From: an uncultured Enterobacteriaceae bacterium
Lineage (GTDB): Bacteria > Pseudomonadota > Gammaproteobacteria > Eutrophobiales > Eutrophobiaceae
Reading direction: 5' to 3'
DNA: 64,000 nucleotides
Assembly: GCA_964523895.1 (NCBI GenBank)
Contig: CAZGBJ010000001.1
Location: 93,633 to 157,632, forward strand
Shown: positions 1 through 64,000 of the stretch, in pieces
Position numbering within the stretch: position 1 is the stretch's first letter
Layout of the letters: every line of letters starts with the position of its first letter
Notes under the pieces: generated by a model
What the model saw: the letters and a program-made list of their open reading frames with translations, nothing else
The model's database searches: none
Told to the model about the DNA's origin: nothing
Made by a program: the position numbers and the translations under genes

Positions 1-281
1 TGGCCATCCTGGTCCGCCGCTTGTTGATAACGGAATTGTTGAACAAACCGCTCCGGGCGCTCTGTTAATGTATTAATGCCGCTACTTTTTGCTATATTTC
101 TATCTCCAGTCAACTTTATCAAAACCTGAATAAGTGCCTGTTTAATGGCTGGCTTACGTTTTGATGCTGATTCATCACTAACAGGCGCTGTTCCCTGATA
201 AAGACCCGATACCTTTATCGCATTGACCGGTTGTGATACGAGCACTGAGAAACAAATGAACATTAATAATCTAAATTTCAT
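1..281 (-). CDS. Partial CDS (N-terminal ~93 aa, runs off the window edge): secreted DUF2066-like hypothetical protein, divergent from purM
   Basis: Minus-strand translation begins MKFRLLMFICFSVLVSQPVNA (signal-peptide-like) then IKVSGLYQGTAPVSDES... and stays open to the window edge. A DUF2066 gene lying divergent to purM is the usual arrangement in gammaproteobacteria. The ORF track omits it because it is truncated. Confidence 0.45.
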   Translation of the reverse strand, partial: MKFRLLMFICFSVLVSQPVNAIKVSGLYQGTAPVSDESASKRKPAIKQALIQVLIKLTGDRNIAKSSGINTLTERPERFVQQFRYQQAADQDG

Positions 282-357
282 ACGTAAACACGCTATTCAA
301 GACTTGAGGATAAGTCAAGGATTGCGATGAAGAGTCGACACCGATACCATACGCCCA

Positions 358-1401
358 ATGAACAAACCAACAGACAAAAAATTCAGCTATAAAGACGCCG
401 GCGTTGATATAGAACAGGGCAATGAACTGATTCAACGGTTAAAAAAGAGCGTCAGCAAAACGCATAGAGCCGGTGTTATGGGTGGTCTTGGTGGTTTCGG
501 CGCTTTATTTGATCTCGGTTCATTAAATTACAAACAACCGGTGCTGGTTTCGGGAACAGATGGCGTTGGCACTAAAATCAAGCTCGCCATCGAAAATAAT
601 ATGCATGACTCTATCGGCATTGATCTGGTTGGCATGTGTGTCAATGACTTAATTGTGCAAGGAGCCGATCCTTTATTCTTTCTTGATTACTTTGCCTGCT
701 CCAGTCTTGATGTTGATATTGCCGAAACCGTGATTAATGGTATTACTCAAGGTTGTTCATTGGCTGGCTGCAGTCTCATTGGTGGTGAAACGGCTGAAAT
801 GCCAGGCATGTACCAAGCGGGTGATTATGATCTGGCTGGATTTTGTGTCGGTGTTGTTGAAAAAGATGAACTGATTACGGGACAAAATGTATCTGCAGGC
901 GATGCCATTATTGCGCTTGCTTCTAGCGGTTGTCATTCAAACGGTTATTCTCTGGTCAGGAAAATAATTGATGAAACAAATCAGGATTTATCTGAAAAGC
1001 TGGATAATAAAACGTTACTTGAGCTCTTAGTCAAACCTACCCGCATCTATGTAAAACAGATTCTTGGATTAATTAATGAAGTACCGGTTACGGCTATTGC
1101 CCATATTACCGGCGGTGGATTAGTCGAAAATATTCCTCGCGTCATTCCTGACAATTTATCAGTAGAAATTGACGCGAACAGCTGGAAACTACCGTCCATT
1201 TTTAATTGGCTTCAAGAACAGGGAAATATTGAGTCAGATGAGATGTATAAAACATTTAATTGTGGTGTCGGCATGGTTGTTTGTGTTGCGCAGGAAAACA
1301 AAGAGAAAACAATTAGTCATCTAAACAATGCTGGTGAAACTGCCTGGGAAATAGGAAAAATAATTTCCTGCGACAGTTCAGAAGATAGAGTAAAAATATA
1401 A
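358..1401 (+). CDS. purM: Phosphoribosylformylglycinamidine cyclo-ligase (AIR synthetase)
   Basis: 347 aa. The N-terminal SYKDAGVDI and the GLGGFGALF and GTDGVGTK motifs, plus overall similarity to E. coli PurM, support the call. Confidence 0.95.
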
Positions 1402-1565
1402 TGAGACCTTTGCACGATTGTTATTTTTTCATCTAGCAGCGTTGCCTAAAGCACCTACTGTTGGTGAAACGTACTCAATCGGTCATTTATAATTATAAAC
1501 TCCCTCACTCCGTGCATTTTTGCCTTACTTGAGAAAAAATTACCTGTTCGTGCAAAATCTCATAA

Positions 1566-2534
1566 CTACTTATCTGACATATAGTCAGATGGCTTTATGT
1601 CCTTGATTAGGTAGAGCGGTCTATTTTTCGTTTCGTTAAACACTCGCCCAAGATATTCACCGATTATTCCCAAAGCTAATAACTGGATCCCACCAATAAA
1701 GGTAATTAATACGACTAATGAAGGGTAACCTGCGACAGGATCACCATACATCATCTTCTTAATGATAATAAAAATTGCAAAAGTCAGCCCGGCTATCGCA
1801 GATAAAACACCCAGCATTGAAGCAAGTCTTAATGGTAATACTGAAAACGAGGTTAATCCTTCGAAGGCTAAATCCAGTAAACCTAAAAACTTCCATTTTG
1901 TTTCACCCGCGTAGCGCTCATCACGCTCATAGGTAATTTCAGCTTGCGAATAACCTACCCACGCAAACAGACCTTTCATATAACGATGTTTTTCTCGTAA
2001 CTTTAATAACGCATCTAAAGCGTTTCTACTAAGCAACCTGAAGTCGCCCGTGTCCTTTGGTATTTTTATATCACTTAGTTGATATAGAAAACGATAATAG
2101 ACAAATGAAGAGATTTTTTTGAAGGCGCTTTCACCCCTTCTCTTGATTCTTTTTGCATTAACAACATCATATCCGTCACGCCATCGCTCAACCAATTTGG
2201 GGATCAACTCCGGGGGATCCTGCAAATCCGTATCGATAACAACAACAGCATCACCTGATGCATGATCCAATCCTGCAGTAAGCGCAATCTCTTTACCAAA
2301 ATTTCTGCTTAAATCAATAATGGAGATACGAGAATCGTTATTATGTTGCCTACTCATTATTTCAAGAGTGCCATCCTGACTACCGTCGTTCACATAGATA
2401 ATTTCCAGATCAAGGTTTAGAATTTTTACTGCATCCACAAGTCTTGAATAAAACTCATCCAGCCCTGCTTCCTCATTGTAAGCAGGCGCAACAATGGACA
2501 ATACTTTATTACTACCTGTCTCTTTACTTTCCAT
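1566..2534 (-). CDS. Family 2 glycosyltransferase, polyprenyl-phosphate sugar transferase type (GtrB/ArnC-like), C-terminal TM helices
   Basis: LSIVAPAYNEE...IIYVNDGSQDGT plus the DxD region and two C-terminal hydrophobic helices typical of undecaprenyl-phosphate glycosyltransferases. Confidence 0.8.
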   Translation of the reverse strand: MESKETGSNKVLSIVAPAYNEEAGLDEFYSRLVDAVKILNLDLEIIYVNDGSQDGTLEIMSRQHNNDSRISIIDLSRNFGKEIALTAGLDHASGDAVVVIDTDLQDPPELIPKLVERWRDGYDVVNAKRIKRRGESAFKKISSFVYYRFLYQLSDIKIPKDTGDFRLLSRNALDALLKLREKHRYMKGLFAWVGYSQAEITYERDERYAGETKWKFLGLLDLAFEGLTSFSVLPLRLASMLGVLSAIAGLTFAIFIIIKKMMYGDPVAGYPSLVVLITFIGGIQLLALGIIGEYLGRVFNETKNRPLYLIKDIKPSDYMSDK

Positions 2535-2536
2535 GT

Positions 2537-3268
2537 TTATATTTTTTCCGCAACAACTATGATTGAAAGACCAAAAGGAAAAGAAAAATGTCCTATTAAT
2601 CTGGATTCAAAACTGAATATTTTTTCAAGTAACATATTAATAAGTTTAGGCGGCATTTTTAGTTTATTGCCTTTTTCTGTTGGAAATATTTTTTGTTTTA
2701 TTCTGTCAACAAGTGCTAGTGGAAATAATAAAGAATTAAAGTATGAAATAGTATCTACTTTCCAGCCATTATTTTCTATCAAAATTTTTAAATATTTGGC
2801 AGTATATCTTCTTTTGTGATGGTGTTGTTCATCATGAGCAGTCCATAAAAATTGATATGCCGGAACAGTAATGATTAACTTTCCATTATCATTCACGTAG
2901 TCTCTTAATACAGCCAAACTCTCAGCGTCTTCATCAATATGTTCTAAAACATCCAATAGTACAATTAAATCGTTATTTTTATTTATCTCCGCTGGTATCT
3001 TATCTGGCAACGAACCTTTTGACACGTTGCCTATCTGTCTGGCTTTCGCTTTAAGTAAGGCATTATCATCTCGCTCCATAGCAGTAACATCACCGTATTT
3101 TGATAGGAAAGCAAGGTTGTCTCCATTACCACAACCCGCATCCATAATACGGGAAACTTTCTCAAGATCTAAGCTTTGAACAACACTATCAATTATTTTT
3201 CGTCGCGCAACAAACCACCAATGTTGAGTTTCAACGTTATACATTTCATCAAATAATTCATTTTCCAT
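2537..3268 (-). CDS. Class I SAM-dependent methyltransferase
   Basis: MDAGCGNGDNLAFL is a glycine-rich SAM-binding motif I. The likely true start is the internal MENELFDEMY (residue 33 of the track ORF), which removes the overlap with trmJ. Confidence 0.7.
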   Translation of the reverse strand: MENELFDEMYNVETQHWWFVARRKIIDSVVQSLDLEKVSRIMDAGCGNGDNLAFLSKYGDVTAMERDDNALLKAKARQIGNVSKGSLPDKIPAEINKNNDLIVLLDVLEHIDEDAESLAVLRDYVNDNGKLIITVPAYQFLWTAHDEQHHHKRRYTAKYLKILIENNGWKVDTISYFNSLLFPLALVDRIKQKIFPTEKGNKLKMPPKLINMLLEKIFSFESRLIGHFSFPFGLSIIVVAEKI

Positions 3269-3290
3269 AATAAAATCAGCGTTAATTCTT

Positions 3291-4016
3291 TTATTTATTT
3301 TTATCCTGAACTTTTGCCAAAATGCCGCGCAAGATATTACATTCATTTTCTTCCAGCTGCGCACGATTAAAAAGCCGACGCATTCTATGCATCAATAAAC
3401 GTGGATTTTCAGGATCATGAAAACCTATATCGACCATGCATTTTTCCAGATGCTGATAAAACATTTCCATTTTATCCTGATCAACTAATGGAGAATCGCT
3501 CTCCAGTAATTCATTGCTGCTATCACTAATACCTAACAGGTATATTTCATAACAAATAAGTTGCACTGCAGAAGCCAGATTTAGTGAACTATATTCTGTA
3601 TTAGCAGGAATTTGTAATACAAGATTACATAATTCCAGCTCTTCATTACTCAGACCTGAATTTTCTCTACCAAAGACAATAGCAACAGATGAATATTTAT
3701 TTTCAGAAATTGTTTTAGCGCATTCACGAGGAAAAACTAATGGCCATGGTATACTTCTGATGCGAGCACTCGTACCAATAACCAAATCACAATCTGAAAT
3801 TGCTTCTTTTAAATCCGAACAAACAGTTGCATTAGCCAAAATATCGTCGGCACCGGTCGCTCTTGCGGATGCTTCTGCAGAAGGAAAAATTTTGGGTTCA
3901 ACAAGATATAACTTTTCTTGTGACATCGTTTTCATTGCCCGTGCTGCCGCACCAATATTACCGGGATGGGTTGTTCCAACCAGCACTATCCTCGTTTTAT
4001 CTAAAATATTTTTCAT
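3291..4016 (-). CDS. trmJ: tRNA (cytidine/uridine-2'-O-)-methyltransferase TrmJ (SpoU family)
   Basis: IVLVGTTHPGNIGAAARAMKTM matches the E. coli TrmJ N-terminus. It is divergent from suhB as in E. coli. The start probably lies at the MKNILDKTRIV methionine. Confidence 0.85.
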   Translation of the reverse strand: MKNILDKTRIVLVGTTHPGNIGAAARAMKTMSQEKLYLVEPKIFPSAEASARATGADDILANATVCSDLKEAISDCDLVIGTSARIRSIPWPLVFPRECAKTISENKYSSVAIVFGRENSGLSNEELELCNLVLQIPANTEYSSLNLASAVQLICYEIYLLGISDSSNELLESDSPLVDQDKMEMFYQHLEKCMVDIGFHDPENPRLLMHRMRRLFNRAQLEENECNILRGILAKVQDKNK

Positions 4017-4083
4017 TCTTGTTATTGCTTCACTCATGACTACTGACAACGTAGAATAACTCGTTAACTATTTGGAGAACACT

Positions 4084-4854
4084 ATGCATCCCATGCTCAA
4101 TATCGCTATCCGTGCAGCCAGAGCTGCCGGCGACTCCATTGTACGTGAAATGGATCGCGTCAGTGATATTTCGATTGATATAAAAGGAAAAAATGATTTT
4201 GTAACGGAAGTTGATAGACAAGCTGAATATATTATCATCGAAACAATTAAGAAATCTTATCCTGATCATGCTTTTTTGGGAGAGGAATCAGGAAAATCGG
4301 GTGATAGTGAATACCTTTGGATCATTGATCCGCTCGATGGCACAACGAACTTCTTACATGGCATTCCCCATTTTGCTATTTCTATTGCTCTGCAATACAA
4401 AGATCGTCTTGATCAAGCCGTCATTTATGATCCGGTAAAACAAGAATTATTCACCGCATCACAAGGTAAAGGCGCGCAACTAAATGGTAAAAAAATCCGT
4501 GTTAGCCCACAAAAAACTCTTGATGGCGCACTGCTTGCCACCGGTTTTCCTTTTCGAGAAGACCAGGAAGTCGATAAGTTTATAAAAAGCTTTAAAGCAC
4601 TATTTCCGATGATAGCCGGTATCAGAAGAGCAGGCGTCGCATCACTTGATTTGGCTTATGTCGCAGCGGGAAGGTTCGATGGCTTTTGGGAATTTAGTTT
4701 AAAATCGTGGGATATTGCTGCAGGAGTATTAATTGTACAAGAAGCGGGGGGTATTAGTTCTGAAATAAATGGTGGATTGGATTATTTGGAAAGCGGCAAT
4801 ATTATTTCTGCAAACCCAAAATTAATGAAAGCTATATTACAAAATATATCTTAA
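4084..4854 (+). CDS. suhB: Inositol-1-monophosphatase SuhB
   Basis: MHPMLNIAIRAARAAG matches the E. coli SuhB N-terminus, and the WIIDPLDGTTNF metal-binding motif is present. Confidence 0.9.
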   Translation: MHPMLNIAIRAARAAGDSIVREMDRVSDISIDIKGKNDFVTEVDRQAEYIIIETIKKSYPDHAFLGEESGKSGDSEYLWIIDPLDGTTNFLHGIPHFAISIALQYKDRLDQAVIYDPVKQELFTASQGKGAQLNGKKIRVSPQKTLDGALLATGFPFREDQEVDKFIKSFKALFPMIAGIRRAGVASLDLAYVAAGRFDGFWEFSLKSWDIAAGVLIVQEAGGISSEINGGLDYLESGNIISANPKLMKAILQNIS

Positions 4855-4897
4855 CCTTATCTTAAATAAATAATTTATCATTCAATCATCATATATT

Positions 4898-5368
4898 TTA
4901 CTGATAAGTACTTAAACTTAAGTTATTCCTTTCTAATAAATCATAACGGATACCTTCAATTCCTTGTAATCTTTTCAAGATATGAAACCTCTCCTGACTT
5001 TGAGACTCCTCAGGAAAGACACTCTTTAAAAGAGAGGATATTTGAACATAGGTAAATTCATTTTCAGGATTACCCGCCAAAATTCGTATATACAGTTGAA
5101 TTTTTGGAAGCCCATCTTGTTCAGCTTCTACTAATTGGATCCACATATTATCAAGTTTATCATTCGTCATTTCAGCCAATGTCTTAACACGAAGTTTTTC
5201 TACAGCTTCAAATTGACCTGTGAAGAACAATTTATTATGTGACCTCATATAATTACGATATTTATCAACCTCTGTCTCTGCATTAAGCCACCATGCAAAT
5301 ACAAAGCAGATTACAATGGTACAAGCTAAAATTAGATGACCTATACAAAGGCCTTTATATTTAAACAT
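4898..5368 (-). CDS. Hypothetical membrane-anchored protein (156 aa), last gene of the CotH/VTC operon
   Basis: Single N-terminal hydrophobic helix (LCIGHLILACTIVICFVFAWW). Sits 30 nt downstream of the CotH gene on the same strand. No recognisable family. Confidence 0.45.
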   Translation of the reverse strand: MFKYKGLCIGHLILACTIVICFVFAWWLNAETEVDKYRNYMRSHNKLFFTGQFEAVEKLRVKTLAEMTNDKLDNMWIQLVEAEQDGLPKIQLYIRILAGNPENEFTYVQISSLLKSVFPEESQSQERFHILKRLQGIEGIRYDLLERNNLSLSTYQ

Positions 5369-5398
5369 TATCTTATGTTTTCATCATTCCTATTAAAC

Positions 5399-8101
5399 TT
5401 ACTTTAATGAGTGATATGCACTTTGTTTTATATGGTTTATTGATTCCTCGCCAACAACAATATCTTTTTCAGTAATGCCATGAAGACTCTTGCCAGATAT
5501 TACTCCTCCTCGACTATATCGCGCGTTCTTTCGATAAAGTGCTATGGCATTCCCCTTTTCAACTGAAAATTTAATATCCTCAACACGTACAATGGATTGA
5601 TCTTTAACCGCAATACCCAATACACAATCAGCAAGCTGACTCTTTTCAACTCTCACTTCACTTGCTTCACCGACTGAAATACATTTATCGCCGGTACCAT
5701 TGATATCAACATGACTAATTACTGATTTTGAATTCATCAGATCAATTGCATCATTTCCAATATTGTAAAAACGCGAATTAGATACAGAGACATCAACAAT
5801 ATCCATATCCAATGCATCAAAGGCTGTGTTATTAAATTCACAATTTCTAATGGCGCCACTACTATATGTGACATGCAAAGCATCATCGCCTACGGAATTA
5901 TTACTTATGAAACAGTTCTCTAATTGAAAAGAATTAACATAATGAATATTAAGCTGCCCCGGATAATTAATCAGGTTTCGTTGTGCAATAGAACCGCCAT
6001 TAACGTTAATATGAGCCATGACGCTTCCAGATGCTTCTTTACCTTGTATCACAATACTGCCCCAGGCCTGATCCAGATCTTTTTGTTTAAACTTGATTGG
6101 TGATTCTTCTGTTCCCTTTGCTATTACTTTTCCATAAAAAAATAGAGAACTATTCTTTGCCATCTTAAACACCGTCCCGGGCAAAATGTTTACTGTTTGC
6201 TCTTTTGTGAAATAGCGATCCTGATTAACTTCTATTTCACCCGATAATACAATCTCACTCACTACTTTTTCTTGTGTAAGTAATTCCCATGGATGAAATG
6301 AGGCTGTGTCAGCATCATCAGGTAAATTATCTACTTTTTCAATTGTTATGATATTTGAAGTGATTGCATTTTTACCTGTTAGTTTTTTTGTTTTAATTAG
6401 ATCAGCACTCTTCGCTCCTGTGATTAAGTATTCATAATGCAATGGTGATTGTTCATATGATTCATAAACTTTTGTTTCAGCCCCGCCTATTACATTATTT
6501 GATTGGTAACTTTCTGTTACTGCAATACCTGGATATAATCGATCTAATTGTTTTTTGTTTAGTACAGGATAAATCTCACCCTCATAGATGCGGAATAATT
6601 TAATTTCCTTATCGTTTGAATTTGACACAATTGACCAAGGATTAAAATCGACCGGACTGTTACCAAATATCGAAATAGAAACTTGAAACTGATCCTTAAT
6701 ATTCTCTTTAATATGATAATTTGCAGAAATAAAATTTAACCTATTCGCTATAAGTCCATATCGATAGTTATAAACTGTTTTCAACGTTTCGATAGCATTA
6801 CTATACTCATTCATAGAAAAAGGTAGAACCTTACCAAAACGACCAAATTTAAAATAATCATCGGGTTGTTGACGATAAGGATCCGCTGCTAGTTCACGTG
6901 CAATAATGTCATCTGCTTTATCAAGCATGTCAGCAACATAATCTACAGTAAACCTTTTCCGCAAATCATAAACTGTTAGATCATGTTCATATCTTAATAC
7001 AGGATTTAATAGTATTTGTTTATAGAGAGGTGTTACCGAAAGCGATTCGGATGTACTCCAAAAACGAATATCCCATTCAATCGGTTCAAATTTTCCTAAA
7101 TAGGGATCAAAATAAATTCGATGGTTATGAAATAAATCATGATGATCACTGCCAACTAATTTATCCAATGCCCAAAAAAGATAAAATTTATTCTTATCAA
7201 AGTAAGTGTCAAAATTTTTCATAAACATTAGTGGGTCTGGATCGTGAACCGATTTTATAAACAGCTCGATATCTTCACGGTTACCTGTTGATTCTATATT
7301 TCTTGAGGCATCTTTCTTCCATAATCTACTGTCAAACCATAATTCCGGTCTACCACGATTTACATAGACTTTCTCAGAAAGTCCTCTTTCTATTCCAAAT
7401 GGATCCGGCATATATATGGTATCGCCCGAATATATACTGCCGGGCATTCGATTATTTTTACGTAAAAATGATTCATCTATTTTACTTAGAAAAAAATGTA
7501 ATCCATTTGTTTCATTATTTATGAAGACACGTGCAGGAAAATATTCCGGCGTTAATAATCCAATCGAGCGCGCCATATCATAACTCACCCAGTCTGTAAC
7601 AGTGGCCATGGTTGATGGATTAACTAAATTAAACTGACGCTCATTACGATAAGTACTAAAAGGTGGGAGCTTGATTCTGATTGATTTTTTTTCATATAAC
7701 CAATGTAAATCCATTCCTCCCCGATAACGAAACTGAGCTTCACTTAAAAATTCCGGTCGATCTACCTTTAGATGACCTTTAACAAATTTACCTTTAGCAC
7801 TTTCAGGCAAGTTCGATACTAATGACTCTAAATCTTTATTATCAGCATATAAGTAAAATGAAGGTAGGCTAGTCTGTGCAGGTAGTTGTTTAATTGTTAA
7901 CTGTTGGTAATGGCGCTCTATATATTCGTTAATAAAATAGCGTAAATGGTCTAATGTATAACTTTCTTCAATAGCCATTACCTTCTTATATTGCATCATC
8001 TCTCTTACGCCACCAAACACAATACTACTTAATATAGTTAAGATGAATAGCGCTGAAAGAATAGGCCAATATGAACAATGTCTCGAGTGACTAATATTCA
8101 T
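5399..8101 (-). CDS. CotH kinase family protein with N-terminal signal anchor and C-terminal right-handed parallel beta-helix (PbH1) domain
   Basis: Central region RYRGGMDLHWLYEKKSIRIKLPP...QFNLVNPSTMATVTDWVSYDMARSIGLLTPEYFPARVFINNETNGLHFFLSKIDESFLRKNN...IYSGD fits the CotH domain pattern. The C-terminal ~200 aa carry repeated NxxxGDDAL, NTAFDALDMD, NIGNDAIDLM and GTGDKCISVG units typical of pectate-lyase-like beta-helices. The N-terminal hydrophobic segment is WPILSALFILTILSSIVFGG. Confidence 0.75.
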   Translation of the reverse strand: MNISHSRHCSYWPILSALFILTILSSIVFGGVREMMQYKKVMAIEESYTLDHLRYFINEYIERHYQQLTIKQLPAQTSLPSFYLYADNKDLESLVSNLPESAKGKFVKGHLKVDRPEFLSEAQFRYRGGMDLHWLYEKKSIRIKLPPFSTYRNERQFNLVNPSTMATVTDWVSYDMARSIGLLTPEYFPARVFINNETNGLHFFLSKIDESFLRKNNRMPGSIYSGDTIYMPDPFGIERGLSEKVYVNRGRPELWFDSRLWKKDASRNIESTGNREDIELFIKSVHDPDPLMFMKNFDTYFDKNKFYLFWALDKLVGSDHHDLFHNHRIYFDPYLGKFEPIEWDIRFWSTSESLSVTPLYKQILLNPVLRYEHDLTVYDLRKRFTVDYVADMLDKADDIIARELAADPYRQQPDDYFKFGRFGKVLPFSMNEYSNAIETLKTVYNYRYGLIANRLNFISANYHIKENIKDQFQVSISIFGNSPVDFNPWSIVSNSNDKEIKLFRIYEGEIYPVLNKKQLDRLYPGIAVTESYQSNNVIGGAETKVYESYEQSPLHYEYLITGAKSADLIKTKKLTGKNAITSNIITIEKVDNLPDDADTASFHPWELLTQEKVVSEIVLSGEIEVNQDRYFTKEQTVNILPGTVFKMAKNSSLFFYGKVIAKGTEESPIKFKQKDLDQAWGSIVIQGKEASGSVMAHINVNGGSIAQRNLINYPGQLNIHYVNSFQLENCFISNNSVGDDALHVTYSSGAIRNCEFNNTAFDALDMDIVDVSVSNSRFYNIGNDAIDLMNSKSVISHVDINGTGDKCISVGEASEVRVEKSQLADCVLGIAVKDQSIVRVEDIKFSVEKGNAIALYRKNARYSRGGVISGKSLHGITEKDIVVGEESINHIKQSAYHSLK

Positions 8102-9162
8102 AAATTGCCTTTGAATTCAGACTTGGCAACTTTACGAAAATCATTCCGCTTTGAATATCTGCCTAAAACAAGATAAATGAAAAGAAAGCCGATCATACTG
8201 AGACAAACAATCTGCCCAATCGAAAATAGTATTGGATATTCTCGAAATGATGCACGACTGGGTAAAATGGTTGTTGCCAACTTATGATATTCAGCATAAC
8301 CAAACCATGACGAGGATTTGATGTGAGGGAAATATAACTGGAATAATTTATCTGCTTGGCAAAAAAACATGTTGAGACTGCTTTCTTCATGTGCAGTAAG
8401 AATGTTTTCTTTATTAGAAAATATTTCGAACTTTAATAAAAACGAAGTGTTTGGCATACCAAAATCAACCACGCTGAACAAACTTAATGTGACAGCCCCA
8501 TATGGAATTCCAAAATGCGTTACTAAATTAACATTCTCAATTGATTTTAGCTTTAAAGACTCTGAAATTAGTTCCGGCTTTTCTATGTTAACAGTAGATA
8601 GCATTTCAAAAAGTATCGGCCGTTCTTTTCGTTTTACTCGTCCAAAAAGAGAGTGTTTATCGAATGGAGTTAATTTTTTGTTATAACTTCTTACAGTAAA
8701 ACTTTTCATCCCTTCAGTTAACTCGCCACGATCGCTAAAGATTATTTCTTCTTTTTCTACTCTATTTTCCGGTAAACTTTCATTGAATACATGCATCAAT
8801 TCTTTATTCGTATTTAGTAATTCCAAATTATCAAAATCATAATAAGTAATGCTTCTGGTAAGTTCTCCATCATAAATAATTAGTCGTGGTTCTTTAAAGG
8901 GAACATCTCTAGAGATACCTCGAATAAAAGTGGATACTGCAGCAATATCCTTATTATCAATTAAGTAATAAGTGTTTTTGAATTTTTGATTCTGACAAAC
9001 ATTTGGAAAAGCATCATTAGCAAAGACATGAGTAACTGTACACGTCAAAATACAGACGGTGACTAAAAAGAGTATCTTTACTATAGAAAACAATGGTGAA
9101 CTTCTATACAGAAGATAAATCCTGATCGTAAGTAACCAGAGTAGCTCGAATAACACTATCAT
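8098..9162 (-). CDS. Hypothetical protein (354 aa) with N-terminal signal/anchor and C-terminal TM helix
   Basis: In-operon ORF between the DUF4956 and CotH genes. The 5' end overlaps the DUF4956 stop by 59 nt, so the true start is probably internal. The C-terminal LFSIGQIVCLSMIGFLFIYLVLG is a TM helix. No family recognised. Confidence 0.5.
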   Translation of the reverse strand: MIVLFELLWLLTIRIYLLYRSSPLFSIVKILFLVTVCILTCTVTHVFANDAFPNVCQNQKFKNTYYLIDNKDIAAVSTFIRGISRDVPFKEPRLIIYDGELTRSITYYDFDNLELLNTNKELMHVFNESLPENRVEKEEIIFSDRGELTEGMKSFTVRSYNKKLTPFDKHSLFGRVKRKERPILFEMLSTVNIEKPELISESLKLKSIENVNLVTHFGIPYGAVTLSLFSVVDFGMPNTSFLLKFEIFSNKENILTAHEESSLNMFFCQADKLFQLYFPHIKSSSWFGYAEYHKLATTILPSRASFREYPILFSIGQIVCLSMIGFLFIYLVLGRYSKRNDFRKVAKSEFKGNL

Positions 9163-9820
9163 TAGTTTGCAGTTTATTCATAAAACCAGTTTGCTCTTGA
9201 TTTGTTTTTATCTCCAATGTGATCTCAGTTCCTGCAGCAGAAACTGTTTTTGATTTTATTGAAAAGAGATCAGCTTTTTGCTTTATTTCATTGAGAACAT
9301 TGTCTTCTTTTGATGAATCAGATAGTTGGATCACTAATAAAAACGTATCGGCTACGTCTTTTCCAGAACGTGTTAAAAACAGCATAAAAACTGCAATCAT
9401 AATAGAGCCAACAATTGAAATATTAAAATAACCAACGCCATTAGCAATACCAACACTAATCGCCCAAAATAGAAAAACGAGATCCATACTATCTTTAACC
9501 GGCGTTCTAAAACGAACAATCGACAATGCACCAACCATACCTAAAGAAAGTATCAAATTGCCACTGATCGTCATTATGATCATGGATGTCACTGTACTCG
9601 CTAAAACTAACGAGATATTAAAACTGCGTTGATATAAAACGCCCTGATATGTTTTCTTATAAATAAAAAATATAAACATGCCTACAAAAAATGACATCGA
9701 TATATTAAGCAGAATATTTAATGTTGTAATTCTATCCGTACTACCCATAGACATTGCGATAAAACTTTTCTGTAGTACGTCTGCAAAGGTAACTTGATCC
9801 ATGATTAGTTGTCCTCCCAT
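9104..9820 (-). CDS. DUF4956-like polytopic membrane protein
   Basis: 238 aa with four hydrophobic helices followed by a soluble C-terminal domain. Its gene order matches the conserved VTC/DUF4956/CotH triad. Confidence 0.6.
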   Translation of the reverse strand: MGGQLIMDQVTFADVLQKSFIAMSMGSTDRITTLNILLNISMSFFVGMFIFFIYKKTYQGVLYQRSFNISLVLASTVTSMIIMTISGNLILSLGMVGALSIVRFRTPVKDSMDLVFLFWAISVGIANGVGYFNISIVGSIMIAVFMLFLTRSGKDVADTFLLVIQLSDSSKEDNVLNEIKQKADLFSIKSKTVSAAGTEITLEIKTNQEQTGFMNKLQTNDSVIRATLVTYDQDLSSV

Positions 9821-10518
9821 TTACGGACTTTATGGAAACGTCTGGCTAATGTGTATTTACTAATAGCCATTCTTTCGGAATTAATTGATGATAATACATT
9901 CTTTAAATATCCAGGAAAAAAATTGTCATACTTTATTTCCAGTATTTGTTTGCCTTCAAGAATTACTGGCATCATATCTTTTACAGATGAAAACAAATCA
10001 AGGTGGTTTATATTCGAACGTAAACCTTGATCAAACGTCACTCTAATATTAGAAACAGGCAAAACATAAGCAACTCGATTATATTCAACGATCACTTTAG
10101 GTTTATAGAGCTTTGTAACAAAGGTGGTGTAAATTTCATTAAGAACAGGGTTATTTTTACCTAATAGCACAGTATAGTTACCCAGACATACTTGTTCAGC
10201 CTCTTCTTTGCTAATTATCGCAACATCTTTTTTTACAATTTGCCCCTGTTTACGCTTTATCTCAAATTTTACAGACTCATTGGCTCCGTCACCGTAGGTA
10301 CGTAATCGAATTTTTTTTCGCAATAGATTTCCTGACTGCTTCTCATATAAGCATTCATCGTCGTGCGAATCAAAGTAAAGACTACGTACACGATAACCTT
10401 GTTGATTCTTACAGTATGCATCGACATCCATCAACGAATTTAATTGATGTAACGATCTGTCAGATTGAATCTCGTTGAGATAGAATTTTAATTCGTAACG
10501 TTTTGATTGTATTTGCAC
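9805..10518 (-). CDS. VTC-domain (polyphosphate polymerase-like, CYTH/triphosphate tunnel) protein
   Basis: KRYELKFYL...VRSLYFDSHDDECLY...KKIRLRTYGD...KFEIKRK...YNRVAY...IRVTFDQGL...ILEIKYD...ISKYTLARRF follows the VTC-domain pattern: basic tunnel residues and the RxR/KxK, RxTxD and EIK motifs. Confidence 0.75.
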   Translation of the reverse strand: MQIQSKRYELKFYLNEIQSDRSLHQLNSLMDVDAYCKNQQGYRVRSLYFDSHDDECLYEKQSGNLLRKKIRLRTYGDGANESVKFEIKRKQGQIVKKDVAIISKEEAEQVCLGNYTVLLGKNNPVLNEIYTTFVTKLYKPKVIVEYNRVAYVLPVSNIRVTFDQGLRSNINHLDLFSSVKDMMPVILEGKQILEIKYDNFFPGYLKNVLSSINSERMAISKYTLARRFHKVRKWEDN

Positions 10519-10725
10519 TGATATAAAGTAATTTATATTTTTATAAATTTTATTTAATAGTTAACAATTTCTTTAATTCTGAAGAAATATATCATGTATG
10601 ACTGACAATATATTTCAACTAGTACTTACGTTATTGATTTCACAATTACACTTTAATTTATTTCGTATTAGATGAAAGATTGAATAACTTAATGTTTTTT
10701 CACAATAATATCTTTAGTAAAAACA

Positions 10726-10786
10726 TGACAATCTTGTCACTTTATGACAACAAAAGTCATTTTTATCGATTCGATATCAGTCGAAT
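10726..10786. promoter_or_regulatory. Cluster of three palindromes, candidate enhancer/UAS sites: TGACAAtcTTGTCA, ATGACaacaaaaGTCAT, ATCGAtTCGAT/ATTCGAtatcagTCGAAT
   Basis: Perfect inverted repeats read directly at 10726-10739, 10744-10760 and 10765-10786. They lie 75-135 bp upstream of the sigma-54 -24/-12 element of pilin 1, which is the position expected for a bacterial enhancer-binding protein such as PilR. They could instead serve the divergent VTC operon. Confidence 0.3.
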
Positions 10787-10858
10787 TTATTTTTATATGT
10801 TTCATTAAATTATTGAATATATTAGGAATATTTATTATATCTGTGTTTCTACCAATTC

Positions 10859-10875
10859 TGGCATAAGCTCTGCTT
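10859..10875 (+). promoter_or_regulatory. Sigma-54 (RpoN) -24/-12 promoter for pilin gene 1
   Basis: TGGCATaagctcTGCTT has GG and GC at the canonical 10-nt spacing (consensus TGGCAC-N5-TTGCW). It lies ~95 nt upstream of the pilin ATG. The sigma-54-dependent activator PilR is encoded nearby. Confidence 0.55.
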
Positions 10876-10968
10876 AACAGTAAACACCTCAAACTGAGGT
10901 AAAAACTATAGTTTTTGTAATCAGTTTTAAACTTATATAAACAAATCCATACAAACGGAGATTTTATA

Positions 10969-11388
10969 ATGAAACAAATGAAGAAAATCACTAGTACAAG
11001 TGAAAGAGGTTTTACTCTTATCGAATTAATGATTGTGGTTGCTATTATCGGTATTCTTGCCGCAGTAGCAATTCCGTCATATCGTGCATATGTTGCTGAA
11101 TCACACGGTGGTGCAGCAATGAAAGGTGTAGGTGCTTATGTATCTCAATCTCAAGTATGTGTCGAAACAGGTGTTGGCTGTACTGAATTAACTACCAGTG
11201 CTGGTGCTGATGCTGCGGTCACTTTAACCTCTGTTTCTGAAGGCGCTACTAGCTCAACCGTCGCATATAACGAAGGTGCCTGTATTATTACTGCTACCCT
11301 TGTTGCTGCATCTGTAACCTATGTTGCAACTGTTGGTACTGCAGGTGGTGCAACAGCTGCACAGTGTCAATCTGGCGCAGGTCTATAA
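10969..11388 (+). CDS. pilA: Type IVa major pilin (PilA-like), copy 1
   Basis: Leader ends ...SERG followed by [24 protein letters not shown], the class III signal peptide and N-terminal helix. GGAG RBS. Four Cys residues (one C-x6-C pair plus a C-terminal disulfide loop). Ser/Thr/Ala/Gly-rich C-terminal domain. Confidence 0.9.
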
Positions 11389-11412
11389 TTCTTAGATTAT
11401 AGAAACGTTACT

Positions 11413-11442
11413 AAAAAGACCCGCTGATGCGGGTCTTTTTAA
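11413..11442 (+). terminator. Rho-independent terminator after pilin 1
   Basis: aaaaAGACCCGCtgatGCGGGTCTtttt: an 8-bp GC-rich stem, 4-nt loop and T-run, A-tract upstream, so it is bidirectional in form. Confidence 0.8.
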
Positions 11443-11632
11443 ATAATAATAAAGATTTATGTGGTTCTGTGCTTAGTTGTTATTTACATCGATTCATAAG
11501 GTGTTTATTCATCTCAACCAAAAGATACATCTAGTCACATCCATGGGGAATGGATAGACGCTCAAAAGCTATATTCGCGTTGACTCCATTTACAGAAAAA
11601 ATATTTTTTGTATATCGTGAAGGAGTAAACTC

Positions 11633-12040
11633 ATGAATAATAAACACTCATCTCAACAGGGTTTTACCTTAATTGAATTAATGATCGTTGTTGCGATTAT
11701 CGGTATTCTTGCCGCAGTAGCAATTCCATCATATCGTGCTTATGTTGCTGAATCACATGGTGGTGCAGCTATGAAAGGGGTCAGTGCTTATGTGGCTCAG
11801 TCTCAAGCTTGCATTGAAACAGGTGTCGGTTGTACAGAATTAGCTACTAGTGCCGGTGGTGATGCAGCAGTCACTTTAACCTCTGTTTCTGAAGCTGCTA
11901 CCAGCTCAACCGTCGCATATAATGAAGGTGCTTGTATCGTTACTGCTACCCTCACTGCCGCATCTGTGGCCTATGTTGCAACTGTTGGTACTGCAGGTGG
12001 AGCAACAGCTGCACAGTGCCAAGCCGGAGCAGGTTTATAA
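11633..12040 (+). CDS. Type IVa major pilin, copy 2 (tandem paralog)
   Basis: Different leader ([10 protein letters not shown]). The mature protein differs from copy 1 at ~11 of 125 positions. AGGAG RBS. Confidence 0.9.
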
Positions 12041-12189
12041 TTATAAAACTGTTGAAATGTTACTAAAAAGATTTGTGTAGGTTTGCACTTAGTTGTTATA
12101 AAGTTACCAATTTCATTAGCTACTAAGTGTCATACTTACAAAGAGTTACAATCTTGTTATTCGTAAACAAATTTTCAACCCAATTCCGG

Positions 12190-13515
12190 TTATTTATTAA
12201 GACCATACTTATCTAAACGATAGCGTAAAACGCGTAAGCTTATACCCAATTTTTTCGCTGCCGCTGTTCGATTCCATTTAGTCTGCTCAAGCACTTCCAG
12301 AATAGCGTTTCGTTCTATGTCATCTAGTTGATTGACCAATGAAGCCGATTTCAGCTTATCTTGCTCGTTTTCGCCCTTACTTTTCTTGTCACTTAACAAT
12401 AAACCTTCTGGTTCAATTACATCGCTTTCAGCAAGCGTGAGTGCACGCTCAAGAATATTTTCCAGTTCACGAATATTGCCAGGGAAGTGATAAGTTTGAA
12501 GCTTACTTAAAGCCTCTGTAGATAAACGCGCTATCTGTTCTCCCGACTTATCTGCCATTTGCAACAAAATATGATTCACCAGGGAAACAATATCTTCCAT
12601 ACGATCTCTCAAAGCAGGAACATGAATTTCTATAACATTAATTCGATAATATAAATCCTTGCGAAAACTTTCCTGTTCCACCATCGCAGATAGTTGCTTA
12701 TGTGTTGCGCTTAAAATGCGTATGTCGATTTCTATTTCTTCTTGCGCGCCGACAGGTCGAATGCGTTTCTCCTGAATAGCACGTAATAATTTAACCTGAA
12801 GATGTAAGGGTAAATCCGCTACTTCATCAAGAAATAAAGTCCCTCCTTCAGCTGTATGAAGTAAACCTTCTTTATCAGAATCTGCGCCGGTAAAACTGCC
12901 TTTTTTGTGTCCAAAAAATTCACTTTCCATTAATTCATGCGGAATAGCACCACAATTAACCGGAACAAATGGTTTGTTAGTACGTGGACCAATATCATGA
13001 ATCATTCTTGCTACCAATTCTTTACCTGTACCCGATTCGCCGCTGATATGTATTGGTGCCTGACTACGAGCAACTTTATTAATCGTGTTATGCAATTCTC
13101 GAATGACGGTACTATCACCGACGATCGTTGCCTTTGAAGTATTATCACTTAAACCTGAATGCAAAGCATTTTGCACCACTGTTCTTAATGAATTTAAATC
13201 AATGGGTTTTGTCAGGAAATCAAACGCACCATATTTTAATGCCTGGATAGCACTATCCATACTTCCATGAGCGGTGATTACAGCAATAGGTATTTGTGGA
13301 AAATTCGCTTGTAATTCATTAACAAATTCTACACCATTGCCGTCGGGCAATTTCATATCTGTCAGACACAAATCAAATTTATATTGATCTAACAATAATC
13401 GCGCCTTGGCAAGATCCTCTGCGCAATGACAATCAATTTGCATCCGTTGCAGTGTTATCTGCAACAGCTCCCGAATATCTGGCTCATCATCAATGATTAA
13501 CGCAAGTTGCGACAT
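12190..13515 (-). CDS. pilR: Sigma-54-dependent response regulator PilR (NtrC family)
   Basis: REC domain (IIDDEPDIRELL...DMKLPDGNG), AAA+ sigma-54 activation domain (GESGTGKELVARMIH, GAFTGA) and a C-terminal Fis-type HTH. Very close to the P. aeruginosa PilR N-terminus. Confidence 0.9.
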   Translation of the reverse strand: MSQLALIIDDEPDIRELLQITLQRMQIDCHCAEDLAKARLLLDQYKFDLCLTDMKLPDGNGVEFVNELQANFPQIPIAVITAHGSMDSAIQALKYGAFDFLTKPIDLNSLRTVVQNALHSGLSDNTSKATIVGDSTVIRELHNTINKVARSQAPIHISGESGTGKELVARMIHDIGPRTNKPFVPVNCGAIPHELMESEFFGHKKGSFTGADSDKEGLLHTAEGGTLFLDEVADLPLHLQVKLLRAIQEKRIRPVGAQEEIEIDIRILSATHKQLSAMVEQESFRKDLYYRINVIEIHVPALRDRMEDIVSLVNHILLQMADKSGEQIARLSTEALSKLQTYHFPGNIRELENILERALTLAESDVIEPEGLLLSDKKSKGENEQDKLKSASLVNQLDDIERNAILEVLEQTKWNRTAAAKKLGISLRVLRYRLDKYGLNK

Positions 13516-13517
13516 AT

Positions 13518-15131
13518 TTATACCAGTTCACCTTGTTTGTCAGTGTGCATAAAATTCAGTCTAAATGTTGTGCCATATTCTGAAGTTGAGTGTAAATTTA
13601 AATTTGCCTGATTGGCCTCGCATAATTCACGAGCAAGATATAATCCCAAACCCGAGCCCTGTGTCTCTGTTGTAAAAAAAGGTTCGAAAAGATGTTCTTT
13701 AATTTTTTCGGACACTCCAGAACCCGTATCAATGATATCAATATACGGTCTTTGTATTTCCTCGTTAATATCACAAGATAAAGTAATAACGGGCTTGCTC
13801 TGACTATAACGTATCGCATTCTCACAAAGATTCCAGACAACCTGATGTAATTGAGATGGATCCATTCTGACAAGAATATTTTCTCTCATTACCTCAAGTG
13901 CGATATCTCCGCTGGATAAATTATGCCTGGATTCAAATTCGTTAATAAATTTTTTCATCCAGGAAATTATTTCAAAATCTTCTAACGTTGCCTGATCTCT
14001 GCGACTAATACTTAGTACATTTTCAATAATATTGTTAACACGAAGAGAATGCTCATTAATAATTTCAGTTAAGCGTTTATCCTCCAGGCAGATCGTATCA
14101 GATTCTTGCAATAACTGACCTGCATGATTAATTGCGCCCAAAGGGTTCCTGACTTCATGTGCAATACTTGCTGTTAATCTTCCTAATGAAGCAAGTTTTA
14201 GATGCTGGGCTCGCTGTCTCAACCTCGCTATATCTTCAAGGAAAACTAAGATCTGATAATTTATTCCTAATGTTAATTTAATAAATGAAACCTGCAACTC
14301 GGCTTCATATTCATTTAGTTTAATAATTACATTTTGCATTCCATTGTTATTTAGCCAGTCATCTATATAAGCTTTCAGATAGTTATTTATAAAATGGAAA
14401 ATTTTATGTGTGTCTCCTTGCTGTTGCCCCAATAACTGTTTAGATGATTCATTAATAAGTAATACATTCATATTGCTATCAAGAACAATAATCCCTGATT
14501 GCATGCGCTGAACAATATGCTCATTTAATTTTGCTAATTCATTTATTTCTATAGCCTGCTGCTCAGCCAATGCTTCCGTTTCGCGTACTCGCGCAGCTAA
14601 AAGATTTCCAATAATAGCTGTGATAAAGAATGTTGCACCGAGCATTCCAGCGTGAATGTAGTTTACCCTGTCGAAGAAGAGGACGAATTGAACATACAGC
14701 TCGTGTCCCAGGACAAATAGTGTTGCAATTGCAGCAAAAAGTATCGAGATCCTTCCTTCTCGTAGTATGCTACCACCAGCAACTGCAATAATGATTAACA
14801 GACCAAAACCGCTACCAAGACCACTGCTCGAGTACATCAATAATCCCAACATAATGATGTCTAGCAGGACATGAAATGCAATTTGAATATTAAATCCGGG
14901 GCTCTGCTGCAGAATAAACCAGCTAAAAATGAAAGCCGCAAATAAATAAATGTGGCTAGTTACTGAAAAAAAATGAGCATTCATACTACCCAATGGCGCA
15001 GGCAGTTGGCCTATGTAGACCAAAATGACAAATAAACCGGAAAGCAAAACTCGATAATTATTAAAATACCGTAATGCACGCCAATCCATGGATTTGGTCT
15101 GCTTCCGTATTATTTTATTAGCTTTATCCAT
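13518..15131 (-). CDS. pilS: Sensor histidine kinase PilS
   Basis: Six N-terminal TM helices, an H-box (ASIAHEVRNPL) and an HATPase domain (N, G1 and G2 boxes). Lies immediately upstream of pilR, with 2 nt between them. Confidence 0.85.
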   Translation of the reverse strand: MDKANKIIRKQTKSMDWRALRYFNNYRVLLSGLFVILVYIGQLPAPLGSMNAHFFSVTSHIYLFAAFIFSWFILQQSPGFNIQIAFHVLLDIIMLGLLMYSSSGLGSGFGLLIIIAVAGGSILREGRISILFAAIATLFVLGHELYVQFVLFFDRVNYIHAGMLGATFFITAIIGNLLAARVRETEALAEQQAIEINELAKLNEHIVQRMQSGIIVLDSNMNVLLINESSKQLLGQQQGDTHKIFHFINNYLKAYIDDWLNNNGMQNVIIKLNEYEAELQVSFIKLTLGINYQILVFLEDIARLRQRAQHLKLASLGRLTASIAHEVRNPLGAINHAGQLLQESDTICLEDKRLTEIINEHSLRVNNIIENVLSISRRDQATLEDFEIISWMKKFINEFESRHNLSSGDIALEVMRENILVRMDPSQLHQVVWNLCENAIRYSQSKPVITLSCDINEEIQRPYIDIIDTGSGVSEKIKEHLFEPFFTTETQGSGLGLYLARELCEANQANLNLHSTSEYGTTFRLNFMHTDKQGELV

Positions 15132-15315
15132 AATTATTCAGATTAAATATAAATTTTGGCACATTAATTGAGTATAAATCACACAAATAGGATTAAAATG
15201 AGAAAAAGCTATCTTAAATATTTCAAAAAATACATGTCTTGACTATATTTAAAGAAAAATAGCGTGTTTCCGATATATACCCATGACTCTCAATCTAGCA
15301 CTATAAGGATATAAC

Positions 15316-16485
15316 ATGAACTTACACGAATATCAGGCAAAAAAGCTGTTTGCTGACTATGGCGTTCCCGTTCCAGCTGGCAAACCCGCACATTCTATCA
15401 AAGAGGTACTGCGCAACGCTGCTGAACTAGGTGGTGATAGCTGGGTAGTCAAGGCACAAGTGCACGCGGGTGGCCGAGGAAAAGCCGGTGGCGTAAAATT
15501 AGTTAGCGGAACAGAGGAACTCGAGTCTGTCGCCCGTTCATTACTCGGGTCTCAACTTATTACAAAGCAATCCGCACCGACAGGACAACCAGTTAATTGC
15601 TTGCTGATATCATCAGTTTCCAACATTGATAAAGAATTATATCTTGGCATCGTTGTTGACCGTGCCAGTCGTCGCGTTGCTATCATGGCATCTACCGAAG
15701 GCGGGATGGATATAGAAGAAGTCGCCGCCACACAACCTGAAAAAATCATCAGTATCACTATCGACCCTATCCTTGGTTTACAGGATCACCAAAGTCGGCA
15801 AATTGGTTTTGCCCTGGGATTTGATGATAAACAACGCAAGCAGCTAAGTTCTATATTAAAGGGTTTGTATAATCTGTATGTCGAGAAAGATCTGAATCTG
15901 GTTGAAATAAATCCACTCATCATTGATGGGGAAGGCAATCTTGAAGCCCTGGATGCCAAAGTTGCCATTGATGATAATGCCTTGTTTCGACAACCAAATC
16001 TGGAGGAATGGCATGATCCAAGTCAGGAAGACGAAAAAGAAAGTATTGCCAAACGTTTTGACCTCAACTATATCACTCTGGATGGAAATATAGCCTGCAT
16101 GGTCAATGGTGCCGGATTAGCAATGGCAACCATGGATATCATCAAATTGCATGGTGGTGATCCCGCTAACTTTCTCGACGTGGGTGGCGGTGCTACCGCA
16201 GAGAGAGTGGCAGAAGCATTCAAACTAATTGTTTCTGACAAAAATGTTGAAGCTATTCTGGTCAATATTTTTGGTGGTATCGTCCGTTGTGACTTGATTG
16301 CAGAAGGTATTATAAAGGCGGTAAAAGAAGTTGGTGTTGAGGTCCCCGTCGTCGTTAGACTGGAAGGTACAAAAGTGAATGAAGGTAAGGCATTGCTTGC
16401 CGATAGTGGTCTAACAATAACCACTGCCGATGACTTGACGGACGCAGCTAAAAAAGTAGTCGCTGCAGCAGAAGGAGCACAATAA
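15316..16485 (+). CDS. sucC: Succinyl-CoA synthetase beta subunit
   Basis: [19 protein letters not shown]-terminus, ATP-grasp fold, 389 aa. Confidence 0.95.
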
Positions 16486-17357
16486 TGGCCATTCTAATTA
16501 ACAAGGATACTAAAGTTATTGTTCAAGGCTTTACCGGTCGCCAAGGTACTTTCCACGCTGAACAAGCGATAGATTACGGAACCCAGATAGTCGGTGGCGT
16601 GACACCCGGTAGAGGTGGAGAAAAACACCTTAAACAACCCGTATTTGATACCGTTGCCGATGCCGTCGATGGCACTGGCGCAAATGCGAGCATGATTATG
16701 GTTCCTGCCGCTTATGCTGCGGAAGCAATCACAGAAGCGGCTGAAGCCGGAATTGCTATCATCGTCTGCATCACAGAGGGTATACCTGTTATTGACATGG
16801 TCAAAGTCAGGTCATATCTGGAACAGTTTCCTGACATTCGTCTTGTTGGGCCAAATTGTCCCGGTCTTATCACACCTGATCAATGTAAGATCGGTATTAT
16901 GCCGGGCAGTATTCATAAATCTGGAAACATTGGTATTGTTTCTCGCTCCGGCACTTTGACTTATGAAGCAGTTCATCAAACCACACAAAATGGGCTCGGA
17001 CAAAGTACCTGTGTCGGTATTGGCGGCGATCCAATACATGGGATGAACTTCATAGACTGTCTAGGCCTGTTTGAAGAGGACTCTGATACCAAGGGAATTA
17101 TCATGGTGGGTGAAATTGGCGGCACTGCTGAAGAAGAAGCTGCACAATTTATTAAAGAAAACGTCACTAAACCTGTCGTTGGCTATATCGCTGGCGTCAC
17201 TGCCCCTCCTGGAAAGAGAATGGGGCATGCGGGCGCAATTATTTCAGGCGGCAAAGGCACAGCCGATGATAAGTTTGCTGCACTTGAAGATGCCAATGTT
17301 AAAACGGTACGTTCTCCAGGCGATCTTGGTATGGCAATTGCCGAACGACTTTCGTAA
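16485..17357 (+). CDS. sucD: Succinyl-CoA synthetase alpha subunit
   Basis: [22 protein letters not shown], the catalytic His region GHAGAII, and start overlap (ATGA) with sucC. Confidence 0.95.
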
Positions 17358-17411
17358 ATATTATATCTACTTGGTAAACTTCTGACTTATGGGTATAGTC
17401 CCTCCGTTTTC

Positions 17412-19064
17412 TTGTCGCCACTTGAAATTATGTCAGATAATTCATTGCACATTCTTCTTGCCCAATTAAATCTCACCGTTGGAGATATAGAAGGCAATAC
17501 AAAAAAGATAATTGAGTCTATCAATGACGCCGAATTTAAATATGAGGCTGATATTATTGTCTTCCCTGAATTAAGTATCAGTTCCTATCCTCCGGAAGAT
17601 CTATTATTACGTCCTGCATTTAATCAATATATTAAAACGGCATTAGAAAAAATCGTAGCAGAAACTAAAAACATCCATGTAATACTTGGCTATCCAACAA
17701 AACAAAACGACAAACTCTATAATGCATGCAGCCTCATCTACAAAGGGGAAATTAAACAAACTTACTATAAACAACATCTTCCAAATTACGGTGTGTTTGA
17801 TGAAAAGCGATATTTCACTCCTGCAAATGAAACCTGTATTTTTAATATTAAAGGTATCACCGCAGCATTAAGTATATGTGAAGATATATGGGTTTCTAAG
17901 CCTATTGCCTCCGCTGCTGCTGCTGGCGCTAAAATCATGTTTAACATTAACGCTTCGCCTTATCATAAAAACAAGCTCGACGAACGTGAAAAGATAATTT
18001 CAAAACGAGCGCAAAATTCTGAAATGTATGTCGTTTACACTAATTTAGTTGGTGGTCAGGATGAACTTGTCTTTGATGGCAACTCTATGGTCGTTAATAA
18101 TAATGGTGAACTTGTTTTTCATGCACCACAATTTGAAGAAGGTTTGTTCGGTGTCCATTTGGATATTAAACAAGCTGAAAAGAAGAAAGAAGAAAAAACA
18201 ACTCAGCCTGATTTGATTGAGGAGGAAAATATTTATAACGCATTGGTTCTGGGCGTACAAGACTATGTAGGAAAAAATAATTTTAAAGGGGCTATTATCG
18301 GTTTATCTGGCGGAATTGATTCTGCATTAACATTGAGCATCGCTGTAGATGCTTTAGGTTCGGAGAATGTTGAAGCTTTAATTATGCCTTCGCGTTTTAC
18401 TGCGGATATGAGTAATGAAGATGCCTGTCTACAGGCACAAACACTTGGCGTGAAGCATGAAATAATCTCTATTGAACAACCTTTTGAATCTTTTCTTAAA
18501 GTGCTTGAACCACGCTTTAAAGATTTACCAACCGACACCACTGAGGAAAACATACAAGCACGTTGCAGAGGAATTCTGTTGATGGCTGCTTCAAATAAAA
18601 GCGGCAAACTGATTTTAACTACCGGCAACAAAAGCGAAATGGCTGTTGGCTATGCAACTTTGTATGGTGATATGGCAGGCGGCTACGCTCCGCTTAAAGA
18701 TGTATGGAAAACTCTGGTGTATCGATTAGCAAAGTGGCGCAACACAAAACAACAAGTTATTCCTGAAAGAGTAATAAGCCGACCACCTACTGCAGAATTA
18801 CGTCACGAACAATTAGATCAGGATTCATTACCTGATTATGAAATATTGGATCCGATTCTTGAGCAATACATTGAACTTGATACACATCCAAAACAGATTA
18901 TTGAAAATGGCCACGATGCTAACACTGTATATAAAGTAATTAGTCTGGTAGATAAAAATGAATATAAACGAAGACAAGCAGCGCCAGGCGTTCGAATAAC
19001 AGAAAGAGCCTTTGGCAGAGATCGACGCTACCCTATCAGTTCAGCTTATATAGAAAAAGAGTAG
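17412..19064 (+). CDS. nadE: Glutamine-dependent NAD+ synthetase (N-terminal nitrilase domain plus NAD synthetase domain)
   Basis: Carbon-nitrogen hydrolase N-terminus (FPELSISSYPPEDL, catalytic Cys region ICEDIW) and the PP-loop SGGIDSAL in the C-terminal half. 550 aa. Confidence 0.9.
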   Translation: MSPLEIMSDNSLHILLAQLNLTVGDIEGNTKKIIESINDAEFKYEADIIVFPELSISSYPPEDLLLRPAFNQYIKTALEKIVAETKNIHVILGYPTKQNDKLYNACSLIYKGEIKQTYYKQHLPNYGVFDEKRYFTPANETCIFNIKGITAALSICEDIWVSKPIASAAAAGAKIMFNINASPYHKNKLDEREKIISKRAQNSEMYVVYTNLVGGQDELVFDGNSMVVNNNGELVFHAPQFEEGLFGVHLDIKQAEKKKEEKTTQPDLIEEENIYNALVLGVQDYVGKNNFKGAIIGLSGGIDSALTLSIAVDALGSENVEALIMPSRFTADMSNEDACLQAQTLGVKHEIISIEQPFESFLKVLEPRFKDLPTDTTEENIQARCRGILLMAASNKSGKLILTTGNKSEMAVGYATLYGDMAGGYAPLKDVWKTLVYRLAKWRNTKQQVIPERVISRPPTAELRHEQLDQDSLPDYEILDPILEQYIELDTHPKQIIENGHDANTVYKVISLVDKNEYKRRQAAPGVRITERAFGRDRRYPISSAYIEKE

Positions 19065-19068
19065 CCTG

Positions 19069-19845
19069 TTATTTTACTTTCACATTTTTTACGTCATACG
19101 TGCCCGGATGGTTCGGGTAATTTAATTCTAATACGCGTAAGGCATCATCCGAAAGATCATTCATTTCCATTACACGATACGCTTTTGCCATAACAACTAA
19201 CGCATCAGGAACGGCTGGTGTGCGTGGATAATTTTCTACCACATATCTTGCTCTATTCGCAGCGGCAACAAATGCACCTCGGCGCATATAATAATTCGCA
19301 ACATGAACTTCGTTTTTTGCCAGAATGTTTCGTAAATATCGCATCCGCTGTTCTGAATCAGCAACATATTCGCTATCTGGGTAGCGTTTCACCAACTCGG
19401 AAAAAGACTGAAAAGCATTAAGAGCAGCACCAGGATCACGTTGCGATTCATCCGTAGGCAAATAACGCTGTGTAAAACCTTTGCCTTTATTAAAATTTGC
19501 CAGACCTTTCAAATAGTACGCATAATCAACATGTTTATTTTGAGGGTACAATTTGATAAAACGATCGCATGCTGACACTGATGCTTCAGGTTCATCATTC
19601 TTATAATAAGCATAAGATAAATCCAGTAATGCCTGTTGTGCATAAACCCCAAACGGGTATCTTGTTTCCAGTTTCTGATATAGCTCAACCGCTTCTGAAT
19701 AATCTCCAGACTCCAGAGCTCCTTTTGCTTCAGCATAAAAATGATCCGCATTCCAACCTGCAGTCTCATCTTCCTCCTCGTCACCACCAAAATAAGAACA
19801 AGCGGAAATAAAAAAAATCAGTAAAAAAGTGATTAAATGTCGCAT
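19069..19845 (-). CDS. bamD: Outer membrane protein assembly factor BamD (TPR lipoprotein)
   Basis: Lipobox ISACS, TPR repeats, and the conserved arrangement divergent from rluD (as E. coli yfiO/rluD). Confidence 0.85.
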   Translation of the reverse strand: MRHLITFLLIFFISACSYFGGDEEEDETAGWNADHFYAEAKGALESGDYSEAVELYQKLETRYPFGVYAQQALLDLSYAYYKNDEPEASVSACDRFIKLYPQNKHVDYAYYLKGLANFNKGKGFTQRYLPTDESQRDPGAALNAFQSFSELVKRYPDSEYVADSEQRMRYLRNILAKNEVHVANYYMRRGAFVAAANRARYVVENYPRTPAVPDALVVMAKAYRVMEMNDLSDDALRVLELNYPNHPGTYDVKNVKVK

Positions 19846-19898
19846 AGACTGTAGGTTAGCCTAATCCTATCTTAAGGGCAAAGCTTAGAAATATAGCC

Positions 19899-20849
19899 AT
19901 GAGTAAACTGCAATTACAAACAATCATACCAGAAGAGCTGGCTGGGAAACGCCTTGATCAGGCGCTTTCCAGACTATACCCCGAGCATTCTCGCTCAAGA
20001 ATTCAATCCTGGATTAAGTCTGGTGATGTCCGTGTTAATAATTTAAATATTAAACAACGGGATCAAGTCAGTGTTGGTGATGCCATTGAAATAAACACAG
20101 AACTGAATAGTGTTGATAAATATCAGGCTGAAGCAATTGAACTTGATATTATTCACGAAGATGATGCCATCATCATTATTAATAAACCTGCAGGCCTCGT
20201 AGTGCACCCAGGAGCAGGAAACCCGAATCGTACTTTGCTAAATGCCCTGCTAAACTTTGATAACAGCCTCGACACCATACCTCGTGCTGGCATCATTCAT
20301 CGCCTTGATAAGGAAACAACCGGTATTATGGTCGTTGCAAGAACGCTAGAAGCACACACCTATTTAGTTGATAAACTGCAAAAGAGAGAAATTAAACGTG
20401 AATATCAGGCGATTGTTTGCGGACAACTTGTTGCCGGCGGTTCTATTGAAAATAAAATGGGAAGGCATCCTGTTCACAGAGTCAAAATGGCAGTGACAAA
20501 CTCTGGCAAAAATGCAACGACGCACTACAGAGTACTTAAAAAATTTCAGCACTACACTCATCTGCATGTCCAACTTGAAACTGGTAGAACCCATCAGATT
20601 CGAGTACATATGTCACATATAAAACACCCGATTGTCGGCGACCCTGTATATGGAAATAATAACTCTATAAGAAAAGGCGTGAATTCATCGCTACGTGACA
20701 TTATTAAAAACTTTAAACGTCAGGCTCTGCACGCATACTCTTTGGAACTTCCTCACCCCACAACAGGAAACAAGATGAAATTTAATGCTGAATTACCTGA
20801 TGATATTAATTCATTAATAGATGCATTAAATACCCATGACCAGGCATAA
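19899..20849 (+). CDS. rluD: 23S rRNA pseudouridine synthase RluD
   Basis: S4 domain followed by the catalytic HRLDKETTG motif. 316 aa. Confidence 0.9.
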   Translation: MSKLQLQTIIPEELAGKRLDQALSRLYPEHSRSRIQSWIKSGDVRVNNLNIKQRDQVSVGDAIEINTELNSVDKYQAEAIELDIIHEDDAIIIINKPAGLVVHPGAGNPNRTLLNALLNFDNSLDTIPRAGIIHRLDKETTGIMVVARTLEAHTYLVDKLQKREIKREYQAIVCGQLVAGGSIENKMGRHPVHRVKMAVTNSGKNATTHYRVLKKFQHYTHLHVQLETGRTHQIRVHMSHIKHPIVGDPVYGNNNSIRKGVNSSLRDIIKNFKRQALHAYSLELPHPTTGNKMKFNAELPDDINSLIDALNTHDQA

Positions 20850-21579
20850 AGATAAACACTGGCTCTGGGCAGACTGGCCTGCACCAGAACATATTCACGC
20901 TGGCACATCTATTCGAACTGGCGGTCATAGCAAAAAACCTTTTAACAGTTTTAATCTCGCACAGCATGTTGGTGATAAGCCTGCCGATGTTAAAAAAAAT
21001 CGTAAAATACTAATCAGTCATCTAGGATTGCCGTCTGAACCCGCCTGGTTAAATCAAACGCATAGTTCAAAAATCATCTCTATTGATTCCACTTCTGAAA
21101 ATCGGAATGCTGATGGCAGTTTCACGATTAAACAAAATAACGTTTGTGCCATCCTGACCGCAGATTGCGTTCCGATTTTATTTTGTAATAAGGACGGAAC
21201 AAAAATCGCGGCTATTCATGCAGGTTGGAAAGGAATCTGCAACGGCATCATTGAAAATACCATTAAGATATTTTCTGACTCTGAAACAATATTAGTCTGG
21301 ATAGGCCCCTGCATCAGTAGCGAGCATTACGAGGTCGGCAAAGATGTCTATGAACGTTGTTTAAATCATTCAAGCTTGCTCAAAAGTGCATTTAATCAAA
21401 CTAATATTAATCATTGGCATTGTGACTTAGTCAAAATTGTTAACATTATTCTGAAAAATGCAGGAATTGGCACAATTTATGAGTGCAATTCATGTACTTA
21501 TAAAATGGATGAATTATTCTTTTCATATCGGCGTGAGGGCAACACAGGTCGTACAGCGTCAATGATCTGGATGGAATAG
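20836..21579 (+). CDS. pgeF: Purine nucleoside phosphorylase/laccase-domain protein PgeF (YfiH)
   Basis: DUF152 pattern (ADG...TADCVPIL...HAGWKG). Follows rluD as in E. coli. Confidence 0.8.
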   Translation: MTRHKDKHWLWADWPAPEHIHAGTSIRTGGHSKKPFNSFNLAQHVGDKPADVKKNRKILISHLGLPSEPAWLNQTHSSKIISIDSTSENRNADGSFTIKQNNVCAILTADCVPILFCNKDGTKIAAIHAGWKGICNGIIENTIKIFSDSETILVWIGPCISSEHYEVGKDVYERCLNHSSLLKSAFNQTNINHWHCDLVKIVNIILKNAGIGTIYECNSCTYKMDELFFSYRREGNTGRTASMIWME

Positions 21580-21639
21580 TGCCAATTTTAGTCTAAGCTT
21601 TAGCCATAAGAAGCAAAAAGAATAATAGGGAGCAGCATA

Positions 21640-23064
21640 ATGAGCAACAACAAGAATAAATCTCTAAGTTTCAGTGAAAGCGTCAATTTCATGGTCGATC
21701 GAGCATTAACTGTGCTTGATGTCGATCCAGGCACTTCCGCAGCTATTAAGGCCTGCAATTCAACCATTAAGGTCAGCTTTCCCGTTGAAATAAATGGCAC
21801 GATTGAAGTATTCACGGGATGGCGCTCTGTACATAGCGATCACAGATTGCCTTCAAAAGGTGGGATTCGTTTCGCCCCCATTGTCAATGAAGACGAAGTA
21901 GAAGCGCTAGCCTCATTGATGACCTATAAATGTGCCATAGTTGACGTGCCTTTTGGCGGCTCAAAAGGCGGCTTATTGATAGACCCCTCCAAGTATAACC
22001 GTGACGACCTACAACGAATCACACGCCGATTTGCGCGTGAACTTGTCCGAAAAGGCTTTCTAAGTCCGGCAACCAATGTCCCGGCCCCCGATATGGGTAC
22101 CGGGGAAAGAGAAATGGCCTGGATTACTGATACCTATAAGCACTTACACCCTGAAGATATCAATTATCTAGGCTGTGTTACCGGCAAACCAATTGCCCAT
22201 GGTGGTATTCGAGGTCGCACAGAAGCTACAGGTCGCGGTGTTGTCTATTCTATTCGTGAGTTTTTTAGACATGCTGACGACGTCAAGACCGTAGGGTTAA
22301 CGCCCGATCTTGGCGGGAAAAAAATTGTCGTCCAGGGATTAGGAAATGTGGGTTATTACGCAGCAAAATTATTAGACGAAGAAGACGATTGCAAGATCAT
22401 CGCTATTATTGAACGTGATGGTGTTTTGATAAATGAGGACGGTGTCTGTGTTGAAGATGTGAGACAGCATATTAATGAACATAAAACCATTAAAGGCTTT
22501 GCCGATGCAAAATTTTCAAAAGATGGTGCATCCGGTCTCGAGATCGAGTGTGACATTCTCATACCAGCGGCTATGGAAGCACAAATAACAAAAGATAATG
22601 CGGAGAATATTAAAACAAAGCTCATCTTTGAAGCAGCGAATGGACCTGTCACATTTGAAGCAGACGATATATTGCGTCGCCGTGGCATCACGATTATGCC
22701 CGATGCCTATGTTAACGCGGGTGGGGTAACTGTCTCTTATTTTGAATGGGTACGTAATCTATCTCATATCCGTTTTGGACGCATGGAAAGACGACATGAC
22801 GAAATGCGTGGCTCACAAATGATCAAAGTATTAGAAACAATGACTGATAAGACTGCAGAAGACTGGATGAGAAAGGAACTGATTTATGGGGCAGACGAAC
22901 TTGATCTGGTTCGATCCGGACTTGATGACACCATGCGTAACAGCTATCAACAATTAAAAAATGTTTTGGACTCTAACGAGAAAGTTGATGATTTCCGTAC
23001 TGCATCTTATGTTGTCGCCATCCAGAAATTATTACGCACCTATATTGATATTGGAGTTTATTGA
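21640..23064 (+). CDS. gdh: Glu/Leu/Phe/Val dehydrogenase family, probable glutamate dehydrogenase
   Basis: Catalytic lysine motif VPFGGSKGG and Rossmann region GLGNVGYYAAKLL. 474 aa. Confidence 0.85.
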   Translation: MSNNKNKSLSFSESVNFMVDRALTVLDVDPGTSAAIKACNSTIKVSFPVEINGTIEVFTGWRSVHSDHRLPSKGGIRFAPIVNEDEVEALASLMTYKCAIVDVPFGGSKGGLLIDPSKYNRDDLQRITRRFARELVRKGFLSPATNVPAPDMGTGEREMAWITDTYKHLHPEDINYLGCVTGKPIAHGGIRGRTEATGRGVVYSIREFFRHADDVKTVGLTPDLGGKKIVVQGLGNVGYYAAKLLDEEDDCKIIAIIERDGVLINEDGVCVEDVRQHINEHKTIKGFADAKFSKDGASGLEIECDILIPAAMEAQITKDNAENIKTKLIFEAANGPVTFEADDILRRRGITIMPDAYVNAGGVTVSYFEWVRNLSHIRFGRMERRHDEMRGSQMIKVLETMTDKTAEDWMRKELIYGADELDLVRSGLDDTMRNSYQQLKNVLDSNEKVDDFRTASYVVAIQKLLRTYIDIGVY

Positions 23065-23184
23065 CGTGCACTAGCAATTGCTCCTGCATCGCCTATAGCG
23101 CCTACTGTCGGTGCTAGTATTTCCGTCTTCCATGTCGATCAAACGTGTGGCATTGCCTATTTGAAATTTTGCTTTCTGAAAGCA

Positions 23185-23212
23185 CTTGAATATTTATAAC
23201 ATGGCCTCATTT
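23185..23212 (+). promoter_or_regulatory. Candidate sigma-32 heat-shock promoter for clpB
   Basis: CTTGAA-N14-CCTCATTT resembles the sigma-32 consensus (CTTGAAA-N13-15-CCCCATNT). It lies ~30 nt upstream of the clpB start. Confidence 0.45.
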
Positions 23213-23241
23213 TATGATCATAGCTATAAATGAGACAAAAA

Positions 23242-25833
23242 ATGCGACCCGATAAATTAACAACAAAATTACAACTGGCACTGGCTGAAGCACAGAGTCT
23301 GGCTGTGGGTCGCGATCACCAATATATCGAACCTGTCCATCTGGCACAGGCATTACTTAACCAGGATGGCGGAACACTTTCTCACATACTGTCTAGTTCA
23401 GGAGTTAAACTGAATAAATTAGGCTCGGAAATATTAAAACTTCTGGATTCATTACCAACTGTCAGTGGTGCAGGTGGTGATGTTCATATCAGTCGTGACC
23501 TGGATCGCGTCTTGAACCTTATGGATAAGATTGCCCAGGATCGGAATGATGATTTTATTGCCAGTGAACTTTTTGCCCTGGCTGCATTGCAAGACAAAGG
23601 AAAATTAGGTGCTTTATTAAAACAAAATGGTGCTGATGAGAACAAGCTTAATGTTGCGATCAACGCCTTACGTGGCGGCGAAAAAGTCAAGGATGCAAAC
23701 ACTGAAGAAAATCGACAGGTACTGGAAAAATATACCAATGATCTTACTGCCATGGCTGAAAGCGGCAAACTGGATCCTGTCATTGGTCGCGATGAAGAAA
23801 TTCGACGCACCATCCAGGTATTACAACGCCGTACTAAAAATAATCCGATCTTAATTGGTGAGCCCGGCGTAGGGAAAACAGCGATTGTCGAAGGTTTGGC
23901 GCAACGTATTGTCAATGGTGAAGTGCCTGAATTATTAAAACGAAAAAGATTATTAGCGCTTGATATGGCTGCACTCATTGCTGGCGCCAAATTTCGTGGT
24001 GAATTTGAAGAACGTTTAAAGGCAGTCTTGCATGATCTTGCAAAACAGGAAGGTCAGATAATCCTGTTCATCGATGAAGTACACACGATGGTTAGTGCTG
24101 GCAAAGCTGAAGGTGCTATGGACGCCGGAAATATGCTTAAACCTGCTTTAGCACGCGGTGAACTTCATTGCATTGGTGCGACTACGCTCGATGAGTTCCG
24201 TGAAAATATTGAGAAGGACGCTGCTTTGGAACGTCGATTCCAAAAGGTGCTGGTTAATGAACCTAATGTTGATGACACCATTGCCATACTTCGGGGTTTA
24301 AAGGAACGTTACGAGGTTCATCATAATGTGCAGATAACTGATCCTGCCATTGTTGCAGCCGCAACATTGTCCAATCGTTACATCACCGATAGACAATTAC
24401 CTGATAAGGCAATTGATTTGATTGATGAGTCAGCAAGTCGTATCAGTATAGAAATTAATTCAAAGCCGGAAGCTATGGATCGGCTTGAACGTCGAGTAAT
24501 TCAAATGAAAATTGAACGTGAGGCATTAAAAAAGGAAACAGATACTGCATCGGAAAAACGACTAAAGTTACTTGAAACAGATATTGAAGAGACTGAACGA
24601 GAATTTACTGATCTGGAAGAAATATGGATATCTGAAAAAGCAGCCTTGCAAGGAACTCACCATATTAAAGAAAAACTTGAACAAGCAAGATTCAATTTTG
24701 AAGCAGCTAAACGTTCAAGTGATTTGAATCAGATGTCAGAACTCCAGTATGGCGTCATCCCGGAACTTGAAAAACAACTGGATATGGCGGGACAGGCTGA
24801 GATGCAAGAATTGAAATTACTTCGCAATAAAGTGACTGAGAACGAAATTGCTGAAGTTGTTGCTAATTGGACAGGTATCCCGGTCAATAAAATGATGCAA
24901 GGCGAACGTGAAAAATTACTGGCGATGGAAGATGCATTACATCAGCGCGTGGTCGGACAAGAACAAGCCATTACTGCCGTTGCTAATGCCATTCGTCGCT
25001 CACGTGCAGGACTTTCTGATCCAGACAAACCCAATGGCAGTTTTCTTTTTCTAGGGCCAACTGGCGTAGGCAAAACAGAGCTGTGTAAAAGTCTGACTGA
25101 ATTTTTATTTGATAGTGAAGATGCCATGATCCGGGTCGATATGTCCGAATACATGGAAAAACATGCAGTCGCACGGTTGATTGGCGCGCCTCCAGGTTAT
25201 GTTGGCTATGAACAAGGCGGAATGTTGACTGAAGCCGTAAGACGACGTCCTTATAGCCTGATTTTACTAGACGAGATAGAAAAGGCTCATACCGATATAT
25301 TTAATATATTACTACAGGTACTCGATGATGGGCGTTTGACCGATGGACATGGTCGTACCGTGGACTTTCGCAATACTGTCATTGTTATGACCTCAAATCT
25401 CGGTTCACAGCTAATACAGGAAATGTCTACCGATTCAGAATATGACAATATGAAAGAAATTGTATTGAATGAAGTCAGTCACTATTTCAGACCTGAATTT
25501 ATTAACCGAATCGATGACGTCGTTGTTTTCCATGCACTGCTTCAGGAACAAATCCACGCTATTACAGAAATTCAGGTAGAGCGTCTGCGTCAGCGCTTAC
25601 ATGAACAGGAAATTGCGCTGGAATTAAGCGATGAGGTAATTACCAGTCTGGGCAACGCAGGATTTGACCCTGTTTATGGTGCCCGCCCGTTAAAACGTGC
25701 TATTCAGGAAAAGCTTGAAACACCTATAGCTGAGAAAATTCTGGCCGGAAAATATGGTGCTGGATCACTGATAAAAGTAAGCCTGGCTGAAGGGGAAATG
25801 CAGTTTTCTGAACTCGAAACAAATGCAGCATAA
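23242..25833 (+). CDS. clpB: Chaperone disaggregase ClpB
   Basis: [18 protein letters not shown] matches the E. coli ClpB start. Two AAA+ modules ([15 protein letters not shown] and [12 protein letters not shown]) and a middle coiled coil. Confidence 0.95.
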
Positions 25834-25938
25834 TTTTCTATCTTTAATTAATCTTTAATAGAAAAATAGCGATTTAGGTAAAATACTAAGATTATTAATT
25901 AAAACAGTTGGTTATTTACCTCATATACTCTAATATCT

Positions 25939-25978
25939 TTCCGAAATACTTGATAAAAATAGGTCAAGAGATTCGGAA
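25939..25978 (+). promoter_or_regulatory. Nested inverted repeat/hairpin immediately upstream of and overlapping the pilB RBS
   Basis: TTCCGAAatACTTGAtaaaaataggTCAAGagaTTCGGAA ATG: an outer 7-bp stem and an inner 5-bp stem, with the 3' arm ending at the start codon. Confidence 0.3.
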
Positions 25979-27694
25979 ATGTCGACACCTGCAAAAAAAA
26001 TAAATCTGAGTGGGCTAGCACGGAAACTCGTGCAAGATGGCCTGCTTGATGAAGAAAAAGCGCAAAGTACGCATGAAGAGGCACTAAAGAAGAAAAGACC
26101 TTTTGTTAGTCTTCTCGTAGAAAACAAACTTGTCCCCAGTAGCAGCATTGCATTGGCGGCGGCCCAGGAATTTGGTGCGCCACTGGTTGATATCGATTTA
26201 CTGGAAATTGACCCTGATGTCATCAAGCTGGTCAAAGAAGACCTCATCAAGAAACACCATGCCCTACCCATTTTCAAACGCGGTAAGCGCCTTGCTGTTG
26301 CTGTCGCTGATCCAACCAATATCCTGGCTCTTGACGAAATTAAATTTGCAACCAGCTTAGGTACTGACGCTATTGTTGTAGAAGAAGATAAACTCACAAA
26401 GACCATCGAGAAAGCCATAGAAGAAGCAGAGGGTGGCTTGGGCGACATGGATGGTGACGATTTCGATGATCTCGATGATTTGGAAGTTGCTGAAGATGGC
26501 CCACAAGAGGAGGATGACTCTGACGTTGACGATGCACCAGTAGTACGTTTTGTCAATAAATGTTTGCTTGATGCCATTAAAAAAGGCGCGTCAGATTTAC
26601 ATTTTGAACCCTATGAAAAAATGTACCGCGTACGCTTTCGTGTAGACGGTGTTTTAATGGAAGTAGCAAAACCTCCCTTGAGCCTTAATTTGAAAATAGC
26701 GGCACGCATAAAAGTAATGTCACGAATGGACGTATCAGAACGACGTGTTCCACAAGACGGACGTATCAAATTAAAACTCTCAAAAACAAAAGCGATTGAT
26801 TTTCGTGTTAGTACTTGCCCAACACTGTTCGGTGAAAAAACCTGTATGCGAATTCTGGATTCAGATGCCGCCGCATTACAAATAGATCAGTTGGGATATG
26901 AAGACCACCAGAAAGAAATGTTTTTAGACAACTTGCATAAACCTTATGGCATGTTCCTTGTTACCGGGCCAACGGGTAGTGGTAAAACTGTTTCGCTTTA
27001 TACTGGCATCAATATCCTGAATCAGGTAGATATCAATATTTCCACTGCCGAAGATCCTGTTGAAATTAATCTCCCCGGCGTCAACCAGGTTCAGGTTGAT
27101 GAGAAACAAGGCATGACATTCGATAAAGCCTTGAAAGCTTTTTTAAGACAGGATCCGGACATTATTCTGGTAGGGGAAATACGCGATTTGGGTACAGCTT
27201 CTATTGCGGTAAAAGCAGCACAGACAGGACATATGGTAATGTCGACATTGCATACCAATGATTGCCCGCAAACCCTGACCCGTTTACAAGACATGGGCAT
27301 ACAGGCTTTTGCCGTGGCAACCAGTATTAACCTTATTACTGCACAACGATTACTCCGACGCCTAAAGGAAGATAATCGGGCAGTGATAGAAATGCCTGAC
27401 GAGACCCTAAGAGAAGAAGGCTTCCCTGAAGAAATGATTAAAGAGGGCATTACTCTGTATGGCCCTGCTGAAGATACAGAAGATAATCCAGGCTACAAAG
27501 GGCGAGCAGGCATCTATCAAGTTATGCCCATATCAGATGACATGAAACGTTTGATTATTGAAGGTGCTAACGCGGTACAGTTGGCCGATCAAGCTTCGTC
27601 AGAGGGTATATGGGACATCCGTAAATCAGGTTTAATGAAGGCGGCCGCTGGCGTCACCAGTATGGTCGAAGTTAATCGAGTAACCGTAGAGTAG
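25979..27694 (+). CDS. pilB: Type IV pilus assembly ATPase PilB
   Basis: Walker A GPTGSGKT, Asp and His boxes, tetracysteine region and N-terminal GSPII domains. Confidence 0.95.
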   Translation: MSTPAKKINLSGLARKLVQDGLLDEEKAQSTHEEALKKKRPFVSLLVENKLVPSSSIALAAAQEFGAPLVDIDLLEIDPDVIKLVKEDLIKKHHALPIFKRGKRLAVAVADPTNILALDEIKFATSLGTDAIVVEEDKLTKTIEKAIEEAEGGLGDMDGDDFDDLDDLEVAEDGPQEEDDSDVDDAPVVRFVNKCLLDAIKKGASDLHFEPYEKMYRVRFRVDGVLMEVAKPPLSLNLKIAARIKVMSRMDVSERRVPQDGRIKLKLSKTKAIDFRVSTCPTLFGEKTCMRILDSDAAALQIDQLGYEDHQKEMFLDNLHKPYGMFLVTGPTGSGKTVSLYTGINILNQVDINISTAEDPVEINLPGVNQVQVDEKQGMTFDKALKAFLRQDPDIILVGEIRDLGTASIAVKAAQTGHMVMSTLHTNDCPQTLTRLQDMGIQAFAVATSINLITAQRLLRRLKEDNRAVIEMPDETLREEGFPEEMIKEGITLYGPAEDTEDNPGYKGRAGIYQVMPISDDMKRLIIEGANAVQLADQASSEGIWDIRKSGLMKAAAGVTSMVEVNRVTVE

Positions 27695-27699
27695 ATATT

Positions 27700-28920
27700 A
27701 TGGCTGAAGCAAAAAAAGCAGATATGTATGCCTGGGAAGGCACGGACAAAAAAGGCAAACGTGTTAAAGGAGAGTTGAGTGGGCAGAGCGAAGCATTAGT
27801 AAAAGCCCAATTAAGACGCCAGGGCATTAATCCTCTTAAAGTTAAAAAGAAATCAAAACCTTTATTGGGCGGTGGTGGTGGAAAAATAACACCGAAAGAC
27901 ATCACAGTCTTTAGCCGACAGTTAGCTACAATGATGTCATCAGGTGTACCTCTTGTGCAGGCTTTCGAAATTGTTGGTCGAGGTCATGATAATCCTGCTA
28001 TGCAAGATTTAATTCTGGGCGTTAAAGCAGATGTAGAAGCGGGTAATAACCTAACTGAGGCACTCAGGAAAAAACCATTACAATTTAATGATTTATATTG
28101 CAACCTTGTAGAAGCAGGTGAACATGCCGGTATACTTGAAGCCATTCTGCATAAACTTGCAACCTACATGGAGAAATCTGAAGCATTAAAATCTAAAATC
28201 AAGGCAGCGTTATTCTACCCAGGTGCGGTTATAGCAATGGCAGGCATTGTTGTAAGTATCCTAATGATCTTTGTCATACCACAATTCTCTGAACTTTTTT
28301 CCAGCTTTGGCGCTGACTTACCGGCTCTAACACAACTATTGGTAGATTGTTCAAATTTTTTCGTTGCTTATTGGTGGCTAATATTTGGCGTTACCGGTGG
28401 CGCTATTTATGGCGCAATGGAGATAAAGAAAAGATCAAAAGCCGTCCAGCAATTTCTTGATCGGGCCATATTAAAAATGCCCGTTCTTGGTGAAATAATG
28501 GAAAAAGCCGCTATCGCTCGTTTTGCTCGAACGTTAGAAACCATGTTTGCAGCAGGTACGCCTATGGTAGAAGCTATGGTTTCGGTAGCAGGTGCTTGCG
28601 GTAATATTGTTTTTTATGATGCCACTATGAAAATGAAAGATGAAATTTCTACCGGCACACAGCTTCAGGCATCCATGAGAGAAACAGGTTTATTTCCAAA
28701 CATGGTCATTCAAATGGTAGCCATCGGTGAAGAATCAGGCGCTATAGATACTATGCTTGGTAAAGTTGCTGATTGGTATGAACAAGAAGTTGATGATGCT
28801 GTTGAAGCACTGACAAGTTTACTTGAGCCGGCGATTATGGCATTTTTAGGTGGCGTTATTGGTACCATTGTTATTGGTATGTATCTTCCTATCTTCCAGA
28901 TGGGTCAAGTCGTTAAGTAA
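27700..28920 (+). CDS. pilC: Type IV pilus platform protein PilC
   Basis: Two GspF repeats. 406 aa. Follows pilB. Confidence 0.95.
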   Translation: MAEAKKADMYAWEGTDKKGKRVKGELSGQSEALVKAQLRRQGINPLKVKKKSKPLLGGGGGKITPKDITVFSRQLATMMSSGVPLVQAFEIVGRGHDNPAMQDLILGVKADVEAGNNLTEALRKKPLQFNDLYCNLVEAGEHAGILEAILHKLATYMEKSEALKSKIKAALFYPGAVIAMAGIVVSILMIFVIPQFSELFSSFGADLPALTQLLVDCSNFFVAYWWLIFGVTGGAIYGAMEIKKRSKAVQQFLDRAILKMPVLGEIMEKAAIARFARTLETMFAAGTPMVEAMVSVAGACGNIVFYDATMKMKDEISTGTQLQASMRETGLFPNMVIQMVAIGEESGAIDTMLGKVADWYEQEVDDAVEALTSLLEPAIMAFLGGVIGTIVIGMYLPIFQMGQVVK

Positions 28921-29029
28921 AATAATAATAAATGTATCGTTACTGAAGTTTCAGCAAAATAAATATATTTCTAAAAATATTTTTTTAGAGCTGTTTTTTA
29001 CGTGACCAACCAAGCCACCGAGAATATTC

Positions 29030-29908
29030 GTGCCTATAATCATTGAGTTATTTCATACATCCCCTGCCTTTTATCTCAGTACTATCTTCGTATTAGGGCT
29101 ACTCGTTGGAAGTTTTCTGAATGTTGTTATTTTTCGTTTACCTACAATGATGGAAAGCGACTGGCAGCAACAATGTTGTGAGTTACTTGATATAGATGAT
29201 GCTAAATATAAAAAAGAAAACGAAGGTTTTAATCTCATTACTCCTCGCTCGCGTTGCCCGTCTTGCAATCATCAAATTAGCGCAATGGAGAACATCCCTG
29301 TCATTAGTTATTTATTTTTAAAAGGGAAATGTAGTAATTGCGAAAATAAAATTTCGATTCGTTATCCATTAATTGAATTAGTAAGCGCAATAACTGTAAC
29401 TATTGTTGCATTTTATTTTGGTGTTACATTACAAGCGTTATTTGCAATATGTCTTACCTGGGCACTCATTGCCTTAAGCATGATTGATTTTGATCATCAA
29501 TTACTTCCTGATGATATTACACTACCCTTCTTATGGCTTGGAATTATCATAAACTTGTTTGGTATTTTTACAGATATTGAATCAAGTATACTCGGTGCAA
29601 TATTTGGCTACGGCTCATTATGGCTTGTCTATATCTCATTTAAATTAGTTACTGGTAAAGAAGGAATGGGGCATGGTGATTTTAAATTATTAGCCGTATT
29701 AGGTGCGTGGTTTGGTTGGCAGGCACTTCCTCTAATTATTATATTATCCTCTGTCGTTGGTGCCAGCATTGGCATTTTATTAATGATCTTTAAATCATAT
29801 AACAGAACAACAGCAATACCATTTGGACCCTACTTGGCAATTGCTGGCTGGACATCTATGTTATGGGGACCGTACATCATGTCTGCTTATTTAAATGCAG
29901 TAATTTAA
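29030..29908 (+). CDS. pilD: Prepilin peptidase/N-methyltransferase PilD
   Basis: CPSC...CSNC zinc motif plus polytopic membrane helices with the catalytic Asp residues. Confidence 0.9.
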   Translation: MPIIIELFHTSPAFYLSTIFVLGLLVGSFLNVVIFRLPTMMESDWQQQCCELLDIDDAKYKKENEGFNLITPRSRCPSCNHQISAMENIPVISYLFLKGKCSNCENKISIRYPLIELVSAITVTIVAFYFGVTLQALFAICLTWALIALSMIDFDHQLLPDDITLPFLWLGIIINLFGIFTDIESSILGAIFGYGSLWLVYISFKLVTGKEGMGHGDFKLLAVLGAWFGWQALPLIIILSSVVGASIGILLMIFKSYNRTTAIPFGPYLAIAGWTSMLWGPYIMSAYLNAVI

Positions 29909-29946
29909 AGACCATCCACCTGCAAAATGAATCGAATAGCTTCTTA

Positions 29947-30552
29947 ATGTCCAAGGTATTACGCATTGCCTTAACGGGTGGTATAGGTAGCGGGAAATCA
30001 ACTGTCGCAGATAAATTTCAGGATCTTGGCGCACCTATTATTGATTCAGATGTAATATCGAGAGAAATCGTCAAGCCTGGCACAGCCTGTTTAAACACTA
30101 TTGTTAACGAATTTGGCTCGGAACTTTTAACTAGCAAAGGAACGCTTGATCGGCATAAATTACGCAAGATTATATTTAATGATGAAACTACAAAAAAAAA
30201 GCTGGAAGACATTTTACACCCTGTTATCTATCAAGAAATAGAAGATCAAATATCTAGAATAAACTATCCATATTGCTTAATTGTTATTCCTCTACTTGTA
30301 GAAACACAGGCTATGCACCGTTTTGATAGAATTTTAGTTGTTGATACAGCAAAAGATTTACAAATAAAAAGAGCAACTAGTAGAGATAAATCGTCCGTCC
30401 AAATTATAGAAAAAATCATAAACAGTCAGGCTAGCCGCAATCAACGTCTTAAATATGCAGACGACATTATCGACAATAACGTTAATATTGAAGAACTTAA
30501 TGGGGCCATACTCAAATTACACAAAAGGTATCTGGAACCAAATAAGCTCTGA
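29947..30552 (+). CDS. coaE: Dephospho-CoA kinase
   Basis: LRIALTGGIGSGKST P-loop. The start is placed at MSKVL; the track ORF begins upstream and overlaps pilD. Confidence 0.9.
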   Translation: MSKVLRIALTGGIGSGKSTVADKFQDLGAPIIDSDVISREIVKPGTACLNTIVNEFGSELLTSKGTLDRHKLRKIIFNDETTKKKLEDILHPVIYQEIEDQISRINYPYCLIVIPLLVETQAMHRFDRILVVDTAKDLQIKRATSRDKSSVQIIEKIINSQASRNQRLKYADDIIDNNVNIEELNGAILKLHKRYLEPNKL

Positions 30553-30595
30553 TTAAGTAGCTATATTCATGAAAAGAATGAATAATTAATTCTAT

Positions 30596-31369
30596 ATGCA
30601 GAATAAAATAATATTTGAACAACCGCTAAACGAAAGAATGAGAAACCTATTACGTTTAGAGCATCTTTTTGATCTTATTGCGTGTCGCTCGCTAGAGACT
30701 ACTAATAAATGGGATTATCGAAATATTCTGGAATCTCTTCTTGAAATCAATGACCTTTTAAACCGCTCTGATTTTAAATCTGAATTAATTAAAGAATTAG
30801 ACCGCCATTCATCAATGCTTATATCGCTGGAAAATAACCCTGCTGTCGATCAACAAAGATTAAAAAATATAAATAATGAAATTCGTGAACTATTAATAGA
30901 ACTTAGAAATACTTCATACCAGCCCGGAAATCAATTAAAGAATGATGAGTTGATAACAAGTTTCAAACAGCGCATAAGTATTCCTGGCGGAACCTGTAAT
31001 TTTGATCTACCTCGACTTCACTTTTGGCTAAACCAGGCTGACGTCAAACAGAAACAGGATTTGGAGAATTGGTCAAATGATCTCGAGCCAATAAAAAAAT
31101 CAATTTACCTGGCATTAGATATGATAAGAAATAGTGCCAATCCGACGAGAGAAAAAGCAGAGTCCGGTTTTTACCAACAACCCATCGAATCAAATCTTTC
31201 CTGTCAGTTGATAAGAGTGTTATTACCTTCTGCCAGTCGATATTACCCGGAAATCAGTGGTGGCAAACATCGTTTTACCATACGTTTCATGGAAGAGATT
31301 ACGACAGATAATAGATCTAACCAAACAAAAAATGATGTCGATTTCGAACTTCATAGCTGTATTTTATGA
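30596..31369 (+). CDS. zapD: Cell division protein ZapD (YacF)
   Basis: [21 protein letters not shown] matches the E. coli ZapD N-terminus. Confidence 0.85.
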
Positions 31370-31566
31370 ATAAGAAATCACTATGCCCAACATGCGAAAA
31401 AAAGACGGAACTTAACAATTCCAATTCATATCGCCCTTTTTGTTCTAAACGTTGCAAACTAATCGATCTTGGCCAATGGGCTGACGAAAGTTATTCAATA
31501 TCCGAAACAACTGTCACTGATAACAATATTGATTCTGATTCTTACAAAAATATTGAGATTAGTTAG
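31366..31566 (+). CDS. yacG: DNA gyrase inhibitor YacG (zinc ribbon)
   Basis: CPTCEKK...[17 protein letters not shown] matches E. coli YacG. Confidence 0.85.
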
Positions 31567-31598
31567 AAAAAATAGTGCTTATATACCCGTGATACCGC

Positions 31599-32543
31599 TT
31601 AGTTCCAGATTGCACCAATCATAGCTACTCCGTAAGCATTATGTAATTTAGCAATTTTTAAATCTGTTGGCGTCATACCACCGAGAGCATATACCGGAAA
31701 ATTTACTTTCCTGGTCAATTTAGAAAAACTATCCCAACCTATTGCATTCTGTTCTGGATGGCTACTAGTCTTTAAGACAGGAGAAATAAAAGCATAATTA
31801 ACATTTAATTCTTCTGCACGAACAAGCTCTTCCTCATTATGGCACGACGCGCCCAAAATATAATCTTCGCTAATCGGCCTGCTCTCATAACTCATTAGCA
31901 TGTTAGACTTTAAGTGAAGTCCATCAACATTATATCTATTCACGTCAGAAGGAACGCCATTAAGGATTAATTTTGCATTGTTCTTTTTTGCTAACTTAGC
32001 TAATTCCTTAACTAGTACTGAAAGATCACTTTCATCCCTTGATTTCAACCTTAATTGAAAAAGCTTTAAACCTGAGGAAAAACATTTGCCAGCAACAGAA
32101 AGCAACCGGGCAGTATCCTCATATGATTCCTGGCTTATCACATAAATCGAACTTAATGATAATGTTTGAATAATATGTTTATTAGCCTCAGGAAATTCAT
32201 ATTTATATAATTCACTTATTCTCGACCATGCTATTTCCTGATTTTCTTTGCTGATTGGCTCACCGCTCCATTCAAATACTTTCCAGACATCTAGAAAAAC
32301 TTTTTTATCAGGATAATCATATAAAACAGTTGTAAATTGCTTTGCATCTTTGACAACTATTCCCAACTCTTCATATAACTCACGACTTAATGCAGGCAGT
32401 ACATCTTCATTTTCTTCAAGCTTACCGCCGGGAAATTCCCATAAACCAGCCAGATGTTGTCTAGCCGTTCTTTTTGTTATTAAAACTTTATTTTTATCTG
32501 AATTGTATATAACACCAACGGCAACATGTGTTCTTGGATTCAC
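31599..32543 (-). CDS. mutT: NUDIX (MutT-like 8-oxo-dGTP diphosphatase) fused to a thiamine-phosphate-synthase-like (ThiE/TenI) TIM-barrel domain
   Basis: NUDIX box GLWEFPGGKLEENEDVLPALSRELYEELGI at the N-terminus and a ThiE-like C-terminal half. About 315 aa, like the Pseudomonas PA4400-type fusion. Confidence 0.8.
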   Translation of the reverse strand: MNPRTHVAVGVIYNSDKNKVLITKRTARQHLAGLWEFPGGKLEENEDVLPALSRELYEELGIVVKDAKQFTTVLYDYPDKKVFLDVWKVFEWSGEPISKENQEIAWSRISELYKYEFPEANKHIIQTLSLSSIYVISQESYEDTARLLSVAGKCFSSGLKLFQLRLKSRDESDLSVLVKELAKLAKKNNAKLILNGVPSDVNRYNVDGLHLKSNMLMSYESRPISEDYILGASCHNEEELVRAEELNVNYAFISPVLKTSSHPEQNAIGWDSFSKLTRKVNFPVYALGGMTPTDLKIAKLHNAYGVAMIGAIWN

Positions 32544-32552
32544 TTAGGAAAA

Positions 32553-33773
32553 CTAGGTCCGATATTCTGCATTTATAGTAATGTATTCATGTGATAAATC
32601 TGTTGTCCATATTTCTTCCTGACAATTACCTCTATCAAGCCTGATTGATAACGTTATTTCACTCTGACTCATTACCGTTTTCCCTTTAGCTTCAGTATAT
32701 GTTGCGCAACGCTGTCCATTCTCAATAATACACACGTCATCAAGGCAGATATCTACTTTATTTATATCTAAATCATCAATGCCTGAGTTTCCTATCGCTG
32801 CAAGAATCCTTCCCCAATTTGGATCAGATGCAGTAAATGCAGTTTTGACTAAAGGTGACTCTGCAATTTTATATGCCACAGATAAACATTCTTCCGCATT
32901 CTTTCCTCCGTTTACTTCTATAGATATAAATTTTGTCGCGCCTTCACCATCTCTGACGATTGCTTGTGCTAGCTCACGACAAATATTTATCATTGCATTT
33001 TCAAAATCTATATAGCCATCATTATTACAACTATCGATTAATGAGTTACTCGCTTTACCCGTAGCCATAATAACACATGCATCATTTGTTGATGTATCAC
33101 CATCAATTGTAATTCTATTAAAACTCTTTTCTACCGCATTTAATAAAATTTTATCTAGAATGTTTTTATTTATATTCGCATCTGTTGCTATAAACGAAAG
33201 CATCGTTGCCATATCAGGCTTTATCATGCCCGCCCCTTTCACAATGCCAGTAATATTAACCATTTTCCCATCTATACTAAGTTGGCTTGATATTGCTTTA
33301 GGAATTGTATCAGTCGTCATTATTGCTTTTGCGGTATCTAGCCAATTATCATCAGATAAGTTTGTTAGCAAACCCGGTAATGCATTGTTTATTTTTTCTA
33401 CAGGTAAATCCTCGCCAATTACGCCTGTCGAAAAAGGAAGAACTTCCATTTCTTTACAAGCTGCTATATCAGCTAAAGTTTTACAGGTATTTTTCGCATT
33501 TAACATTCCCTGCTTGCCTGTTCCGGCATTTGCATTACCTGCATTTATTAAACAATAACGTGGCTTGGCATCATTCAAATTATTTTTTGCTACTTCAACT
33601 GGAGCAGCACAAAACAGATTTTTTGTAAAAACAGCTGAAACAGCACTGCCTTCAACAAGTTCTATCAGTGCCAAATCATTTCTTTTTTCTGCATAGATAT
33701 TTGCTGACGTCACTGAAAGGCGAACACCTTCTATAGGTATAAGTGATGAGGGAAATTCTAAACCAACTGACAT
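32553..33773 (-). CDS. argJ: Bifunctional glutamate N-acetyltransferase/ornithine acetyltransferase ArgJ
   Basis: Autocleavage site ATML (DMATMLSFIATDA). 406 aa. Confidence 0.9.
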   Translation of the reverse strand: MSVGLEFPSSLIPIEGVRLSVTSANIYAEKRNDLALIELVEGSAVSAVFTKNLFCAAPVEVAKNNLNDAKPRYCLINAGNANAGTGKQGMLNAKNTCKTLADIAACKEMEVLPFSTGVIGEDLPVEKINNALPGLLTNLSDDNWLDTAKAIMTTDTIPKAISSQLSIDGKMVNITGIVKGAGMIKPDMATMLSFIATDANINKNILDKILLNAVEKSFNRITIDGDTSTNDACVIMATGKASNSLIDSCNNDGYIDFENAMINICRELAQAIVRDGEGATKFISIEVNGGKNAEECLSVAYKIAESPLVKTAFTASDPNWGRILAAIGNSGIDDLDINKVDICLDDVCIIENGQRCATYTEAKGKTVMSQSEITLSIRLDRGNCQEEIWTTDLSHEYITINAEYRT

Positions 33774-33800
33774 TTATTCAGCCTGCTTCAATAATGGTAG

Positions 33801-36500
33801 TTAAACTAATTTCCCGTGGCATTGCTTATACTTCTTACCTGAACCACACGGGCATGGCTCATTACGTCCTATTTTTGGCTTATTACGTACAAATGGTTTA
33901 TCAGCAGAAGATGCTTGTTCAGGTGAATCAGGATTTAAGCTATTTGGTGCAGAAGCATGGCTAAAATTCATATTTTGCTCGTGCTCTTGATTCTCAGCTG
34001 CTTCAACGTCTTTTTCAGTCCTTATACTTACTTTAGAAAGAAAAACAATCACATCATGCTTTATGTTTTCAAGCATTTGTACAAACAATTCAAATGCTTC
34101 ACGTTTATACTCCTGTTTGGGGTTTTTTGCCGCGAAGCCTCTAAGATGTATGCCTTGTCTAAGATGATCCATATTTATGAGATGTTCTTTCCAATGTCTA
34201 TCCAGTACATCAAGCATAATTTGCTTTTCAATACGCCTCATTAATTCAGGCGTGATTACATCTTCTTTATCCTTTACTACCTTCTCCATGGCTGCATGAA
34301 GTTTTTCACGTAAACTTTCTTCATGTAATGATTTGTCCTCCTTGAGCCATAAACCTATATCAACAGATAAATCAAATTCATGCTGAAATGCCTCTTTTAA
34401 TCCATCTATATCCCACAATTCATCCATACTGCCACGAGGAATAAACGTATCAATAACAGCATCAATAACATCAAAACGCATTGCATTTACTTCTTCAGCA
34501 ACTGTGTCTCCATCAAGCAAATCATTTCTTTGCTCGTAGACAACTTTTCTCTGATCATTTGCTACATCATCAAAATCCAGTAAGTGTTTACGAATATCAA
34601 AGTTATGCGCTTCAACCTTGCGCTGTGCATTTTCTATTGCGCGAGTTACCAGTTTAGACTCAATAGCCTCACCTTCATCCATGCCCAGCTTCTGCATAAT
34701 TGAAGAAATACGATCTGAAGCAAAGATTCGCATTAGATTATCTTCCAAAGAAAGATAAAAACGACTTGAACCAGGATCTCCCTGACGTCCTGATCGACCA
34801 CGAAGTTGATTATCTATTCGTCGTGACTCATGCCGTTCTGTACCTATAATGTGTAAACCGCCACTATCCAGAACTTGTTGATGACGTTCAGCCCAATCCT
34901 CATTAATTTTATCAATTTGTTTTTGATCAGGATCCTTTAATGAATTAATTTCTGCCTCAAAATTACCACCCAGTACAATATCTGTACCTCGACCCGCCAT
35001 ATTCGTAGCTATGGTAATTGAACCTGACTTACCAGCTTGAGCAATAATTTCTGCTTCTTTTTGATGGAATTTGGCATTTAATACCTGATGTTTAATATTT
35101 TCCTTATTAAGGACATTAGATAGATACTCTGATACTTCAATTGATGCCGTACCAACTAATATTGGTTGGCCTTTTGATTGACGATCTTTTATATCCTCAA
35201 TCATTGCTGCATATTTTTCTTTTGCAGTCAGAAAGATAACGTCACTCTGATCATCTCTAATCATTGTCATATTAGTCGGAATAACAACGACTTCCAGATC
35301 ATATATTGATTGAAACTCAAATGCCTCTGTATCGGCAGTCCCTGTCATACCCGAGAGCTTTGAATATAAACGAAAATAATTTTGATATGTTATAGATGCA
35401 AGCGTCTGGTTTTCATTCTGTATCGATACACCTTCCTTAGCTTCTATCGCTTGATGTAATCCTTCAGACCAACGACGACCTTGCATTGTACGCCCGGTGA
35501 ATTCATCAACAATGACAATTTCGTTATCCTTAACGATATAATCAACATCAATTTTAAATAAATGGTGTGCTCTTAATGCGGCATTCAAATGATGCAAAAC
35601 AATAATATTAGCAGGATCGTACAAAGTCTGACCTTCTTTAAGAATATTATGTTCTGTTAATAATGTCTCAATATGGTCATGTCCATCTTCGGTAAAGTAA
35701 GCCTGCTTCGACTTTTCATCTAGAGTAAAATCGCCAGGTCCATCTTCAATTTTTTGAACTACTAACTTGGGAATTAATGCATTTATCGAAATATATAACT
35801 CTGATTTATCGTCCACCATTCCTGAAATAACCAGTGGTGTTCTGGCTTCATCAATAAGAATTGAATCTACTTCATCAACAATAGCGAAATTTAGACCTCT
35901 CTGAACACGACCTTCTTTAGCAAACGCCATGTTGTCACGCAAATAATCAAAACCAAACTCATTATTTGTGCCATAGGTAATATCACATTGGTATGCAACT
36001 TTTCTCTCTTCCGTTGACAGGCCACTAACAATCACGCCTGTACTTAGTCCTAGAAAACTGTATATCTGACCCATCCACTCAGAATCACGTTTAGCCAGAT
36101 AATCATTAACTGTTATGACATGAACACCTAAACCTGACAAGGCATTTAAATATGCCGCTAAAGTTGCAACCAGCGTTTTACCTTCACCTGTGCGCATTTC
36201 AGCGATACTGCCGTTATGCAATACTATCCCGCCAATGAGTTGCACATCAAAATGACGCATACTTAAAACACGTTGCCCTGCTTCTCTAACCAGGGCAAAT
36301 GCTTCTGGTAATATGCTATCGAGATTTTCGCCTTCTTTAATTCTTTCTTTTAACTGATTTGTTTTATCAGGAAAATCCTCATCATTTAATAATTTCAATT
36401 CATCTTCAAGAGGATTTATTTTCGTTACTACCTTGCTTAGTTTTTTGACTACCCGATCATTTCGAGAACCAAATATTTTTTTTACTAAATCTATAATCAT
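33801..36500 (-). CDS. secA: Preprotein translocase ATPase SecA
   Basis: 899 aa with DEAD motor motifs and the C-terminal zinc finger [14 protein letters not shown]. Confidence 0.97.
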
Positions 36501-36583
36501 ACTAGTTTATATTTTGTTTATTACGCAATATGTCACGTACTATTACGCAAAATGAATTTTAATCGGTAAGAAAATTAGAGGTA

Positions 36584-37516
36584 TTATTGCAAAGAAATAT
36601 ATTTTTTTGGATTGACTGCTTTTCCATTGTTGACCACTTCGAAATGAACATGCGGTCCGGTTGCTCTTCCTGATGAACCCATCAGAGCAATAACCTCACC
36701 TTGTTCAACCTTTTGGCCAACTACAACCAGATTTTTCTTATTATGTGCATAACGAGTTTGGTAACCATTGCCGTGGTTTACCTCGACCATTTTACCATAG
36801 CCATAGCGAACACCTGACCAGGTAACAATTCCGGAAGCAACTGTAAGTACAGGAGAACCTGTCTTGCCCGCATAATCAACACCTCCATGAAATTCCATTT
36901 TTCCTGTCATTGGATCAGTTCGCATACCAAACAACGAAGATACCCAGCCAGTCTTTGTTGGCCGACCTGTTGGAATAGTCTGATTCTGTAACGTTCTATC
37001 AATTAACATTGACTCCATCGCTGCCATTTTTTCTGCACGATCCTGTATTTTTAGATTTAACTGATCCAATGCTTCAAGAAAGTCACTGACTTCCATCGAA
37101 CCGTGCAAGTTAATTGGCTGTGGACCGCCTAAACCAGGAGCAGATGTAATATCAAATTCAATTTCATTAAGATCAGCCATATCAGCCAGGCGAGAACCAA
37201 GTGCATCCAAACGCATAACATGAGCCTGTAATTTACTTAATCTTGCTGCTAAAGCATCAAGATTTTTTTCAGCATTTTCTTGCGCTTGGTCAAGCATTTG
37301 TTGCTGGACTTCTATCTCTTTACTCCAGAGAGGTGCCGTTTGGCTATATAAAGTTTTAAATGAACCGCGTGTTAAATTTAGAGCGTAAATACTACCTGCA
37401 TGGAAAACCAATAAACCACCAACAATACTAATGATCATACACACACATAGAGTTACCGGCCCGAAAGTGAAGGACTGGCTCTTCTTTTTAGATTTTGATA
37501 TTAAAAATAATTGCAT
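36584..37516 (-). CDS. M23 family metallopeptidase with N-terminal TM and coiled-coil
   Basis: HGGVDYAG...HxH (GPHVHFEV) LytM-type active-site residues are intact. A coiled coil precedes the catalytic domain. Confidence 0.8.
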   Translation of the reverse strand: MQLFLISKSKKKSQSFTFGPVTLCVCMIISIVGGLLVFHAGSIYALNLTRGSFKTLYSQTAPLWSKEIEVQQQMLDQAQENAEKNLDALAARLSKLQAHVMRLDALGSRLADMADLNEIEFDITSAPGLGGPQPINLHGSMEVSDFLEALDQLNLKIQDRAEKMAAMESMLIDRTLQNQTIPTGRPTKTGWVSSLFGMRTDPMTGKMEFHGGVDYAGKTGSPVLTVASGIVTWSGVRYGYGKMVEVNHGNGYQTRYAHNKKNLVVVGQKVEQGEVIALMGSSGRATGPHVHFEVVNNGKAVNPKKYISLQ

Positions 37517-37554
37517 ATTTATGTTGTACCAACTAAAACCTGTATACTAAATTT

Positions 37555-38016
37555 ATGGCATTTACTGATAAAAAAAATAGAACTCTACCTATCAGCGAAT
37601 TATTACAAGATAAGCGTTATGCTATTGCTGATCTTTGTAAAAAAGCCAAGTCAATTCAGATAATAGATCAAAAATTAAAAACATATCTTGACCCATCTCT
37701 ACATGATCATTTTGAACTAGCGAATATAAAAACAGATGTTGCAACTTTACTAGTTAGTTCTTCTACCTGGGCAACCCGCCTACGTTATAATATTCCAGCT
37801 ATCCTTAACGCCTTAAATAATCAATTAAACCTTACTACTGTAAAAACAGTCAGAATTAAAGTAAAAAAAGCTATTTCTGATAACACTGCTTTAAATAAAA
37901 AACCGATTTTCTTGTCTGAAAATTCAGCTCAAGTCCTTGCTAATGTTGCAAATAATTTTAGCGACCCCGAATTACGCGCCTGTATTCTAAAACTTTCAAA
38001 AAATTATATTAAATAA
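37555..38016 (+). CDS. DUF721-like hypothetical protein
   Basis: 153 aa basic protein lying between secA and lpxC, as in Pseudomonas (the PA4405 position). Family assignment is from memory of that pattern. Confidence 0.55.
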   Translation: MAFTDKKNRTLPISELLQDKRYAIADLCKKAKSIQIIDQKLKTYLDPSLHDHFELANIKTDVATLLVSSSTWATRLRYNIPAILNALNNQLNLTTVKTVRIKVKKAISDNTALNKKPIFLSENSAQVLANVANNFSDPELRACILKLSKNYIK

Positions 38017-38017
38017 A

Positions 38018-38929
38018 TTAATCTGCAGGAATCGCCTGCATGAATGAAATTGGTGCTTCATATTCATCTTCAAAGCTAATCAACTCCCATGAATCTTCAT
38101 TAGCAATTAATTCGCGCAATAATGCATTATTTAACGCATGTCCTGATTTAAATCCTTCAAACGCGCCAATCAAACTATGCCCAAGCAAATATAAATCACC
38201 AATCGCATCAAGAATCTTATGTTTCACACATTCATCTTCATATCGAAGGCCATCTTCATTAAGAATTCTATAATCATCAACTACAACGGCATTATCAAGA
38301 CTTCCACCTAATACCAGGTTCTTCTCACGCAATAACTCAACATCACGCATAAATCCAAAAGTACGGGCACGACTCACTTCTTTAACAAATGAAGTTGTAG
38401 AGAAATCAATTTCTGCATGGCAATTACGATCACTAAAAACAGGGTGATCAAACTCAATCGTGAAGCCGACCTTAAAACCGTCAAAAGGCTCAAATATCGC
38501 CCACTTTTCTTCATGTTCGACGCGAACTTTCTTTTTTATCCGTAAAAATTTCTTTGCCGAGGACTGCTCTTCAATACCTGCAGACTGGATTAAAAACACA
38601 AACGGACCAGCACTGCCATCCATAATAGGAACTTCATCGGCACTCAAATCAATATAAGCATTATCTATTCCAAAACCTGCCAGAGCGGAAAGCAAATGTT
38701 CCACAGTTGAGATACGTACCTTATCTTTTACTAAGGTAGTTGAAAGACTGGTATCGCCAACGTATTCAGGGTTGGCTGGAATATCTACAGCAGGATCTAG
38801 ATCAACGCGACGAAACGTAATTCCGGAATTTGCAGGTGCTGGTCTTAAGGTCAAAAAGACCTTTTTTCCCGTATGAAGGCCTACCCCAGTAGCCCGAATT
38901 ACATTTTTTAATGTACGTTGCCTAATCAT
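38018..38929 (-). CDS. lpxC: UDP-3-O-acyl-N-acetylglucosamine deacetylase LpxC
   Basis: [24 protein letters not shown] matches the E. coli LpxC N-terminus. 303 aa. Confidence 0.95.
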
Positions 38930-39017
38930 TATAACTATTTAAACCTACTCTAAACTAGGAGCTTTTATTCTTATCTATTTGTATTATAGGCAATTTCGAT
39001 GTTAGCAAAACATCTAG

Positions 39018-39039
39018 CCCGGAATTTCCTAATTCCGGG
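39018..39039 (-). other. Stem-loop between ftsZ and lpxC (9-bp stem, 4-nt loop)
   Basis: CCCGGAATTtcctAATTCCGGG. There is no strong U-tract after it, so it is a possible attenuator or processing site rather than a terminator. Confidence 0.3.
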
Positions 39040-39066
39040 ACACACTATACCACGTTAAATCCGGAT

Positions 39067-40200
39067 CTAGTCCGCTTGCCTTCTTAAAAATGCAGGAATA
39101 TCAAGATAGTCCGCATCCCCTGTTACCGTATCTTCTTCTGCCTCAGGTGTCTGGTTTCGCATGATTGTCGGCCGTTCAAGATCTTTATAATCGACACTTA
39201 TGCTTTCATTTTGAACCAATTTGATACTGGATGCATCATCTTTCATATTTCCGAGTCCAGTTGCAACAATTGTAACCCGAATATCACCAGACATTTCAGG
39301 GTCAATCACGGTTCCAACGACAACTGTCGCATTATCAGAGGCAAACTCTTTGATAGTGCTACCAACTTCATCAAACTCGCCTATAGACAGATCCATACCT
39401 GCAGTAATATTCACCAAAATTCCCCTGGCACCGGAAAGATTGACATCTTCCAGTAAAGGACTGGATATCGCAGCTTCAGCTGCTATTTTTGCACGCTCTT
39501 CACCTTGTGCTTTTCCTGAGCCCATCATTGCCATACCCATTTCAGACATTACTGTTCTGACATCAGCAAAATCCACATTTATCAAACCGGGACAAGTAAT
39601 CAATTCAGCAATACCTTGAACTGCACCTAACAACACATCATTTGCTGCACTAAAAGCATTCAACAAGCTTACATCCCTACCTAGAACACTTAGCAATTTT
39701 TCATTAGGTATAGTAATTAAAGAATCAACAAACTGGCTTAGTTCAATAATTCCCTCTTCAGCAATCGCGCCACGTTTCTTGCCTTCAAAGGCAAAGGGGC
39801 GAGTCACAACTGCAACCGTTAAGATACCCATTTCTTTTGCGACCTGGGCAACAATAGGCGCGGCACCCGTACCTGTTCCCCCTCCCATACCTGCAGTAAT
39901 AAAGATCATATCTGATCCATCAAGCACATCCATTAAACGATCGCGATCTTCCAGAGCAGCTTGACGCCCAACTTCCGGATCGGCACCTGCACCCAGACCC
40001 TTGGTCATATTACTTCCCAATTGTAAAACCGTTTTTGCTCCTGAATTTTTAAGTGCTTGTGAATCTGTATTTGCACATATAAATTCAACTCCTTCTATAT
40101 TAGCGCCCAGCATATGCTGTACAGCATTGCCACCACCACCACCGACACCTATTACTTTAATAATAGCCGCCTGACTAGTTGCATCGACTAATTCAAACAT
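39067..40200 (-). CDS. ftsZ: Cell division GTPase FtsZ
   Basis: Tubulin signature GGGTGTG. 377 aa. Confidence 0.97.
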
Positions 40201-40232
40201 GTTGTAACCTCCTAAAAATTGCCATTTATTAT

Positions 40233-41468
40233 TTAAAAATTACCTTGAAACCAACTCTTCATTCTTTCAAAAATACCTTTCACACCATCATTAATATGAA
40301 TCGGTGTCATACCTTCCTGACTCTGCCTTTTTCCAAAAATTAACAAACCAACCCCCGTTGCATAAATCGGGCTTTTAACAACATCTGATAGACCTGAAAT
40401 ATATTGCGGAATACCCAGACGAACTGGCATATGAAATATTTCTTCCGCCAATTCGATCGCGCCATCCATCTTTGAACTACCTCCAGTAAGCACAATCCCG
40501 GCAGCAATCAAACTTTCAAAACCACTTCTTCTTAATTCAGATTGCACCAGACTAAATAGCTCCTCATATCTTGGCTGTACAACTTCCGCCAAAGTTTGAC
40601 GAGCGAGACGCCGCGAAGGGCGGTCACCGACGCCGGGTACTTCAATACTTTCATCATGATTTGCTAGCTGTGTCAGTGCACAAGCGTATTGAACCTTGAT
40701 ATCTTCAGCATGTTGCGTTGGCGTTCGTAGCGCCACAGCAATATCGTTAGTCACCTGATCTCCAGCAATTGGGATAACTGCAGTATGATGAATGGCACCA
40801 TCGGTGAAGACAGCAATGTCTGTAGTGCCCCCACCAATATCAATCATGCAAACGCCAAGATCTTTTTCGTCTTCTGTTAAAACGGAATAACTCGATGCCA
40901 ACTGTTCAAGAATAATATCGTCGACTTCCAAACCACAACGACGGACACACTTCACAATATTTTGCGCCGCACTGACAGCACCGGTCACAATATGTACTTT
41001 CGATTCAAGCCTAACCCCAGACATGCCAATAGGTTCTTTAACACCTTCCTGATTATCAATAACAAATTCTTGCGGCAATATATGTAAAATTTTCTGATCG
41101 GCGGGTATTGCCACAGCCTTGGCTGCATCGATAACCCGATCAACATCACTATATGAAACTTCACTATCTCGTATTGCGACAATGCCATGTGAATTCAAAC
41201 TGCGTATATGACTGCCGGCAATGCCAGTATAAACAGAATGAATTTCGCAACCTGCCATTAGCTCAGCTTCTTCAATCGCTCTTTGAATTGAGTGAACTGT
41301 CGATTCAATATTGACAACCACACCTTTTTTAAGACCACGTGACTGGTTTGAGCCAATGCCAATTATTTCAATCTCATCATCTACTGAAATCTCGCCAACA
41401 ATGGCAACTACTTTGGATGTACCAATATCCAAACCAACGATAAGATTTTTGTCTGTTTTCTTAACCAT
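40233..41468 (-). CDS. ftsA: Cell division protein FtsA
   Basis: Actin-like ATPase. [12 protein letters not shown] at the N-terminus. Confidence 0.95.
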
Positions 41469-41506
41469 ATTTTATCCGCCTGATATCATGATGCAGAATT
41501 GTTTTG

Positions 41507-42259
41507 TTATCTTTTCCATCGTATGGAAAAACCATTTGTATAACGCATATCTATTGATTCCGTCTGTTCAATTCGACCTGATATTGTCGTCGGTATTAAT
41601 GTCAAAAATCGATTTAACCGTTCCTCAAAATCACGTCGCCCCAAAACAACATTGATGCCATTATTAAGTTGAAACGACCATGCTCGTCTTTCATTCAAGC
41701 TTATTGAAACAACCTTGAAACCAATCAACTGAATCCGTTCCTGCATCGCATTAAATTGATTTAGTAAATTTAACTCCGTACCCTCAGGACCTGACAATAA
41801 CGGCAATCCCCCAGGTATAGTTGTGAGATCTGGCGCAAAATATTCTCCGGAAGAATTTAATAGGCCTGAATCTTTCCAACGAACAACAGGTATTTGTTCA
41901 ATCACGATAACTCGTAAGGCATCTGGCCATATTCGTTTTACAGTAACTTCACTAACCCATGGCTCAGCCAGTAAGGCAAGCCGAACCGCATCTACATCAA
42001 GATTAAAAAAACCACCACGAACTTTATCTGTAACAAGTAACTGTAAATCAACCGGAGACAAACGAGTAAAATCACCTTCAATTCGAACTTGCTTTATTGG
42101 CAAGGTATCTGCATGTGATAAAAATATTCCACCCCATACCAACAAAGAGATAAAACCTAAAACAAATACAATCCCAAATAGCCTTGAACCACGAACGTGA
42201 CTTCTATCTACAACGTCAAACTGTAGTTTGTTTGGATCAATGACCATGTCGATACTCAT
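41507..42259 (-). CDS. ftsQ: Cell division protein FtsQ
   Basis: Single TM followed by a POTRA domain. Sits between ddl and ftsA. Confidence 0.85.
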   Translation of the reverse strand: MSIDMVIDPNKLQFDVVDRSHVRGSRLFGIVFVLGFISLLVWGGIFLSHADTLPIKQVRIEGDFTRLSPVDLQLLVTDKVRGGFFNLDVDAVRLALLAEPWVSEVTVKRIWPDALRVIVIEQIPVVRWKDSGLLNSSGEYFAPDLTTIPGGLPLLSGPEGTELNLLNQFNAMQERIQLIGFKVVSISLNERRAWSFQLNNGINVVLGRRDFEERLNRFLTLIPTTISGRIEQTESIDMRYTNGFSIRWKR

Positions 42260-43215
42260 CAGTACTGAGATTCCTTCGCCATAGGCGCTTCCATACTTGT
42301 CGCCAATATTTGAACGGCTAACTGTTGAAAAGAAATTCCTGACTGTTTAGCCGCCATCGGAACCAGACTATGACTGGTCATGCCCGGAACTGTATTGACT
42401 TCAATTAACCACGCCTGACTTGCATCATCTATCATAAAGTCAACTCGACTCCAGCCACTGACGCCTAATAATTCACATGCTTGCAACGATAATTCGCCTA
42501 AACTTTGTTCTACACCTTCAGCCAGACCACAAGGACAAATATATTTTGTATCATCATCCTCATATTTCGCCTGGTAATCATAGAACTCACGTTTTGTTTC
42601 AAGCTTAATTATGGGCAACGTAATGTCACCTAAAATAGAAAGGGTATATTCATCTCCCTCGACCCAGCTTTCTGCCATAACTCGATCATCAAATTGATTT
42701 GCCTGTTTCCAGGCAGAAGATAAATCCGCTGCCTGGGTCACTTTACTTGCACCAACACTTGAACCTTCTCTGACAGGCTTAACCATAATCGGCAACTTCA
42801 ATTCTTCTGCTATTTGCTGCCAGTTACTTGCCTGATTTAATTCAACAGTTTCAGGTGTTAATAATCCGGCGTCGCGCCATAGTGCTTTACTACGAATCTT
42901 GTCCATTGCCAGTGCAGAACTCATTACATCGCTACCTGTATATGGCAATCCAATTGTTTCCAGCGCACCTTGTATTGTTCCATCTTCACCACCGCGACCA
43001 TGCAATGCGATAAAAACACGATCAAAATCATTATTTAATAATTGATGAAATTTATTTTTATCAAAGTCAACGGCATGAGCATCAATGCCTGCATTACAAA
43101 GCGCTGCATACACCGCCTGTCCGCTTTCCAGTGAAATTGATCGCTCAGCTGATTGGCCACCCATTAACACTGCGACCTTGCCAAATTCAGATGCTTGATA
43201 TTCCGGCAGGAGCAT
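42259..43215 (-). CDS. ddl: D-alanine--D-alanine ligase
   Basis: ATP-grasp fold. KVAVLMGGQSAERSISL at the N-terminus. Confidence 0.9.
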   Translation of the reverse strand: MLLPEYQASEFGKVAVLMGGQSAERSISLESGQAVYAALCNAGIDAHAVDFDKNKFHQLLNNDFDRVFIALHGRGGEDGTIQGALETIGLPYTGSDVMSSALAMDKIRSKALWRDAGLLTPETVELNQASNWQQIAEELKLPIMVKPVREGSSVGASKVTQAADLSSAWKQANQFDDRVMAESWVEGDEYTLSILGDITLPIIKLETKREFYDYQAKYEDDDTKYICPCGLAEGVEQSLGELSLQACELLGVSGWSRVDFMIDDASQAWLIEVNTVPGMTSHSLVPMAAKQSGISFQQLAVQILATSMEAPMAKESQY

Positions 43216-44177
43216 TATTGATCTCTCCTTTTTTCGCCAATAATTCTGACTTCCGGAATTAGTTTGATCGCATACTTTTCATATACTGTTGCCTGAATCA
43301 GTTCGATCAATTTTTCTATATCTAATGACGTTGCATTACCTGTATTAATAATAAAATTTGCATGCTTTTCCGAAACAGTCGCACCACCACATTGTTTTCC
43401 TTTCAGCCCACATGAATCAATTAACCTGGCCGCATGATCACTTTCAGGATTTCTAAACACCGAACCACAACTGTGTTGTCCTAAAGGTTGTGCCTGTGCA
43501 CGTTCACTTAATATGTTTTTTATACTTTTTTCGATTTGCTCTCTGTCTGAAATATCCAATTCCAGAGCACAGGCAATAAACCATTCATCATCGGCAAGCG
43601 AAACACTACGGTAACCAATTTCAAACTGGTCGCTGGAATAGGTCTGGCGTTCTCCTTTTCTATTTATTGTTTCTACTTGTTTTACATAGCGCCAAATTTC
43701 ACCACCATAAGCACCGGCATTCATAGCCAAAGCCCCGCCAATAGAACCGGGTATAGAGGCTAAGAACTCAATGCCTGATAAACCTTGTGTTGCAGCAAAA
43801 CGTGCTGCTTTTGCACAGGTAACACCAGCACCTAAAGTCATGCCATTTTCACCAGTGCATTCAAGTTCACTAAGTACGCCAACAACAGAGATTACGGCGC
43901 CTGGTAGTCCACCATCACGCACTAATAAATTACTACCCAAACCTACCCAGGTAACTGGCATGTCACTTGGCAAGTTGGACATAAATACAGATAAATCATC
44001 ACTATCAGCGGCGACGTAAAAATATTGTGCATTACCGCCAGTTTTCCATGACGTATGGCGTGACATTGGTTCTTGCTTTTGCAATTCACCACGTAACATT
44101 GATGTATCAATTTCAGTATTCATACTGTTATTAAAAATCACCTGCATCTGTTGCATTTCATTTTCTATACTCAACAA
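43215..44177 (-). CDS. murB: UDP-N-acetylenolpyruvoylglucosamine reductase MurB
   Basis: FAD-binding PCMH domain. Inserted between murC and ddl, as in Legionella- and Xanthomonas-type dcw clusters. Confidence 0.9.
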   Translation of the reverse strand: MLSIENEMQQMQVIFNNSMNTEIDTSMLRGELQKQEPMSRHTSWKTGGNAQYFYVAADSDDLSVFMSNLPSDMPVTWVGLGSNLLVRDGGLPGAVISVVGVLSELECTGENGMTLGAGVTCAKAARFAATQGLSGIEFLASIPGSIGGALAMNAGAYGGEIWRYVKQVETINRKGERQTYSSDQFEIGYRSVSLADDEWFIACALELDISDREQIEKSIKNILSERAQAQPLGQHSCGSVFRNPESDHAARLIDSCGLKGKQCGGATVSEKHANFIINTGNATSLDIEKLIELIQATVYEKYAIKLIPEVRIIGEKRRDQ

Positions 44178-44179
44178 AG

Positions 44180-45592
44180 TTAATGCACCGCAGTTGAGTA
44201 AAGCTGTTTCGATAAAGAACCAATATCACCGGCACCCAAGGTTAGTAACAAATCTTCTTCTTCAACTAGATTAGAAAGCACGTCCTGAACCGTTTCTTTA
44301 TCTTCGATAAAGATGGGGTCAACCTGTCCCCGTGACCGAATCGCACGGCATAAGGAACGACTATCTGCACCAGTAATCATTTCTTCACCCGCTGCATAAA
44401 CATCCAGGATTAATAAGCAATCTGCTTGTGACAAAACCTGACTAAAGTCTTCAAATAGATCACGCATGCGGGAAAAGCGATGTGGTTGATATACCACCAC
44501 CAGTCGTCGGTTCGGCCAACCCGCTTTAACAGCATCAAAAATGGCTTCTATCTCTGTTGGGTGATGAGCGTAGTCATCAATCAATGTGACGTTAATGTTA
44601 TTAAACTTGATATCACCACGAACGTGGCAACGACGTGATATACCCTGAAAATTAGATAAGGCATTAATAATGTCGTCATCACTAACACCGAGTTCATGCG
44701 CTATAGCGATAGATGCCAAGGCATTTAATAAATTGTGTTTCCCAGGTAGATTTAGTTCAACTTCCAACCAGTCTTTTTTATCTTTACGAGAAACTTTAAA
44801 CCAGGTTTTTGACTTCTCCTGCTTTATTAATTCCGCATTATAATCTGCCTCAAAATCCAGCCCATAAGTGACAACTGGTTTAGTTACTTCGGGTAGAATC
44901 TTACGTACGCCTTCATCGTCAATACATAACACGGCTAAACCATAAAAAGGTAATTGATATAAGAACTCAACAAAATTATGTCGTAAATTCGCAAAGTCGC
45001 CCGCATAAGCTTCAAGATGATCGGCGTCAATATTTGTTATTACAGCGATAACTGGATAAAGATGTAAGAAGGAGGCATCACTTTCATCGGCTTCAGCAAC
45101 AATATAATTTCCACTGCCAAGGCGTGCATGTACCCCCGAGCTATTTAACAAGCCACCTATAACATAAGTTGGATCGAGCCCGCCTTCAGCTAGGACACTT
45201 GCTACTAAACTTGTTGTTGTTGTTTTTCCATGCGTACCCGCTATAGCAATTCCCTGACTAAAACGCATGAGTTCTGCCAACATTTCTGCCCGGCGTACAA
45301 TAGGTATTCTGTTATTACGTGCAGCCACTAATTCTTCATTAGCTTCATCAATTGCACTTGTAATAACAACAACATCCGTTTCGCCTATGTTTTCAGCAGC
45401 ATGTCCGATGGTTACATTTACACCGAATGACTCCAGTCTTTGTGTGATTGCATTTTCTTTAATATCAGAACCCGTTACTTCATAACCAATGTTCTTCAAT
45501 ACTTCAGCGATGCCACCCATGCCGGCACCACCTATACCAACAAAGTGGATATGCTTCACCCGACCCATTTCATGTGTTAGCAAATCAGGCAT
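44180..45592 (-). CDS. murC: UDP-N-acetylmuramate--L-alanine ligase MurC
   Basis: RVKHIHFVGIGGAGMGGIAEVL matches E. coli MurC. The start is probably MPDLL. Confidence 0.9.
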   Translation of the reverse strand: MPDLLTHEMGRVKHIHFVGIGGAGMGGIAEVLKNIGYEVTGSDIKENAITQRLESFGVNVTIGHAAENIGETDVVVITSAIDEANEELVAARNNRIPIVRRAEMLAELMRFSQGIAIAGTHGKTTTTSLVASVLAEGGLDPTYVIGGLLNSSGVHARLGSGNYIVAEADESDASFLHLYPVIAVITNIDADHLEAYAGDFANLRHNFVEFLYQLPFYGLAVLCIDDEGVRKILPEVTKPVVTYGLDFEADYNAELIKQEKSKTWFKVSRKDKKDWLEVELNLPGKHNLLNALASIAIAHELGVSDDDIINALSNFQGISRRCHVRGDIKFNNINVTLIDDYAHHPTEIEAIFDAVKAGWPNRRLVVVYQPHRFSRMRDLFEDFSQVLSQADCLLILDVYAAGEEMITGADSRSLCRAIRSRGQVDPIFIEDKETVQDVLSNLVEEEDLLLTLGAGDIGSLSKQLYSTAVH

Positions 45593-46670
45593 GAATTGCC
45601 TCCAGACATATTTTCGCAACATCATTGGTCGCTTGTGGCTTAGACAGTGATCGTGCCTTAACTGCCATTTGCATTAGCTGTTCAGGCGCATGACATAGTT
45701 TCAATAAAAGATCTTTTAATTTCCCAATATTTAATTGTGCTTCCTGAATCAGAATTGCCGCACTTTCAACTGATAAATATTTTGCATTTTCCGTCTGGTG
45801 ATCATCGACAGCATAAGGAAATGGAATAAGTATCGAAGCACTACCCGATGCTGCTAACTCAGCAACCGTTAAAGCTCCCGCACGACAAACAACGATATCA
45901 GCCCAGGCATAAACCTCTGCCATATTATTAATGAACGGCATTACCTCTACATTTATACTGTATTCTTTATAAGCTTTTTCTGTGTCTGACAGATGTCGTT
46001 CGCCACATTGATGTTTAACTTCAAATTGATAATCACTACCCAGGGCAAACAATGTTTCAGGTATTATTTCATTTAATCTTTTCGCACCAAGACTGCCGCC
46101 AAGCACAAGTATTCTTAATAAATTTGAATCTCGATTCGCATATCGCTGCTCGGGCTCGGGTAGATTCACAATATCATTTCGTACAGGGTTCCCCGTTATA
46201 GTTAATTTTGCAGATTCCTTAAATGCCCCGGGAAATGCTGCCATAACAGAGACGGCAAATGGCGCTAATAACCGATTAGTTAAACCTGCTATTGCATTTT
46301 GTTCATGTATAAGAAGCGGTATGCGCATCATCCATGCAGCAATACCACCTGGCCCGCTTGCAAATCCACCCATGCCTAAAACAACAACAGGACGAATTTT
46401 TATCATAATCATTAATGCCTGAAATAATGCAATCATTAACATGAAGGGCGTTAACAACAAACGTATAAAACCATTACCTCTTACTCCAGCCACATTAATT
46501 TTCAATAAAGGGTAGCCATGATTTGGAACAACTCTGGCTTCCATACCTTTACTGGTTCCCAACCAGAACAATTGGAAACCTTTTTCTTTCAGATTATCTG
46601 CAACAGCCAATGCCGGATAAACATGTCCGCCTGTGCCACCTGCCATAATAAGAATATTTTTATCACGCAT
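45585..46670 (-). CDS. murG: Undecaprenyl-PP-MurNAc-pentapeptide-UDPGlcNAc GlcNAc transferase MurG
   Basis: ILIMAGGTGGHVYPALAVA motif. The start is probably MRDKNIL. Confidence 0.9.
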   Translation of the reverse strand: MRDKNILIMAGGTGGHVYPALAVADNLKEKGFQLFWLGTSKGMEARVVPNHGYPLLKINVAGVRGNGFIRLLLTPFMLMIALFQALMIMIKIRPVVVLGMGGFASGPGGIAAWMMRIPLLIHEQNAIAGLTNRLLAPFAVSVMAAFPGAFKESAKLTITGNPVRNDIVNLPEPEQRYANRDSNLLRILVLGGSLGAKRLNEIIPETLFALGSDYQFEVKHQCGERHLSDTEKAYKEYSINVEVMPFINNMAEVYAWADIVVCRAGALTVAELAASGSASILIPFPYAVDDHQTENAKYLSVESAAILIQEAQLNIGKLKDLLLKLCHAPEQLMQMAVKARSLSKPQATNDVAKICLEAIHA

Positions 46671-47871
46671 AGGCGGGCACCACTTTTGGAATAGTATTGC
46701 GAGCATCTTGTCTATTCTCATATTCAATGCGTAGCAAAATTCCCAGCAACATACAGTAGACAATTAAACTATTACCACCATAACTCATTAATGGTAGCGT
46801 CAATCCTTTAGTAGGAAGAACGCCCATATTCACACCAATGTTGATATAAGCCTGAATACCAATAATCAAACCAATACCATAGGCAAAATAGGCAGCAAAG
46901 AATTTTTCAACTCGTTCAGCAATATGTCCAATAACAAAAGCACGCCAAACAATAAATGAATATAGAAATATCATGATAATGCTTCCAAAAAGCCCAAGCT
47001 CTTCAGCAAGTACAGAAAATACAAAATCAGTATGCGCTTCAGGCAAGTAAAAAAGTTTTTGTACGCTACTACCAAGACCAACACCAAACCAATCACCACG
47101 ACCGAAAGCAATTAAGGCTTGTGTTAACTGAAATCCGCTGTCGTAAGGATCCTTCCAAGGGTCGACAAAACTCATCAGACGTTGCATACGATAGGGAGAC
47201 AAAATAGCAAGTGTAATTAATGTACTGATCGCAACAGAACCCCATGCACAAAAGCGACTTAAAGGAACGCCTGCCATGAATAACATGCCTAAGGCGGTAA
47301 CAAATAAGACAACACTGGCACCAAAGTCAGGTTCGAGTAATAACAAACCAGAGATTAGTGTCATTACACCGATTGGTCTAATAAAGCCTTTAAAATCTGT
47401 TTGCACTGTTTCACCATGGCGAACCAGATAACTGGCAAGATAAGCAATGATGCATAACTTAACTGGTTCTGATGCCTGCAATGAAAAAGGGCCTAATTGT
47501 ATCCAGCGCATACTGCCATTAACTTCCTTGCCAACACCTGGGATAAGAATTAATACCAGCATAAAAATTGCTGTCATTAATAAGGTCATACTTCCCATTT
47601 CCCATAAACGCATGGGAATTTTCAAAATAATCAGCGCTAGAGACAAGCCAATAGTTGCTGCAAGACCCTGGCGCCAAAAGTAATGTAATGGATCATCAAA
47701 CTCTCTGGCAGAAATTGAAATAGAGGCTGATGTCACCATAATCAGACCCATAAAAATAATTAGCAATGAAATGCCCATTAACCAAAGATCATAACCCGCG
47801 ATTAATTTATTCTTAATGTGATAATGCGAAGCTAAAGTTGCTTGTTGTTTATATCGTGCAGACATCAACAA
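46663..47871 (-). CDS. ftsW: Peptidoglycan glycosyltransferase/lipid II flippase FtsW (SEDS)
   Basis: Ten TM helices; member of the SEDS family. Sits between murD and murG. Confidence 0.9.
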   Translation of the reverse strand: MLMSARYKQQATLASHYHIKNKLIAGYDLWLMGISLLIIFMGLIMVTSASISISAREFDDPLHYFWRQGLAATIGLSLALIILKIPMRLWEMGSMTLLMTAIFMLVLILIPGVGKEVNGSMRWIQLGPFSLQASEPVKLCIIAYLASYLVRHGETVQTDFKGFIRPIGVMTLISGLLLLEPDFGASVVLFVTALGMLFMAGVPLSRFCAWGSVAISTLITLAILSPYRMQRLMSFVDPWKDPYDSGFQLTQALIAFGRGDWFGVGLGSSVQKLFYLPEAHTDFVFSVLAEELGLFGSIIMIFLYSFIVWRAFVIGHIAERVEKFFAAYFAYGIGLIIGIQAYINIGVNMGVLPTKGLTLPLMSYGGNSLIVYCMLLGILLRIEYENRQDARNTIPKVVPAYA

Positions 47872-49244
47872 ACCTCCAGTGCATTCACTGCGGAAACAAA
47901 TGCATCACCGCGTTGTTGATAATTTGTATACATATCCAGACTAGCGCAAGCCGGCGCAAGTAATACTAAATCACCCGATTCGGCTAGTTGTTTAGCGAAC
48001 TTGACTGCTTCATCCATATCAGCAACAAATTCATATATGACTTTCGAATCTATAACATCTGCTAATTTATTTGCATCAACACCCATCAATAACACTTTTT
48101 TCACATGTTGTTTAATAACAGAATTTAGACTGGACAAATCAGCTCCTTTACTATCGCCACCCGCAATAAGAATAATATTACCCAGATCACACAGACCTTC
48201 TATTGAGGCAATACAGGCGCCCACATTCGTCGCTTTGGAATCGTTATACCAACTAACATTATTTACTGTTTTAACCAGCTGACATCGATGTTCCAGGCCA
48301 TTAAAGTTTTTCAATGTTTCAACCATCGCATCAATGGGAACTTTAACTGAACTTGCCAAGGCCATTGCAGCCAGAGCATTAGCTACATTATGTTCACCCG
48401 TAATACCAAGTTCTTTCTGTTTAATAATTTTCTTATCACCCTGACATAAGAAAATTTCACCTTTGTCTTCAGTAACTCCAAAATTATTTCCATCTGCTTT
48501 GGATACAGAGAAAGTAATGATTTGTCTTGAGTCATCAGTCATCGCATTAACGACGTCATCATCTTGATTAATGACCATTAAACCCTGTCCTGAATAAATC
48601 TTGTTCTTTGCACCAATATATTCTTCAAGGCTTGCATAGCGATCCATATGATCAGGCGATACATTTAGTACCACGCTTGCATGCGCATTCAGAGAAAAAG
48701 TTGTTTCTAATTGAAAGCTGGACAACTCAAGCACATATAGATCTGGAATAGATTCATTCAATAACTCAAGTGCCGGCGTACCCAGATTGCCGCCAACACA
48801 CGTTTTTAAACCTGCGTTACGAGTCATCTCCGCTACCAATGTCGTCACCGTACTCTTTCCGTTAGAACCTGATATTGCAATTATTGGCGCCTTAGCTTGT
48901 CGACAAAATAATTCAATATCTCCAAAGACTGGAATGCCGTTCTCAATAGCCTGCTTAACACTATTGTTTTCCAGCGAAATTCCCGGACTCAAAATTACCT
49001 GGTCTGACGCCAATAATACGTCAGAGTTAATTTCACCAAGATACGCAGGGATAGCTTCAAACTCATTTTTTAAGACCGACAATTCTGGTGGCTCACTGCG
49101 GCTATCTGTAATTGCAATATTCAAACCTTGCATACTTAAATAACGAACACACGAAAGCCCGGTCTTGCCAAGACCAACAATAACCGCATCGTAATGAAGA
49201 TTAACTTCATCCATCGTTATCTTTTTTTCCATAACACAAAGCAA
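47865..49244 (-). CDS. murD: UDP-N-acetylmuramoylalanine--D-glutamate ligase MurD
   Basis: Mur ligase motifs (GSNGKST). Confidence 0.9.
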   Translation of the reverse strand: MLCVMEKKITMDEVNLHYDAVIVGLGKTGLSCVRYLSMQGLNIAITDSRSEPPELSVLKNEFEAIPAYLGEINSDVLLASDQVILSPGISLENNSVKQAIENGIPVFGDIELFCRQAKAPIIAISGSNGKSTVTTLVAEMTRNAGLKTCVGGNLGTPALELLNESIPDLYVLELSSFQLETTFSLNAHASVVLNVSPDHMDRYASLEEYIGAKNKIYSGQGLMVINQDDDVVNAMTDDSRQIITFSVSKADGNNFGVTEDKGEIFLCQGDKKIIKQKELGITGEHNVANALAAMALASSVKVPIDAMVETLKNFNGLEHRCQLVKTVNNVSWYNDSKATNVGACIASIEGLCDLGNIILIAGGDSKGADLSSLNSVIKQHVKKVLLMGVDANKLADVIDSKVIYEFVADMDEAVKFAKQLAESGDLVLLAPACASLDMYTNYQQRGDAFVSAVNALEVC

Positions 49245-49254
49245 GTGACATTCC

Positions 49255-50337
49255 TCAACGTATCTTCAGGCTTGCAAGGCCAATCAAAACCAGAATAACG
49301 GTAATAATCCAGAAGCGAACGATAACCCGGGGTTCTGGCCAACCTTTAAGTTCATAATGATGATGTAACGGCGCCATTTTAAAAATTCTTTTTCCGGTCA
49401 ACTTATATGAAACAACTTGTAATATGACCGAAATAGTTTCCACCACAAAAACTCCGCCCATAATAAAAAGAGCTAATTCTTGTCTAACAACTACGGCAAC
49501 TACGCCTAATGCGGCACCTAGTGATAATGCGCCAATATCACCCATAAAAACCTGTGCCGGGTACGTGTTAAACCAGAGAAACCCCAGACCTGCTCCAGCA
49601 ATTGCGCCACAAAAAATAGCCACTTCACCAACACCGGGAACGTATGGAATGGACAGATATTCTGCAAAACGAATATGGCCTGTTGCGTAAGCAAAAATAG
49701 CAAGCGCACCAGCAACTAAAACCGTGGGTAAAATAGCCAGCCCATCGAGACCATCTGTTAAATTAACTGCATTGCTTGAACCAACGATGACAAAGTAAGT
49801 AAGCACGACATACAACCAGCCCATATCGAACACAAATGATTTCACAAAAGGAACAATTAACTGTGTTTCAACAGCAAGCGTTGCGGATTGATAGAGATAA
49901 ACTCCTGCACCCAAACCAACAATTGATTGAGCCAGGTATTTATACTTTGCACTTAAACCTTTCGGATCGTTGTTAATTACTTTTTTATAATCATCAATTA
50001 AACCTATAACACCAAACAACAAAGTAACTATCAAGACAACCAATACATAACGGTTATTAATATCGGCCCAACATAAGGTACTAAATGTAATGGATATTAA
50101 AATCAATAAACCACCCATAGTAGGCGTACCCGCTTTCTCAAAATGAGTTTCCGGACCATCATCTCTTACGCTTTGACCGATTTGTTTATTTGTTAAATGC
50201 TGTATCAAATAAGGACCGAAAATAAATGAAACAAATAACGATGTCAGCACACCCAATATTATTCTTAATGTTAAATATCCGAATACATTGAAGCCGCTAT
50301 CAAACTGGGTAAGATATTCTGTTAGCCAGAGCAACAT
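49255..50337 (-). CDS. mraY: Phospho-N-acetylmuramoyl-pentapeptide transferase MraY
   Basis: [10 protein letters not shown]-terminus. 360 aa. Polytopic membrane protein. Confidence 0.95.
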
Positions 50338-51696
50338 TTATTTCCGCTCCTCTGTTAATGCATTAACTATGCGTTCCATCTGCATAGCACGCGAACCTTT
50401 GACCAGAATAGTTGTATCTTTATCAAGATAATTCATCAAAGCCTCATTTAATTCATCATGAGATTCAAAATAATAGGAATCAGAACCAAAGCCTTGTAAA
50501 GCACTAATGCTTAATTCGCCTAGAGCAAATAATTTGTCTATACCTAACTGCTTGGCTAATACACCCGCATTTTTATGAAGTTCTATCTCTGTACTACCTA
50601 ACTCACCCATATCTGCAAGAACAAGATATTTAGAACCCTTGTAATGGCTTAGCACTTTTAACGCAGCCTCAAGTGATGTTGGGTTGGCGTTATAAGTATC
50701 ATCAATAATCCGGGCGCCTTGTTTGCCTGCTTTTATTTGCAAACGTCCTTTAACTGGCAACATATTTTCAAGGCCGTTTTTGATTGTTGTTAAAGAAATA
50801 TCCAGACTCAAACAACAAGCAGTAGCTGCAAGTGCATTCATAACATTATGCTCACCACAAAGAGGCAACATAATTTCAATAGATGCTTGCGCGCAGATTA
50901 ATTCAAATTGAACCGATGAACTTTCTGCTGAGACCTTAATATTTTTTGCACGAACATCAGCATGTTCAGATTCAATTCCAAATCCAAGTTGATTTAAATG
51001 TTCACACGACTCTTTCCAATAAGTTGCATACTCATCATCAACATTTATTATTGCCGTACCTGAAGATTGCAAACCTGAATATATTTCTGCTTTTGCTTTA
51101 GCGACACCATCGATACTGCCAAAACCTTCAAGATGTGCAGGCGCGCATTGTGTAATCACCGCAACATTTGGACGGGCTATTGCACTTAACCATTCAATTT
51201 CACCTGGATGGTTGGCACCCATTTCAACTACTGCATACTGATGCTTTTTATCGAGACCAAATAAAGTTAATGGAACACCAATGTCGTTGTTAAGATTTTC
51301 CGACGTTGCATGCACTTCAGAAATTTTAGATAAAATACCACTGACCATCTCTTTGACTGTGGTCTTGCCATTACTACCGGTTATGGCAATCAACGGAATG
51401 CTTATTTCTTCACGCCAGGATTTTGCTAACAGACCCATTGCCTTGCGTGCTTCTTTTACTTGTAATACAGGTTTTGTGTTTCTTGCTTCTCGCTCAAGCA
51501 TTAAAGAAGATGCACCGTTTTCTTCAGCTACAGACACATAATCATGGCCATCAAAATGTTCGCCTGTTAATGCAATAAATAAATTTCCATCTTTAATCGT
51601 GCGACTATCAGTACTACAGCCGGAAAAGATAATATCTTCACCAATAAAATTTGAATTGGTGGCGGCAGCTGCTTTTGAAAGTGACATACTAATCAT
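50338..51696 (-). CDS. murF: UDP-MurNAc-tripeptide--D-alanyl-D-alanine ligase MurF
   Basis: Mur ligase with GSNGKTT motif. Confidence 0.9.
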   Translation of the reverse strand: MISMSLSKAAAATNSNFIGEDIIFSGCSTDSRTIKDGNLFIALTGEHFDGHDYVSVAEENGASSLMLEREARNTKPVLQVKEARKAMGLLAKSWREEISIPLIAITGSNGKTTVKEMVSGILSKISEVHATSENLNNDIGVPLTLFGLDKKHQYAVVEMGANHPGEIEWLSAIARPNVAVITQCAPAHLEGFGSIDGVAKAKAEIYSGLQSSGTAIINVDDEYATYWKESCEHLNQLGFGIESEHADVRAKNIKVSAESSSVQFELICAQASIEIMLPLCGEHNVMNALAATACCLSLDISLTTIKNGLENMLPVKGRLQIKAGKQGARIIDDTYNANPTSLEAALKVLSHYKGSKYLVLADMGELGSTEIELHKNAGVLAKQLGIDKLFALGELSISALQGFGSDSYYFESHDELNEALMNYLDKDTTILVKGSRAMQMERIVNALTEERK

Positions 51697-53201
51697 GAAT
51701 CACCTCCCATTAAGCGCCTGGCTAATTCCCGATCACTAAATGGAGACAGTGTTGAACCAATCTGTTGCGTTGTTTCGTGGCCTTTACCAGCAATTAAAAC
51801 CACATCATCTTTACCGGCACATAGAAAGGTATTTATGATTGCATCAGAGCGATCATATTTAATCACTACCTGAGATTTTTCTTTAATCCCTTCAAGAATA
51901 TTTTCAACAATTTTTTCTTCTGATTCTGTACGCGGATTATCATTCGTTAAAATAATCTGGTCAGATAAGGATTCTGCAATTGCTCCCATTTGCGATCGTT
52001 TGCCTACATCACGATCACCACCACAACCAAAGACACAATACAATTTCCCGGCGCAATAAGAACGCAATGTAGTTAATACTTTTTCAAGTGCGTCAGGAGT
52101 ATGTGCGTAGTCAACTACCAGCAATGGTTTTGACTCAGAAGAAAAATATTCCATCCGCCCAGGTATGCCAGTAAATTGAGATAGTGCCGCAGCTACTTTT
52201 TCAGGCTGAAAACCTGACACACATAATGTTGAAAATGCGGCGAGGATATTCTCTACATTAAACTTCCCCAGCAGGCCTGTTTGTGTAGTGACTTGTCCCC
52301 ACGGACTTTGTATTGTCAGATTTGTTTTAAAATGATCCGTTTCAATTTTTTCACAAGAAATAAACGAAACATCTTTTCTATTTGATTCAAGTTGATTTAT
52401 TTTTGTAGAGTACGAAAAAATATTTAACTCTGTCGGCAATATATCTATCAGTTGAATACCATAAGCATCATCAACATTAACAATGGCGTGTTTAAGACCC
52501 GATGTTTGAAACAGTTGAAATTTCGCATCAGCATAATCTTCATACGTACTATGATAATCAAGGTGGTCGCGACTCAAATTGGTAAACACGCCGATATTAA
52601 ATTCGGTTCCACCTACTCTGCCCTGATCGAGTGCATGAGAAGATACTTCCATCACGACAGAATCAACTTCATCTCTCCAGTTAGAAAACAGAGAATGTAA
52701 CTTAACTGGATCGGGCGTCGTTATATTGGCTGATTCAATTTTTCCAAATCGACCATTACCTATTGTTCCAATAACAGCGGACTGCTTTCCAAGCATAAAT
52801 AAAACTTCGGCGATCATGTACGAGACTGTTGTCTTGCCATTAGTTCCCGTAACGCCAATAACCTGCATTTCTTTTGATGGTTCATCATAAAATCGACTTA
52901 TTATGATGCCGGTCTGCTTACGTAAATTAGATACTTTAACTACTGTTACTGCTTGTGATTGCAGATTAACTTCTTCATCTTCGTCAATTGCAATTGCAAC
53001 AGCACCTGCACGAATTGCATCATCTATATAATCAATGCCATTAACTTGTGTTCCACGGTATGCCATAAATAGATCGCCTGATTCAACTTCTCTACTATCG
53101 ATAGCAACACCTGTAATATCAATTGAAACATTAACTTCAGCCAGGCCACTTAATAGTTCAGCTAGTGATTTAGAATAATTCAATTTCTCAATCGTCATCA
53201 T
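51693..53201 (-). CDS. murE: UDP-MurNAc-L-Ala-D-Glu--2,6-diaminopimelate ligase MurE
   Basis: Mur ligase with GTNGKTT motif. The DNPR motif near the C-terminus indicates meso-DAP specificity. Confidence 0.9.
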   Translation of the reverse strand: MMTIEKLNYSKSLAELLSGLAEVNVSIDITGVAIDSREVESGDLFMAYRGTQVNGIDYIDDAIRAGAVAIAIDEDEEVNLQSQAVTVVKVSNLRKQTGIIISRFYDEPSKEMQVIGVTGTNGKTTVSYMIAEVLFMLGKQSAVIGTIGNGRFGKIESANITTPDPVKLHSLFSNWRDEVDSVVMEVSSHALDQGRVGGTEFNIGVFTNLSRDHLDYHSTYEDYADAKFQLFQTSGLKHAIVNVDDAYGIQLIDILPTELNIFSYSTKINQLESNRKDVSFISCEKIETDHFKTNLTIQSPWGQVTTQTGLLGKFNVENILAAFSTLCVSGFQPEKVAAALSQFTGIPGRMEYFSSESKPLLVVDYAHTPDALEKVLTTLRSYCAGKLYCVFGCGGDRDVGKRSQMGAIAESLSDQIILTNDNPRTESEEKIVENILEGIKEKSQVVIKYDRSDAIINTFLCAGKDDVVLIAGKGHETTQQIGSTLSPFSDRELARRLMGGDS

Positions 53202-53207
53202 CCTGTA

Positions 53208-53313
53208 AACCTCAGTTGACCGGCAAAATTGCCTAATTGGCTATCACCTAAATTAATATAACGTTCTATTTTGAAATACATATTCGTGTTCTTGTGCCGG
53301 TCAACTGAGGTTT
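53208..53313. repeat. Perfect 19-bp inverted repeat (AAACCTCAGTTGACCGGCA ... TGCCGGTCAACTGAGGTTT) flanking a 68-bp AT-rich spacer in the ftsI-murE intergenic region
   Basis: Read directly: arm 1 at 53208-53226 and arm 2 at 53295-53313, exact reverse complements. With the flanking bases the arms extend to ~24 bp with one mismatch. The 3' arm on the mRNA ends 6 nt before the murE AUG and covers its RBS. Confidence 0.7.
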
Positions 53314-53324
53314 CCAGGATCATA

Positions 53325-55058
53325 TTATTCAAACCCTTGTAACCGATCAGGTTGGTGGCTATTCGCCATAATTGGGCTGGTAATTGCGGGTAGATCATCA
53401 GGCGGGATGTTCAAAATTCTAAACGCACCTTCCATCACTCTGGAAAAAACTGGCGCTGCAACAACACCGCCATAATGACTATCTCCTCTAGGTTCATCAA
53501 TGAGTATCACCATTGCAAACCGAGGTTCACTTGCAGGAGCAATACCTGCAAATAAGGACAGGTAACGATCATCGGAGTAACCACCATGTACAGATTTATG
53601 CACCGTGCCTGTTTTACCTATAACACGATAACCCCTTATTGCAGCACGTTTACCCGTACCCTTTGCAGACACCACCGTTTCCAACATCTTTCTCACTTGT
53701 CTTGCAATATTTTCAGGTAATACGCGTTTACCTGAAACAGAGTCGCTAACCTTGAGAAATGAAATTGGTAACATCACTCCACCCGTTGCTAAAACGGAAT
53801 ACGCTTGTGCAAGTTGTAGAGGTGTTACAGATAAGCCATAACCAAATGACATGGTTGCCATTTCAAAATCTGACCAGGTATTATATGGGCTTAATATTCC
53901 TGAAGACTCACCGGGAAAAGCACTACCCGTTGGCTGGCCAAAACCAAAACGCGATAATACATCCCAATATTTTTCCGGTTCCAGTGATAGTGCAATCTTG
54001 CTGGCACCAACATTACTTGATTTGGTAATAACAGTTGAAACATCGATACTTCCGTAGTTATGTATATCCCGGATGGTATGCTCACCAACCTTAAAATAGC
54101 CCGGCGATGTATTTATTGCCGTATGTGGATTATAAATTCCAGATTCCAGTCCCGCCGAGATAGTAAAGGGCTTCATTGTTGAACCGGGCTCAAACACATC
54201 GGTGACTGCACGATTACGATAAAAATGACTTTTTAAAGTTTTACGATTATTCGGGTTATAAGATGGTTGTCCAACCATCGCCATTACTTCACCTGTTCTA
54301 ACATCTAACATCACCAATGAACCACCCTTTGCCCGATGATATTTAACAGCAGCAGCCAATTCTCGGTAAGCCAAATACTGAACACGCCGATCTATACTCA
54401 GCGTCAATTTTTTCCCTGGTTCAGAAGATTCGATGCTTTCAATGTTTTCAACGACTCGATTTAAACGATCTTTCAAAACTCGTTTTTTTCCTGTTTTGCC
54501 ACTCAGCCATTGGTCATAGGCCAATTCCATACCTTCCTGACCTTGATCATCAATATTGGTAAAACCAATAATGTGAGAAGTCACTTCAGCAGCCGGGTAA
54601 TAACGCTTGTATTCGCGTTGCGTTGATACCCCTCTTATACCTAATTTTTGTATTTCCTTAACCAGGCCTGGATTCGCATGACGTTTTAAATAAACAAACT
54701 CACGACTAATTCGATCACGCAAAATTTCGTGAAGGTCTGCTACTGTCATTCCCATGACCTTTGCCAAGTCAGGAAAACGTTCAACATCTTCAAATACTTT
54801 TCGTGGCGTCACCCATATCGAATCTACCGGTGTACTCATGGCTAATGGTTCATCATTTCGATCAACAATCACACCGCGATGTGAAGGAATATCAACCACA
54901 CGAATTGATCTTGCATCGCCATGCTCTTTAAGGAATTCATTATTTAAAAGCTGCAGATAAACGGCTCGTGATGAGAGCACCGCCATGCCACACAGAAATA
55001 ACCCTAACACCAGCCAACGGCGTAATGGATATTGTGCTTGTATAGCTCGTAATTTCAT
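53325..55058 (-). CDS. ftsI: Peptidoglycan D,D-transpeptidase FtsI (PBP3)
   Basis: N-terminal TM, then SxxK (STMKP), SxN and KTG motifs. Confidence 0.9.
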   Translation of the reverse strand: MKLRAIQAQYPLRRWLVLGLFLCGMAVLSSRAVYLQLLNNEFLKEHGDARSIRVVDIPSHRGVIVDRNDEPLAMSTPVDSIWVTPRKVFEDVERFPDLAKVMGMTVADLHEILRDRISREFVYLKRHANPGLVKEIQKLGIRGVSTQREYKRYYPAAEVTSHIIGFTNIDDQGQEGMELAYDQWLSGKTGKKRVLKDRLNRVVENIESIESSEPGKKLTLSIDRRVQYLAYRELAAAVKYHRAKGGSLVMLDVRTGEVMAMVGQPSYNPNNRKTLKSHFYRNRAVTDVFEPGSTMKPFTISAGLESGIYNPHTAINTSPGYFKVGEHTIRDIHNYGSIDVSTVITKSSNVGASKIALSLEPEKYWDVLSRFGFGQPTGSAFPGESSGILSPYNTWSDFEMATMSFGYGLSVTPLQLAQAYSVLATGGVMLPISFLKVSDSVSGKRVLPENIARQVRKMLETVVSAKGTGKRAAIRGYRVIGKTGTVHKSVHGGYSDDRYLSLFAGIAPASEPRFAMVILIDEPRGDSHYGGVVAAPVFSRVMEGAFRILNIPPDDLPAITSPIMANSHQPDRLQGFE

Positions 55059-55372
55059 TTAGCTAATAGCACCACCGAGCTTCGTTCTGGCATCTTCATA
55101 TCCAGCTTGGTTCTGGCAAAGGATTCAATTCTGTCATTAATTGCCCAGGTGCTTTGTTCAAGTTGCAAACGCCCCCACTCTTCGTTCAATTCATCACCGG
55201 TTCGTTCCAATGCTTGTAACTCAACAAACAAACGGCGCGTTTCATGCCGGGCAATAACAACTTGTAACGCCGATAAAAATATAACGATGTAGAGCCCGTA
55301 ATTTAGTAATACTTTCATATCAACAACGCTCCGCCACACGTAATACAGCACTACGTGCTCGAGGATTTTCAT
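55055..55372 (-). CDS. ftsL: Cell division protein FtsL
   Basis: Small bitopic coiled-coil protein between rsmH and ftsI. The true start is probably the internal MKVLLNYGLYIV, removing the overlap with rsmH. Confidence 0.7.
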   Translation of the reverse strand: MKILEHVVLYYVWRSVVDMKVLLNYGLYIVIFLSALQVVIARHETRRLFVELQALERTGDELNEEWGRLQLEQSTWAINDRIESFARTKLDMKMPERSSVVLLAK

Positions 55373-56261
55373 TCACTTCCTTTTCAGTTGCCCGAATCTT
55401 CTTGCCTATCCTCTTTATTTTCACATTACTGTCATCCGGCATGATCGGTAATTCCGGCGGATATTCTGTCGGTGTAGATTCATCACGCATAAAACGTTTA
55501 ACGATTCTATCTTCCAGTGAATGAAAACTGATCGCGGCAAGACGACCTGCTGGACATAAAGCATCGACAGCCTGCGGTAGTACTTCTTTAATTTCATCAA
55601 GTTCACGATTAATAAAAATACGTAAGGCTTGAAATGTTTTTGTCGCCGGATGAATATCCTTTCCCTTATGTCGACTTTTCTTCGATGGAACAGCTTGACG
55701 AACAAGTTCTGCAAGTTGCGTTGTCGTTTCTATTGGAGTTTCAACACGGGCGTTAACAATATTTTTAGCAATCCGCCTGGAAGCACGTTCTTCACCATAT
55801 TCATAAATGACATTGGCAATATCAGTCTCTTCCGCTTTGTTTAACCACTCGGCAACGCTTTGTCCCTCTTCAGGATTCATACGCATATCAAGTGCTGCAT
55901 CAAAACGAAAACTAAAACCACGTTCGGCATCATCAAGTTGTGGCGAAGACACACCAAAATCAAACAAGACACCGGCACATTGTGCTTGTAAGCCATGTTG
56001 TTCAACATGTTGCGTCAACATCGTGAATGAACCTTTGATAATTTCGAAACGATTGTCTTGAACAAGGTCTGTACTGGCTGATTTAATCGCATCGGGATCT
56101 TTATCAAAAGAGAGTAGTCTGCCTTCTGGGCCAAGTCGTTTAAGAATTTCACGACTATGTCCGCCTCGACCAAACGTTGCATCAATGTAATACCCATCTG
56201 CACGTAGTTTGAGTGCCTCAATAACCTCGTCCAATAAGACTGGTTTATGCTCATAGCTCAA
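55320..56261 (-). CDS. rsmH: 16S rRNA m4C1402 methyltransferase RsmH (MraW)
   Basis: HKPVLLDEVI...DATFGRGGHS matches RsmH. Confidence 0.9.
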   Translation of the reverse strand: MSYEHKPVLLDEVIEALKLRADGYYIDATFGRGGHSREILKRLGPEGRLLSFDKDPDAIKSASTDLVQDNRFEIIKGSFTMLTQHVEQHGLQAQCAGVLFDFGVSSPQLDDAERGFSFRFDAALDMRMNPEEGQSVAEWLNKAEETDIANVIYEYGEERASRRIAKNIVNARVETPIETTTQLAELVRQAVPSKKSRHKGKDIHPATKTFQALRIFINRELDEIKEVLPQAVDALCPAGRLAAISFHSLEDRIVKRFMRDESTPTEYPPELPIMPDDSNVKIKRIGKKIRATEKEVNENPRARSAVLRVAERC

Positions 56262-56290
56262 TGTGTTGAATCACCTAACGTCGTCAAACG

Positions 56291-56749
56291 TTACAGTGAC
56301 AGCGACTGTAATGATTCTGGTGTGGGAACCGAATCATCACCGACTGTCTCCAGCCATTCATCACGTTGAGCCTCCCAAGCCTTCTCATTCCAGATTTCGA
56401 ATTTATTACCCTGCCCGAGGATGACAGCCTTTTTAGTGAGGTCAGAATAAGAACGCAATTCCTTGGGGATAAGGATGCGTCCCTGGCTATCAAGCTGACA
56501 ATCCGTAGCATAACCACGCATCATCTGCTTAGTTCGTCGGCTTTGTTTATCGAAATCAGAAAGAGAGGCTAACTTATCTTCAATCACATCCCATTCCGGC
56601 AGGGGATACAGCCAGAGAGAGCGATCTAGCGGGTTCAGAGTAATAACAAGACTGTTTTCGGCTTGCACGGAAATAAGCTCACGATAGCGAGATGGAACCG
56701 CTAAACGCCCCTTATTATCTATACTTATTTTATTAAAGCCTCGAAACAC
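56291..56749 (-). CDS. mraZ: Transcriptional regulator MraZ
   Basis: Full-length alignment to E. coli MraZ ([23 protein letters not shown] aligns with VFRGFNKISIDNKGRLAVPSRYR) places the start at the GTG at 56747-56749. The 14 extra residues in the track ORF come from an upstream GTG that is part of the MraZ box. Confidence 0.85.
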   Translation of the reverse strand: MFRGFNKISIDNKGRLAVPSRYRELISVQAENSLVITLNPLDRSLWLYPLPEWDVIEDKLASLSDFDKQSRRTKQMMRGYATDCQLDSQGRILIPKELRSYSDLTKKAVILGQGNKFEIWNEKAWEAQRDEWLETVGDDSVPTPESLQSLSL

Positions 56750-56775
56750 AATGTTATCCCCGTTCTGTTGGTAAA

Positions 56776-56800
56776 ATCCACTTTTACCCACAATTTCCCA
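56776..56800 (-). promoter_or_regulatory. MraZ-box: three direct repeats GTGGG/GTGGG/GTGGA at 10-bp periodicity upstream of mraZ
   Basis: The plus strand reads TCCAC(56776), CCCAC(56786), CCCAC(56796). On the minus strand these are GTGGA, GTGGG and GTGGG, 27-51 nt upstream of the mraZ GTG. This matches the known MraZ operator architecture (three GTGGG repeats with ~10-nt period). Confidence 0.5.
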
Positions 56801-57045
56801 CTTCGTGAACTATAGGGATTTCAAGGCTTTACTGTCAAGGTTTCTTTGTGTTTTTTTTCATGAAATATGTCTTGTGTAACAATAACTTAGCTAACAAAAG
56901 TTGATTTTAACTGTCATAAACAAATTAATTGATTCAATAAGACTATTTAATTCATTATCTTCGAATATTTACCTAATAGATTACTTTAAGTTGTGATATT
57001 TTAATTGTGAAAACTGTTATTTTTCTAAATTTATTAATGATTTAC

Positions 57046-57396
57046 TCAATTTTCTTCAAAATTTGCTCCCATCTCATGTGCAAGCTGAAAATAACGCTGA
57101 CTAAGCGCCATATTTATCTCAACACCATCCATGCCATTTTGGTACAAAATACCCAAATTATGTGCCGCAACCGCGTCTCCCATATCCACTGCCTTTTCTA
57201 ATAACTCTAGTGCTTTTACTGCATCAACCTCAACACCTGCACCTCTTTGATAAGCAACACCTAACATCCCAATTGCCCCGGCAATGCCTTCATCAGCAAG
57301 CGGTTTCAATAGAAGTAAGGCCTTACCATACTCACCATCAGAAAAAGCCTGACTAACAATTTCAATTGCGTCTTGTACGTCTTTAATTTCGTCCAT
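57046..57396 (-). CDS. Sel1-repeat (TPR-like) protein, 116 aa
   Basis: Repeated ...G.GV..D...A..L...A...G...A...LG..Y..G units typical of Sel1/HcpA-like repeats. Confidence 0.6.
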   Translation of the reverse strand: MDEIKDVQDAIEIVSQAFSDGEYGKALLLLKPLADEGIAGAIGMLGVAYQRGAGVEVDAVKALELLEKAVDMGDAVAAHNLGILYQNGMDGVEINMALSQRYFQLAHEMGANFEEN

Positions 57397-57836
57397 CAGT
57401 CACTAATCACGTACTTTAATGTTTCGACAACTTGCTCTGGTGTTTGCGCCCAGGCCATAGCAGCAGCATCCACTTCTTTCAAGGGATGGATAATAGATTC
57501 GTCATGCAAAGTGATATACGGTTTACCCAAAGCAGCACAGCAACCCGCATCAAACGCCGCGTTCCATTGTTTATATTTGTCACCAAATCGAACAATCGCG
57601 ATATCACATTTTTCGATTAAATTTTTAGTACGAATACTATTCACTTTGGATGATTTATGATCACGCCAAAAATTATTCTCATCTTTACCCAGGTGATCGC
57701 CAGCGGCATCACTTGCATCATGATCAGTCACTGCCGAAGTATAGGTAATCGGCAAACCGAGTTTATCGGTGCCTTGTTTAATTTGCTCGCGCCAATCCGT
57801 GTGGATCTCACCGGATAAGTAAACCGTCCAACTCAT
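57396..57836 (-). CDS. YtoQ-family protein (nucleoside 2-deoxyribosyltransferase-like fold), 146 aa
   Basis: MSWTVYLSGEIHTDWREQI start and the overall length and pattern match the YtoQ family. Start/stop overlap (ATGA) with the Sel1 gene. Confidence 0.55.
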   Translation of the reverse strand: MSWTVYLSGEIHTDWREQIKQGTDKLGLPITYTSAVTDHDASDAAGDHLGKDENNFWRDHKSSKVNSIRTKNLIEKCDIAIVRFGDKYKQWNAAFDAGCCAALGKPYITLHDESIIHPLKEVDAAAMAWAQTPEQVVETLKYVISD

Positions 57837-57980
57837 GCTGTGCCCTCTTTAAGAATAATTTCTTGGATTAGAATAAATGTTTAATTTTTAAAACGATACA
57901 ACAATATAGCAAGCATCATAATTGTTCATTCTTTAAACATCTTTTTGCCATTATGTTTCGAAAATAGTAAATAAAAAAAG

Positions 57981-58316
57981 AGTCGGCCGATAAGCCGGGT
58001 TCTGTCGTGGACAATCATTCATCTGGGATGCACATCACTATGCACCTCAAGCGACCTACCCGGAAACAGTGCGGGCCGCACCATCGTTTCCCTATTTGGT
58101 CTTGCTCCAGGTGGGGTTTACCCTGCCACTGTTATTGCTAACAGAGCGGTGCGCTCTTACCGCACCATTTCACCCTTACCTGCCGAAACAGGCGGTATAT
58201 TTTCTGTGGCACTTTCCATCGGCTCACGCCGCCCAGATGTTATCTGGCACCTCGCCCTATGGAGCCCGGACTTTCCTCTATTGAAATACATCAACAGCGA
58301 TTGCCTGGCCAACTCT
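57981..58316 (-). ncRNA. rnpB: RNase P RNA (type A, M1 RNA)
   Basis: The minus strand contains the universally conserved P4 elements GGAAAGTCCGGGCTCCATAGGGC... and ...ACAGAACCCGGCTTATCGGCCGACT at the 3' end, followed by a T-run. Internal conserved segments AGGGTGAAATGGTGCGGTAAGAGCGCACC and CAAGACCAAATAGGG match E. coli M1 RNA. Ends are approximate to ~10 nt. Confidence 0.88.
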
Positions 58317-58395
58317 GGTTGCTAGTTTATGGTGAGAAGAATTTGTTGCAAGGAAAAACAAAGCTTAATAAAAAAATAAAATAATCGAGTACAAA

Positions 58396-58686
58396 TTAAT
58401 GAGTTATGACGCGCTCCATTTTCTGATACAGCAGCTTATTTTTGTTCTCTAAATGCCAAAGATTCAGATTGGTCTGCATGCTTAACCAAAATCGCGGAGT
58501 ACTGCCCAATACACGACTTAAGCGAATAGCAATATCTTCGGTCACGTCACCGCGCTCATTAACCACTTTCGACACCGTATTTCTGGCAATACCACACCGT
58601 CGAGCTAATTCACTCACAGTAAGACCTGTCTCTGGCAAAATGACGTTGCGAATTAACGCACCAGGATGAGAAGGTTTACGAGCCAT
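58396..58686 (-). CDS. higA: HigA antitoxin (XRE-family HTH)
   Basis: 96 aa with an HTH (LTVSELARRCGIARNTVSKVVN). Its ATG overlaps the higB stop (TAATG). Confidence 0.8.
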   Translation of the reverse strand: MARKPSHPGALIRNVILPETGLTVSELARRCGIARNTVSKVVNERGDVTEDIAIRLSRVLGSTPRFWLSMQTNLNLWHLENKNKLLYQKMERVITH

Positions 58687-58973
58687 TAGTGATAATCCTC
58701 TAAATTAATATCGACAACGTCGTTGCCATCCATGCACCATGTAATTCGCCAGTTTCCAGTCACGCGAACACTGTACTCACCTTTACGCTGACCTTTTAAT
58801 CCATGAAAATAAAGACCTGAAATATCCATTTCTTCAGCAAATTCAATCGTATCTAATGCATCCAAAATCACAATTAATCGCCCAGCAATTTCTGCACGAA
58901 TACCGCGTTTATCTGTATAACGCGGATCTTCGAAGAAACGCTTCAATCCCTTGTGGCGAAACTTTTTGATCAT
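58686..58973 (-). CDS. higB: HigB toxin (RelE/ParE superfamily mRNA interferase)
   Basis: MIKKFRHKGLKRFFEDPRYTD...GNWRITWCMDGNDVVDINLEDYH matches the HigB plasmid-maintenance killer family. The toxin gene precedes the antitoxin, as in hig loci. Confidence 0.8.
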   Translation of the reverse strand: MIKKFRHKGLKRFFEDPRYTDKRGIRAEIAGRLIVILDALDTIEFAEEMDISGLYFHGLKGQRKGEYSVRVTGNWRITWCMDGNDVVDINLEDYH

Positions 58974-59050
58974 ATGTTTTAAGTGTAATCATTATGATTA
59001 CATAATGCAACTTGAATAGTTACAGGTTTAAAATATTAGAGAGTGCTAAT

Positions 59051-59884
59051 TTATAATTTACGTGATCGACCTTTTTCGTATTGTGGTGTATTACGTTCCT
59101 TTTGCTCATTTTGTAACTTTAAATAGTTTTCCCAACGGCGTTGCTCAAGCTCACCGGACTCTAAAGCATTTTTAACCCCGCATTTTATTTCAGTGTCATG
59201 TTGGCAGTTATTAAATTTACATTGAGAGATGAATTGCATGATGTCATCAAAGGTATCTTCAAGCCCGCTTTCACAATCACTTAGCTGTAATTCTCTAATT
59301 CCTGGGGTATCAATTAATACGCCACCATCATTAAGCAAATGTAATGATCGTGATGTTGTTGTATGTTGGCCTTTACCATCTTCTGCGCTGACTTCTGCGG
59401 TCAGTTGTTCTGCGTCCGTTAAACTATTGATCAATGTTGATTTACCAACACCAGAAGAACCAACAAGTGCAATAGTATGACCCTCTGTACATAAAGATCG
59501 TAACGACTCTAAACTTGCTTTATCTTTCGCATTAACACATTCAACACTAAGATCTTTTTGCAAACTCTGTACTTCTTCTTTATATGACTCACTATCATCT
59601 ATTAGATCAATCCTGGTTAAAACAACGACGGGGTTAATTCCAGCTTCATTGGCTAAGGTTAAATAGCGTTCTATGCGTGAAACATTAAAATCCTGATCAC
59701 ACGACATGACGATAAATAAGGTATCAACATTAGCAGCAATCGTTTGATCATTAGTCCGTTTACCCGCAGCCTTACGTATCAACACTGTTACCCGATCAAG
59801 TATTCGAAGTGGTCGTTCGCCTCCATTCGGAATTAATATCCAATCTCCCACTGCAAACACTTTTGGATCACTAAAGACACCCAC
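59051..59884 (-). CDS. rsgA: Ribosome small-subunit-dependent GTPase A (RsgA/EngC); the annotated GTG start truncates the N-terminal OB domain
   Basis: G-motifs VGSSGVGKSTLINSL and DTPG, plus the C-terminal zinc finger CKFNNCQHDTEIKC. The open frame continues 53 codons upstream with conserved OB-fold sequence (ARISKIHRSHCIVW...) but has no ATG, GTG or TTG. Confidence 0.85.
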   Translation of the reverse strand: MGVFSDPKVFAVGDWILIPNGGERPLRILDRVTVLIRKAAGKRTNDQTIAANVDTLFIVMSCDQDFNVSRIERYLTLANEAGINPVVVLTRIDLIDDSESYKEEVQSLQKDLSVECVNAKDKASLESLRSLCTEGHTIALVGSSGVGKSTLINSLTDAEQLTAEVSAEDGKGQHTTTSRSLHLLNDGGVLIDTPGIRELQLSDCESGLEDTFDDIMQFISQCKFNNCQHDTEIKCGVKNALESGELEQRRWENYLKLQNEQKERNTPQYEKGRSRKL

Positions 59885-60202
59885 TTCGAAATCTTTTACT
59901 TCTTGACTACTCCAAACAATGCAATGACTACGATGAATTTTTGAAATACGAGCGGGATAGGATTGAGCCTCCTCTTCTGAAGTTAACTGATCAGAGAAGA
60001 ATGACTTCCAACCTAATTGAGATAATCTAAAAATAATAATTTCCTAAAGTCATTACGCTATGTGTTGTTAACTCTATATGTCTGCTTTCGGCTGCGTCGA
60101 TAAGTTGAAGTCGCTAGCTTTATTATTGCAATCCTTAAATCGGTCAGAAGTGGATATTAAGCAATAAATTATTCTCTATTCAAACTATATTATTTAATCC
60201 GT

Positions 60203-60400
60203 TTACAAATTATTAAATGTTGTTGGATCTAGGACCGCGAACATTCCACCAAAAAACATAGTAAACATGAATGCAAGTATGGTTAAAATTATCATCGCTG
60301 GAATAGATGCAATCGTTGCCTTAACCATAAATATAACCATTGACCAAAACGGCATTTTAATATCGACAATATTTACTTCATTTACTCTATATTCTTCCAT
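60203..60400 (-). CDS. Small hypothetical membrane protein (65 aa, two TM helices)
   Basis: Strong SD (AGGAGA, 6 nt before the ATG). Two hydrophobic helices. The overlapping plus-strand ORF 60267-60539 has no SD. Confidence 0.5.
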   Translation of the reverse strand: MEEYRVNEVNIVDIKMPFWSMVIFMVKATIASIPAMIILTILAFMFTMFFGGMFAVLDPTTFNNL

Positions 60401-60477
60401 ATTGATTCTCCTCTACATTTACTTTTTTATAAAGTTCGCTTTGGGTTGTGATTTCAACCAATTCTTAAAAGCAAACA

Positions 60478-61314
60478 TTATTCTTTTTGTCCTGGATCTA
60501 ATGCTAATTGATACACTTCGTTCTTCTTTTTTCCTGTAATATTTGCAGTTAAACCTGCGGCATCTTTCGGCGGTAACTTTTCCGAAAGAATTTGATTGAT
60601 TCGTAAGACTTCTTGATCATTTACCGATGTTTCTTGTGCGCCTTCGATGATCACAACAAACTCGCCTTTTATTTTTATCTCGCCGCTTTCGAGCTTTTCA
60701 TTAATCACTGCTAAATTATCGCAGACGATTTGTTCGAATTGTTTAGTGAGTTCTCTGGCGATAGTAACGCGTCTTTCTGTGCTAAATATTTCCTGCATGA
60801 TTTTTACTGATTCAACGATACGATGTGGTGCTTCGTAAAAAACCAGTGTTCGTGATTCATTTGTTAATTCTTGTAAACGTTTCTTACGTGCTTCACTTTT
60901 TGCAGGCAAATACCCTTCAAAAATAAATTTGTTTGTCGGTAAACCGGATGCGGACAAGGCGGCAATAATGGCAGAAGGGCCGGGGATAGGAACGACTTGA
61001 ATATTGTTGTCATGTGCTGCAACAACCAGTTTATAACCTGGGTCATTAATCAATGGTGTTCCGGCATCGGAGATTAGCGCAATTGATTTGCCAGCTAATA
61101 GTTGCTGTATCAATTGCGGTGTTACTTTTTCTTCATTATGTTCGTGGTATGCACAGGTTTTGGTTTTAATAGCAAACCTTTCCAGTATGGTTTTACTATG
61201 GCGCGTGTCTTCGGCAGCGATTAAATCCACCTGTTTTAAGATCTCAATGGCTCGCTCGCTGATGTCGCCTAAATTGCCGATTGGCGTTGCCACAATATAG
61301 AGTGATGCTTCCAT
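60478..61314 (-). CDS. rsmI: 16S rRNA 2'-O-methyltransferase RsmI (tetrapyrrole-methylase fold)
   Basis: LYIVATPIGNLGDISERAIEIL...AAEDTRHS matches RsmI. Confidence 0.9.
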   Translation of the reverse strand: MEASLYIVATPIGNLGDISERAIEILKQVDLIAAEDTRHSKTILERFAIKTKTCAYHEHNEEKVTPQLIQQLLAGKSIALISDAGTPLINDPGYKLVVAAHDNNIQVVPIPGPSAIIAALSASGLPTNKFIFEGYLPAKSEARKKRLQELTNESRTLVFYEAPHRIVESVKIMQEIFSTERRVTIARELTKQFEQIVCDNLAVINEKLESGEIKIKGEFVVIIEGAQETSVNDQEVLRINQILSEKLPPKDAAGLTANITGKKKNEVYQLALDPGQKE

Positions 61315-61408
61315 TCTTCTGTATATGAACCCTGTTTAAAAATAAATGTCGTAATTATCGCTGCAATGTACAATAGATACCCATGATACCTAGAAATACA
61401 TATTCATA

Positions 61409-63244
61409 GTGCGACTTTTAATCATTTTTCTTTTATCTCTGTCTTTATTATCTGGCTGCGGGCCTACGCGGTCGTCTAATCAACAATCTCAGGTCGATCC
61501 TGAGGAAAGTGCTCGCGTTTTAATGCAGTCTGGTGACTACTCTGCTGCTGCGCTAGAGTATTTAACTCTGGCTGAAAACGACAAAAATAACTCGGCGGTT
61601 TACCGCCTCAAAGCAGCAGCAGCCTATGTTGAAGCAGGGCAATATACTGAAGCGAATTTTATATTGAGCGAAACCACTATTCCTGAAGAAGACTCTGTAC
61701 AACAGTTGAGAATGCGTATTTTGAGTGCACGCCTTCAACTGGAATTTGGACAACCCGGCAATGCACTCAATCTACTAAATGAAATATCCGAGCTGGAAAT
61801 TCCACAAAGTCTGCAGATTACATACTACGACATACTTGCCCGAGCGTATCTGGCACACGGTGAATATATTAAAGCGGCGTCAGAACGTTTACGACTTTCA
61901 AATATTTTGAGGGCGCCAGGCGAAATAGATCAAAATAATCGTTCGCTTTGGAAAATTTTTGAGGCGATACCTGAATCTGAACTTGAAGAGTTGCGCTTTG
62001 TTGCGCCAGATGAATTAACAAGCTGGTTTGAGCTGGCATCGATTTATCAGGGCTACCGCTATCAACCTGCCAAATTAAAGAATGCGATTGATGGCTGGAT
62101 TCAACGTTATCCGGGACACCCCGCCTATTCAGTTATAACGCCGCAACTTATCAGTCAAAGTAGTGTGTTTGTTCAACGCCCTTCCAAAATTGGATTGTTG
62201 TTACCTTTATCGGGAAAGTACAAAAAGTCATCCACTGCCATACGCGATGGTTTTCTGGCCGCCTGGTATCTTGATACGCAAGAAAAATCAGAAATTAAAA
62301 TTTATGATGCGAATTCATTAAACATTATTGAAGTATACCGACAAGCTATTGAAGATGGTGTTGATTATGTTGTTGGTCCATTGGAAAAAGAAGCCGTTAA
62401 TCAATTGGCCGATTATGGTGAGCTTCCAGTGCAAGTACTCGCACTCAATCGCCAGGATTTAAAAAGCGAACAAGAACTTAATAAAAAATTAATGCAATTT
62501 GCGTTATCTCCGGAAGATGAAGCCATTCAAATTGCTGAAGCAGCAATGTCCGATGGTCATAGACTGGCATTAGTTATAACGCCAAATATCCCCTGGGGAG
62601 ATCGAATTGCAAATGCTTTTAAAACGCGTTGGTTAGAATTAGGTGGCGGCATTCTGGAGCACACTCACTTTGAAAGCAGTGCAAAGGATTTTGCAACGCC
62701 GGTTAAACAATTATTAAATATTGATAGCAGCGAACAACGTGGCAAAGATCTTCGGAGCAAACTTAATATAAAAATAAATACTGTGACGCGTCGCCGAGAA
62801 GATGCTGATTTTATTTTCAGCGCTGCTGTACCGGGTGATGCACGTCAATTGTTTCCACAGTTTCGTTTTCATCGCGCTGCTGATTTGCCTGTGTATTCAA
62901 CTTCACATGTTTTCACTGGTATTGTTGATAGCGCTAAAGATGCTGATCTGAATGGCGCGATGTTTATTGATATGCCATGGATACTGGATACATCACGACA
63001 ACTTTCAATCATTCAGGATGCGCTTAATCGAAATTGGGCACAGGAAAAATCACAATATCGTCGATTGTATGCATTGGGTATCGATGCTTATCATTTAATT
63101 CCTGAAATGGGTCGCCTCAGTCTTGAAGAAAATAGTGTTTTAAACGGTGAAACTGGTGATCTGTCTATTGGTTCTAATAATATTGTAAAGCGACAATTGC
63201 GCCGCGCTCAATTTGTCGAGGGGAAACCGAGCTTATTGAATTAG
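61409..63244 (+). CDS. lpoA: Penicillin-binding protein 1A activator LpoA (lipoprotein)
   Basis: Lipobox LLSGCG, N-terminal TPR domain and a C-terminal periplasmic-binding-protein-like domain. The rsmI/lpoA/yraN/diaA order matches E. coli and Pseudomonas. Confidence 0.85.
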   Translation: MRLLIIFLLSLSLLSGCGPTRSSNQQSQVDPEESARVLMQSGDYSAAALEYLTLAENDKNNSAVYRLKAAAAYVEAGQYTEANFILSETTIPEEDSVQQLRMRILSARLQLEFGQPGNALNLLNEISELEIPQSLQITYYDILARAYLAHGEYIKAASERLRLSNILRAPGEIDQNNRSLWKIFEAIPESELEELRFVAPDELTSWFELASIYQGYRYQPAKLKNAIDGWIQRYPGHPAYSVITPQLISQSSVFVQRPSKIGLLLPLSGKYKKSSTAIRDGFLAAWYLDTQEKSEIKIYDANSLNIIEVYRQAIEDGVDYVVGPLEKEAVNQLADYGELPVQVLALNRQDLKSEQELNKKLMQFALSPEDEAIQIAEAAMSDGHRLALVITPNIPWGDRIANAFKTRWLELGGGILEHTHFESSAKDFATPVKQLLNIDSSEQRGKDLRSKLNIKINTVTRRREDADFIFSAAVPGDARQLFPQFRFHRAADLPVYSTSHVFTGIVDSAKDADLNGAMFIDMPWILDTSRQLSIIQDALNRNWAQEKSQYRRLYALGIDAYHLIPEMGRLSLEENSVLNGETGDLSIGSNNIVKRQLRRAQFVEGKPSLLN

Positions 63245-63250
63245 ATCTTC

Positions 63251-63646
63251 ATGTCTCAGGAATTATCAAGGATGATAAAAAATACTAAAACGAGAAACCA
63301 TTCCGGCAAACAGGCAGAAGAGTTCGCTGCAAAATATCTTGCTAAACAAAATGTAAAAATAATTACTCGAAATTTTCACTGTCGATTTGGTGAAATCGAT
63401 CTCATTGGACTCGATCAGGAAATATTGCTTTTTGTTGAAGTTCGCTATCGAAAAAACGAGAGTTATTTAGCCGCTGTTGAAACCATTGATCGACATAAAT
63501 GTAAAAAAATTGTGACAACTAGCAAATACTATTTGAACAAACAGAGAAACTATCAATCTTACTTTTGTCGGTATGATGTTATTACCCTAACCGGAGAGCT
63601 TGATAGACCTGTAATCGAGTGGATTAAAAATGCATTTCAGGCATAA
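63251..63646 (+). CDS. yraN: YraN (UPF0102) endonuclease-like protein
   Basis: GEIDLIG...VEVRYR motif of the UPF0102 family. Confidence 0.8.
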   Translation: MSQELSRMIKNTKTRNHSGKQAEEFAAKYLAKQNVKIITRNFHCRFGEIDLIGLDQEILLFVEVRYRKNESYLAAVETIDRHKCKKIVTTSKYYLNKQRNYQSYFCRYDVITLTGELDRPVIEWIKNAFQA

Positions 63647-63672
63647 TATCGGCAGTTTTTTTATGGTATTAA

Positions 63673-64000
<328 letters not shown>

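What the first reader, a model, noticed from the sequence alone, without database searches (positions are those of the whole stretch)
53208..53313. Perfect 19-bp inverted repeat inserted between ftsI and murE, occluding the murE ribosome-binding site
In most dcw clusters ftsI and murE abut or overlap. Here a ~120-bp spacer carries exact reverse-complement arms AAACCTCAGTTGACCGGCA / TGCCGGTCAACTGAGGTTT, which extend to ~24 bp with one mismatch, around a 68-bp AT-rich loop. On the polycistronic mRNA the 3' arm ends 6 nt before the murE AUG and includes the AGG of its SD. Candidates are an RNase III processing site, a translational attenuator uncoupling murE from ftsI, a MITE-like insertion, or a palindromic protein-binding operator.
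Basis: seen in the sequence. Interest (0 to 1): 0.55.

Follow-up and report, generated by a model that had tools for sequence, protein, structure and literature searches.

The report
Truncated mobile element between ftsI and murE
The perfect inverted repeat between the cell-division genes ftsI and murE is the pair of ends of a small, internally deleted mobile DNA element that landed on the murE start codon, and it stays readable by ribosomes, which probably keeps murE expressed.

Summary
Arms 53207-53225 and 53295-53313 are a perfect 19-bp inverted repeat, 24 bp with one mismatch. It is the only long local inverted repeat in the 64-kb window, and the predicted RNA hairpin is about -54 kcal/mol (z = -8).

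It is not a murE-specific regulator. Seventeen related genomes have ftsI and murE overlapping with no spacer, including the five closest (MurE 75-89% identical).

The window carries a 119-bp insert (53201-53319) flanked by a duplicated TGA. Its first ~100 nt match (E = 2e-15) a dispersed 203-323-bp family with terminal inverted repeats and 3-bp TNA duplications. I found this family at 12 independent sites in uncultured marine Gammaproteobacteria, always oriented with the downstream gene. The window copy is a deletion derivative whose right arm is an inverted copy of its own left end.

Like most copies, it is open in one frame. A 41-codon ORF starts 1 nt after the ftsI stop and ends on a TGA overlapping the murE ATG. 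The element's last base rebuilds that ATG, and its right arm supplies GAGG 8 nt upstream.

The likely consequence (inferred, not shown) is a translational relay that melts the hairpin and preserves ftsI-murE coupling, as proposed for mycobacterial MIRUs. I classify it as a new member of a known kind, of moderate interest.

The parts
53201..53319 (-). 119-bp internally deleted MITE copy. It consists of the left ~95-100 nt of the family followed by an inverted copy of its own left ~24 nt.
   Evidence: Absent from 17 related genomes. A family nhmmer profile (positions 1-101) matches 53322..53222 at E = 1.8e-15. Boundaries come from the junction table.
53320..53322 (-). Left copy of the 3-bp target duplication TGA. 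Together with the preceding A (53323) it forms the ATG that starts the element ORF.
   Evidence: Junction table and direct reading of the sequence.
53198..53200 (-). Right copy of the target duplication TGA. It is the stop codon of the element ORF, and its TG are bases 2-3 of the murE ATG.
53295..53319 (-). Left terminal inverted repeat, which is the 5' arm on the mRNA (T-CCTGGAAACCTCAGTTGACCGGCA). It contains CCUC, which pairs with the murE Shine-Dalgarno sequence.
53201..53225 (-). Right arm, which is the 3' arm on the mRNA (TGCCGGTCAACTGAGGTTTACAGG-A). It is an inverted copy of the left end rather than the canonical right end. It carries GAGG (53213-53210) 8 nt before the murE AUG, and its last base (53201) is the A of that AUG.
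   Evidence: (canonical right ends read ...CGAGTCCAACTGAGGATTCTAGG).
53198..53323 (-). 41-codon relay ORF (MILETSVDRHKNTNMYFKIERYINLGDSQLGNFAGQLRFTG*). Its AUG lies 1 nt after the ftsI UAA, and its UGA overlaps the murE AUG (AUGA).
   Evidence: It has no Pfam or NCBIfam match. The frame is open in 7% of shuffles.
53325..55058 (-). ftsI (PBP3), the upstream gene of the junction.
   Evidence: NCBIfam NF011685, E = 7.8e-168.
51693..53201 (-). murE, the downstream gene. Its N-terminus MMTIEKLNYSKSLAE is collinear with that of relatives.
   Evidence: NCBIfam TIGR01085, E = 2.2e-161; N-termini compared.

Best explanation
The inverted repeat is the pair of ends of a non-autonomous transposon (a MITE) that inserted into the TGA of the ancestral ...TAAT-ATGATG... 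ftsI/murE junction and duplicated that TGA. The copy in the window is a 119-bp deletion derivative. It keeps the left ~95-100 nt of a 203-323-bp family, and its right arm is an inverted copy of its own left end. That is why the arms are perfect over 19 bp; one possible origin is template switching within a quasi-palindrome.

How it works (inferred). On the dcw mRNA the two arms form a ~30-bp helix that buries the murE Shine-Dalgarno sequence (GAGG, supplied by the right arm) and the murE AUG (rebuilt from the element's last base plus the TG of the duplicated TGA). The insertion is tolerated in this essential operon because the element is open in one frame:
- Ribosomes ending ftsI at UAA restart 1 nt downstream on the original murE AUG, which now sits on the left side of the insert.
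- They translate 41 codons through the hairpin and unwind it.
- They terminate on the UGA that overlaps the rebuilt murE AUG, where they or incoming ribosomes initiate murE.

The peptide itself is probably meaningless. The element acts as a ribosome relay that preserves ftsI-murE coupling and keeps the stretch translated.

Steps shown: the insertion, the target duplication, family membership, dispersal, the reading frame and the predicted helix. Steps inferred: translation of the ORF, the coupling, and mobilisation in trans by an IS5-superfamily-like DDE transposase.
For: Insertion:
- Twelve of 13 GTDB species with MurE 66-89% identical have ...GGGTTTGA(A/C)TGATGATGAC... with ftsI and murE overlapping. 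So do the 84% and 81% relatives.
- The window differs by a 119-bp insert flanked by TGA.
- The insert is identical in independent JGI and ENA assemblies, so it is not an assembly artefact.

Family:
- The ORF of the longer insert at the same site in L006 retrieved 29 small unannotated proteins, and a profile search retrieved 53 representative clusters, at least one of them (P0192) an unrelated low-complexity repeat protein.
- DNA copies were recovered at 12 independent junctions: ftsI|murE twice, cdsA|dxr, lpxB|rnhB, pmbA|moxR-like, sdhD-like|sdhA (not checked against gene calls), pabC-like|mltG, ABC permease|GldG-like, cpoB|queE and three others.
- Copies share ~17-nt terminal inverted repeats and 3-bp duplications: TGA, TAA or TCA, six perfect and the rest one base off.
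- Three copies lie on two contigs of one sample.
- The family profile matches the window at E = 1.8e-15.

Host tree: the window's sister (L003) and the next relatives are empty, while the filled sites L006 and L042 sit in another clade among empty ones.

Reading frame:
- Twelve of 14 copies have a length of 2 mod 3. All large length differences (-120, -36, +33, +51, +75) are multiples of 3.
- The ORF frame has 1-3 stops (1-2 in the 10 copies whose length is 2 mod 3) against 2-11 in the other five frames.
- Full-length copies are that open in at most 1-7% of shuffles.
- Substitutions show almost no codon-position bias (141/157/193; synonymous:non-synonymous 81:163), so the frame is kept open but no protein is conserved.

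Junction anatomy:
- In 6 of 13 listed copies the element's last base (A or T) plus the TG of the duplication forms the downstream ATG or TTG. In 11 of 13 the start lies within 6 nt of the element (one, L047, read from sequence rather than from gene calls).
- GAGGA in the right repeat lies 7-8 nt upstream of that start.

Structure: the helix is -53.5 kcal/mol, z = -8.4. The closing stem is kept with compensatory changes across the family.

Against: - No autonomous element or transposase with matching ends was found, so mobility rests on anatomy and on empty versus filled sites.
- Only one copy lies in the 64-kb window, and the copy number in this genome is unknown.
- On its own the window ORF is weak evidence: 40 open codons arise in 7% of shuffles.
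- The relay ORF's AUG sits at the base of the helix, with a poor SD spacing of about 10 nt.
- Some family copies are frameshifted (L047, L060, P0169), so an open frame is not obligatory.
- Most copies were found through called ORFs, which may bias towards open, gene-like copies.
- No expression data exist. Published library screens report that structure just downstream of a stop codon lowers coupling (PMC12548453).
Confidence: 0.6

Rival explanations
1. The hairpin is, or has become by exaptation, a dedicated post-transcriptional control element for murE. It could be a translational attenuator that lowers murE relative to ftsI, or an RNase III processing site that splits the dcw transcript, as shown for Correia elements in Neisseria.
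For: A near-continuous ~30-bp helix of -53.5 kcal/mol covers the SD and the AUG. Helices of that length are in the range RNase III uses (general knowledge). The 2024 MITE review describes RNase-mediated cleavage of Correia-containing mtrCDE transcripts (PMC10969869). The arms are perfect over 19 bp, which could reflect maintenance by selection.
Against: The element is absent from the five closest relatives and from 12 others, so the lineage does not need it. The same sequence family sits at unrelated junctions. The through-reading ORF argues for coupling rather than uncoupling. A recent origin explains the perfect arms equally well.
Confidence: 0.15
2. The 41-codon ORF (and the 69-109-aa ORFs of full-length copies) encodes a real small protein, and the inverted repeat is incidental to that gene.
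For: The frame is open in most copies. Gene callers annotate many of them as hypothetical proteins. The core translates to a recognisable consensus, AYSFDCTFFRLICLTAKALRR...LVGATEPEKRTLKRVQLRILG.
Against: There is almost no third-position excess, and the synonymous:non-synonymous ratio is 81:163. The conserved core coincides with a hairpin that varies by compensatory changes. Insertions and deletions are modular and hairpin-shaped. There is no Pfam or NCBIfam match. The window copy keeps only the least conserved N-terminal third. Terminal repeats and target duplications are features of DNA, not of a gene.
Confidence: 0.05
3. The palindrome is a DNA-level site: an operator for a dimeric regulator of the dcw cluster, or a cruciform or recombination site.
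For: It is a perfect 19-bp palindromic pair. Some MITEs carry protein-binding sites such as the IHF site in Correia elements (PMC10969869).
Against: The arms are 69 bp apart, which is not operator geometry. No promoter-like site lies in or next to the element on the coding strand. The element is absent from relatives. The sequence is explained as transposon ends.
Confidence: 0.03
4. The repeat is a metagenome assembly artefact, such as a fold-back chimera.
For: Perfect inverted repeats can arise from chimeric reads or from assembly-graph errors.
Against: The same 166 nt are 100% identical in a 168-kb JGI contig and in an independent ENA assembly. Ten contigs carry the same MurE protein, and the two shown carry the same 123-nt ftsI-murE gap. 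Homologous elements occupy the same site in other species.
Confidence: 0.01

Closest known systems
[quoted passage not shown] Chunjie, Nezha, Correia/CREE, ERIC
   Same: It is small (119 bp here, 203-323 bp full length) and has no transposase. It has terminal inverted repeats, a short target duplication, empty versus filled orthologous sites, dispersed copies, size variants caused by internal deletions and insertions, and a long stable stem-loop as RNA. Chunjie is also reported inside an operon without disturbing it (title cited in PMC10969869).
   Different: It shows no sequence similarity to anything in Rfam, in plasmids, phages or E. coli genomes, or in the MITE literature I could search. 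The duplication is 3 bp TNA, against TA for Correia (from memory) and 9 bp for Chunjie (PMC3184786). The strict orientation with the downstream gene and the position on start codons are not general MITE properties.
MIRUs (mycobacterial interspersed repetitive units)
   Same: The proposed mode of operation is the same. These are mobile intercistronic repeats, in the orientation of the genes, that land at start codons. An internal ORF overlaps the flanking stop and start codons and becomes coupled to the downstream gene at -4 nt, which minimises the effect on expression (PMC12548453; PMC3184786).
   Different: MIRUs are 40-100-bp units in Mycobacterium with tetranucleotide direct repeats and only imperfect terminal repeats (PMC3184786); from memory they often occur in tandem. 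The present family is gammaproteobacterial, occurs as single copies, has clear ~17-24-nt terminal repeats and TNA duplications, and is unrelated in sequence.
RPEs (Rickettsia palindromic elements)
   Same: They are palindromic mobile elements that are kept in frame and translated, without a conserved protein function of their own (PMC10969869).
   Different: RPEs sit inside host ORFs as in-frame fusions. This family sits between ORFs as a separate relay ORF, apart from one 10-codon C-terminal extension of lpxB in L041.
IS5-superfamily elements with 3-bp targets (IS1031 group; eukaryotic PIF/Harbinger and their Tourist MITEs)
   Same: The duplication is 3 bp of the form TNA (TGA, TAA, TCA). IS1031-group elements recognise three nucleotides (PMC2516522). 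PIF/Harbinger belongs to the same PHIS superfamily of DDE transposases, whose target duplications differ between groups (PMC4482050, abstract listed); that its own duplication is 3 bp (TWA/TAA) is from memory.
   Different: No transposase or matching IS ends were found, so the assignment is an inference from the duplication alone.

Membership tests
MITE | Short (<~500 bp) element without a transposase gene | tested here: met
   It is 119 bp in the window and 203-323 bp elsewhere. The only ORF has no Pfam or NCBIfam match.
MITE | Terminal inverted repeats | tested here: met
   The window has 24 bp with one mismatch. The family has ~17 nt, CCTAGAATCCTCAGTTG, at both ends, with paired changes.
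MITE | Target-site duplication, with empty orthologous sites | tested here: met
   TGA flanks the window copy. Six of 13 listed copies have perfect 3-bp duplications and the rest are one base off. Empty sites were seen in 17 related genomes. L007 gives the exact empty site for L006.
MITE | Multiple dispersed copies within a genome | tested here: inconclusive
   There are 12 independent loci across species, and three copies on two contigs of one sample. Only one copy lies in this 64-kb window, and the rest of this genome was not available.
MITE | A cognate autonomous IS with the same ends that supplies the transposase | not testable with these tools
   No transposase is present in any fetched locus. 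Viral and plasmid searches were negative.
MIRU | Mycobacterial 40-100-bp repeat units | tested here: not met
   The host is an uncultured gammaproteobacterium. The units are single, 119-323 bp, with clear terminal inverted repeats.
MIRU | An internal ORF, co-oriented with the flanking genes, that overlaps their stop and start codons | tested here: met
   The window ORF 53323-53198 has its AUG 1 nt after the ftsI UAA and its UGA overlapping the murE AUG. The same holds at most family sites. This is a functional resemblance only.
Correia element (CREE/NEMIS) | Neisseria element of ~104-157 bp (PMC3184786), with 26-bp terminal repeats, a TA duplication and an IHF site (the repeat length and the TA duplication from memory) | tested here: not met
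   The duplication is 3 bp TNA, the terminal sequence is different, and the host is different.
RNase III processing site | About two turns (~20 bp or more) of near-perfect double-stranded RNA in a transcribed region | tested here: met
   The prediction gives 18 continuous pairs plus 6+3 outer pairs. Structure is predicted only.
RNase III processing site | Demonstrated cleavage in the stem | not testable with these tools
   No transcript-end data are available.
Intrinsic terminator | GC-rich stem followed directly by a U-tract | tested here: not met
   No terminator-like site was found at the element on either strand. The 3' arm is followed by ACAGGAUGAUG.
Known structured RNA family (Rfam) | A covariance-model match at or near the gathering score | tested here: not met
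   Only noise-level matches were found for the window copy and for a full-length copy.

The most novel reading that the evidence does not exclude
The family may be a specialised 'operon-junction' MITE rather than an ordinary one. Its transposase would target T(G/A)A at overlapping stop/start codons (ATGA, GTGA, TAATG). The element would carry a portable cassette consisting of a stop-free frame, a GAGGA Shine-Dalgarno sequence in the right terminal repeat, and a terminal A or T that rebuilds the start codon with the duplicated TG. Such a cassette would let it colonise essential, translationally coupled operons (dcw, lpx, isoprenoid, sdh) without polarity. It would also make downstream translation strictly dependent on the relay ORF, because the terminal-repeat stem hides the new SD. 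On this reading the ftsI-murE ATGATG junction has been hit at least twice independently. This would be a proteobacterial, TIR-bearing counterpart of mycobacterial MIRUs, and a natural translational-coupling device.
Probability: 0.4. Interest if true: 0.6.

Novelty: new member of a known kind. Interest (0 to 1): 0.45.

Why it matters
For this window, the result turns an apparently purpose-built murE regulator into a datable, lineage-specific insertion, which removes a false lead.

More broadly, the family shows how a selfish element can sit on the start codon of an essential gene in the most conserved operon of the cell envelope. It does so by staying translatable and by rebuilding the Shine-Dalgarno sequence and the start codon. 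That supports the idea, so far described mainly for mycobacterial MIRUs, that translational coupling creates safe landing sites for mobile DNA.

The element is also a compact natural relay cassette that could be tested as a synthetic coupling part. Practically, its ORFs are annotated in databases as 'hypothetical proteins' and should be recognised as repeat-derived.

Tried and rejected
- Rfam at a permissive threshold on the window copy and on a full-length copy gave only noise.
- NCBIfam and Pfam gave no match for the 41-aa and 69-aa ORFs.
- Further copies in the window were sought by a 19-mer search with 3 mismatches, blastn with five family queries, a terminal-repeat search with 4 mismatches and an nhmmer profile. 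None was found.
- A metagenome pattern scan for the left end returned only 5 contigs. All were long forms at loci already known, or at the sdhD-like|sdhA junction. The window's own contig is evidently not in that collection.
- Viral contigs had no match to the conserved core. The 29 hits to the 15-mer are chance matches in unrelated GC-rich contexts.
- The plasmid and E. coli collections gave no match.
- An intrinsic terminator or an internal promoter was rejected.
- The conserved small-protein idea was rejected by the codon-position and synonymous/non-synonymous counts.
- A 5-bp duplication (ATGAT) fits the dcw copies but not the others. A 3-bp TNA duplication plus a complementary terminal A/T fits all copies.
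- Vertical inheritance of the window copy from the L006-type dcw insert was not supported. The window's left end is no closer to those copies (72-74%) than to the sdh copy (78%), and the host tree separates them. The sequence is too short to be decisive.
- A MAFFT alignment of filled against empty sites placed the gap at the end and was not used.
- The Chunjie paper itself is not held in the library.

Full report
OBSERVATION. The window carries ftsI (53325-55058) and murE (51693-53201) on the minus strand, identified by NCBIfam at E = 7.8e-168 and 2.2e-161. They are separated by 123 nt (53202-53324). Every other junction of the dcw cluster in the window is tight or overlapping.

The 19-mer AAACCTCAGTTGACCGGCA occurs at 53207-53225 (+) and 53295-53313 (-) and nowhere else, even with 3 mismatches. 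No shuffle produced a match. The repeat extends to 24 bp with one mismatch and to 32 nt at 91%. It is the only substantial local inverted repeat in 64 kb.

As RNA in the sense of the genes, the spacer folds into one long helix of -53.5 kcal/mol. Shuffles give -23.1 +/- 3.6, so z = -8.4. The helix contains GAGG (53213-53210), 8 nt upstream of the murE AUG, and most of the AUG itself.

IT IS AN INSERTION. The same MurE protein is found on ten contigs. The spacer is 100% identical in a 168-kb JGI contig and in an independent ENA assembly, so it is not an assembly artefact.

The organism is an uncultured marine gammaproteobacterium; related MAGs are labelled Thiotrichaceae or Gammaproteobacteria. 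Among 13 GTDB species whose MurE is 66-89% identical, 12 have no spacer. Their ftsI stop overlaps the murE start (...GGGTTTGA(A/C)TGATGATGAC...). Two further relatives, at 84% and 81%, are also empty.

In a MurE neighbour-joining tree the window is sister to the empty L003 and sits inside a clade of empty sites. By direct comparison the window differs by a 119-bp insert (53201-53319) flanked by a duplicated TGA (53320-53322 and 53198-53200).

IT BELONGS TO A DISPERSED FAMILY. One relative (L006) has a 272-bp insert at exactly the same position, with the same kind of ends and the same TGA duplication. L007 provides its precise empty site, GACTAATGATGACGG.

The ORF running through that insert retrieved 29 small unannotated proteins with modular insertions and deletions. 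A profile of them retrieved 53 representative clusters among 1.84 billion proteins, at least one of which (P0192) is an unrelated low-complexity repeat protein.

Fetching their contigs, plus a DNA pattern scan and blastn, gave copies at 12 independent junctions:
- ftsI|murE in the window
- ftsI|murE in the L006/L042/L046 group
- cdsA|dxr
- lpxB|rnhB
- pmbA|moxR-like
- sdhD-like|sdhA (gene names inferred from the sequence; no gene calls checked)
- pabC-like|mltG
- ABC permease|GldG-like
- cpoB|queE
- orf|orf
- orf|aminotransferase
- the leader of a rhodanese gene

Three of these copies lie on two contigs of one sample. All copies have ~17-nt terminal inverted repeats (consensus CCTAGAATCCTCAGTTG) preceded and followed by a complementary A/T. 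All have a 3-bp direct duplication of the form TNA: TGA, TAA or TCA, six perfect and the others one base off.

An nhmmer profile of the full-length copies matches the window at 53322..53222 with E = 1.8e-15. It matches the window's other arm only as an inverted left end.

No copy was found in Rfam, viral contigs, plasmids or E. coli genomes. By anatomy this is a MITE family. A 3-bp TNA target is what IS1031-group IS5 elements use; the IS1031 point rests on PMC2516522, and the similar 3-bp target of PIF/Harbinger elements is from memory. No transposase was found, so that link is inference.

THE WINDOW COPY IS A DERIVATIVE. Full-length copies are 203-323 bp, with 239 bp the commonest length. The window copy is 119 bp. 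It aligns with the first ~95-100 nt of the family and then goes straight into the right arm.

Canonical right ends read ...CGAGTCCAACTGAGGATTCTAGG and are complementary to the left end for only about 17 nt. The window's right arm reads TGCCGGTCAACTGAGGTTTACAGG. That is the exact complement of its own left end, including ACCGGCA beyond the canonical repeat. The perfect 19-bp palindrome therefore comes from a left end copied in inverted orientation. Template switching within a quasi-palindrome, or a similar repair event, would produce this. It does not indicate a designed hairpin.

The left part is no closer to the other dcw copies (72-74%) than to the sdh copy (78%). Together with the host tree, this favours an independent hit on the same TGA, although the sequence is short.

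READING FRAME AND JUNCTION ANATOMY. All 12 sites have the element in the orientation of the downstream gene.
- In 6 of 13 listed copies the last base of the element (A or T) plus the TG of the duplicated TGA forms the downstream ATG or TTG.
- In 11 of 13 the start lies within 6 nt of the element end (for L047 this was read directly from the sequence, without gene calls).
- GAGGA or GAGG in the right repeat lies 7-8 nt upstream of that start.

Twelve of 14 copies have a length of 2 mod 3. That is the condition for an ORF starting on the xTG|A of the left junction to end on the right-hand duplication. The large length differences (-120, -36, +33, +51, +75) are all multiples of three. The ORF frame holds 1-3 stops (1-2 in the copies whose length is 2 mod 3) against 2-11 in each of the other five frames. 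Full-length copies are that open in at most 1-7% of shuffles, and the window's 40 codons in 7%.

Yet substitutions are nearly even over codon positions (141/157/193), and single-difference codons split 81 synonymous to 163 non-synonymous. The conserved core also coincides with an internal hairpin that varies by compensatory changes. The frame is therefore kept open while no protein is conserved.

In the window the ORF is 41 codons (53323-53198). Its AUG lies 1 nt after the ftsI UAA and its UGA overlaps the murE AUG.

MECHANISM (INFERRED). The ancestral junction was translationally coupled. After insertion, the old murE AUG and its upstream AAGGG stayed on the left and now start the element ORF. 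The proposed sequence of events is:
- Ribosomes finishing ftsI restart on that AUG.
- They translate through the helix and unwind it.
- They terminate on the UGA that overlaps the rebuilt murE AUG, next to the SD brought by the right arm.

This preserves coupling and keeps the stretch translated, which should also avoid Rho-dependent polarity. Both the RNA-unfolding and the re-initiation models of coupling are established in general. [quoted passage not shown]

Several caveats apply. There are no expression data. The ORF's own AUG lies at the base of the helix. Some family copies are frameshifted. Many copies were found through ORF calls.

I put the identity as a truncated MITE at about 0.9 and the relay mechanism at about 0.5.

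RIVALS. A dedicated murE attenuator or RNase III site is possible as a side effect; Correia elements are cleaved in transcripts (PMC10969869). The absence of the element from all close relatives shows that it is not a conserved control element. A functional small protein, a DNA operator, an intrinsic terminator and an assembly artefact are all poorly supported.

VERDICT. The 'uncoupling' reading is probably inverted. The element is a new, apparently undescribed family of a known kind (MITE), with a MIRU-like way of living inside operons. Interest is moderate. The most novel reading not excluded is that the family is specialised for overlapping stop/start junctions and has hit the ftsI-murE junction at least twice.

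Noticed in passing
window 57975-58316 (-): This is the bacterial RNase P RNA (class A), at 347.6 bits. It lies upstream of the dcw cluster, between the YtoQ-like/Sel1 genes and a toxin-antitoxin pair.
   Followed up: partly
window 58396-58973 (-): A HigB-like toxin (58686-58973, PF05015, E = 1.5e-16) and an HTH antitoxin (58396-58686) sit between rsgA (59051-59884) and rnpB. The relative L042 has only a 475-nt gap with no called genes at the equivalent place, so this looks like a lineage-specific toxin-antitoxin insertion.
   Followed up: partly
L041 9969-9997: The lpxB reading frame runs 29 nt into the left end of the element and stops at the element's internal TAA. The MITE has therefore given LpxB a ~10-residue C-terminal extension.
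   Followed up: partly
L006 2229-2500, L041 860-1098 and other full-length copies: The whole full-length element is a long quasi-palindrome. Profile positions 103-244 match the reverse strand of each copy at E = 1e-9 to 1e-14. An internal hairpin shows compensatory changes such as GGACTT/AAGTCC versus AGCC/GGCT. Hairpin-shaped modules of 33, 51 and 75 nt come and go between copies.
   Followed up: partly
L043 5233-8472 (-): A UvrD-like helicase gene of 1079 aa has weak Hint/intein-splicing Pfam hits, which suggests an intein-containing helicase next to one of the element copies.
   Followed up: no
L047 1718-1734: A lone sequence resembling a terminal repeat of the family (CTATAAACCTCAATTGA, 3 mismatches) lies about 700 nt upstream of the full copy. 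It could be a relic end or chance.
   Followed up: no
window 28000-37000 and 60000-64000: G+C drops to 0.35-0.36 around 30-37 kb. GC skew changes sign near 30 kb and again near 61-62 kb, following the changes in gene orientation.
   Followed up: no
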